Source of the DNA: Promethearchaeia archaeon
GTDB lineage: Archaea > Asgardarchaeota > Lokiarchaeia > Sigyniarchaeales > SOKP01
Direction: 5' to 3'
Assembly (NCBI GenBank): GCA_046497275.1
Contig: JAWOFX010000052.1
Span: 1-32,000, forward strand
DNA length: 32,000 nt
Shown: one piece after another, positions 1 to 32,000 of the stretch
How positions within the stretch are numbered: the first letter of the stretch is position 1
How the letters are laid out: the number at the start of each line of letters is the position of its first letter
Translations under genes and position numbers: made by a program
Notes under the pieces: generated by a model
Database searches by the model: none
Told to the model about the DNA's origin: nothing
Seen by the model: only the letters and a program-made list of their open reading frames with translations

Positions 1-83
1 ATTCTCCTCTTCAATTTATTATTTTAAATTAAGATAATTATAAGTTTTTCATATAAATAATTGTTATCTTTTAGAATTTTAAG

Positions 84-875
84 CTAGTAATCAATAGTTT
101 GGGAGAATTTTTTCCGAAAATCTTCAATAAATTGGTCCTTATCTTCATGCTCATACCATGCAGAGGCTTCTTTTTCCAATTCATATGCTTCCTCATAAGA
201 TTTATCAAAAAAATGATTTGTGCATAATTTTATCGCATTTAAGACTGTCTGATTTTTAGTAGAAAGAAATCTTGCTTTTTCTAACGCCCTCTTCATTAAA
301 GTTTCTTTTGAATCAACTATTTCATCTATTAAATCTATCTGAAGAGCCTTCTTTGAATGAATCCTCTCCGACCACATGAGCATTCTTTTGGCCCAGTTTA
401 TACCCAATATTTTTGTAAATAAAATTGTGCATCCTGTCCCCGGAAAAATTCCAGAATGAATTTCGGGCATTTGGAAATAACTCTCTTGGGTTGCTAAGCG
501 GTAGTCACAACAGACCACAAAAACTACTCCCTCTCCCATCGTTCTTCCATTAACAGCACATATTGATGGTTTACCATTAAACAATAATTTACAGATATCG
601 GCAGCAGTTCCTTCCAACTCTTTTACAGCCTCATGATCACTTCCATCAATATAATCAAGATCCATTCCCGTGCTAAATGAATCCCCATTATTGCTAAGAA
701 TAACTCCACGAATTTTTTCCTCTTCTTGACAATATATAATAGCTTTTTTCAAATTTCTTAACTGATTAATTGTAAACGCATTGGATCGATGAGTTCTATT
801 TAAACAAATAATTCCAAATCGTTTTTTTACAGAAAATTCAATATAATCTCCAAAATCCAACTTTTCTGGTCTCAT
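84..875 (-). CDS. Enoyl-CoA hydratase/isomerase (crotonase) family protein
   Basis: Crotonase motifs: LNRTHRSNAF, FSTGMDL, ICAVNGRTMGEGV, FQMPEIHSGIFPG; 263 aa. Confidence 0.9.
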   Translation of the reverse strand: MRPEKLDFGDYIEFSVKKRFGIICLNRTHRSNAFTINQLRNLKKAIIYCQEEEKIRGVILSNNGDSFSTGMDLDYIDGSDHEAVKELEGTAADICKLLFNGKPSICAVNGRTMGEGVVFVVCCDYRLATQESYFQMPEIHSGIFPGTGCTILFTKILGINWAKRMLMWSERIHSKKALQIDLIDEIVDSKETLMKRALEKARFLSTKNQTVLNAIKLCTNHFFDKSYEEAYELEKEASAWYEHEDKDQFIEDFRKKFSQTIDY

Positions 876-970
876 AATATCTTATATAAAATTTTTTTAA
901 AAATTATTATAATATTAATACTCTAGTTAAATAATAGTGTTTAAATTAATTATTAAGATATTTTCTAAAT

Positions 971-3088
971 ATGACTCCTAAATCACTGGAATCTGCGAAT
1001 ATTCCTGTTACTAATGCTCTCTTAAGAAAAAAAGATTTAGTACCCTCAGATGATCTCAAACGTATATTTACTTCTATTAATAATCATTTTTATGGCAAAT
1101 TAAAAAAAATTGATACAGACACAAGGACTCGTTCAAAACAAATAATAAATCTCTTATTATGTAAATTAGTGGATGAATTAACCAAAAATTCTGAAGAGAT
1201 TTTAGACTTTCAGATAAAAACTGATGAAGATGCTAAGGATTTAGAAAAAAGAATTAAAAAGTATTTTCATAAAATGGTTACCTCCAACTATAAGACTATT
1301 TTTCGAGAAGATGAGTCTATTCATCTTAATTCGGATCTAATTTACATTGTAGTTAAAAAATTACAAGATATCTCTCTTACTCTTTCTTCTAAGGACATAT
1401 TTAAGGATGCTTTTGAGATTTTTGTAAGTAAGATTCTCAAGGATGAAGCGGGTCAATTTTTCACTCCCTCAAATATCGTTCATTTCATGATTGAATATTT
1501 AAATCCTTCTATCGATTCTAAGATATTAGATCCAGCATGTGGTCATGGAGGGTTTTTGCTCGCATCAGAAGAGTTTTTAAAGCAAAAAGCATCTGAAGAT
1601 AATGAAAAAGGGTCGTCTAATGAAGAATTTGGAGATAATATAGCAACTAATCTATATGGTATTGATAAAGATTTATTTCTTACAAAAATTTGTACATTAT
1701 ATCTACAAATTCTTGGAGGAAATAAACCAAACATATTCTGTGAAGATTCTTTGAGCCCAGATGATTATTCTCTTGATGTGAAAACTACTATAAAAAATGA
1801 GTTTTTCAATTGCATCGCAACCAATCCACCTTTTGGAACTAAAATTCCAATAGATAATCAAGATCTTTTAAAAAAGTATAAATTAGGTCATATTTGGAAA
1901 AATTACTACGAAAATCGTTGGAAAATAACCAAAAAAATAGCAAAACAACAACCACCCCAAATATTATTCATTGAAAGATGTGTTCAATTATTAGGTGATG
2001 GAGGGAAGCTTGGAATAGTATTGCCAGAAGGTATCTTTGGTAATCCTTCAGATCGCTATATCTGGGAATATTTAAAATCTAATGGAAAAATCTTAGCAAT
2101 AGTCTCTTTAGGGCAAGACACATTTCAACCTTATACTTGCAATAAAACAAGTATTTTGTTCTTTGAAAAATTAAACGTTATTCCGGAAGATTATTACATT
2201 CATTTCGCGGTTATTGAAAATGTAGGGCATGATAAAGATGGTAAAATTGTATATAAATTAAATAAGGATGGGACCCCAAAAATAGATTCGAATGGAAACT
2301 ATATAATTAATGATGATTTATCTAATTTAGCGAAAAAATTAATTCACGCCCAAGAATTCAACTTTTTAGAGAAACAGAACATTTTTAAATTGAAATTGAG
2401 TGAAATAAACAATAATATTTTTATCCCTAATTATTATCTTGGAATTGAGAAGAGACTCAAAAGACTTGAATCTGATCCTAACTATGATCTGATGACAATC
2501 CAGGAGTTAGTGGAAAATGGGATTATTTACACCAATAAAAATGGCTATATCCCTCGTGGAGATGAAATTGGTTCAAAAGTATATGGATTGGGTAATATTC
2601 CTTTTATACGGACAAGTGAGATTTCTGATTGGCAAGTGAATCTTGATTCCAATAAAAAGACGTCCAAAGAAGTGTATGAACAATATAAAGATAATCAAAA
2701 TATTGAAGTTGGAGATATACTTCTCGTAAAGGATGGTGGATCAAATTTAATTGGGAGAACGGCATATATCACAGAATTAGATACACAAATTATTATTCAG
2801 AGTCATATTTATCAAATTAAAGTATTGAAAAACGAGGAGAAAATAGATTCTTATCTCTTATTATTCTTATTAAATTTGGATATCGTTCAGAAGCAAATAG
2901 AGGCCATCACCTTCATTCAAGGTACCATTGCTACCATAGGTAATCGAATCATGGAACTTAAATTGCCTATACCCAAAGATATGAACAAAAGAAAACAAAT
3001 TTCTAATACTATAAGAGAAATTATTCAAAATAAAGTAATCTTACGGAAAAAAATTCACTCCCTCTCACTTGATTCATTTTTTTCTTAA
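971..3088 (+). CDS. N6-adenine DNA methyltransferase (HsdM-like) fused to one C-terminal target-recognition (HsdS-like) domain
   Basis: GQFFTPSNIV, ILDPACGHGGFL (SAM motif I), ATNPPFG (motif IV), GKLGIVLPEG; C-terminal TRD-like IPFIRTSEI...GDILLVKDGG...IGRTA...LKLPIP. Confidence 0.88.
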   Translation: MTPKSLESANIPVTNALLRKKDLVPSDDLKRIFTSINNHFYGKLKKIDTDTRTRSKQIINLLLCKLVDELTKNSEEILDFQIKTDEDAKDLEKRIKKYFHKMVTSNYKTIFREDESIHLNSDLIYIVVKKLQDISLTLSSKDIFKDAFEIFVSKILKDEAGQFFTPSNIVHFMIEYLNPSIDSKILDPACGHGGFLLASEEFLKQKASEDNEKGSSNEEFGDNIATNLYGIDKDLFLTKICTLYLQILGGNKPNIFCEDSLSPDDYSLDVKTTIKNEFFNCIATNPPFGTKIPIDNQDLLKKYKLGHIWKNYYENRWKITKKIAKQQPPQILFIERCVQLLGDGGKLGIVLPEGIFGNPSDRYIWEYLKSNGKILAIVSLGQDTFQPYTCNKTSILFFEKLNVIPEDYYIHFAVIENVGHDKDGKIVYKLNKDGTPKIDSNGNYIINDDLSNLAKKLIHAQEFNFLEKQNIFKLKLSEINNNIFIPNYYLGIEKRLKRLESDPNYDLMTIQELVENGIIYTNKNGYIPRGDEIGSKVYGLGNIPFIRTSEISDWQVNLDSNKKTSKEVYEQYKDNQNIEVGDILLVKDGGSNLIGRTAYITELDTQIIIQSHIYQIKVLKNEEKIDSYLLLFLLNLDIVQKQIEAITFIQGTIATIGNRIMELKLPIPKDMNKRKQISNTIREIIQNKVILRKKIHSLSLDSFFS

Positions 3089-3185
3089 AATTTCTCATTA
3101 TAAGTTAGACATTTCTTAAGATTAAAATTTTAAATATTCAGACTGAATAATATTAATAATATTCCAATTAATTTTAATCAAAAAA

Positions 3186-4982
3186 ATGACTCACGAAGAA
3201 AGATCAGATGACTATATAGATCAACCATGGATGGAAAATTGGCCTGAAGAGGTACCAAGGCATATCGATTATCCTGAGATTTCTCTTGGAGAATTTATAG
3301 GACAAACAGCCGAACAATATCCAGATTCTCAAGCGATTTGGTTTGAAGGATGGCGATGTACTTATAAAGAGCTTAACCAGATGATCAACCAATTCACCAC
3401 CACACTATCCAAAATGGGAATAAAAAAGGGTGATGTAATTGCGATTGATTTACCGAATACTCCGCAATTTATCATCGCATTTTATGGGATTTGTCGAATT
3501 GGTGCGGTTGCCAACCCTATAATCCCATTAAATAGATTCGTAGAAATAGTTCATCAAATAAATGATTCAAAAGCAAAAGTCTTACTAATCCTCGATTCTC
3601 TTTACGAAGAACATTTACATGGAAAAGATCTCAGCAAAATGCCAACCTTAGAAACTATTATTATGACAGGATTAGCAGAATATCTTCCTAAAATTAAAGC
3701 CGTTCTAGGTAAACTCCTTGGTAAGATCCCATATATGAAAAAGTGGCCAACTCAAGTAGGAGATATTAAATTTTTGGAACTTCAGCACCTTTTAGAGAAA
3801 GGAACACCATTAGATGTTCCAGAAGTGAATATTGATGCTAAAAATGATACTGCTGTTCTGATTTATACAGGGGGAACCACAGGAGTTCCAAAAGGAGTTA
3901 AAACTTCACACTATAATCTAGTGGTTAACGCAATTCAAGCAAATGAATGGAGTCAAACACAATTACCGGAGCTAAAAGAAACTCTGGGAAATGGAGGGAT
4001 GTTTATTGTTCTCCCGTTGGCTCACTCTTTTGCACTTTCAATTGGAATGAATATTGCCGTTAGTAATGGATATAAAATGATTTTATTTCCTCAACCCCCC
4101 ACTCCAATTTCCAAAATGTTAAATGTTATAAAGAAGGAAGGTGCCACTTTTGGGCCGGGAGTACCAACTTTATGGAACAAAATTAATCTTGATCCAAAAT
4201 CAGAAAAATATAGAGGTGAGTTAGATTCATTAGTGGCGTGTTTAAGTGGGGCTTCCGCTCTACCATTGGAAGTGAAGCAAGAATTTGAGGCAATTACCGG
4301 TTCTAGAATCATTGAAGGATATGGAATGTCTGAAACTTCTCCATTATTAACAGCTTCTCCTTTCCATAAATACAAAGAAAATACTGTTGGATTCCCTGTA
4401 AGCGACACTTATATAAAAATTGTTGATCCTGAAGAGGGGAACAAAATTTTACCTCAATGTCCAAAAGAAGATTGTTCCGAATGTGGAGTGGATGAAACCA
4501 AATATATTGGTGAGATTTGCGGAAGCGGATCCCAAGTAATGCTCGGCTATCTTAACAGACCAGAAGCGACAGAAAGAGCCTTAAGAAAGGATGAATACGG
4601 AAGAATTTGGTATTATACAGCAGATATTGGCTGTATCGACAAGGATGGATATCTAAGAATTAAAGATAGGAAAAGAGATATGATTAAGTATAAGGGACAC
4701 TCTGTATTTCCAAGAGAAGTTGAAGATCTTATCTATATGCATCCTGCAGTCAATGAAGTGGGTGTCGTTGGAGCTCCCGATCCTGAATCTGGACAAACAA
4801 TAAAGGCTTATATCTCCCTCAAGGAAGAATACCAAGGAAAAATTTCTGAAGAAGAGATGATGGAATGGTGTAAAGAAAACATCTCGCCCTATAAGTATCC
4901 GAGAATCATTGAAATCATTCCAGAATTACCTAAATCTGTGGTTGGAAAAATTCTACGTAGAGAATTACGAAAAGAAGAATAA
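3186..4982 (+). CDS. Long-chain fatty acid-CoA ligase (AMP-binding family), copy 1
   Basis: YTGGTTGVPKG, EGYGMSET, YYTADIG, DRKRDMIK, ELPKSVVGKILRR. Confidence 0.93.
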   Translation: MTHEERSDDYIDQPWMENWPEEVPRHIDYPEISLGEFIGQTAEQYPDSQAIWFEGWRCTYKELNQMINQFTTTLSKMGIKKGDVIAIDLPNTPQFIIAFYGICRIGAVANPIIPLNRFVEIVHQINDSKAKVLLILDSLYEEHLHGKDLSKMPTLETIIMTGLAEYLPKIKAVLGKLLGKIPYMKKWPTQVGDIKFLELQHLLEKGTPLDVPEVNIDAKNDTAVLIYTGGTTGVPKGVKTSHYNLVVNAIQANEWSQTQLPELKETLGNGGMFIVLPLAHSFALSIGMNIAVSNGYKMILFPQPPTPISKMLNVIKKEGATFGPGVPTLWNKINLDPKSEKYRGELDSLVACLSGASALPLEVKQEFEAITGSRIIEGYGMSETSPLLTASPFHKYKENTVGFPVSDTYIKIVDPEEGNKILPQCPKEDCSECGVDETKYIGEICGSGSQVMLGYLNRPEATERALRKDEYGRIWYYTADIGCIDKDGYLRIKDRKRDMIKYKGHSVFPREVEDLIYMHPAVNEVGVVGAPDPESGQTIKAYISLKEEYQGKISEEEMMEWCKENISPYKYPRIIEIIPELPKSVVGKILRRELRKEE

Positions 4983-5147
4983 AAAACCATCTTTAAAATC
5001 TTATTTTTTTATATTTTAAATTTTTTATCTCGTAATTCTATATATCTTTTAGAAATTATCTAATTGTCACCAGAAATTGAAAATATTATAATCTATAAAT
5101 AAAAATTTTTAATTCATTTTATTCCTATGATTCATTAATTCAATAAT

Positions 5148-5414
5148 ATGGTGAACTCATTGCCTGAGAAAGTACCTGATACAGAAGAAAATATGAATAT
5201 TTGTAAGCAGTTTTGTGGGCCATGTCCCACTTTTAAACCTAATAACTTAAATGAGGTGGAACCCCACGCACTATTTTGCGCCAGAGGGGCATCCGAGAAA
5301 CCTAAAGGAGAGATTAAAGATAATGGATGTAACTGTTTTAATTGTGGTGTATTCAAAAAGTATGGTTTAGAAGGAGGCTGGTTTTGTATTTATGGAATTG
5401 AAGGAAAAAAATAA
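5148..5414 (+). CDS. Small Cys-rich protein, DUF2769-like
   Basis: 88 aa with 8 Cys: CKQFCGPCP...LFCARG...GCNCFNC...WFCIYG, the pattern recalled for archaeal DUF2769. Confidence 0.75.
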   Translation: MVNSLPEKVPDTEENMNICKQFCGPCPTFKPNNLNEVEPHALFCARGASEKPKGEIKDNGCNCFNCGVFKKYGLEGGWFCIYGIEGKK

Positions 5415-5542
5415 TTTAAATTTTCACTTTTTTTTAGTTGTGCTTTTTTCTCCATTATTATTTCAATCAATTAATAACTAAGTATACTTTATTAATTTCC
5501 TTCCATTTTTTTTAGTTATAATCTTTAAAAGTGAAAATAAAA

Positions 5543-7336
5543 ATGTCAGAAGAAATTCCAAAACCGTGGTTAGAAAATTACCCAAAAGGAGTTCAACAAT
5601 CTTTAGAATATAGTTGGATGACCTTAGGAGAGATGTTTGATAATACAGTAGTTCAATTTCCAGATTCAGAAGCAATCTTTTTCGAGGGATGGAGATGTAC
5701 ATACTCTGAATTAAAGGAGATGATCGATAAATTCGCAACAGCACTCGCAAAGCTTGGTGTGGGAAAAGGTGACGTGGTAGCAGTTGATATTCCTAATATC
5801 CCGCAATTCGCCATTGCATATTATGCCACTGTAAAGTTAGGGGCAATAATAAACCCAATAATTCCATTGCATAAATTTGTTGAAATTGTATATCAAGTAA
5901 ATGATGCGGATAGTAAAGTCCTAATTATATTGGATGCCCTTTATGAGGGTTATCTACAAGGAAAAGATATAAGCAAAATGGATAAACTTGAACATATTAT
6001 CTTAACAAGTATAACAGAATACTTGCCAAAAATAAAAGCCGTTCTTGGAAAATTATTGAATAAAGTTCCATATATGAAAGAAAAATTATGGCCAGAGAAA
6101 GTTGGCGATATCCAATTCCATAAATTTCAGGAATTATTAGAATCTGGAACCCCTCCAAATGTTCCCAAAGTTAAAATAAATCCGAAGGAAGATGTAGGAA
6201 CATTAATTTATACTGGAGGTACTACTGGAGTACCTAAAGGGGTAAAATTATCACATGCTAACTTAATATGTAATGCTGAACAAGCAGTAGAATGGTTATA
6301 TGCTCAAGTACCAAAAACAAAGGAACTAAGAGGAAAAGGTGGTTCTGGATGTGTTATTCCATTTGGACATGTATTTGGTTTATCTACTGCAATGAATTTA
6401 GGTGTGTTTTCCGGATATAAATTGATTATGTTTCCGGCTCCTCCAGAAAAACGCTCGGATATTTTAAAACTCTTAATGAAGGAAGATGGTGTCTATATGC
6501 CTGCTGTCCCTACACTCTATAATCAGATCAATCAAGATGAAGACTCTGAAAAATATAAAGGAAAATTCGAAGCATTGGCAGCATGTTTGAGCGGTGGATC
6601 TTCACTTCCCCCCGAAGTAAAACGCAAATTTGAAGAATTAACGGGAGCTTTAATCATTGAGGGCTATGGAGCAAGTGAAACATCCCCAATTGTGACTGGA
6701 AATCTTTTTGATGTGGAAAAATATAAAATCGGTTCTCCTGGACTTCCTGTTTCTGACACATTGATTAAAATTGTTGATGTTGATGAAGGGACGAGAATGT
6801 TACCCATATGCCCTAAAACTAATTGTGATGATTGTGAACCAGAAGAAGCGGAAAAATATATCGGAGAACTATGTGTATGCGGTCCACAGATAATGCTTGG
6901 TTATTACGGTAAACAAAAAGCTACGGAAAGAGCTTTAAGAAAAGATTCTAAAGGTCGAATATGGTATTATACTTCCGATATCGCGTGTATTGATGCAAAA
7001 GGCTTTTTACATATTAAAGATCGAAAACGAGATATGATTAAATATAAGGGCCACGGAGTCTTTCCAGCTGAAGTTGAGAATCTTATTTATCAAAATCCAG
7101 CAGTGAATGAAGTAGGTGTTGTTGGCGCTCCTCATCCCTCTGGCGTCGGAGAAACAATAAAGGCATTCATTTCCATAAAACCAGAGTATAAAGGGAAGGT
7201 TACTGAGGAAGAGATGATGGAGTGGTGCAAAGAAAATATTTCGCCCTATAAATACCCACGAGAGATTCAATTCATCGAAGAATTACCAAAAACTCTAGTT
7301 GGAAAAATTAAACGTAGAGAACTTAAGGAAGAATAA
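5543..7336 (+). CDS. Long-chain fatty acid-CoA ligase, copy 2 (tandem paralogue)
   Basis: YTGGTTGVPKG, EGYGASET, YYTSDIA, ELPKTLVGKIKRR; collinear with copy 1; ATG 5543 preferred to GTG 5531 (uncertain). Confidence 0.93.
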   Translation: MSEEIPKPWLENYPKGVQQSLEYSWMTLGEMFDNTVVQFPDSEAIFFEGWRCTYSELKEMIDKFATALAKLGVGKGDVVAVDIPNIPQFAIAYYATVKLGAIINPIIPLHKFVEIVYQVNDADSKVLIILDALYEGYLQGKDISKMDKLEHIILTSITEYLPKIKAVLGKLLNKVPYMKEKLWPEKVGDIQFHKFQELLESGTPPNVPKVKINPKEDVGTLIYTGGTTGVPKGVKLSHANLICNAEQAVEWLYAQVPKTKELRGKGGSGCVIPFGHVFGLSTAMNLGVFSGYKLIMFPAPPEKRSDILKLLMKEDGVYMPAVPTLYNQINQDEDSEKYKGKFEALAACLSGGSSLPPEVKRKFEELTGALIIEGYGASETSPIVTGNLFDVEKYKIGSPGLPVSDTLIKIVDVDEGTRMLPICPKTNCDDCEPEEAEKYIGELCVCGPQIMLGYYGKQKATERALRKDSKGRIWYYTSDIACIDAKGFLHIKDRKRDMIKYKGHGVFPAEVENLIYQNPAVNEVGVVGAPHPSGVGETIKAFISIKPEYKGKVTEEEMMEWCKENISPYKYPREIQFIEELPKTLVGKIKRRELKEE

Positions 7337-7505
7337 GAAATAAGTCATTTCTCTCGTTTTTATTTTTTTAAAATTCTCTAAAATTTTTTTTATCATTTTT
7401 TCAAATTCATTATCAAATTGAGAAAATAAATCTTTTTTATTATTAGTGTTTCTCTGATTTAACTCATCTCTTAAATCTACATGAATTTAGAGAAAACGCC
7501 TTGAA

Positions 7506-8093
7506 TTAAAACTCAAGAGGAAAATTCAGATCAAGAGTATTAAATGCAAACCAATAAAAAATAATTATCCCGATTACAGTAATTATCACTATAAACCACA
7601 TAAATTTTTTTTTATTTAATATATTTTTAAATGCCTCTTCAGCTTCTTTCTCTCTCTCATCAGTTCCGGTGGGTTTCCAATCCTTTGATCCTCGATCCAT
7701 CCTTATCCCCATTCCTAGAGCAATGGATCCAAATAAATTATCGTGATCTTCTGATCCTATAATGCTTCCCTTCGAACTGGCTAAAATAAATAAAAATTCT
7801 GGGATAAGAACTATTAAAATATAAGGGATGTATGGACTAATAATAAAACTGCATATATACCCTCCTAAATAGAGATGATAATAGAAAGGATTCTTAATGA
7901 TAAATGCCAAAAATGCCCCACCTAAAAGTGTAAGAGAAACTGTAACTTCCACAAAAGTATTAATTATTTTTTGTATAGAAATTAGAAAATAGAAGAGAAA
8001 AAATATCAAATGAATAACGTTAAAAATTATAAAACTAAAATCAGTTTTGCTAAAAACTATGGATTCTTCTCGTTTATAGTCTTCTTCTGTCAT
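7506..8093 (-). CDS. Hypothetical multi-pass membrane protein
   Basis: 195-aa ORF with 4-5 hydrophobic segments; no family recognised. Confidence 0.6.
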   Translation of the reverse strand: MTEEDYKREESIVFSKTDFSFIIFNVIHLIFFLFYFLISIQKIINTFVEVTVSLTLLGGAFLAFIIKNPFYYHLYLGGYICSFIISPYIPYILIVLIPEFLFILASSKGSIIGSEDHDNLFGSIALGMGIRMDRGSKDWKPTGTDEREKEAEEAFKNILNKKKFMWFIVIITVIGIIIFYWFAFNTLDLNFPLEF

Positions 8094-8243
8094 TATTAGT
8101 GATTTCCATTCCTATTAATCACTTTTTAATATATAAATCTTATTATAGATTTTTTCTTTGTAAATATAAGCATGTCTTAAGAGGGATTGCAAAGAAAATC
8201 GAACATTTTTTACAATATCATCAGTTAGGATTTAAAAGGGATT

Positions 8244-8528
8244 CTAAATATTGGTTTTTCTTTTAAAAGTTAAAAGATTAATCGCTCCCTCAGGACATCT
8301 ATGCCAACACACACTACATCCCCCACAAGAAACATTGGTTATAATAGTTACTGCTTTTCCATCACTATTAAAAGCTCTTATTTTTAATGGACAATATAAA
8401 ACACATGTTCCACATGATTTGCATTTCGATAAATCTGTTACAGCTCTAATAATAACTTGTGATAATTGTTTAATTTTATCTTGTAGAGGTTTGGACGCTT
8501 CTGGCATTAGTAGTGAACTTATTATCAA
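8244..8528 (-). CDS. 2[4Fe-4S] ferredoxin
   Basis: CKSCGTCVLYCP and CGGCSVCWHRCPEGAI; start may be ATG 8507. Confidence 0.88.
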   Translation of the reverse strand: MIISSLLMPEASKPLQDKIKQLSQVIIRAVTDLSKCKSCGTCVLYCPLKIRAFNSDGKAVTIITNVSCGGCSVCWHRCPEGAINLLTFKRKTNI

Positions 8529-8601
8529 ATATTTAGGATAAATTGAAAGAATGATAAAAAAAATATATTATATTAAATATACAATTGATTTTTAAAAACA
8601 T

Positions 8602-9642
8602 TTATGAAACTCGGGAGCAGATATCCTTAAATATTTTTTCCGCCTCTTTTGTATAACTTGTGATAATATCATCCACATCCAAAATATCATCGATTAAACC
8701 AGATGTCTGGCCAGCAGGGATTGCTCCGTTTTCTACATCGCCTTCTGTATAGACAATCATATAATGTTCTAAATCTTCAATATATTCATCCATCTCATAT
8801 GACATTTCCTGTGTTATTTTTTCTTGTTTTGATACCACTTCACCATGTTCCAAAGCATATTTATTCTTAAGCAATCGAATCGGACCAAATCCACCTGTGG
8901 TTAAAATCGTATCTCTTGCTGTGGCTGGAGGAATTAATTCTTTATAGTTTGGATGAAATTCACTTTGTTTAGATGCAATAAAGCGAGTTCCCATTGCTAT
9001 AGCATCAGCTCCCATAGCTAATCCAGATGCTAACCCTTGTGGGCTAGAATATCCTCCACAAGTAACCAGCATTTTTTCAGGATATTTCTTAGCTACTTGT
9101 TGGGTTAGAACTAAAGTGGAAATCCCCTCATAGGATTGATGTCCCCCCCCTTCAGTTCCAGTTGCAACTATTCCATCAACATTTGATTCTACACATTTAT
9201 CTGCAAGCCATAATGCTGGAGCAACATGAAAGTGATACATATCCGGGGCCTTATCCTTCCACATCGCACCTGCTTTACGTGGACTGCCAGCAGAAGTTAA
9301 CCCATAAATACATTGTTCTCTGAGTCTAGGATCTTTCTTTCTCCATTCTGGAATTTTCCTTAATAAGATTTTATGATCTGTCTGTACTCTTGCTGTACGG
9401 ACATTGAATCCAAATGGCTTATCGGTATGTTCAACCACGTAATCAAGTTGCTCTTTAAAATCTTTCACGGATCTCTTTCCCAACAATGTTGCATGACTCA
9501 ATACACCTAAACCTCCCGCTTCTGAAGTAGCAACTGTCAATTTAGTAGTATAAAAAGGTCCCATAGGAGCGCTAAGAATTGGATATTTGATTCCAAACTT
9601 TTCAGTTATTCGTGTTTTTAACATTTGTTTCTCACATTTCAT
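8602..9642 (-). CDS. Nitronate monooxygenase/FabK-family FMN-dependent oxidoreductase (probable enoyl-thioester reductase)
   Basis: KTRITEKFGIKYPILSAPM, AGGLGVL, GTEGGGH, AMGTRFIASKQSEFH; start may be ATG 9624. Confidence 0.85.
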   Translation of the reverse strand: MKCEKQMLKTRITEKFGIKYPILSAPMGPFYTTKLTVATSEAGGLGVLSHATLLGKRSVKDFKEQLDYVVEHTDKPFGFNVRTARVQTDHKILLRKIPEWRKKDPRLREQCIYGLTSAGSPRKAGAMWKDKAPDMYHFHVAPALWLADKCVESNVDGIVATGTEGGGHQSYEGISTLVLTQQVAKKYPEKMLVTCGGYSSPQGLASGLAMGADAIAMGTRFIASKQSEFHPNYKELIPPATARDTILTTGGFGPIRLLKNKYALEHGEVVSKQEKITQEMSYEMDEYIEDLEHYMIVYTEGDVENGAIPAGQTSGLIDDILDVDDIITSYTKEAEKIFKDICSRVS

Positions 9643-9831
9643 AATATTAGGATTATTATAAAAAATAATTCGATGTTTTCCCTAAAAAAGGTATCTATAT
9701 TAGATTGCTTTTAAAAATTTTACTAACCATATTTTCTATCTAATTTCTCTTTTTGACAAAGAAGTAAACAATTATAAAGATTTAGAACTAATTCAATTTC
9801 ATAACACAAATAAATTATTTATCTATAGGTA

Positions 9832-11211
9832 ATGGTAAAAATAAAAAGGAATAATCAAAGGTTGAAATCCCTTTCCGAATTTGCTTTAATATTGATATTT
9901 ACAGGAGTTTTTCTATTAGAGTTAAATATCATTCAAATTTATGGAGATACAAATAATAATTCACAGATAAAAGGATCTGGGGCTCAAGTAGAATTTGATA
10001 TAATATGGAATAATGCTTATGGTGGTCCAGGAATAGAGTATAGTGAATCAATTATTAGAACTAGTGATAGTGGATATGCCTTATTAGGAAGGACAAATAG
10101 TACTCCATCAGGAGATTATGATCTATTTATCCTTAAAACAGATAATAATGGAAATCAACTATGGAATTTAACGCTCGGAAATCCATTTGATGATGTTGGA
10201 TATCAAATAGTAGAATGCCCTAATTCAGATCTAGTTATTTTAGGGGATCAACAATATAATAGTAATGATTGGGCTTACGATGTATATTTAGCTAGAATAG
10301 ATAATACAGGTACTATTTTACGATGGAATTACACGTTTGGGAGTTCAAATAGCCAAGAGTTGGGACGATCATTATTTCTAACAAATAATAGTCATTTTTT
10401 AATAGGAGGAGTCTATCCTATAAGTGGTTTAGAATCAGAGTTATGGTTAATCAGAACAAATTCTTTTGGAGCTCATTTATGGAATAAAACTTATGGAGGG
10501 AATGAAACGGATCGTATTTTTCAAAATAATTTAGTTTTAGAATGTGATAATGGGGATATAGTAATGGGAGGATATACCATAAGTTTTGGTTCTGGTCAAT
10601 CTGATGTGTGGTTAATTAAAACGGATTCATTTGGAAACATTATTTGGAATAAAACCTATGGAGGGAGTGAATTGGACAGACCTCAAATGATCTCGGAATG
10701 TGAAGATGGAGGTTTTATTGTATGTGCCAATACCAATAGTTACGGTCAAGGAGATCTGGATTTATGGGTTATAAAAACCGATTCACTTGGAACCCCAATT
10801 TGGAATATGACATTGGGAGGAGAAACATGTGATGAAGGTAGATCGATTATAGAAATGGATGACGGTGGATTTTTAATATCTGGTTCGACCACTAAATTTG
10901 GTTCTGGCAATGGAGGACTTTGGTTAGTGAAAGTAGATCAATCTGGAGATTTTTTATGGGAAACAGGGTTTGGTGAATCACAGGGAGAATTATGCAAGTC
11001 TATGTGTTTGGAAAATCAAACATGTTTGGTATTTACGGGGAAAACGGAAAAAAATGGAAATGAAGATGTTTGGTTAATAAAAATCAATTTAAACCTTATA
11101 GAATCTGGTGAAAATGGAATTCCGGGATATTGCTTATTAGGTTTCTCACTAATTTTAGCTATACTTTTTATAACACAAAAAGTAAAAAATTTAACCCACT
11201 TTAAAGATTAA
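9832..11211 (+). CDS. Surface repeat (beta-propeller-like) protein with N-terminal signal and Loki-CTERM-like C-terminal anchor
   Basis: About 7 repeats of ~50 aa (W-N-x-T-Y/L-G-G...D-x-W-L-I-K-T-D-S-x-G); C-terminus GIPGY + hydrophobic helix + basic tail. Confidence 0.78.
   Translation: MVKIKRNNQRLKSLSEFALILIFTGVFLLELNIIQIYGDTNNNSQIKGSGAQVEFDIIWNNAYGGPGIEYSESIIRTSDSGYALLGRTNSTPSGDYDLFILKTDNNGNQLWNLTLGNPFDDVGYQIVECPNSDLVILGDQQYNSNDWAYDVYLARIDNTGTILRWNYTFGSSNSQELGRSLFLTNNSHFLIGGVYPISGLESELWLIRTNSFGAHLWNKTYGGNETDRIFQNNLVLECDNGDIVMGGYTISFGSGQSDVWLIKTDSFGNIIWNKTYGGSELDRPQMISECEDGGFIVCANTNSYGQGDLDLWVIKTDSLGTPIWNMTLGGETCDEGRSIIEMDDGGFLISGSTTKFGSGNGGLWLVKVDQSGDFLWETGFGESQGELCKSMCLENQTCLVFTGKTEKNGNEDVWLIKINLNLIESGENGIPGYCLLGFSLILAILFITQKVKNLTHFKD
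10480..10665 (+). repeat. Intragenic repeat copies (WNKTYGG)
   Basis: tggaataaaacttatggaggg (10480-10500) versus tggaataaaacctatggaggg (10645-10665), 20/21 identical. Confidence 0.8.
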
Positions 11212-11291
11212 ATAAAAAGAGAACTAACATGTTTTACATCGTATAAGTAAAATGATGAATCTTTTTTTATTATTTGAAGGTATGATTAAAT

Positions 11292-12062
11292 TTAGTATGT
11301 GTTTGGATTGTTAAATTCCAAATTTGTAATTTTTGCTCTAATATAGCAATATTCTTGAGTTTCTAAATCCCAGCATACTTTAAACCTCGTAGGGACTAAG
11401 ATTCCATCTAATTTCTTGTAATCATACCAATATCCGTGCCAATCTTGAAGAGTTATCTCATCTTTATCAGTATAATATCTTTTAGTAGAAAATTCCTCTA
11501 TAAAACCAGATTCATTAAATATTAGATTTCCAGAAATTTCAAGCTCTTTTTGGATTAATTTGATCTCTAGGGTTTTCTCATTTATAATTTTCCACTTAAT
11601 TTTCTCATTTAGAAAGAATGAAGGATACCATGTCATCTCACCAAGAAATCTCAAGAATTCTCCTTCGTCTAATTTTGGACCTGATTCATCTACAACGGTA
11701 ATTAAATTAAATAATTTTGCATTTAAACTTCCGATTCTATTTACAAATTCATCAATTACATGAAAATTAATTAAAGGAACCATCTTTATTTTCGTATACC
11801 ATAAAAAAGACATATTTTCAGTATTAATGTACTGTTCAGCGGTGAAGGATTTCCATTTCGAATTCGGATTAAGCTTGAACTCTCCTTTCTGTTTTAATCG
11901 TACTCTTTTAATTTCTTTTGTTCCTGAAATTCCTATTTTTCTTAAATATATTTGAAGAAGTGGTGGTAAATTTTCTATATCAGATTCTGATATTCTTTCA
12001 GGGCTGATTTCCAAGGGTTTCTTATAAAATTCGTCAACTTTTTCGTACACAAGTTTGTTCAT
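11292..12062 (-). CDS. DUF6544-like family protein
   Basis: LPPLLQIYL...VRLKQKGEF...WKSFTAEQY...FLW...DEGEFLRFLGEMTWYP pattern, recalled from DUF6544. Confidence 0.65.
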   Translation of the reverse strand: MNKLVYEKVDEFYKKPLEISPERISESDIENLPPLLQIYLRKIGISGTKEIKRVRLKQKGEFKLNPNSKWKSFTAEQYINTENMSFLWYTKIKMVPLINFHVIDEFVNRIGSLNAKLFNLITVVDESGPKLDEGEFLRFLGEMTWYPSFFLNEKIKWKIINEKTLEIKLIQKELEISGNLIFNESGFIEEFSTKRYYTDKDEITLQDWHGYWYDYKKLDGILVPTRFKVCWDLETQEYCYIRAKITNLEFNNPNTY

Positions 12063-12280
12063 GGAATCAGATTTTAGAGTTTTTTCTAATAAATATAAAA
12101 TAATTTTAGATTTGTAAAAAATGCTTCCTATAAGCTGAACATAGAGAAAATTTCAATAAAATAATTTTTTATCTTTTTAGATAAAGTTCAGTTTTAAAGA
12201 ATTAAATATTTTCTCGTCTAATAATAATTTAATTTACATAATTATAAATTGGTGAAAAAAACAAAATGGTGATTATTTAA

Positions 12281-13540
12281 ATGCCACCTAAAGTAGGAAT
12301 AATAGGTGTGGGTATTACGCCCTTTCGAGCGAGATATTTAGATAAAACTTACTTTGAACTAGCTTATGATGCCACAAAGTTGGCTTTAGAAGATGCGAAT
12401 GAAAATGATGCGAATATCACACATAATGATTTAGAAACGACAGTTTATGGAATTTACAATGAGCTATTTGAGCGACAATTTATGCCTGATATCTTCACAA
12501 ATAGTTATATAGGCATGAATGATAAACCAGGAACGAGAATTGCCAGCGGAGGGGCAACAGGCGGATATACGGTAAGAATGGCGTACGCAGAAGTGGCTTC
12601 AGGGTTGTCTGATCTGTGTCTTTGTTTAGGCTTAGAGAAATGTAATGATTGCTATGATGAGCAGACGGGTACAACAACTCCTGAGGTACTCAACGCTATT
12701 GCTTACTCTGCGGATATGACCTATGAATATCCGATGGGTATGATGGCGGCAAGCTCTTATGTGTCAATGGTAAATGCTCATCATGATGAATTTGGTAATC
12801 CTACAGAAAAACAAATGGCGTTAGTAAGTGTAAAAAACCATGGGAATGCGATGAAGAATCCGAAAGCCCAATCCCCAATGGATATAACAGTTCAAGATGT
12901 ATTAAATTCTAGAATTATTTGTTATCCCTTCAAGATGTTAGATTGCTGTCTCTATTCTGAAGCCTCTGCTGCACTTATCTTGGCAAGTGAGGATAAAGTT
13001 AAAGAACTCGGAATTGATAATCCGATATGGATAACGGGCGTTGGAGCAGCAAATACTGATTGCTTTATCGGAAATCGTGAAGATTTAGGAAGGTTGTATT
13101 CAAATATTAATGCTGCGAAAGCGGCATATAAAATGGCTGGACTAGATTACAATGACATAAAGAATCAAGTTGATTTGGCAGAGCTTCATGATGCATTTTC
13201 CGGGCAAGAAGTTATTAGTTATGAGGAATTAGGCTTTGTTCCGTTCGGAGAAGGTGGTCCTTGGATTGAAAGGAGTTATGAAAAGCCCGGAGAAGGGCCT
13301 TGGCTTGAAGGTGAGTTGCCTTGCTGTCCTTCTGGAGGCCTCATTGGATGTGGTCATGCAGTTGGAGCAACTGGAATAATGTCTACAGGAGAAGCTGCTT
13401 TGCAACTTAGAAATGATGCGGGAAAACATCAAGTTGAAATTGAGAAAGGAAGGGCAATTGCACATTCAATTGGAGGTCCAGGAGCGGCATATGCGGCGAT
13501 AATTGTAATGGAAAATGAGGAGGGGTTGGCGAAAAAATGA
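12281..13540 (+). CDS. Thiolase-superfamily protein (SCP-x type) lacking the canonical nucleophile Cys
   Basis: VGIIGVGITPF, ELHDAF, PSGGLIGCGHAVGATG; IASGGATG where C-x-S/T-G is expected. Confidence 0.85.
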   Translation: MPPKVGIIGVGITPFRARYLDKTYFELAYDATKLALEDANENDANITHNDLETTVYGIYNELFERQFMPDIFTNSYIGMNDKPGTRIASGGATGGYTVRMAYAEVASGLSDLCLCLGLEKCNDCYDEQTGTTTPEVLNAIAYSADMTYEYPMGMMAASSYVSMVNAHHDEFGNPTEKQMALVSVKNHGNAMKNPKAQSPMDITVQDVLNSRIICYPFKMLDCCLYSEASAALILASEDKVKELGIDNPIWITGVGAANTDCFIGNREDLGRLYSNINAAKAAYKMAGLDYNDIKNQVDLAELHDAFSGQEVISYEELGFVPFGEGGPWIERSYEKPGEGPWLEGELPCCPSGGLIGCGHAVGATGIMSTGEAALQLRNDAGKHQVEIEKGRAIAHSIGGPGAAYAAIIVMENEEGLAKK

Positions 13541-14040
13541 CGGGAGATAATTTTAAAGCCCATGAAATTAGGGACCGAATCCACATAGACTATAAATACA
13601 CTTATGGTAGCCAAAGCAAATTCTTTATCGATCTAATGAACGAGAAAAAGTTGCAAGGCACTAAATGTAAAAAATGCGGTAAGATATGGATGCCACCACG
13701 GGTCGGTTGTTCAGACTGTTTTGAAGATACAGAATGGATTGAATTACCCCATACTGGTGAGATTATGGTTTCAACTATCGTATGGTATACAACATCAGAT
13801 TTTATCCAAAAGATTCCATATGGTATCGCTTTTATAAAGCTTGATAATGCAGATACTGGAATGCTCCAAGGAGTTTTCTCGGAAAATTTAGTTCCTTCAA
13901 AAATTAGAAAAGGCCAACGGGTAAGAGCGGTATTCAAAACAAAAGAAGAGCGTGAAGGAAAAATGACTGATTTCTTCTTTGTACCAGAAGATGAATATGA
14001 AACGTGGATTAATCAACCCGAATATGAAGGAGGTGAATAA
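13537..14040 (+). CDS. DUF35 Zn-ribbon/OB-fold acyl-CoA-binding protein
   Basis: GTKCKKCG...PPRVGCSDC plus OB fold; ATGA overlap with the upstream thiolase-fold gene. Confidence 0.9.
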   Translation: MTGDNFKAHEIRDRIHIDYKYTYGSQSKFFIDLMNEKKLQGTKCKKCGKIWMPPRVGCSDCFEDTEWIELPHTGEIMVSTIVWYTTSDFIQKIPYGIAFIKLDNADTGMLQGVFSENLVPSKIRKGQRVRAVFKTKEEREGKMTDFFFVPEDEYETWINQPEYEGGE

Positions 14041-14041
14041 A

Positions 14042-14407
14042 ATGGGTGTTGCAAAAGAAAACTTAGAAAAAATTATTGAAAAAGTAAATCAAAATCAGAA
14101 AGCAAGAAATGTATTCGTGACTAATTTAGCTGGAAAAGATGTAAATTGGGATATGAGTTTTCAATTTAAGCTGGATCAAGAAGATCCCTTTTATTTAGAA
14201 ATAAGTGACAGAATGGGAAAAATTCATGATGGACAAGCTAAGGATCCAGATATCATTTTGACCGGAGATAATGAAGCAATCGTGAGAATCTGCAACGGAG
14301 AAGGGGACTTTACTCATGCTATCAGTAGGGAACAAATAACTGTAGAAAAAGGAAAAGTAATGGAAGTTGTGAGATTAACGAGAGCTATTACAACTGCATT
14401 AAGATAA
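14042..14407 (+). CDS. SCP2 sterol/lipid-binding domain protein
   Basis: SFQFKLDQEDPFYLEI...DPDIILTG...AISREQITVEKGKVM; SD GGAGGTGA at 14029-14036 supports ATG 14042. Confidence 0.72.
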   Translation: MGVAKENLEKIIEKVNQNQKARNVFVTNLAGKDVNWDMSFQFKLDQEDPFYLEISDRMGKIHDGQAKDPDIILTGDNEAIVRICNGEGDFTHAISREQITVEKGKVMEVVRLTRAITTALR

Positions 14408-14466
14408 AACTATTTTTTTTTTAATTTTCGCAATTTTTTAAGATCTAAATATTTTAAGGGATTTTT

Positions 14467-15297
14467 ATGAATGGAAAAAGTAATAAGATTAAAGAAGGAT
14501 CAATTCAAGAAACAATGTTAGGGCCTTTATGGGCTCGAGCTACATATTCTAAATTATATCCTGATTTATTGAATGATGAAAGGGCAATTCAAATTATAGA
14601 AAATGTTAATTATGATTTCTCTGAGATCAGAGATTTCCTAGGAGAATGGCGTGCTGTTGGATTAATGATTAGAGCACGAAGATTTGATGAAGCTGCACAA
14701 AAATATATAGAAAATCATCCCTATGCCACAGTTATTAATATTGGAGCGGGACTTGATACTACATTTTCTCGAATCGATAATGAGATGATCAAAATGTATA
14801 ACATAGATTTACCTGAAGTTATAACTTATCGTGAAGAATTAATTGAACACAATGAAAGAAATCAAAATATTGGATCCTCCGTTTTTGAAAAAGAATGGAT
14901 GGATCAAATTGAATATACTAAAGAAAAAGGGATATTTTTTATCGCAGGTGGATTTTTATATTATTTTGAAGAAAATAATGTCTCCAATTTCATCGATAGA
15001 TTAGCTGAGAAATATCCAAACGGCGAAATCATCTTCGATACGGTTTCATCTTTAGCTGCGAAAATTGTCAATAAAAGAGCAAAAAAGGCCGAATCAGATT
15101 TGAGATTTGGGATGACAATCGATGATCCTCATGAGCAAATACCAAAATGGTCAGATAAGATTGAGATTAAAGAATGTTTTGTTCTCGGCGATCGTGTATC
15201 TTCAAGTAAAAATTGGAAATTAAAAACCAGAATTATGAATAAGTTTTCAAATTGGTTAAAGACTGCATATATTATTCATCTAAGATTTATTGAATAA
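14467..15297 (+). CDS. SAM-dependent methyltransferase, leucine carboxyl methyltransferase/TcmP-like family
   Basis: ETMLGPLWARA, RARRFD, VINIGAGLDT, NIDLPEVI, FFIAGGFLYY. Confidence 0.85.
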   Translation: MNGKSNKIKEGSIQETMLGPLWARATYSKLYPDLLNDERAIQIIENVNYDFSEIRDFLGEWRAVGLMIRARRFDEAAQKYIENHPYATVINIGAGLDTTFSRIDNEMIKMYNIDLPEVITYREELIEHNERNQNIGSSVFEKEWMDQIEYTKEKGIFFIAGGFLYYFEENNVSNFIDRLAEKYPNGEIIFDTVSSLAAKIVNKRAKKAESDLRFGMTIDDPHEQIPKWSDKIEIKECFVLGDRVSSSKNWKLKTRIMNKFSNWLKTAYIIHLRFIE

Positions 15298-15493
15298 GTC
15301 TATTAACTATGTATTTCAATTTATTCATCATTTATGCTTTATTTTATTACTAAGTGGTGGTAAATATGTTTTAATTCGGATTTCCAAATTTGCAAAAATA
15401 AATTATCAAATTAGAAAATCTTTAAATAATAATGGAGAGAATAATATTTTATAATCCAAAGTTTTACAAAAAATAAAAAAGTCAAATACGAAA

Positions 15494-17044
15494 ATGAATC
15501 AAAAGTCTTCAGAAGATTCCCATGATGAGGAATATGATGTTATTGTTGTTGGAGCGGGATTAGGAGGATTAGGAGCAGCATGTCAACTAGGATTAGCGGA
15601 TAAAAGAGTGTTATTATTAGAAAAGCATAATGTTCCCGGAGGTTTCGCCACTTCATTTGTAAGAGGGAGATTTGAATTTGAAGGGGCTTTACATATGCTA
15701 AGTGATATCGGGTCTCCAGATGATCCAGGGGCACTTTATCGATTTTTTAAGCGAATTGGATTGGTACCAGACCTTATTTCATTTAAAAATATCCCCGAAT
15801 ATTATCGAAGTGTATTCTATGATGGGTATAATACGGTTATCCCATATGGGATTGAAGAGTATTTTGATAAGTTGCTTGAATTATTTCCAAAGCAAGAAAA
15901 AGGAATCAATCAATTCAAAGAGATATGTATCTCTGTGTGTAAAGGGATTCAATATATTGGTAGTAAAAGAGGGGATGTATCCCAGAAAGAAATTATTAAA
16001 AACCACCCTTGGATTGCTCGAGTAATAGGATTAACGTTACAAGACGTTTATGATAAATGTTTTGATAATAAAAGACTTATTTCAGTAATTTCTCAACCAT
16101 GGGGATTTTTAGGGCTCCCACCTTCAAAAGTGAGTGCATACTCTTTCCTTGGAATGACAATGAGCTATTTGGACAAGGGAGGAGCATATCCCGAAGGGAG
16201 ATCGCACGCTCTCACAAGTGGAATGGTTAAATGTTTTGAAAAAATGGGAGGAAGAATCCAATTTAATGCACTAGTTAACCGCATTCTTACTAAAAATAAT
16301 CATGTAGTCGGAGTGGAATTATTTAATGGACAGAGATATTTTGCTCAATCTGTAATATCGAATGTAAATCCAATTTGTACTGTAATGAAAATGTTATCTG
16401 AAACTTCTATTTCAGAGGATTATAAGAAGAGAATTTTTGCTCCAGAAATTGGACCCTCTGGTTTTTCTGTCTATATCGGACTCAACGCTCCACCAGAAGA
16501 ATTAGGATTAAAAGAACATGAAACATTCATAAATTTAGATGATGATCTTGATAGGGCGTATGAAAGCTTTAGGAGAATAGAAGATCCGCGATACATTGTA
16601 GCAGCATGTTATAATAATATAGATCCAAATATCTCTCCTGAAGGTACATCTCAGTTAGTTCTCACAACCTTACAAATGGGGGATGAATGGCAAACTATAG
16701 CTCCCGATCAATATCATAAAATAAAAGATAAATATGCTGATAAAATGATTCAAATGGTTGAACATACAATTTTGCCAAATGTTAGAGAATATATTGAAAT
16801 CGCTGAAATAGCATCACCTCTTACTTATTACCGTTATTCTAAAAATTATAATGGAGCGATTTATGGATATCATCAAGACGTTTTAAATAGTCCAATGATG
16901 AGACTCAAAAGTAAAACACCAATAAAAGGCCTATATTTAGCAGGTGCATGGACCAATTTTGGTGGCGGTTTTTCTACTGCTATTTTGGGCGGAAGAGTTG
17001 CCGCAGGTCTTTATTTACATGATAAAAAGGAGGGAAAAATTTAA
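15494..17044 (+). CDS. Phytoene desaturase/retinol saturase (CrtI-like) FAD oxidoreductase
   Basis: DVIVVGAGLGGL, LEKHNVPGG, SPLTYYRY...GAIYG, TPIKGLYLAGAW...GGGF. Confidence 0.85.
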   Translation: MNQKSSEDSHDEEYDVIVVGAGLGGLGAACQLGLADKRVLLLEKHNVPGGFATSFVRGRFEFEGALHMLSDIGSPDDPGALYRFFKRIGLVPDLISFKNIPEYYRSVFYDGYNTVIPYGIEEYFDKLLELFPKQEKGINQFKEICISVCKGIQYIGSKRGDVSQKEIIKNHPWIARVIGLTLQDVYDKCFDNKRLISVISQPWGFLGLPPSKVSAYSFLGMTMSYLDKGGAYPEGRSHALTSGMVKCFEKMGGRIQFNALVNRILTKNNHVVGVELFNGQRYFAQSVISNVNPICTVMKMLSETSISEDYKKRIFAPEIGPSGFSVYIGLNAPPEELGLKEHETFINLDDDLDRAYESFRRIEDPRYIVAACYNNIDPNISPEGTSQLVLTTLQMGDEWQTIAPDQYHKIKDKYADKMIQMVEHTILPNVREYIEIAEIASPLTYYRYSKNYNGAIYGYHQDVLNSPMMRLKSKTPIKGLYLAGAWTNFGGGFSTAILGGRVAAGLYLHDKKEGKI

Positions 17045-17045
17045 G

Positions 17046-18233
17046 ATGATGGAAGATATTAAGAAATATCGGGAAGCAGAAAAGCTTAAAAAATGGAGTC
17101 GAGAAGTTCAAAAAATTCCACCTTATTTAGATAAATTTGAAGGATTGAATAATAGATTGCATCCCGAAATTCAAGAATTGAAGATAACAAAGATCCAAGA
17201 ATTATCTCATGATACTAAATTATATAGATTTGTTTCAGCTAATCCAGACAAACCCTTAGCAATTTTTAGAGCAGGACAATATATAGGAATCACAGTAAAT
17301 ATTAATGGAGTGAGAACCGTGCGACCATATTCTATCGTCTCTTCTCCAAATCAGACAGCTTATTATGAATTAGCCATCAGACGGAAAAAAAATGGATTTG
17401 TCAGTCCATTCATTTTAGATAATGCTAAAATTGGTGATATTTTCGAAGCTACTGAACCGTTGGGACAATTTTATTACAATCCGCTCTTTCATGGAAAAGA
17501 TTTAGTATTTATTGCGGGTGGCTGTGGAATTACTCCTTTCATTTCAATGATTCGAGATATTATTGAATTGGGAAAACCAATAAATATTGAATTATTATAT
17601 GGGTGTTTAACTGAGTTAGATATTTTATTTAGAGAAGAATTGGAAGATATAAGAACGAGAAAACAAAATTTTGAGGTTAAATTTGTGTTATCTGAAGCTC
17701 ACTCTGAATGGGGTGGATTATGTGGATTTATCACTAAGGAGGTCATTTCAAGTAATATTGATAAATATATTGATAAATTTTATTATATCTGTGGAAGTAG
17801 AGAGATGTATCAATTTATTTTAGAAGAGTTAAACAAATTAGGTGTCCCCCGACATCATATTATCTTTGAGACCTTTGGAGTGCCTGATGATGTTACGAAA
17901 ATATTAGGTTGGCCCTCTCACTTAAATTCCTCTGATCTCTTTGAAATCACAATGGAATATTTAGAAAATGGAAAAACTCACACAATCTCATTTAAAGCAT
18001 CATGTACAGAGCCACTTTTAAATAGTATAGAGCGTCAAAAAGATATTAACTTAAATATAAAAAGTGGGTGTCGCTCAGGTGTTTGTGCATTATGTAGAAC
18101 CAAATTAATTTCAGGAGAAATCTTTTTGCCCCCCGATGTAACCATAAGAGAAATGGATAAAGATTTAGGATATATTCATCCTTGCGTTTCTTATCCTTTA
18201 ACTGATCTCCATCTAGATTTGAAAATGATTTAA
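17046..18233 (+). CDS. FAD/NAD-binding ferredoxin reductase with C-terminal [2Fe-2S] domain (PaaE/KshB-like architecture)
   Basis: FRAGQY, RPYSIVS, GFVS, IAGGCGITPF, YYICG, CRSGVCALC...HPC; ATG 17046 follows the CrtI-like stop by 1 nt (track start 16944 lies inside the upstream gene). Confidence 0.88.
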   Translation: MMEDIKKYREAEKLKKWSREVQKIPPYLDKFEGLNNRLHPEIQELKITKIQELSHDTKLYRFVSANPDKPLAIFRAGQYIGITVNINGVRTVRPYSIVSSPNQTAYYELAIRRKKNGFVSPFILDNAKIGDIFEATEPLGQFYYNPLFHGKDLVFIAGGCGITPFISMIRDIIELGKPINIELLYGCLTELDILFREELEDIRTRKQNFEVKFVLSEAHSEWGGLCGFITKEVISSNIDKYIDKFYYICGSREMYQFILEELNKLGVPRHHIIFETFGVPDDVTKILGWPSHLNSSDLFEITMEYLENGKTHTISFKASCTEPLLNSIERQKDINLNIKSGCRSGVCALCRTKLISGEIFLPPDVTIREMDKDLGYIHPCVSYPLTDLHLDLKMI

Positions 18234-18293
18234 AAAAATTAAAAAAATTTTATTTTTGGTTTTTTTTAAAAAATTAGACTGATTCTAAAAAAA

Positions 18294-18701
18294 TTATAAG
18301 AATTCAGTGTCGATTTTCTGTAAAGAATTAACTATCTCTTGAGCTGCTCTTGTCGCTCTCATGAGTTTTGCCATATTTCCTGTTAATTTTAGCTTTCCAG
18401 ACATTACTCCTTGAATTGTATCAAGCTCTCCTTTTGCAACCTTAACGAAATTCTCATAAGGACCTGCAAGAATAAATTCTGTTTCGGGATTATCACCCTC
18501 TTTGACAAGATGTGTTCCCGTACACTCACCTTTATGTAGTCCAAGAAAAAACTTTACATCATGGTTTAATGGACCACTTGGTTGTACATGTACTAACATA
18601 TCTCCCGTCCACCAAGCCGCAGCCTCTTTATACGCGGGATTATTATTTATCGCGTCACCAAACGCTTCAACCCATTCCTCACTTAGAATTTTTACAGCCA
18701 T
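18294..18701 (-). CDS. SCP2 sterol/lipid-binding domain protein
   Basis: SEEWVEAF..AINNN.AY...AAWW...GELDTIQGVMSGKLKLTGNMAKLMR. Confidence 0.85.
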   Translation of the reverse strand: MAVKILSEEWVEAFGDAINNNPAYKEAAAWWTGDMLVHVQPSGPLNHDVKFFLGLHKGECTGTHLVKEGDNPETEFILAGPYENFVKVAKGELDTIQGVMSGKLKLTGNMAKLMRATRAAQEIVNSLQKIDTEFL

Positions 18702-18801
18702 TTTATCTCATCTTGAAAAATATAATTGAAGAAAGTATTGTCTTTAGGATATTTAAAATTTTTGTAAATCTTCATACAACAATAAAAGAAAGAAAAAAAG
18801 T

Positions 18802-20637
18802 TTAAAGATTTTCTAATCCTAATTTTTTAAGGGTTTTTGGGCTAGGTTTGCCAGTTTTCGGATCCCAATCTCTCACTTCATAATAAAATTGTTTTAATTT
18901 TTCGAAATCTGGTGTTTTTCCAGCTGACCCTCCTTCTGTATGAGGCTCTAATAAAATCTGGGGCATTTTTTCATCTTCAGGTGTTAGTCCCATTTTTAAA
19001 TTAAACAATCGTTTTGATGTATAGATTCTTTCACCTGTTTCTTTTACTTTTTCAATGTCAAAATTTAAACCGGTAGCAGTTTCGATTACTTTCGCAACCA
19101 TATCTGGAGGAGGATTACAGAAGATACACAATACAAGCGAGTTATAAAGGGCTCGATAATCATAGAGATTAGCGCAATTCTTTGCCATAATCTCATCATC
19201 GCTATACCTATCAATCAATTCAATCCCTAAATCTTGAAAAGGAAGGCCCAATAGAACCATATACATATCACATGCGCAATGGCAAGGACCACGAGTAGTT
19301 CCTACTGAATAAGCCAATGCCATTCCCCAAGTGTGTCGTGGATCATGGTAAGGAACTTCCTGACCAATAGATGTTGCAATCTTATCTTGAGAAATTCCAA
19401 ATTTTTTTCCAACCGCATCAGATCCGTTTGCTAATACATCTCCGATACCTTCTCTAAAAGCCATCTTTTTTATCATTTCTATTGCTGGCTCAATCTCCCC
19501 CCAATTCGGCTCAAGACCATCAATATCACCTGAAGTTATTTTTCCAGTATTATATAAATAGTAAATGAATGCTATAGTACCTCCACCACTAATCGTGTCA
19601 ATTCCATAGTCGTTGCATAAAGTATTTGCTCTAACAATTGATTTTAAATTGTCATTAAGAATCAAAGAGCCAAAACTAACTATAGTTTCATATTCTGGAG
19701 CCTCCACTTCTCCTTCGAATGCATACTCTCCTTCACTAACAGATGCTTTATGAGCGCATCCTATAGGGCAAGAATAACAAGGATATTGTTTTGTATAAAT
19801 CATTTCTGAAGCAGTCGCCCCTGAAATATTAAAGGCGCCATCCCATTGCCCTTGTGTCCAATATTTAATGGGAATTTCGCCTTCCATGTTATATTTATCA
19901 ACACCTCCAGGAGTTCCTAATATTCCAAACATTTGAGTTGTAAATGAATTATTCACATTCTCGATCATTTCTTTGACGGCTTCTTTAAATTCCTCTGGTT
20001 TAGCAGCCTCAAACTTCCTCTTTGGCCCTTTTACGGCTATCGCTTTTAATTTTTTTGATCCCATTACAGCGCCCATTCCAGTTCTTCCTGCTGCTTTTTC
20101 TTCAGAGTTTATAGTAGCAAATTTCACTAAATTTTCGCCTGCTTGACCAATACACGCTACTCTTGTTAAATTTGAACCCGATTCTTCCTTTAAAATTTCA
20201 TGCGTCTCTAATGCGCCTTTCCCCCATAGATGAGAAGCATCTTTTAACTCCACTTTCTCTTCAGTAATATTAAGAAAAACAGGATTATTAGAAACACCCT
20301 TTATTATTATTCCATCATACCCAGCTTTTTTTAATTCTGGTCCAAAATAACCTCCACAATTTGCTTCTCCCCAAATTCCTGTATATGGTGATTTTGCACA
20401 GACAGAAAATCTCCCAGAGGTTGGAGCATTTGATAAGCAGAGAGGTCCTGTCATAAACATTAAAATATTTTCTGGACCTAATGGATCAGTCTCTTTTTCT
20501 ATGAAATCATAAAGATATCTTACAGCATATCCAGTAGCACCTAAAAATTTTTCTGCAATCGAAGTATCAAGCGGAATATCCTTAATCTCACTATTGTTTA
20601 AATTTACTTCCAATATTTTTCCTATAAATCCTTTCAC
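18802..20637 (-). CDS. aor: Aldehyde:ferredoxin oxidoreductase (W/Mo AOR family)
   Basis: GKILEVNL, KSPYTG, AAGRTGMGAVMGSKKLKAI, CYSCPIGC, PEYET, GIDTIS; GTG start preceded by GAGGAGTGA. Confidence 0.93.
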   Translation of the reverse strand: MKGFIGKILEVNLNNSEIKDIPLDTSIAEKFLGATGYAVRYLYDFIEKETDPLGPENILMFMTGPLCLSNAPTSGRFSVCAKSPYTGIWGEANCGGYFGPELKKAGYDGIIIKGVSNNPVFLNITEEKVELKDASHLWGKGALETHEILKEESGSNLTRVACIGQAGENLVKFATINSEEKAAGRTGMGAVMGSKKLKAIAVKGPKRKFEAAKPEEFKEAVKEMIENVNNSFTTQMFGILGTPGGVDKYNMEGEIPIKYWTQGQWDGAFNISGATASEMIYTKQYPCYSCPIGCAHKASVSEGEYAFEGEVEAPEYETIVSFGSLILNDNLKSIVRANTLCNDYGIDTISGGGTIAFIYYLYNTGKITSGDIDGLEPNWGEIEPAIEMIKKMAFREGIGDVLANGSDAVGKKFGISQDKIATSIGQEVPYHDPRHTWGMALAYSVGTTRGPCHCACDMYMVLLGLPFQDLGIELIDRYSDDEIMAKNCANLYDYRALYNSLVLCIFCNPPPDMVAKVIETATGLNFDIEKVKETGERIYTSKRLFNLKMGLTPEDEKMPQILLEPHTEGGSAGKTPDFEKLKQFYYEVRDWDPKTGKPSPKTLKKLGLENL

Positions 20638-20831
20638 TTTTATTCACTCCTCTTTATAAACTTGTTAAACGTAAATTTCAATTATATATACTTAGACTAT
20701 TGTTTATTGATTATTTTTTAACTTTAAAAAATTATCTAGACGAGCTTTTAAAGTTAAAAACTTTAAATTCTATAATAATTCAATATAATTTAGTAATTAA
20801 ATTAAATTAACTTTACAAGGAGTAAAATAAA

Positions 20832-22028
20832 ATGTGGTATTTTTACAGCCCGAATATAATTTATGGGGAAGATGCTATAGATTTTATGGAAAATATTGAA
20901 GGAGAGAAGTGTTTTGTTGTCACAGACAACATAATCAAAGATTTAGGATATCTTAAAATTGTTACAGATAAATTAGAAGAATTAGGAAAAGACTATAAAG
21001 TATTTGATGAAGTAGTTCCAGATCCAAAAGCAGATGGCGTTTTAAAAGCAAGAGAACAATGTATCAATTATTCACCAGATTTAATAATAGGATTAGGTGG
21101 TGGCTCGGTTATGGACACCGCTAAGACCGCTTGGGCTCTATACGAATTTCAAGATATGACCTTGGATGATCTGCATCCATTTAATCCTCGCTTATATCAA
21201 GTAGGAAAGAAATCGAAATTAATCGCCATCCCAACTACATCGGGAACGGGAGCAGAAACAACTTTTGCAGTTGTAGTTTCGGTTGAGGAAATGGGTGTGT
21301 GGAGAAAATCAATTCAAGCTCATAAAGGATTAATCCCATCATTTGCGATTGTAGATCCCCGATTCCCTGCTGGAATGCCTCCTAAATTAACTGCTGATAC
21401 TGGTTTTGACGCTTTAGCTCATGCTTTAGAGGGAATGGTATCAAGTTGGAAAAATGAATTCAGCTATGCACTAGGTTTAAGAGCTATCGAAATGATTTTT
21501 GAATTTTTACCCATTGCATATAAAGATGGTGATAATATGCACGCTCGGGATATGATGCACCAAGCAGCTACAATGGCGGGACTCTCATTCGGAAATGGAC
21601 AAGTTCATATTGGTCATACACTAGGGCATAGTTTAGGAACGATTTTTCATACTTCTCACGGACGAGCTGTTGGTATTTTTCTAAAATATGTAACTCAATT
21701 TTGCCTTAATAATCCTGATGGAAATGAATCAGTAGAAATTTATTCAAAAATGGCGAAACAATTAGGATGGGCGAATTGGGACGATTCTGATGAAGAAGCA
21801 GCTAATTCGGTTATTGATAAAATTAAAGAATTAGAAGATAAAGTCGATATCCCTCATAGTTTTAAAGGTGTTGGTCTCCCTAAAGATAAATATGAGGAAA
21901 GTATTGATAAAATGGTCCAACTCTGCTTTATGGATGCGTCTGGTACAATGGCTCCAAGAAGTCCAAATAAAGCCGATTTTGAAAAACTTTATAGATATGC
22001 TTATGAAGGAAAAGACGTCGATTGGTAA
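20832..22028 (+). CDS. Iron-containing alcohol dehydrogenase
   Basis: GLGGGSVMDTAK, PTTSGTGAE, DALAHALEG, HIGHTLGHSLG, HGRAVG. Confidence 0.92.
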   Translation: MWYFYSPNIIYGEDAIDFMENIEGEKCFVVTDNIIKDLGYLKIVTDKLEELGKDYKVFDEVVPDPKADGVLKAREQCINYSPDLIIGLGGGSVMDTAKTAWALYEFQDMTLDDLHPFNPRLYQVGKKSKLIAIPTTSGTGAETTFAVVVSVEEMGVWRKSIQAHKGLIPSFAIVDPRFPAGMPPKLTADTGFDALAHALEGMVSSWKNEFSYALGLRAIEMIFEFLPIAYKDGDNMHARDMMHQAATMAGLSFGNGQVHIGHTLGHSLGTIFHTSHGRAVGIFLKYVTQFCLNNPDGNESVEIYSKMAKQLGWANWDDSDEEAANSVIDKIKELEDKVDIPHSFKGVGLPKDKYEESIDKMVQLCFMDASGTMAPRSPNKADFEKLYRYAYEGKDVDW

Positions 22029-22058
22029 TTTTAAAACTTCTAAAGTATTTTTTTTATA

Positions 22059-22080
22059 AGAAGGATTTCGCCCTCCTTCT
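22059..22080 (+). terminator. Hairpin after the ADH gene, followed by T-rich tract (possible terminator)
   Basis: AGAAGGA-tttcgccc-TCCTTCT, then ttttttttatt. Confidence 0.35.
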
Positions 22081-22407
22081 CCAATATCTCTTTTTTTTAT
22101 TCTTATTTAAATCTATAAGGACCAAATTTTGACAAGGCATAAGAAAGATAGCATTTATAAAATCTGAGAAATTTATTACCGATTTAATCAATAAATAGAA
22201 AATTTATTATTGATTACACACAAAAAAACATATATTTATTAGTAAAAACAAATAAAATAATCATTAAGATTTATTAATATTAATAAGACCAAAATTAAAG
22301 TTACCAAAATTTATATTCAAAAATTTAAGAATATTTCAGCATTAAATTACAAACTTGAACTATATCTCAACTATGAGAATATATTCAAACCAAAATATCA
22401 TACGTTT

Positions 22408-23124
22408 ATGAGTTTTGAAATATTTGAACCTCCTCTAAGTTTAGACCATCCGAGTGTGCAGAATGTATTGGAAATAGCCCAAGACATTTTAGATCAAAAT
22501 AAAAAACTCAATATTGAAAATTTATATAATATTGCTAAGAAAGAGTTAAAAATCCCTCGCAAAGGATTATTAATGATAATTCAATTTCTTATTAACAAGA
22601 ATGTTCTCATAGATGGTTCAAAATATACAAAAGAGACACTTCTTTCAAATTTTTATAGGAGAAAAATATATAATTTTATAGAAAATAATTTAGGGGCTCA
22701 CTTTTCACTGTTAAGAAAGGAGATTCTTTCCGATGAGGAAGAAGAATTAGGCAGTTCAGGACAATTAATTTGGCATCTTGAAATGCTTCTTAAATTTGAT
22801 TATATAAAGAAAATAAAAATTGGGAATTACTCCGTGTTTATTCTATCTGACTTAGATGAGCAAATCGGAGAAATATCTTTTTTTTTGAAAGATAAGATAA
22901 ATAGAAAGATTATTTCTTTGTTAAAAAAAAAGAAGTCGATACCAAAATCTGAAATTCATAAAAAAATTAGTGAAAGTCGCGGAAAAGTTTATTATCGGAT
23001 AAATAATTTACTTGAATTTAAAATCATCGTATCTGAAGAAAAAGATCAGACCTACATTTCTTTAAATCTAAATATGAGAAAAAAAATTCTAAAAACCTTA
23101 AGATATATTAAAGAATATTTTTAA
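22408..23124 (+). CDS. Multi winged-helix (ArsR-like) archaeal transcriptional regulator
   Basis: RRKIYNFIENNLGAHFSLL...SSGQLIWHLEMLLKFDYI and RKIISLL...SEIHKKISESRGKVYYRINNL; two clear wHTH units and probably a third N-terminal one. Confidence 0.7.
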   Translation: MSFEIFEPPLSLDHPSVQNVLEIAQDILDQNKKLNIENLYNIAKKELKIPRKGLLMIIQFLINKNVLIDGSKYTKETLLSNFYRRKIYNFIENNLGAHFSLLRKEILSDEEEELGSSGQLIWHLEMLLKFDYIKKIKIGNYSVFILSDLDEQIGEISFFLKDKINRKIISLLKKKKSIPKSEIHKKISESRGKVYYRINNLLEFKIIVSEEKDQTYISLNLNMRKKILKTLRYIKEYF

Positions 23125-23161
23125 GTTAAATAAGAATAATATACACAAAAAAGTCTAAAAA

Positions 23162-24469
23162 ATGTTGAATTGGACATCTGAAGTCATAACTAATGGACTA
23201 GTAGCAATTGTAATATTCATAGCGGTATTTATCTGCTCCTCAGTCACACGTAAAAGAAAAATACGTTCGGTATTATATATAAGATTAGTTATATTTATAT
23301 TGGGTATATATTCACTTTTAGAGGCTTTAGCAGATTTATTATTATTAAAAATTTTAGCTGTAGTTGCTTTTGTGCTTTTATTTCCTCTTGCTATTTTTGC
23401 CGTTATGGCAGTAAATTATATACTTAAAGATACATACTTTTCTTTTGTTTTATTTATCCTATTTGCTACAGGACCAGTCCTTATTCTATTATCTATTCAA
23501 TCAGATTCAATTATACTAGTAACTGAAGATATCTATATTTATTATACAACTATTAACTGGGCACTTATTTCCGAATTATTCTTTATAGGAGTATTTGGAA
23601 TTTACTTTTTTTATTGGGGTTTGAAGACTTATTTAAACGCACCTTTCTTGATAAAAAGAGAAGCATTGATCTTTTTCATAGGTGTTTTAATGGGTTCTGT
23701 GATAACCGTCTCTTTAAATGCGTTAGTAGTCTTTTTAAGATACATTCTTATAGTTGCTTTGATTATTGGAATTTTTGGAATAATAGTAGTCTTAGTTTCT
23801 GTAGAAAAAGAACCCAAATTACTTTATATACTCCCATTCATAGTATATAGGATCTCAGTCAAAGATCAAGAAGGATTTCCATTATATGATCATGATTGGT
23901 CTGATTCTAGTATCAATGAAATCCTTTTTACGGGATTTATCAATGCGGTTCAACACATGAGTAAGGAAGTAATGGATATTGGAGGTTTATTAGATATCAA
24001 TATGGAAAAAGGAATTATGGTTTTGAATCACTCAAAATTTATCACCGTTGGATTAGTAGCTTCAAAGTCTTCAAAATTACTTAGGGATTCATTAACTAAA
24101 TTTACTAGAGAATTTGAAATAAAGTTTGAGTCAGAATTGAAGAACTCAATAAGAGATATGAATGCGTATAAAGGAGCTTATGAATTAATTGATAAATACT
24201 TTTCAAACTTTCCTTATCGTATTTTTAAAAGTAGAAAACAAAAATTATTACTTTCTGGAAAATTCACCCAGATTCCTAAAGAATTAGATGAACGAATTAA
24301 AACTGTATTTCCTAACGAGAAAGAATATGAATTTATTAAATCAGAATTACTCAAAGTTCCCTTATACACATATTCTGAATTTGAGGCGCTTTATAATGAA
24401 TTAAAAGAAGAGATGAAACAAATTTCGAAAGATGAATCAAAATATTTAGATTCAAATATTGAGAATTGA
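23162..24469 (+). CDS. Seven-TM membrane protein with cytoplasmic longin-like domain
   Basis: Seven hydrophobic segments in aa ~10-215, then RISVKDQEGFPLYDHDW...LFTGFINAVQHMSKEV...ITVGLVA...LRDSLTKFTREFEIKF. Confidence 0.6.
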   Translation: MLNWTSEVITNGLVAIVIFIAVFICSSVTRKRKIRSVLYIRLVIFILGIYSLLEALADLLLLKILAVVAFVLLFPLAIFAVMAVNYILKDTYFSFVLFILFATGPVLILLSIQSDSIILVTEDIYIYYTTINWALISELFFIGVFGIYFFYWGLKTYLNAPFLIKREALIFFIGVLMGSVITVSLNALVVFLRYILIVALIIGIFGIIVVLVSVEKEPKLLYILPFIVYRISVKDQEGFPLYDHDWSDSSINEILFTGFINAVQHMSKEVMDIGGLLDINMEKGIMVLNHSKFITVGLVASKSSKLLRDSLTKFTREFEIKFESELKNSIRDMNAYKGAYELIDKYFSNFPYRIFKSRKQKLLLSGKFTQIPKELDERIKTVFPNEKEYEFIKSELLKVPLYTYSEFEALYNELKEEMKQISKDESKYLDSNIEN

Positions 24470-24554
24470 ATTATAAATGGATTGTTAGAATATTGATTTT
24501 TAGAAGTATTTAGCCAAAATACTAAGAAAAAAAGTTAAAAAATAAAAAAATTTA

Positions 24555-25004
24555 TTATATTGGATTAAAATATTCTATATCTGTAATTTTTTTCTGTCTT
24601 CTATCCTTAAACACTGCTTCTACCCTCATCCCTTCTTTTAGCTTCTTTGGATTGCCTTCATTGATTATATGAACAAATCCAGTATCAGCACCATCTAGCT
24701 TTATTATTCCATATCCAAAAGGAGGCTTTAAAGGCATCACATCAGTTGAATGGGTAACAACGGTAAATCCCTCAACAGTTCCTTGATTTCCTACTTCAAC
24801 CCATTCTTCCATCTTTTCAAAGCATTTAAAACAGACCATCTTTGGAGGAACGTAGACCTGCCCACATTTAGGACATTTTACTCCCATAATTTTATTATTT
24901 CTACCGATTTCTTCTAAAAATTTTTCAACGTAATCGCCTGCAGTGTGTTTATAGGGTACTTTAATTCTTCCTCGATAAATCTTTTTCTCTTTATCATCAC
25001 TCAT
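24555..25004 (-). CDS. DUF35 Zn-ribbon/OB-fold protein
   Basis: GVKCPKCG...PPKMVCFKC; SD GAGGTGA supports ATG 25004. Confidence 0.9.
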   Translation of the reverse strand: MSDDKEKKIYRGRIKVPYKHTAGDYVEKFLEEIGRNNKIMGVKCPKCGQVYVPPKMVCFKCFEKMEEWVEVGNQGTVEGFTVVTHSTDVMPLKPPFGYGIIKLDGADTGFVHIINEGNPKKLKEGMRVEAVFKDRRQKKITDIEYFNPI

Positions 25005-25019
25005 AATTTTCACCTCTTT

Positions 25020-25505
25020 TTATTCCTCCTCTATGATTTCAAAATACGGGATATCACCTAAATTTCCCTCCATTTCATCCTTAAACACCGCTTTGACTCT
25101 CTGTCCTATTTTCATCTTTTCATGGTCTTTTTCATTGATGAAATGCATAGTATATGTTTCGGCACCATCTAATTGGAATAACCCATAACCATAAGGAAAA
25201 GGTCTCATCCCACCAGTAGCAGGATCGACGAAGGGATAATTAACAACCGTAAAACCCACCAAAGTTCCAACTGGTGGAACCTCGACCATATCATCTACAG
25301 TCATTTTAACTATACATTCCGCACAAACACCTCTTGGAGGAAAATGTACTTTTCCGCATTCAGGACATTTAGTTCCAAGTAATTTTCGTTCTTTCTTCAA
25401 CGTTTCGAAGAATTTCACAGATACTTTTCCTATCGCATATTTGTAAGGAAGGTCAGTCTTCCATCTTATTTCGAAAGGTTTTTCTTTTTGATCTTTTTTT
25501 CCCAT
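25020..25505 (-). CDS. DUF35 Zn-ribbon/OB-fold protein
   Basis: GTKCPECG...PPRGVCAEC; SD GAGGTGA supports ATG 25505. Confidence 0.9.
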   Translation of the reverse strand: MGKKDQKEKPFEIRWKTDLPYKYAIGKVSVKFFETLKKERKLLGTKCPECGKVHFPPRGVCAECIVKMTVDDMVEVPPVGTLVGFTVVNYPFVDPATGGMRPFPYGYGLFQLDGAETYTMHFINEKDHEKMKIGQRVKAVFKDEMEGNLGDIPYFEIIEEE

Positions 25506-25513
25506 TTTTTTAA

Positions 25514-26707
25514 TCACCTCGGTGGTTCATTTCCAAAAATAGCTAATTCTGTCCATAAACTGCCTCCAAATCCCATAGCAAGTGCCCTTTCTACATCTGG
25601 GACTTGACGTTTCTCTCCTCGCCCCATTATTTGGATAGCTGCCTCAGCAAATCTTACAAGGGCAGTTGCACCAATTGGATTTGTACTTAATACACCCCCA
25701 GAAGGATTCACAGGTAATTCCCCTCCCATCTGAGTGATTCCTTCTCGTAAGATCTCACCGCCTTTTCCTGGTTCCGCAAACCCTAATGCTTCAGTCCAAG
25801 AAAGCTCCGCCCAAGAAGTTGGTTCATAAACTTCCGCAACATCCAGATCTTTTATAGGATCTTTAATTCCGGCTTTTTTATAGGCTTTTTTCGACGCAAT
25901 TGTTGCGGTTGGAAGATCATACATTTTATCATCGCATCCAAATGTGTAATAATGAGCAGTTGCTACAGAATGAAACCATGCTGGATTATCTCGTATTTTT
26001 TTTGCTTCTTTTTCATTAGCATATATAACAGCACATGCACCTTCACTTTGAGGGCAACAATCATGAAGTCGTAGAGGATAAGATATTGTCTGAGAACTCA
26101 TCACATAATCTAAAGTTATATTAGGCATCTGAAGATGCGCAAATGGGTTGTTTGCCGCATTACTTCGATTTTTAACGGTCACCATAGCAGCGGTTTCAGG
26201 ACTCACATTATATTCATTCATATACATATTTGCCATAAGAGCCAATGGTCCGAGAGCTCCAGCAAGAGAAGGGCGCTCCCATACCGGATCAAACGCTGTT
26301 ATAATCCCAGTTGTCGCACCCCCTTCATTTAATTTTTCCCACCCGACAACTAATACTTTATCATAGACCCCCGAGGCTACATTATAATAACCTGAGATCC
26401 CTAAAGAGCTGCCGGTCGTACCGCCAGTCGCAATCTTAACCACAGGTTTCATATAACCCGGAGCCGCATCAATTCCACACCACATTTCAGAGAAATTAAT
26501 TCCTTCGAAATGATCCATTTAGTCTTTAATATTGAAATAATATTAAATATTACCTATGAGGATGGCATCGATATCATTGGGCTCGAGTTGAGCATCATCT
26601 AAAGCCATCTTTACTGCCTCATAAATCATTTCTGGGATATTCACATCTCTTCTTTTACTTCTAAATTTAGTTTGGCCGATTCCAACTATACCAACGTTCT
26701 CCGGCAT
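25514..26707 (-). CDS. Ltp3-like thiolase-fold protein, interrupted: join(26707..26549, 26518..25514), 387 aa if spliced
   Basis: Exon 1 (absent from ORF track): MPENVGIVGIGQTKFRSKRRDVNIPEMIYEAVKMALDDAQLEPNDIDAILIGN (53 aa), with SD GGAGGTGA and TAATG overlap with the upstream gene; exon 2: MDHFEG...NPSGGVLSTNPIGATALVRFAEAAIQIMG. Confidence 0.85.
26519..26548 (-). other. Candidate 30-nt bulge-helix-bulge mRNA intron
   Basis: ATTTAATATTATTTCAATATTAAAGACTAA; two in-frame TAA; 9-bp inner stem; 3-nt bulges AUA and AAA; removal gives GGT AAT ATG GAT (G-N-M-D). Confidence 0.7.
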
Positions 26708-27855
26708 TATTTTTCACCTCCAAATATTAGTACACAATTACCTTGCGAACATATTCCATTCATTCCATTCGCAAGTCCGAGTTTGGCATCTGAAATTTGA
26801 TGCTTTTCAGCTTTTCCCATTAATTGTAATGCTACTTCCGCTACACGTATTAACCCATTTGCCATCGTAGGATTACTACAAAGAACTCCGCCTGAAGGAT
26901 TTACCGGAATAGATCCGTCCATTTCGGTTTCACCGCTGTTAATAAAGTTTCCCCCTTCACCTTTTTCACAAAAACCTAATGCTTCATAACTCATTAACTC
27001 GTGTGCCGAAAATGCATCATATACTTCCGCCACATCTAAATCATTCACTGGATCTGATATGCCTGCCATTTTATAAGCCTCTTTTGCGGCACCTTCCAAT
27101 CCAACTAAATCCGTCATTGTCCTATGCCCTAAATAATACGCATCAGTACAACTTGCATATCCTTTTAGCCATACGGGGGTATCTGTTAATTCTTTTGCTT
27201 TTGCTTCATTCGCTAGCAGCATTGCCACAGCTCCGTCCGAGAAAGGTGGAAAATCTAATTCTCTTAGAGGATATGCTAACATTGGTGAATGTAAAACATC
27301 TTCCATGGTGATCTCTTTTTGAAGATGAGCATAAGGATTTGATACACCATTCTTTCGGTTTTTTACTACCACTTTTGCCGCTTGCTCATCAGAAATTCCA
27401 TATTTTGTCATATACATATTTGCCATTAGCCCAGCGGCAGAGATTTGGTCTAAACCAAGATGCCTCTGATAAAATGGGTCGAAAATGCTGTTGTTTATGA
27501 GATATTGGTCACCTTCAGACGATTTCTGATGAGATACAACGAGTACCGTATCGTATTCACCGGATAACACCCGCATAGCACCATACGCATATGCAAAAGC
27601 TCCATCCCCTGATACTCTCGATTCAGCCTTCCGAACAGATCCTACTGCATCTTGGATTGCCATATTTGCGATTGTACGACCATCATTAAAATCGTTAGAA
27701 CTGGTAATAACACATCCAACATCATCATTTGTTATATTCAGCTCATCATGTAGTTTCTTTACCACTTCAAATACGAGTTCCATTATAGTTAAATCAATTT
27801 TTTCCTGTTCATACTTCGTCTGTGCGACACCACAAATTGCTACTTTACCATCCAT
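26707..27855 (-). CDS. Ltp4-like thiolase-fold protein lacking the nucleophile Cys
   Basis: ESRVSGDGAFAYAYG..RVLSGEYDTVLV, FDPFY, FSDGAVA, NPSGGVLCSNPTMANGLIR; ATG 27855 after GAAGTGA. Confidence 0.85.
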   Translation of the reverse strand: MDGKVAICGVAQTKYEQEKIDLTIMELVFEVVKKLHDELNITNDDVGCVITSSNDFNDGRTIANMAIQDAVGSVRKAESRVSGDGAFAYAYGAMRVLSGEYDTVLVVSHQKSSEGDQYLINNSIFDPFYQRHLGLDQISAAGLMANMYMTKYGISDEQAAKVVVKNRKNGVSNPYAHLQKEITMEDVLHSPMLAYPLRELDFPPFSDGAVAMLLANEAKAKELTDTPVWLKGYASCTDAYYLGHRTMTDLVGLEGAAKEAYKMAGISDPVNDLDVAEVYDAFSAHELMSYEALGFCEKGEGGNFINSGETEMDGSIPVNPSGGVLCSNPTMANGLIRVAEVALQLMGKAEKHQISDAKLGLANGMNGICSQGNCVLIFGGEK

Positions 27856-28049
27856 TAGTATCACTTCTAATATATAATTTTTTTATGGTATTTTATTTTT
27901 AATTGGAATTTATATTAAATAATTTAATATACAATTCAGAAATATTTAAAGATTTCATCCAGATTTAATTTAAATTTGATCATATTCAATACAACACTTT
28001 CTAAATTACAAAAAAACCTTGATTACACCCCGAAATCGCATTAAACAGA

Positions 28050-28089
28050 ATTTCTATTTTTGAATATGGGTTTTTTCATAATCGAAAAT
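28050..28089 (+). repeat. Degenerate direct repeat, left copy
   Basis: atttctatttttgaatatgggttttttcataatcgaaaat; 34/40 identical to 30400-30439, first 18 nt exact. Confidence 0.75.
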
Positions 28090-28271
28090 CTTGTTTACCA
28101 TCATCAGATTATATAGGTCAAAAAGCAATAATTAAACAAAAAAAGTTGGATTGAGTTAACTCGATATAATTAGAATTAAATCCAACAAAAATAAATTTTT
28201 TTTAACATGTTGAGATAGAATTAACGAAATTGAATTAACTGCTCTTAAATTCAAAAAAATTATAAATATAT

Positions 28272-29270
28272 TTATCTTTCTTTCATATATCTTCTTTTCC
28301 TTTCTAAACTATCTGGATAACTATCAAGCATTTTATTAAAAACCCTCGCTCCTAAGCTCAATCCCCATACTGAACCATAATTTGATTCTCTATATCGGAT
28401 TTCATTAAAAATCTTAAATTTATCCTTGATATCTTTTAAAAAACCATAAGAACCAGACCAAAGCCTACTTGTTCCCGCCTCTCCATCACCATCAAAACAA
28501 CCCATTAAAAATGGATAATAATAACTCTTATCTGGAAATGATGGTAATCTAATTAAATTTGATTTATTAGGAACAACACCCCAAGATATTAAATCATTGG
28601 CCATCCGCTGATTTGCAAAATGTATCCGAAAATATTTCACTAGCACCCGTCTACCACCATGTTTTTGCCATTCTTCGTGTATATGCTTAAGTTCTTGATT
28701 TAAACTTAATAAATTTATAAATTTATCAATTAATTCATCATCGTCAATTTTTGTTTTCAAACCGATTCTATAATAGCTTCTATAATCATCTTTTTCTTCG
28801 ACTAAATAACCATCTGAATACATAATACCTAATACATATAGTTGATCATTAGTGGTAATTATATCAAAAAAATCAGATTTTAAATCAGGATGAAAAAGTT
28901 TAGATCTCGCCTCGGATCTAATCAAATAGTGTTCAGTCAAATATTTTTCATAATGATTGAATGCATCTAAAAGATCTCGACTTATATTACCACATTTATT
29001 ACATATATATCTTGTAACTTTATTTTTAATAGTTGAATAAGCATCTTCTGTGATATAACCTTCTTTTCCAGATTTAATCCTATGATATTTTTTGGTAATA
29101 TAGTTATCGTGCATGCTTAAGAATTTAGATAATTCATCATTAGTGATTGAAATATTATGGACTCTTTCTAATTCTCTTCGAATCGCTTCTAGTAATTTGT
29201 AAGCAGAATTATTTTTCAGAATTTCATAATTTCCTCTTGGTCTACCACCACGATTTTTACTTTTTCGCAT
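28272..29270 (-). CDS. Freestanding two-motif LAGLIDADG homing endonuclease with N-terminal extension
   Basis: YVLGIMYSDG and FLMGCFDGDG motifs, GVVPNKS linker; no intein or host-gene sequence visible. Confidence 0.85.
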   Translation of the reverse strand: MRKSKNRGGRPRGNYEILKNNSAYKLLEAIRRELERVHNISITNDELSKFLSMHDNYITKKYHRIKSGKEGYITEDAYSTIKNKVTRYICNKCGNISRDLLDAFNHYEKYLTEHYLIRSEARSKLFHPDLKSDFFDIITTNDQLYVLGIMYSDGYLVEEKDDYRSYYRIGLKTKIDDDELIDKFINLLSLNQELKHIHEEWQKHGGRRVLVKYFRIHFANQRMANDLISWGVVPNKSNLIRLPSFPDKSYYYPFLMGCFDGDGEAGTSRLWSGSYGFLKDIKDKFKIFNEIRYRESNYGSVWGLSLGARVFNKMLDSYPDSLERKRRYMKER

Positions 29271-29794
29271 TTTTACATCATTATTTTTTTTAATTTAAAA
29301 AATTAAACTAATTTGTCCCCGATGATTTTTTGATATTCGAATAATTTGATTGCGAAATCCATATACTATATCAATTAACCATCCTACATATATAGAATGA
29401 GCCTCAGAATCTTTCTTTTTTTTTCCGCATTTTTAAGTGGTGACTTTTTTGGATCAAATAGAAATTTCCAATAGAATGAATTATTAAGATATCATTAAAG
29501 GCTCAAAATTGGTTTTTCAGTCATAAACGAAGAAAAAAACTATTTAGAAAATTTAGAAACACATTTACTTTCATACTAGCAGTTTTTATCTCGAATTGGT
29601 TTCTCAAAAGTAAATCTAAGTATTTTTAATGAATTAGATTCAAAATTTAAACATATTTTTGAACTTTTGGAGGAAAAAAATTAATTTAATTTGTTATTCT
29701 TTCAATATTTATTAAAATTCTTAGAAAAAAATCTTTATCTATAGAAATTAGTTTTATAAATATCAGAAATGCTTTTTTCCGAGTAAAGCACCGG

Positions 29795-30193
29795 TTAAAA
29801 AATATCTATCCGTTTTAAGATTTTGTAACTAAGAAATAGCAAAGGAGTTATTAAATATATCACAAAATACAATGGTGTTAATAAATCTGAGTCTGCTAGA
29901 AAGAATAATCCGACCAACCATCCAATTATAAAAGAAATTCCCCAGGAAGACATTCTTCAATAAGATTTATTAAACCAATAAGACTTACCACACCACTTAA
30001 TAAATAAAAGATCCAAATATAATCAGAAGGAAGTAGACCAGTATTGAAAACAACCGATACAATTATTGGAATAATTGAAGGTATTATTCCCCCAAGTATT
30101 ACTTCAAAAGAATGATTTAAACCTTTTTGAAATTTTTCTATTATACCATCTAATACGATTTCTGATAATAATATAGGAATTAGAGTATATCAA
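29795..30193 (-). pseudogene. Frameshifted small membrane-protein gene
   Basis: Frame A: LIPILLSEIVLDG...LSGVVSLIGLINLIE; shift near 29955 to frame B: RMSSWGISFIIGWLVGLFFL...SYKILKRIDIF*; the putative TTG start (30193) is also out of frame with frame A. Confidence 0.5.
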
Positions 30194-30399
30194 TTTTATC
30201 GTATAATTATTTAAGAAGTGAAATCTTCATACATGTAAACTGGAAGAGTTTTTTTGATTTCAAAATTAACATTACATCTAAATTATATTAGTAAAAAAAA
30301 TATATCCTCCAGAATCACAATACATTGGATCACAGTTTATTCAATACTAAAAATATTTTGAAAGAAGCTCAGAGAGATTCTAAAACCCTACTTAATTAG

Positions 30400-30439
30400 A
30401 TTTCTATTTTTGAATATTAGTTTTTCCAGATTAGAAAAT
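30400..30439 (+). repeat. Degenerate direct repeat, right copy
   Basis: atttctatttttgaatattagtttttccagattagaaaat. Confidence 0.75.
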
Positions 30440-30501
30440 TATAAATAAATTAAAATTTAAACCTATTATTATTATTGAAAAAATAGAATTTCTCCTAACA
30501 A

Positions 30502-31323
30502 ATGAATGTTGAAGATTTTGAAGATATAATATACGAAAAAGAAGATAACGGGATTTGTACGGCAACTATCAGCCGACCTGAAAGAAGAAACGCAGTCTCC
30601 TATGTGAGTTTCCTTGAAATTTATACAGTATTAGACGATATGGAACAAGATAAAACCACAAGAGTATTAATTATAACAGGAGATCCTAAGGGACGAGCAT
30701 TCACCTCAGGAGGATATTTCGAGCCTAACTTTTTTGAAAAAGTTCATAAAGATATTAGGGCAGAAATAGATTTAATGGATATAGCCCAGAAGAAAACATG
30801 TATAAAATTCTGGGAATTTTCTAAACCTGTAATTTTTGCTATCAATGGGATGGCGATAGGAGGAGGAATTTCTATGCCTCTTTTAGGGGGAGATCTCATA
30901 TATATGGCGGAAGATGCATGGTTAGGCTTTTATTTTTCAAAAAGGGCTATCATCGGAGAATTTGGGCTGAATTTTATTCTACCTTTTTATTTAGGATTTC
31001 AAAAAGCGAAGGAAATACTATATTTTGGGAACAAAATCTCTGCTCAAGAAGCTCTAGAATTAGGATTGGTTAATGAAGTTGTTCCAAATGATGAACTCCT
31101 TCCTTTTGCCCGAGAGCAAGCGTTAAAATTAATCCCCCCGAAAGGTCCTAGTCTCTCGATTAAATTAATGAAAAAGACATTGCATGCATATTTCAAATCA
31201 ATCTTAGATCAAACGCTCGATTTAGAGAATAAAGGTCTAAGAAAAACATTTCGTTCTAAAGATTTTCATGAATCTATGAAAGCTTTAAAGGAAAAAAGAG
31301 AACCAGAATTTATTGGAAAATAA
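30502..31323 (+). CDS. Enoyl-CoA hydratase/isomerase (crotonase) family protein
   Basis: ISRPERRNAV, FTSGG, IFAINGMAIGGG, ISAQEALELGLVNEVV. Confidence 0.9.
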   Translation: MNVEDFEDIIYEKEDNGICTATISRPERRNAVSYVSFLEIYTVLDDMEQDKTTRVLIITGDPKGRAFTSGGYFEPNFFEKVHKDIRAEIDLMDIAQKKTCIKFWEFSKPVIFAINGMAIGGGISMPLLGGDLIYMAEDAWLGFYFSKRAIIGEFGLNFILPFYLGFQKAKEILYFGNKISAQEALELGLVNEVVPNDELLPFAREQALKLIPPKGPSLSIKLMKKTLHAYFKSILDQTLDLENKGLRKTFRSKDFHESMKALKEKREPEFIGK

Positions 31324-31590
31324 TCACTTCAAAATGATTTCTTTTTTTCTGGTTTATTCGATTATCGGTTTTTTATTAATAGGGAATTTCTATATTTTCT
31401 TTTAAAATAAAAATTCTTCTCGAATTTTGCAATATCTTAGGTCATTATTTAACGATTTTTTAAAATCCATAACTTTTTAAGAGAAAAGCTACTCATAGGT
31501 GCTATTTTTTTTAATATTCTACAGAAAGATCAATTTTATATACGAACTTATCAATAATATTTATTACAAATTTATAAAAACTGATAAAAA

Positions 31591-32000
31591 ATGACACAAG
31601 ATACAACTTCAAAATATGCTGAAAAATTTTGGAAAAAAAATTGGGATGAAGGGCTCGAAGACTTGAGATATGAAGAGTATAATAATACGTATGTTGAATG
31701 GGTAAGCGAGACATTTAAAAAATACTCAGAAAAGGTTGCATATTCTTATTTAGGAATTGAGCATACATTTAAGGAGTTAGATGAATTTTCGAATCAATTC
31801 GCTAATATGCTTATAGAACATGGATTTAATAAAGGGGATACAGTCGGGATTAATTTACCAAATACTCCTGAATATCTAATATCCGTTATTGGAACCCTTA
31901 AGGCGGGATGTATAGTATCTGGAGTATCTCCTTTACTTTCTGCTGTTCAAATCCAGTATCAATTAAATGATTTAGGCGCTAATGGTCAGAAAAAAGTGTG
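31591..32000 (+). CDS. Long-chain fatty acid-CoA ligase, copy 3 (5' part, runs off the window)
   Basis: Own translation: MTQDTTSKYAEKFWKKNWDEG...TFKELDEFSNQFANML...KGDTVGINLPNTPEY...LSAVQIQYQLND. Confidence 0.85.
   Translation, partial: MTQDTTSKYAEKFWKKNWDEGLEDLRYEEYNNTYVEWVSETFKKYSEKVAYSYLGIEHTFKELDEFSNQFANMLIEHGFNKGDTVGINLPNTPEYLISVIGTLKAGCIVSGVSPLLSAVQIQYQLNDLGANGQKKV

What the first reader, a model, noticed from the sequence alone, without database searches (positions are those of the whole stretch)
26519..26548. Candidate BHB-type mRNA mini-intron in a metabolic (Ltp3-like) gene
Seen: on the minus strand the gene reads ...ATA GGT AAT [ATT TAA TAT TAT TTC AAT ATT AAA GAC TAA] ATG GAT CAT..., an exact 30-nt in-frame insert with two stops and only 3 G/C. 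As RNA it reads GGUA-AUA-UUUAAUAUU-AUUUC-AAUAUUAAA-GACU-AAA-UGGA. This gives a perfect 9-bp inner stem, a 3-nt bulge (AUA), a central helix GGUA/GACU (G-U, G-C, U-A plus an A.G mismatch), a second 3-nt bulge (AAA) and a short, irregular outer helix. Established: archaeal splicing endonuclease cuts after the second nucleotide of each 3-nt bulge of a BHB, and cbf5 is the classic archaeal protein-gene intron. Those cut positions remove exactly 26548-26519 and give a 387-aa ORF, matching the ~382-aa neighbouring paralogue. From recall, Ltp3 homologues read GKAPDFFEG here with no 10-aa insert. Inference: a spliced mRNA intron in a catabolic gene of an Asgard-like archaeon, possibly making expression depend on splicing.
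Basis: partly seen in the sequence, partly recalled or inferred. Interest (0 to 1): 0.92.

Follow-up and report, generated by a model that had tools for sequence, protein, structure and literature searches.

The report
tRNA-type mini-intron in Asgard thiolase gene
A 30-base hairpin carrying stop codons that splits a thiolase-family gene of a Lokiarchaeon (Asgard archaeon) is very probably a real intron cut out of the messenger RNA by the tRNA-splicing enzymes, a kind of intron that papers I could search report inside an archaeal coding sequence only for cbf5.

Summary
On the minus strand, 26548..26519 is a 30-nt in-frame insert with two TAA stops. It lies between a 53-codon exon 1 and a 334-codon exon 2 of a thiolase-family gene.

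The intron reading is strongly supported by comparison with other genomes; no RNA data could be reached. An insert of exactly 30 nt sits at the same site in 21 distinct Promethearchaeota sequences from independent assemblies. About 70 other orthologues, one 94.8% identical in DNA, read ...ILIGN|MDHFEG... without a gap, which is the predicted splice product.

RNAalifold predicts on its own a 4-bp exon-intron helix, a 3-nt bulge and a 9-bp intron stem. 96% of cells pair, against 32-40% in shifted controls, and five pairs show compensatory changes. Intron-bearing genes use only glycine codons that can pair with the intron. The intron is 80% conserved where third codon positions are 49%. Exon 1 is intact and under purifying selection everywhere.

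There is no conserved outer helix, so the motif is the relaxed HBh' type. The genome encodes two EndA paralogues, one most like the catalytic subunits of the two-subunit crenarchaeal enzymes, and two RtcB ligases. It also carries similar 29-32-nt inserts in rpoA', a Ras-like GTPase and other genes.

This scan has already noted the same class in this genome and other Asgard genomes. Splicing itself is not shown.

The parts
26549..26707 (-). Exon 1 of the thiolase-family gene: ATG at 26707, 53 codons ending ...ILIGN.
   Evidence: Pfam Thiolase_N positions 1-53. It is intact in all 26 intron-bearing loci. Between intron-bearing genes pN is 0.074 and pS is 0.76.
26715..26721 (-). Shine-Dalgarno-like GGAGGTG 7 nt upstream of the exon 1 ATG. 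It lies inside the last codons of the upstream paralogue, whose TAA stop overlaps the ATG.
   Evidence: Read directly. No comparable motif precedes the ATG of exon 2.
26551..26554 (-). 5' strand of the central BHB helix H (GGUA; Gly codon plus the first base of the Asn codon). This strand is exon sequence.
   Evidence: It pairs with 26521-26524. Alignment columns 15-18 pair with 45-48, with 96.4% of cells paired. Column 17/46 covaries as UA 10, UG 8, CG 3.
26548..26550 (-). 5' three-nucleotide bulge A-U|A. The predicted cut falls between 26549 and 26548.
   Evidence: The geometry follows the canonical BHB rule of a cut after the second bulge nucleotide. The junction equals that of intron-less orthologues. 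It is unpaired in the RNAalifold consensus.
26519..26548 (-). The 30-nt intron.
   Evidence: It is always 30 nt in the 21 distinct relatives. Pairwise identity is 80%, against 49% at third codon positions of the same genes.
26539..26547 (-). Inner helix h', 5' strand (UUUAAUAUU).
   Evidence: It forms 9 bp with 26525-26533. 96.3% of cells are paired and 4 pairs show changes on both sides.
26534..26538 (-). Five-nucleotide loop (AUUUC).
   Evidence: The last two loop bases, UC, are invariant in 21 sequences.
26525..26533 (-). Inner helix h', 3' strand (AAUAUUAAA).
26521..26524 (-). 3' strand of the central helix H (GACU). This strand is intron sequence. The G at 26524 makes the A.G mismatch.
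   Evidence: 19 of 21 relatives have U here, giving 4 bp. Only the window and L093 have G.
26518..26520 (-). 3' splice-site triplet A-A|A. The predicted cut falls between 26519 and 26518. It is a true bulge only if the weak outer pairs A26555-U26517 and U26556-G26516 form.
   Evidence: The outer helix is neither predicted nor conserved: column 14 is A in 13 sequences and T in 8.
25514..26518 (-). Exon 2: 334 codons starting MDHFEG, plus the stop codon. The ATG is the conserved Met of the GNMDHFEG motif, not a separate start.
   Evidence: Pfam Thiolase_C_1.
26707..27864 (-). Upstream uninterrupted thiolase-family paralogue in the same operon. It reads ...VITSSNDFNDG... at the homologous site.
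24555..25517 (-). Two downstream DUF35/ChsH2-type genes (zinc ribbon plus OB fold) completing the operon.
   Evidence: The same gene order is found in related loci.

Best explanation
The 30 nt at 26548..26519 (minus strand) are a bulge-helix-bulge intron of the relaxed HBh' type inside the coding sequence of a thiolase-family gene of a Promethearchaeota (Lokiarchaeia) genome.

Proposed mechanism:
1. In the pre-mRNA, the last exon bases GGUA pair with intron bases 25-28. A 9-bp intron hairpin stacks next to this helix.
2. This leaves A-U|A and A-A|A unpaired on opposite strands.
3. The two-subunit splicing endonuclease EndA cuts after the second nucleotide of each triplet.
4. RtcB joins the exons and probably circularises the intron.
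5. The result is an mRNA for a 387-aa protein reading ...ILIGN-MDHFEG....
6. Unspliced RNA would yield only a 54-aa peptide, because the second intron codon is a stop.

What is shown: the anatomy, its conservation and covariation, the exact match of the predicted junction to intron-less orthologues, selection on both exons and on the intron, and the presence of the enzymes. What is inferred: that cleavage and ligation actually happen, and when.
For: 1. The junction prediction is met. Intron-less orthologues read ...DAILIGNMDHFEG... with no gap. One of them is 99% identical in protein and 94.8% in DNA (P0001/L012).

2. The insert recurs. An insert of exactly 30 nt sits at the identical site in 21 distinct sequences from NCBI MAGs and from JGI and ENA metagenomes built with different assemblers. 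Among 161 species-representative genomes of the class, 12 genomes in 7 genera have it and 45 have the intron-less form. Both forms occur in the window's own genus.

3. The structure is conserved. RNAalifold predicts H (4 bp), a 3-nt bulge and h' (9 bp) with no input from me. 96.3% of cells pair, against 32-40% when partners are slid. Five pairs change on both sides, and the covariation score exceeds all 500 shuffles.

4. The exon is constrained by the RNA. The glycine codon before the junction is GGT or GGC (once GAT) in 20 of 20 intron-bearing genes, against 20 of 62 intron-less ones (Fisher 2e-8, not corrected for relatedness). All three GGC genes have the compensating G in the intron.

5. 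Selection is visible. Exon 1 is open and conserved in all 26 intron-bearing loci (pN 0.074, pS 0.76), the same as in intron-less genes. The intron is 80% identical pairwise where third codon positions are 49%. The peptide the insert would encode is not conserved (I*YYFNIKD*, I*RRIDDRY*, I*YHIDIKC*...).

6. The machinery is present. There are two EndA paralogues. The one on C46 matches the catalytic subunits of crenarchaeal heterotetramers end to end (3p1z_B, E 3e-38). There are also two RtcB genes. Asgard EndA is reported as the (alpha-beta)2 type with the L1 loop that confers broad specificity, and this type cuts HBh' motifs (PMC5829648).

7. The same genome has similar inserts elsewhere. A 30-nt insert with a TAA lies inside the GHFGH|IELARP motif of the otherwise intact RNA polymerase A' gene. 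A 29-nt frameshifting insert splits a Ras-family GTPase, whose two ORFs match Pfam Ras positions 1-57 and 60-161. Others are in a thymidine-phosphorylase-like gene, an ABC ATPase, a DeoC/LsrF aldolase and a UbiA-type gene.

8. TAA is an ordinary stop here: the upstream paralogue ends on one.
Against: No RNA-level evidence was obtainable. No protein in the searched collection equals the window's own spliced product.

The window's own copy has only 3 of 4 central pairs (A.G), and its single-sequence fold is not better than shuffles (z -0.82).

The outer helix is absent, so the 3' site is not a true bulge. Relaxed motifs are permissive in general (bioRxiv 10.64898/2026.10.13.758758).

Exon 2 happens to start with ATG, so separate translation cannot be excluded from sequence alone.

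My genome-wide structural scan was no richer in hits than a decoy pairing rule. The other introns therefore rest on motif and Pfam checks of individual cases, not on scan statistics.
Confidence: 0.88

Rival explanations
1. A split gene. The 54-aa N-terminal piece and the 334-aa C-terminal piece are translated separately and assemble into a thiolase fold. The conserved hairpin serves translational coupling or restart.
For: Exon 2 begins with ATG, and public annotation calls two ORFs. The first stop lies only 24 nt before that ATG in all relatives.
Against: The ATG is the conserved internal Met of GNMDHFEG in every intron-less orthologue. No Shine-Dalgarno-like motif precedes it, whereas exon 1 has GGAGGTG. 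A coupling element would not need a fixed 30 nt, a helix between the exon's Gly codon and the insert with covariation, or 3-nt unpaired triplets at exactly the boundaries of the insert. Inserts of the same architecture elsewhere in this genome shift the frame or are followed by exons without a start codon (rpoA' exon 2 starts IELARP; 29-nt insert in the Ras GTPase).
Confidence: 0.05
2. A disabled gene. The insert is a neutral or mildly harmful insertion that has inactivated this copy, and the upstream paralogue covers the function.
For: There are two in-frame stops and a paralogue next door. The window's central helix carries a mismatch.
Against: Both exons are intact and under strong purifying selection in all intron-bearing lineages, although synonymous sites are saturated. 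The insert itself is conserved well above third-codon positions. The window and L093 share the A.G variant yet differ by 7.9% in DNA with about 98% protein identity.
Confidence: 0.03
3. Recoding at the ribosome. This could be translational bypassing (hopping) over the 30 nt, or read-through of the stops giving a 397-aa protein.
For: A stable hairpin directly after a stop codon recalls phage T4 gene 60 (from my own knowledge).
Against: There are no matching take-off and landing codons (AAU before the gap, UAA before the landing site). The insert's peptide is not conserved while its pairing is. TAA is a normal stop in the adjacent gene. Inserts of 29, 31 and 32 nt in other genes of the genome cannot be read through.
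Confidence: 0.02
4. An assembly or sequencing artefact, or a DNA-level mobile element that merely happens to fold.
For: The insert is AT-rich, palindromic and short. It is unique in the genome.
Against: It was recovered in more than 20 independent assemblies from different laboratories and assemblers, with lineage-specific substitutions. It has no copies elsewhere, no terminal repeats beyond the hairpin and no target duplication.
Confidence: 0.01

Closest known systems
BHB intron in the cbf5 (pseudouridine synthase) pre-mRNA of Crenarchaeota (Watanabe 2002; Yoshinari 2006; Yokobori 2009, PMC2738675)
   Same: It is a short intron inside a protein-coding sequence. It has BHB geometry, often of the relaxed type. 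It is linked to a heterotetrameric EndA with broad specificity. Its presence and absence among relatives is patchy, implying gain and loss.
   Different: The phylum differs (Promethearchaeota/Asgard, not Crenarchaeota) and so does the gene (a metabolic thiolase-family gene, not an RNA-modification gene). The length here is a stereotyped 30 nt. It is one of several such inserts in the same genome, including one in rpoA'. The cbf5 intron has been shown to be spliced in vivo and in vitro; this one has not.
Non-canonical tRNA introns of Asgard archaea and Thermoproteales (Marck and Grosjean 2003; PMC5829648; bioRxiv 10.64898/2026.10.13.758758; PMC11291895)
   Same: The recognition motif is the same (H plus bulges plus a flanking helix) and so, presumably, are the enzymes. 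Sizes are similar: ARAGORN finds 28-31-nt anticodon-loop introns in this genome. Relatives show frequent gain and loss.
   Different: The host RNA is an mRNA that ribosomes must read. The exon half of the motif is therefore constrained by the genetic code; here it fixes the Gly codon to GGY. There is no tRNA body to help recognition.
BHB intron in the 5' UTR of Haloferax volcanii HVO_1309 mRNA (PMC7714728)
   Same: It is an mRNA substrate of the archaeal splicing endonuclease.
   Different: That intron lies in an untranslated leader, so the reading frame is not at stake. Haloferax has the homodimeric alpha'2 enzyme, and that motif is canonical.
HAC1/XBP1 mRNA splicing in eukaryotes (IRE1 cleavage, RtcB or Trl1 ligation; from my own knowledge)
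   Same: It is non-spliceosomal, protein-catalysed excision of a short intron from a coding mRNA, and the exons are joined by a tRNA ligase.
   Different: The nuclease is IRE1 and it recognises two stem-loops, not a BHB. That system is a regulated stress switch; no regulation is shown here.

Membership tests
Archaeal BHB intron (EndA substrate) | Central helix of 4 bp formed between the 5' exon and the 3' end of the intron. | tested here: met
   Columns 15-18 pair with 45-48, with 96.4% of cells paired. 19 of 21 orthologues have 4 bp. The window has 3 bp plus A.G.
Archaeal BHB intron (EndA substrate) | Two 3-nt bulges on opposite strands, 4 bp apart, each holding a splice site after its second nucleotide. 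| tested here: inconclusive
   The 5' bulge (A-U|A) is clean and conserved. The 3' triplet (A-A|A) is followed by no conserved helix, so it is unpaired sequence rather than a closed bulge. This matches the published relaxed class HBh', not the strict hBHBh'.
Archaeal BHB intron (EndA substrate) | At least one flanking helix (h or h'). | tested here: met
   h' has 9 bp, 96.3% of cells paired and 4 pairs with compensatory changes. The outer helix h is not conserved.
Archaeal BHB intron (EndA substrate) | Removal at the predicted sites restores the functional sequence. | tested here: met
   The predicted product ...ILIGNMDHFEG... equals the sequence of about 70 intron-less orthologues. The intron-less orthologue aligns end to end with NCBIfam PRK08313, positions 3-386 against 4-387 of 389.
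Archaeal BHB intron (EndA substrate) | The host encodes an EndA able to cut relaxed motifs outside a tRNA body ((alpha-beta)2 with the L1/Crenarchaea-specific loop, or epsilon2). | tested here: inconclusive
   There are two EndA paralogues of 201 and 200 aa. One aligns over its full length with the catalytic alpha subunits of the A. pernix, S. tokodaii and P. aerophilum enzymes. [quoted passage not shown] I did not verify the loop residues or the heteromer.
Archaeal BHB intron (EndA substrate) | A 3'-phosphate RNA ligase (RtcB) to join the exons. | tested here: met
   Two full-length RtcB genes, E 2e-171 and 7e-166.
Archaeal BHB intron (EndA substrate) | Spliced RNA and excised (circular) intron observed. 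| not testable with these tools
   No transcript data were available. No database protein equals the window's spliced product.
Group I / group II self-splicing intron, or intein | A ribozyme core of hundreds of nt (group I or II), or an in-frame protein-splicing domain without stops (intein). | tested here: not met
   The insert is 30 nt long and has two in-frame stops.

The most novel reading that the evidence does not exclude
The thiolase intron is one member of a population of stereotyped 29-32-nt BHB mini-introns. These interrupt many protein-coding genes of Lokiarchaeia, including the essential RNA polymerase A' subunit, and they are gained and lost quickly: both states occur within one genus, and at least 16 changes are needed on the gene tree. 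If so, splicing of mRNA by the tRNA-splicing machinery would be a routine, obligatory step of gene expression in the closest prokaryotic relatives of eukaryotes. That would require some way of keeping ribosomes off unspliced RNA; the conserved stop at intron codon 2 may serve this purpose.
Probability: 0.72. Interest if true: 0.9.

Novelty: new member of a known kind. Interest (0 to 1): 0.8.

Why it matters
In the papers I could search, a BHB intron inside an archaeal coding sequence is documented only for cbf5 of Crenarchaeota. PMC7714728 says so explicitly, adding one 5'-UTR case. I found no report for Asgard mRNAs.

This case adds a metabolic gene in Asgard archaea, with unusually good comparative support. 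It also sits in a genome where an essential gene, rpoA', carries the same kind of insert.

The practical consequences are these:
- Gene callers split or truncate such genes. Here the public annotation has a 54-aa and a 334-aa ORF, so Asgard proteomes and metabolic reconstructions are slightly wrong.
- It offers a defined 70-nt substrate for testing what an Asgard EndA recognises outside a tRNA.
- It bears on how interrupted protein genes can be tolerated where transcription and translation are coupled, a question tied to the origin of eukaryotic gene structure.
- The within-genus presence and absence gives material for studying how such introns are precisely lost or gained.

Tried and rejected
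- **Single-sequence folding.** It was not significant (z -0.82), and the MFE chose a UAG/CUA helix instead of GGUA/GACU. It is uninformative in a 30% GC genome, so I relied on comparative data instead.
- **Genome-wide BHB plus split-ORF scan.** The first version timed out. The vectorised version gave 3136 hits against 4270 under a decoy pairing rule. At every stringency the decoy count was equal to or higher than the real count or within two hits of it (for example 29-31 nt, stem of at least 9, H of at least 3: 10 real, 9 decoy). The scan therefore cannot count introns. Adjacent same-strand genes and A/T-rich mirror repeats swamp it. I used it only to pick cases that I then checked by motif and Pfam contiguity.
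- **Search for a copy of the 30 nt elsewhere in the genome.** There is none, so it is not a repeat family at the sequence level. The introns in other genes share architecture but no sequence.
- **tRNA genes in the window.** None were found.
- **Search for RNA-derived evidence.** The members of the 90% cluster include three further 387-aa proteins besides P0001. All differ from the window's exons at several residues. The nearest, P0001, sits on a contig with opposite-strand genes at both ends and differs by 5% in DNA, so it is a genomic intron-less allele, not a cDNA.
- **LAGLIDADG reading of ORF 28272..29270.** Pfam gives only E 0.12 and NCBIfam gives nothing. I make no claim.
- **LsrF read-through translation.** I gave the wrong frame; this was corrected. 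Locus L182 was fetched with reverse-strand coordinates by mistake and was not used.
- **Exon 2 dN/dS.** The value is probably inflated by small C-terminal length differences in my gap-free comparison. I do not rely on it.
Full report
**1. What is in the sequence**

On the minus strand the gene reads ...ATC CTC ATA GGT AAT | ATT TAA TAT TAT TTC AAT ATT AAA GAC TAA | ATG GAT CAT TTC GAA GGA.... The middle block is 26548..26519. It is 30 nt, in frame, has two TAA codons and 3 G/C.

ORF listing and straight translation give a 54-aa ORF (26707..26543) and a 334-aa ORF (26518..25514) in the same frame. The first matches Pfam Thiolase_N positions 1-53 and the second matches Thiolase_C_1.

The gene lies in an operon. 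Upstream is an uninterrupted thiolase-family paralogue (27864..26707). Downstream are two DUF35/ChsH2-type genes (25517..24555). The 30 nt occur nowhere else in the 3.85-Mb, 98.9%-complete genome.

**2. Is it more than chance?**

Alone, the fold is unimpressive. The MFE of the 71-nt region has z = -0.82 against shuffles, and the MFE prefers a slightly different 3-bp helix.

However, a 30-nt segment with at least 3 of 4 central pairs and a contiguous 9-bp stem in exact BHB register occurs at only 5e-5 of positions in this genome. Here its two ends coincide with the boundaries of an insert defined independently by orthologues (section 3). The placement is ambiguous by one A.

**3. Orthologues with and without the insert**

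A protein search with exon 2 returned two kinds of close relatives. Some are full-length proteins of 387-394 aa. Others are 334-336 aa and begin exactly at MDHFEG.

The full-length ones read ...DAILIGNMDHFEGINF..., which is the product predicted by removing 26548..26519. Every truncated one has, on its contig, a 55-60-aa ORF ending 24 nt upstream. At the DNA level each has a 30-nt insert at the identical site.

Scans of species-representative genomes and of metagenomes, read with a script, gave the following:
- 26 insert-bearing loci (21 distinct sequences), all Promethearchaeota and all with exactly 30 nt;
- about 70 insert-free Promethearchaeota orthologues;
- no insert in Jordarchaeia/Freyarchaeota or in the roughly 52%-identical bacterial homologues.

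They come from NCBI MAGs of several groups and from JGI and ENA assemblies made with different assemblers. An assembly artefact is therefore excluded.

Among 161 representative genomes of the class, 12 genomes in 7 genera carry the insert form and 45 carry the insert-free form. No genome carries both. Both forms occur in the window's own genus.

The nearest relative of the window's gene, L012, lacks the insert and is 94.8% identical in DNA. The next, L093, has it and is 92.1% identical.

**4. RNA structure**

I aligned 70 nt around the site from the 21 distinct insert-bearing genes. On this alignment RNAalifold predicts, without guidance:
- a 4-bp helix between exon columns 15-18 and intron columns 45-48;
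- three unpaired nucleotides (19-21);
- a 9-bp hairpin (22-30 with 36-44) with a 5-nt loop;
- nothing else.

Counting pairs on that structure gives 96.3% of 273 cells paired, against 32-40% when the 3' partners are slid by 1-3 columns. Five pairs change on both sides, and the covariation score is above all 500 shuffles.

The most telling pair joins the third base of the glycine codon to intron position 26. It is U-A in 10 sequences, U-G in 8 and C-G in 3.

Accordingly, all 20 distinct insert-bearing genes have a pyrimidine at that codon position (GGT 16, GGC 3, GAT 1). Insert-free genes use GGA 24, GGG 18, GGT 13 and GGC 7. Fisher's test gives 2e-8, not corrected for relatedness. So a synonymous site of the exon is constrained by pairing with the insert.

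With the canonical rule of a cut after the second nucleotide of each 3-nt bulge, the cuts fall after U26549 and after A26519. These are exactly the insert boundaries.

There is no conserved outer helix. The base 5' of the central helix is A in 13 sequences and T in 8, opposite an invariant U. The motif is therefore the relaxed HBh' class.

The window and L093 have G instead of U at intron position 25, which gives an A.G mismatch. The other 19 have all four pairs. These two lineages have diverged by 7.9% in DNA while keeping about 98% protein identity, so the variant is evidently tolerated. The DeoC/LsrF-gene insert of the same genome has an A.G at the same place.

**5. Selection**

Exon 1 is open and conserved in all 26 insert-bearing loci. 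Among the 20 distinct genes, pN is 0.074 and pS is 0.76 (saturated). The equivalent region of 62 insert-free genes gives 0.064 and 0.67. These are not decaying pseudogenes.

The insert itself is 80% identical pairwise, while third codon positions of the same genes are 49% and first plus second positions are 88%. The insert is thus under selection as RNA. The peptide it would encode is not conserved.

The second intron codon is a stop in 21 of 21 sequences (TAA, TGA or TAG). In an AT-rich hairpin this may be partly a by-product of composition. It would, however, end translation of unspliced RNA at once.

**6. Evolution**

A gene tree of 95 orthologues needs at least 16 changes of insert state, and at least 9 are forced by well-supported branches. 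Basal Promethearchaeota and the Jord/Freyarchaeial outgroup have no insert.

The inserts are clearly homologous to one another. I therefore infer one gain followed by many precise losses, or spread between alleles by recombination. This is inference only.

**7. Machinery and context in the same genome**

The genome has two EndA paralogues. The 201-aa one aligns over its full length with the catalytic subunits of the heterotetrameric enzymes of Aeropyrum, Sulfolobus and Pyrobaculum (3p1z_B, E 3e-38). The 200-aa one is more distant. There are two RtcB genes.

Published work assigns Asgard archaea an (alpha-beta)2 EndA with the L1 loop. [quoted passage not shown]

ARAGORN finds only 26 tRNA genes in this nearly complete genome. 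Fourteen have anticodon-loop introns, several of 28-31 nt. This fits the reported heavy interruption of Asgard tRNA genes (PMC11291895; bioRxiv 10.64898/2026.10.13.758758).

Notes from earlier readers of this scan flagged similar 30-nt inserts in other genes of this genome. My own scan was statistically noisy. It independently picked up several, which I then checked:
- **rpoA'** has a 30-nt insert with a TAA inside GHFGH|IELARP. Read through, the 993-residue frame matches all five Rpb1 Pfam domains, with domain 1 continuous across the insert.
- **A Ras-family GTPase** is split by 29 nt. Its two ORFs match Ras profile positions 1-57 and 60-161.
- **A thymidine-phosphorylase-like gene** is split by 31 nt at KHST|GG.
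- **An ABC ATPase** is split by 32 nt after the Walker B motif.
- **A DeoC/LsrF aldolase and a UbiA-type gene** are each split by 30 nt.

An essential single-copy gene carrying an in-frame stop, and frameshifting inserts in otherwise intact genes, are hard to explain unless such inserts are removed from RNA. This raises the prior for the thiolase case.

**8. Rivals**

- **Separate translation of two polypeptides.** This is the main alternative, because exon 2 starts with ATG. But that Met is the conserved internal residue of GNMDHFEG, no ribosome-binding motif precedes it, and the exon-intron helix with covariation has no role in that model.
- **Pseudogene.** Refuted by selection on both exons and on the insert.
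- **Ribosomal bypass or read-through.** Disfavoured by the lack of matched codons, by normal use of TAA as a stop next door, and by the non-conserved insert peptide.
- **Artefact.** Excluded by recurrence in independent assemblies.

**9. Comparison with what is known, and novelty**

The closest known case is the cbf5 pre-mRNA intron of Crenarchaeota. It uses the same mechanism, often has relaxed motifs, is linked to a heterotetrameric EndA and is patchy among relatives (PMC2738675).

A 2020 study states that cbf5 is the only other BHB mRNA intron reported in archaea besides its own 5'-UTR case (PMC7714728). My searches found nothing on Asgard mRNA introns. The library lacks most subscription journals, so an existing report cannot be excluded.

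Earlier follow-ups in this scan have described the same class in other Asgard genomes: RNase HII, Elf1, mevalonate kinase, leuS, and a Jordarchaeum gene said to have an RNA-derived contig lacking the insert. I did not test those.

The present intron is therefore a new member (new gene, new phylum) of a known kind. The wider pattern is the more novel part.

**10. Verdict**

The BHB-intron interpretation is supported at about 0.88. Actual splicing remains to be shown by RNA data or an enzyme assay.

Noticed in passing
G000 contig C83:1644-1673 (+) = L177:1644-1673: A 30-nt insert with an in-frame TAA lies inside the GHFGH|IELARP motif of the RNA polymerase A' gene. It has the same architecture as the thiolase insert: 1 + 9-bp stem + 5-nt loop + 9 + 4 + 2 nt, with central helix GGGC/GCCC. 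Read through, the frame matches all five Rpb1 Pfam domains.
   Followed up: partly
G000 C45:12870-12898 (+), L181: A 29-nt frameshifting insert splits a Ras-family small GTPase at WDIGGQ|QRF. The two ORFs match Pfam Ras positions 1-57 and 60-161.
   Followed up: partly
G000 C171:12136-12166 (+), C59:8285-8316 (+), C98:30530-30559 (+), C111:36426-36455 (gene on minus strand): Further BHB-like inserts of 31, 32, 30 and 30 nt. They lie in a thymidine/AMP-phosphorylase-like gene (DKHST|GG), an ABC ATPase (LDEPTT|GVD), a DeoC/LsrF aldolase (IAGGK|KIPE) and a UbiA-type prenyltransferase (NDIYDVEIDK|INRPERP). They share architecture but not sequence with the thiolase intron.
   Followed up: partly
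window 28272..29270 (-): A 332-aa ORF about 400 nt upstream of the thiolase operon contains two LAGLIDADG-like motifs (LGIMYSDGYL and LMGCFDGDGEAG). Pfam LAGLIDADG_3 reaches only E 0.12 and NCBIfam finds nothing. It may be a free-standing homing-endonuclease relative; no link to the intron is shown.
   Followed up: partly
whole genome G000: ARAGORN finds only 26 tRNA genes in a 98.9%-complete genome. Fourteen have anticodon-loop introns, four of them 28-31 nt. Two calls have implausible 888- and 1980-nt 'introns', and two are 'tRNA-Stop' calls. Many tRNA genes are probably hidden by non-canonical introns.
   Followed up: no
window 25514..27864 (-): Both thiolase-family paralogues show no cysteine where I recall the thiolase nucleophile to be (...KIATGGTTGSSLG... 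and ...RVSGDGAFAYAYG...). They keep an HDC-type motif (LHDCCPQSEG) and sit next to two DUF35/ChsH2-type genes. This recalls Ltp2-ChsH2-type aldolase complexes rather than a classical thiolase. The comparison rests on reading and recall and was not tested.
   Followed up: no
window 26543..26707 and 25514..26518 (-): Public collections (NCBI, Logan) hold this gene as two separate proteins of 54 and 334 aa (P0122, P0123). The same happens for relatives; for example TXT65334.1 is the 334-aa piece named 'Propanoyl-CoA acyltransferase'. The interruption is thus silently mis-annotated.
   Followed up: yes

Follow-up and report, generated by a model that had tools for sequence, protein, structure and literature searches.

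The locus analyzed here raises the question of whether a 30-nt intron that encodes no protein, lying in a protein-coding gene of an Asgard archaeon, may owe its spread to a homing endonuclease encoded outside of it. The window, i.e., the entire 32,000-nt stretch under analysis, corresponds to positions 1 to 32,000 of contig JAWOFX010000052.1 of a Promethearchaeia archaeon (GCA_046497275.1, hereafter G000), and its relevant features are collected in Table 1. A preliminary description had reported an ORF-less BHB-like intron and an apparently intact LAGLIDADG gene about 1.7 kb apart; both parts of this claim and the distance held, 1,723 nt separating the endonuclease stop codon from the intron. 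The reading that we favor, with a probability of roughly 0.6, is collaborative homing of the thiB intron with the free-standing LAGLIDADG enzyme, the cleavage site and the immunity being inferred.

Table 1. Features of the thiB locus of G000 (positions in the window).
Feature	Position	Strand	Remarks
Two DUF35 genes	24555..25517	minus	ChsH2-type Zn-ribbon and OB-fold; complete the operon
thiB exon 2	25514..26518	minus	MDHFEG..., 334 codons and stop; thiolase-like / lipid-transfer-protein family; PRK08313 profile positions 57-387
BHB mini-intron in thiB	26519..26548	minus	30 nt; exact presence/absence among orthologues; BHB helix covariation; model R1
thiB exon 1	26549..26707	minus	53 codons, M...ILIGN; start overlaps thiA stop
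thiA	26707..27864	minus	Thiolase-like paralogue between endonuclease gene and thiB
~50-bp direct repeat, left copy	28040..28090		Like the single copy in G002
Inserted segment	28091..30389		~2.3 kb (also given as 2.35 kb); divergent ECH-thiA promoter region
LAGLIDADG endonuclease gene	28272..29270	minus	Free-standing, double-motif, 332 aa, intact; N-terminal helical domain (~125 aa) and LAGLIDADG core
Remnant of N-terminal extension	29241..29524	minus	Decayed, frame-broken; tblastn and tblastx
~50-bp direct repeat, right copy	30390..30440		More diverged; like the G017-type variant
Enoyl-CoA hydratase (ECH) gene	30502..31323	plus	Conserved divergent neighbour; marks far side of insertion

A BHB mini-intron interrupts thiB

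On the minus strand, thiB reads up to ILIGN, is interrupted by exactly 30 nt containing in-frame stops, and resumes with MDHFEG. The match of the C-terminal ORF to NCBIfam PRK08313 begins only at profile position 57, and the 54-aa N-terminal ORF therefore provides the start that it lacks. The insert was present in 5 of the first 12 aligned orthologues and absent to the base in the other 7. Family-wide (58 genomes), 12 genomes carry the intron and 46 do not; together with 2 intron-bearing metagenome contigs, the former constitute the set of 14 intron-bearing alleles considered below. The exact length of 30 nt was checked base by base against 26 intron-less alleles, with which deletion of the insert restores a colinear product.

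The intron is predicted to form a BHB with a 2-bp outer helix, a 4-bp central helix, the bulges AU↓A and AA↓A, and a 9-bp inner hairpin. The two 3-nt bulges lie on opposite strands and are placed such that the cuts fall where the exons are seen to end, although shifting both cuts by 1 nt would yield an identical spliced product. Across the 14 alleles, 96.7% of the BHB cells are paired and 4 pairs have changed on both sides, a level of pairing matched by none of 500 shuffles and to be compared with 32-41% for slid registers. The central helix is of the GGUA/UACU type, with compensatory variants GGCA/UGCU and GGUA/UGCC, while that of G000 itself contains one A.G mismatch. The inner 9-bp helix is 98% paired with 3 covarying pairs; the outer helix comprises just 2 bp, an invariant U.G and an A-U found in 10/14 alleles. 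The minimum free energy fold of the G000 intron, taken as a single sequence, is no better than that of shuffles (z -0.47). Single-sequence folding being uninformative, the BHB is visible by comparison only. That the insert is by nature a true BHB intron is shown; its splicing is inferred, no RNA data being available. The tRNA-splicing endonuclease would excise the intron from the thiB mRNA, and RtcB would ligate the two exons. The G000 genome contains two EndA-family genes and two RtcB genes.

A search with model R1 identified the thiB intron as the only element of its kind in G000, and revealed no second, sequence-similar intron in this genome or beside 40 paralogous endonuclease loci. The sole R1 match at the paralogous loci, in L041, was rejected as it is antisense to an intact gene.

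The neighbouring gene codes for a LAGLIDADG protein

The LAGLIDADG fold of the 332-aa product is shown by concordant predictions (structural model, Foldseek and profile match), its cleavage activity being inferred. The two motifs, LGIMYSDGY (D153-G154) and LMGCFDGDGE (D262-G263), are invariant or nearly so in the homologues of alignment A1, and both catalytic acidic residues are conserved. An AlphaFold model built with an alignment reached a pLDDT of 83, versus 34 for a single-sequence run, and its secondary structure between residues 141 and 317 displays two alpha-beta-beta-alpha-beta-beta-alpha half-domains. Foldseek matched this model with a probability of 1.0 to the bI3 maturase, I-SceI, I-AniI, I-DmoI and I-Tsp061I, the top match being a maturase. 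The endonuclease family profile matches I-Tsp061I (PDB 2dch) with an E-value of 1.4e-6. Compared with Pfam PF14528, the 332-aa protein alone scores below threshold (E 0.12), and 9 of 16 homologues match at E <= 0.01. Judging from dN/dS values of 0.13-0.29 against orthologues, the endonuclease ORFs are under purifying selection.

The closest homologues, P0002 and P0003, are 73% and 64% identical, respectively. Long-form orthologues such as P0002 (557 aa) and that of G066 (517 aa) keep the N-terminal extension of which only a remnant subsists in G000 (Table 1). An intein origin was considered for the long open frames of many relatives and rejected, as the long-form extension is N-terminal and Zn-ribbon-like and is not a host extein. 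We propose that the 332-aa ORF would encode a free-standing monomeric LAGLIDADG homing endonuclease belonging to a Promethearchaeia clade that travels with the thiB intron.

The segment carrying the endonuclease gene in G000 is found neither in same-genus G002 nor in G017, G018, G004, G023 and G013, in which the spacer measures 240-330 nt. The ~50-bp repeats that bound it are a diverged duplication of a conserved promoter motif. Its 1.16 kb of non-coding sequence matches only the N-terminal extension remnant and a few short AT-rich stretches elsewhere, and Rfam and tRNA scans of the region returned nothing. The thiA/thiB boundary of G000 is intact, and the usual cassette insertion point is therefore uninterrupted in this genome. 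The gene occupies a derived position, upstream of thiA and not directly upstream of exon 1 as in the usual cassette. Lying 1.7 kb away behind thiA with a decayed N-terminal extension, this derived copy may possibly no longer be active.

Endonuclease gene and intron are linked across genomes

The preliminary description had proximity as its sole direct evidence, to which cross-genome linkage and the two conversion traces described below (the G075 tract and the G116 orphan exon 1) are now added. Linkage was counted over orthologues at least 50% identical (50-69%) with a visible neighbouring gene, namely those of G000, G066, G075, G116 and two metagenome contigs. All six readable loci, which span four genera and two metagenomes, adjoin an intron-bearing thiB (6/6) and none an intron-less one (0/6). 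Conversely, none of the 46 intron-less thiB loci has an endonuclease orthologue. The association yields a Fisher p of 0.0012 over the 58 family genomes, with the reservation that relatives are not independent, and, within genera g5 and g11, no genome without the endonuclease gene has the intron. The co-occurrence check that had been suggested at the outset was hence run and did not refute the idea. We consider the linkage of the endonuclease gene with the thiB intron as shown.

In G066 (L038), mgL039, mgL040, G075 and G116, the orthologue lies directly upstream of the intron-bearing thiB, which places the gene at the thiA/thiB boundary in 5/6 loci. Only the endonuclease ORF is common to these cassettes, and their upstream cargo varies by locus. 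G150, with a truncated endonuclease orthologue and a deleted thiB, was left out as uninformative. Among the 14 intron-bearing alleles, 6 are accompanied by the endonuclease gene and 8 are not, the intron-only alleles being spread over five genera. No endonuclease gene was found at this locus in the intron-bearing G002, G017 and G018, which have a short ECH-thiA spacer, nor in G014, whose 1.2-kb spacer was not examined; of the first 5 intron-bearing relatives looked at, 4 lack it. Such intron-only alleles are expected under the homing model, and equally under the hitch-hiking account discussed below.

Putative target and mechanism

The intron-less thiB junction is invariant at 20/26 positions. 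Over the last 150 nt of exon 1 and the first 300 nt of exon 2, no position is common to all endonuclease-bearing alleles and rare in intron-less ones. In the absence of any other consistent difference across these 450 nt, the intron alone qualifies as a candidate immunity determinant within that stretch. The G000 genome contains no uninterrupted junction-like site with up to 3 mismatches. Cutting of the intron-less junction and immunity through the intron are both inferred, as there are no cleavage data. The original idea that the enzyme cuts the uninterrupted junction, the insert giving immunity, is thus supported by linkage and conversion traces, and these two activities remain inferences.

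Under the proposed mechanism, the enzyme would cut intron-less thiB at or near the conserved IGN/MDHFEG junction and the break would be repaired from an intron-bearing allele. The intron would split the recognition site and so protect its carrier, while splicing would keep thiB functional. The end point of the conversion tract on the upstream side would set the cargo, either the intron alone (8/14) or the intron together with the endonuclease gene (6/14).

Traces of mobility at the DNA level

In the thiB region of G075 (genus g11), the ~450 nt that close thiA and the ~225-300 nt that open exon 2 are 96-100% identical to their counterparts in G123 (g2), and a further ~300 nt upstream are 85-92% identical to g2. 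Outside of these stretches, identity falls to a background of ~70-90% with mixed nearest neighbours. The mosaic tracts are shown, and we interpret the near-identical stretch flanking the cassette as a cross-genus conversion tract. Since G075 is a metagenome-assembled genome and two contig ends fall within the mosaic, a chimeric assembly cannot be fully excluded. In G116, an orphan exon 1 persists, its end coinciding exactly with the point of intron insertion (GGTAAT↓). G123 and G136 are 95% identical, yet six synonymous differences between them are packed into the last 25 nt of exon 1. One left junction, within the 3' end of thiA, is common to G075 and mgL040. A sliding comparison of G000 with its relatives revealed no clear recent conversion tract, which we attribute to the saturation of synonymous sites, same-genus genomes being only 76-87% identical.

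Host sequence is duplicated on either side of two of the inserts, as 50 bp in G000 and as exon 1 plus ~9 intron-like nt in G116. Simple double-strand-break repair would not obviously leave such flanking duplications, and single-crossover integration would also fit.

Alternative explanations

The most resilient alternative, which we nonetheless regard as unlikely, is hitch-hiking. A mobile homing enzyme would target another nearby site, either the thiA/thiB boundary or the promoter motif duplicated in G000, and the intron, no more than a few hundred bases away, would be dragged along by co-conversion without any role in immunity. In its favor, the gene lies at the thiA/thiB boundary in five of the six loci, the left junction in the thiA 3' end is the same in G075 and mgL040, and copies of a conserved motif flank the G000 insert. 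The conversion tracts observed, several hundred nucleotides long, would suffice to drag the intron, and close linkage by itself would carry it with any nearby endonuclease gene. However, the intron is common to all six loci whereas no insertion site is. The thiA/thiB boundary is intact in G000 and the promoter spacer is intact in G075, so that each would carry the other's supposed target uninterrupted. Hitch-hiking is further disfavored by the orphan exon 1 of G116, which stops precisely where the intron inserts, and by the scattering of intron-only alleles over five genera.

We deem very unlikely a second alternative, in which the cassettes move by recombination that this endonuclease does not start. 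A circular intermediate might, for instance, integrate by a single crossover, or strains might exchange DNA by ordinary homologous recombination, the protein being inactive or having another role such as binding DNA or RNA. Direct duplication of host sequence on either side of the insert (50 bp in G000, exon 1 in G116) is what Campbell-type integration leaves, the loci carry different cargo upstream of the endonuclease gene, and the best Foldseek match is a maturase. Yet both catalytic acidic residues are conserved and the ORFs evolve under purifying selection. Moreover, the endonuclease gene is the only ORF common to the cassettes, as expected of a selfish unit, and the strict pairing with one interrupted site would be left unexplained.

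An unspliced insert, thiB being either a pseudogene or translated in two pieces, the second from the ATG of exon 2, is rated as highly improbable. Exon 2 does open with an ATG, the outer BHB helix is short (2 bp) and the G000 central helix bears its A.G mismatch, but exactly 30 nt are kept in 14 alleles with compensatory changes, both exons are intact and conserved, and no Shine-Dalgarno-like sequence precedes the exon 2 ATG. Chance proximity or a historical relic without functional link could draw on the 4/5 first-examined intron-bearing relatives devoid of the endonuclease gene, but is likewise rated as highly improbable given the 6/6 linkage over four genera and two metagenomes against 0/46 intron-less loci with the gene.

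Comparison with known systems

Collaborative homing is the reading retained here, and its closest counterpart is found in cyanophage S-PM2, in which free-standing F-CphI lies beside an ORF-less group I intron of psbA (Zeng, Bonocora and Shub 2009, as described in PMC6083498). In both systems, a free-standing endonuclease gene adjoins a gene with a protein-less intron, the enzyme is proposed to attack the intron-less allele at the position where the intron inserts, and the intron is presumed to shield the genome that carries it and to become mobile in return. Unlike the self-splicing ribozyme of S-PM2, the thiB intron is a 30-nt protein-spliced BHB; its associated enzyme is of the LAGLIDADG type, not Endo VII-like; and its host is a cellular Asgard archaeon instead of a phage. 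The usual thiB cassette moreover comes with an exon 1 copy of its own. Cleavage and immunity were shown for F-CphI, whereas both are inferred for the thiB system.

Trans homing and intronless homing by free-standing endonucleases are known from T-even phages, e.g., mobE with the defunct I-TevIII intron (PMC2790892) and the seg genes (PMC2988022). There, as proposed for thiB, break repair copies a free-standing endonuclease gene along with the markers on its flanks, and an adjacent intron is mobilised through co-conversion tracts that are hundreds of bases long. Unlike the thiB system, these cases involve phage genomes, HNH or GIY-YIG enzymes and group I introns, and the target and gene insertion site are known experimentally. 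Archaeal rRNA and tRNA BHB introns with LAGLIDADG enzymes (I-DmoI, I-Tsp061I/2dch, I-PorI) share with the thiB case the fold, the intron class and, as inferred for thiB, homing into a conserved site, but their ORF lies inside a long intron of a stable RNA gene, whereas the thiB intron is a 30-nt mRNA intron with the ORF outside. The pre-mRNA BHB intron of crenarchaeal cbf5 is, according to its authors, too short to encode a nuclease; unlike the thiB intron, it has no associated endonuclease and no evidence of mobility at the DNA level (PMC2738675).

Implications

In the published papers that we searched, cbf5 is the only archaeal mRNA intron confirmed by experiment, and nothing is known about the origin and movement of such introns. 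The suggestion that the locus represents an undescribed route for their spread also stands, in that no published case was found for introns in archaeal protein genes. At the thiB locus, a metabolic gene harbors a short BHB intron that is tied across genera to a particular free-standing homing endonuclease gene, with footprints of gene conversion, which provides a hypothesis for mRNA intron spread in Asgard archaea that can be tested at the bench. Collaborative homing would then apply not only to the group I introns of phages but also to a class of introns spliced by proteins and, if true, LAGLIDADG enzymes with new specificities would be added. As mini-introns make gene callers split or truncate genes, their recognition also improves the annotation of Asgard genomes.

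A bolder reading, which we advance tentatively and rate as less likely than not, is that cutting of insertion sites by free-standing LAGLIDADG endonucleases is the general route by which 30-nt BHB mini-introns enter protein-coding genes and spread among them in Asgard archaea of the Lokiarchaeia type, with the intron acting as a self-immunity element. If so, the closest prokaryotic relatives of eukaryotes would possess a DNA-level mobility system for mRNA introns, and the thiB cassette would be a tractable example, whose various stages are represented by the full cassette, the orphan exon, the endonuclease gene that has moved and is decaying, and the intron-only alleles.

A mini-intron interrupts the thiolase-like gene thiB

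The Promethearchaeia (Lokiarchaeia-type Asgard) host genome, G000, is a metagenome-assembled genome of 3.85 Mb in 188 contigs, 98.9% complete. Its thiB gene lies in an operon headed by the paralogue thiA, divergent from an enoyl-CoA hydratase (ECH) gene. The 5' part of thiB is a 54-aa ORF ending in ...ILIGNI and a stop; 24 bases on, a 334-aa ORF begins with MDHFEG, and its match to the thiolase-domain profile PRK08313 begins only at position 57. A junction alignment revealed an insert of exactly 30 nt at the identical position in 5 of 12 related genomes, the intron-less gene of the other seven running ...GGNAAT/ATGGAY... (slashes mark junctions or cuts). A family scan of 135 genomes found thiB in 58, with the insert in 12 and without it in 46; two metagenome contigs also carry it.

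Features of the thiB locus and splicing genes in G000 (window coordinates unless a contig is named)
Feature	Position	Strand	Remark
thiA	26707-27864	-	first gene of operon
thiB	exon 1 26549-26707; intron 26519-26548; exon 2 25514-26518	-	downstream of thiA in same operon; reading frame interrupted
DUF35/ChsH2-type gene	25020-25517	-	operon member
DUF35/ChsH2-type gene	24555-25013	-	operon member
Endonuclease gene	28272-29270	-	332 aa
Broken-frame remnant	29241-29524		upstream of endonuclease ATG
Direct repeat, left copy	28040-28090		bounds insertion
Direct repeat, right copy	30390-30440		bounds insertion
ECH	30502-31323		divergent from thiA operon
Further thiolase-like and DUF35 gene set	12281-14407		intron-free
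EndA-family gene (tRNA splicing endonuclease)	G000:C46:30392-30622		open frame ~200 aa
EndA-family gene (tRNA splicing endonuclease)	G000:C168:8310-8564		open frame ~200 aa

In the 14 intron alleles, GGUA of exon 1 pairs with UACU near the intron 3' end to form a central helix, flanked by two 3-nt bulges (AU/A and AA/A) in which cuts after the second base coincide with the observed exon ends; the inner helix is a 9-bp hairpin. Compensatory changes occur in the central and inner helices (e.g., GGCA with UGCU, GGUA with UGCC), 96.7% of cells are paired and both partners have changed in four pairs. Shuffling equalled this in 0 of 500 trials, and slid registers reached only 32-41%. The insert is a genuine BHB intron with a canonical core, its splicing being inferred from conservation without RNA data. 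With an outer helix of just 2 bp and one A.G mismatch in the central helix of the G000 allele, the motif is somewhat relaxed. Relaxed motifs are tolerated by the heteromeric type of EndA (PMC5829648). G000 encodes two RtcB ligases and two EndA-family proteins; judging by gene content, the two distinct EndA genes might specify a two-subunit enzyme of that type.

The upstream ORF encodes a LAGLIDADG protein

Alone, the endonuclease protein scores under the Pfam threshold against PF14528 (E 0.12). We collected 22 homologues from Promethearchaeota, mostly of ~334 aa, which keep the motifs LGIMYSDGY and LMGCFDGDGE, acidic residues included. PF14528 is matched by 9 of 16 homologues, and the family profile matches the archaeal intron endonuclease I-Tsp061I (2dch; E 1.4e-6). 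An alignment-based model (pLDDT 83) shows a double alpha-beta-beta-alpha-beta-beta-alpha core, for which Foldseek returned bI3 maturase, I-SceI, I-AniI, I-DmoI and I-Tsp061I with probability 1.0. On these motifs, profile and predicted fold, the 332-aa ORF very likely encodes a LAGLIDADG endonuclease, whose cleavage activity is inferred. A conserved N-terminal helical domain of ~125 aa is likely an additional DNA-binding module, also by inference. The gene is single-copy in G000, with dN/dS of 0.13-0.29 against orthologues (dS saturated).

In related genomes, many more distant homologues form part of open frames 900-1,350 aa long (e.g., G121:C70, G104:C323, G088:C90, G105:C97), possibly inteins or fusions. 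On contig L041 (Ga0114921_10018461), a 30%-identical LAGLIDADG paralogue sits between two tandem opposite-strand HMGL-like genes (aldolase or isopropylmalate-synthase-type); searching with the intron model R1 found no intron beside it.

The preliminary description, which had placed an ORF-less BHB-like intron about 1.7 kb from a LAGLIDADG gene, was confirmed as a description of the sequence: the thiB break and the ORF upstream of it are 1,723 nt apart, exact presence/absence and helix covariation bear out the intron, and motifs, family profile, model and Foldseek bear out the enzyme family.

Endonuclease gene and intron are linked

That description further proposed collaborative homing, the enzyme cutting the intron-less junction and the 30-nt insert giving immunity. 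Co-occurrence at first appeared to refute this, no endonuclease gene being found at the thiB locus of the intron-bearing genomes G002, G017, G014 and G018; viewed from the endonuclease side, the verdict reversed. Orthologues (at least 50% identity to the G000 protein) occur in G066 (contig JAHQWS010000147; 69%, long form), G116 (58%, orphan exon 1 retained), G075 (56%, endonuclease gene and thiB on two contig ends) and metagenome contigs mgL039 (57%) and mgL040 (51%, frameshifted); that of G150 (50%, truncated, thiB deleted) was uninformative and not counted. Each of the five informative orthologues immediately precedes exon 1 of an intron-bearing thiB. Counting G000, the neighbouring thiB carries the intron in 6/6 cases, and the gene was found at none of the 46 intron-less thiB loci (Fisher p = 0.0012 over 58 genomes, kinship ignored). 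Within genus g11 the intron occurs in 2 of 15 genomes, both with the endonuclease gene, and within g5 in one of four, again with the gene. The comparison supports collaborative homing; cleavage specificity and immunity are inferred only.

On mgL039 (Ga0209977_10000517), 8 kb of unrelated genes (1-7900), not thiA, precede the endonuclease-exon 1-intron unit.

Traces of cassette movement

G075, of genus g11, matches G123, of genus g2, at 96-100% identity across the final ~450 nt of thiA, continuing at 85-92% identity to g2 genomes for another ~300 nt upstream, and at 97-100% across the opening ~225-300 nt of exon 2 of thiB. On the upstream side of this tract, G075 most resembles members of its own genus (81-90%); on the downstream side, identity is at background level (about 70-90%) and the nearest neighbours are mixed. 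Such a two-sided tract around the cassette (endonuclease gene, exon 1 and intron) is what homing with co-conversion classically leaves behind, with the caveat that the cassette falls at two contig ends in this assembled genome.

A single G116 contig carries thiA followed by an orphan exon 1; beyond 6 kb of unrelated sequence come the endonuclease gene and then a complete thiB, with exon 1, intron and exon 2. The orphan (G116:C168, 401-520) directly follows thiA, has a ~55-nt 5' deletion and no start codon, and loses homology exactly at GGTAAT, the intron insertion point, where nine bases like the intron start follow. G123 (intron) and G136 (no intron) are 95% identical. Exon 1 holds a cluster of six synonymous differences in its final 25 nt, and the opening 34 nt of exon 2 have none, a pattern more in keeping with a short conversion tract than with clean intron loss. 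Only the endonuclease ORF is common to all cassettes, the DNA upstream of it being variable.

G075 (G075:C22, ~5630) and mgL040 (~400) have one left junction in common inside the thiA 3' end (...TTTGAAAATTAATA), and therefore their thiA ends in IFEN and a stop, not IFGGE...; a common origin of that arrangement is likely.

The G000 copy lies in a promoter insertion

The ECH-thiA spacer measures ~240-330 nt in G002 (same genus), G017, G018, G004, G023 and G013 and 2,637 nt in G000, where alignment with G002 delimits a ~2.35-kb insertion. It is bounded by an imperfect ~50-bp direct repeat, a single conserved motif in other genomes (one copy each in G002, G004 and G017); the left copy is similar to the G002 form, the right copy to the G017 form. 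Upstream of the endonuclease ATG, a stretch with broken frames resembles the N-terminal extension of long-form orthologues (557 aa in P0002, 73% identical to the G000 protein; 517 aa in G066); part of the ancestral gene is therefore missing from the G000 copy. This copy is a derived stage of the element, and possibly a decaying one. Nothing recognisable was identified in the rest of the insert.

Inside the duplicated ~50-bp segment lies RATTTCTAWTTTTGAATA, a motif that several genera preserve in the divergent promoter region between ECH and thiA and that is conceivably a regulator binding site common to both operons. At exactly the start point of the G000 insert, G002 (L028) has AAAAACGAAAAT twice, a 12-nt tandem duplication that could be a slip or a lost-insert footprint. 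Some 100 nt of the insert (30157-30254) share 79% identity with sites in G063:C22 and G077:C12, the former ~7 kb from a LAGLIDADG homologue; this might be part of a gene or else a small non-coding element that has been conserved.

Proposed target site and immunity

Between -9 and +17 of the intron-less junction, 20 of 26 positions are invariant; the junction encodes the conserved IGN-MDHFEG segment. Homing enzymes favour such conserved coding sites. In a comparison spanning the final 150 nt of exon 1 and the opening 300 nt of exon 2, no base present in all six endonuclease-bearing alleles was rare among 26 intron-less ones, the sole consistent difference being the intron. The endonuclease gene has two insertion positions, the thiA/thiB boundary and the promoter, and each genome keeps the other type's position uninterrupted. 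No uninterrupted junction-like sequence occurs anywhere in G000 within three mismatches. Because of the conserved junction, the sole allele difference, the differing gene positions and the absence of a G000 self-site, we favour, at odds modestly better than one in two, a model in which the enzyme targets the intron insertion site and the intron confers immunity; this is inferred without cleavage data, not proven. Simple break repair does not explain the flanking host-sequence duplications, and another integration route remains possible.

Comparison with known systems

We found no description of a BHB mini-intron paired with an endonuclease in Asgard archaea in the full-text literature searched, where the cbf5 intron is the only confirmed archaeal mRNA intron, its mobility mechanism not known (PMC2738675). 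T4 mobE confers mobility in trans on an intron next to it (PMC2790892). The nearest known counterpart is the collaborative homing of cyanophage S-PM2, in which the free-standing F-CphI cuts intron-less psbA and a group I intron shields its carrier (PMC6083498). Unlike that system, the thiB intron is a protein-spliced BHB intron of 30 nt, the enzyme family differs, the host is a cellular Asgard archaeon and the cassette includes exon 1.
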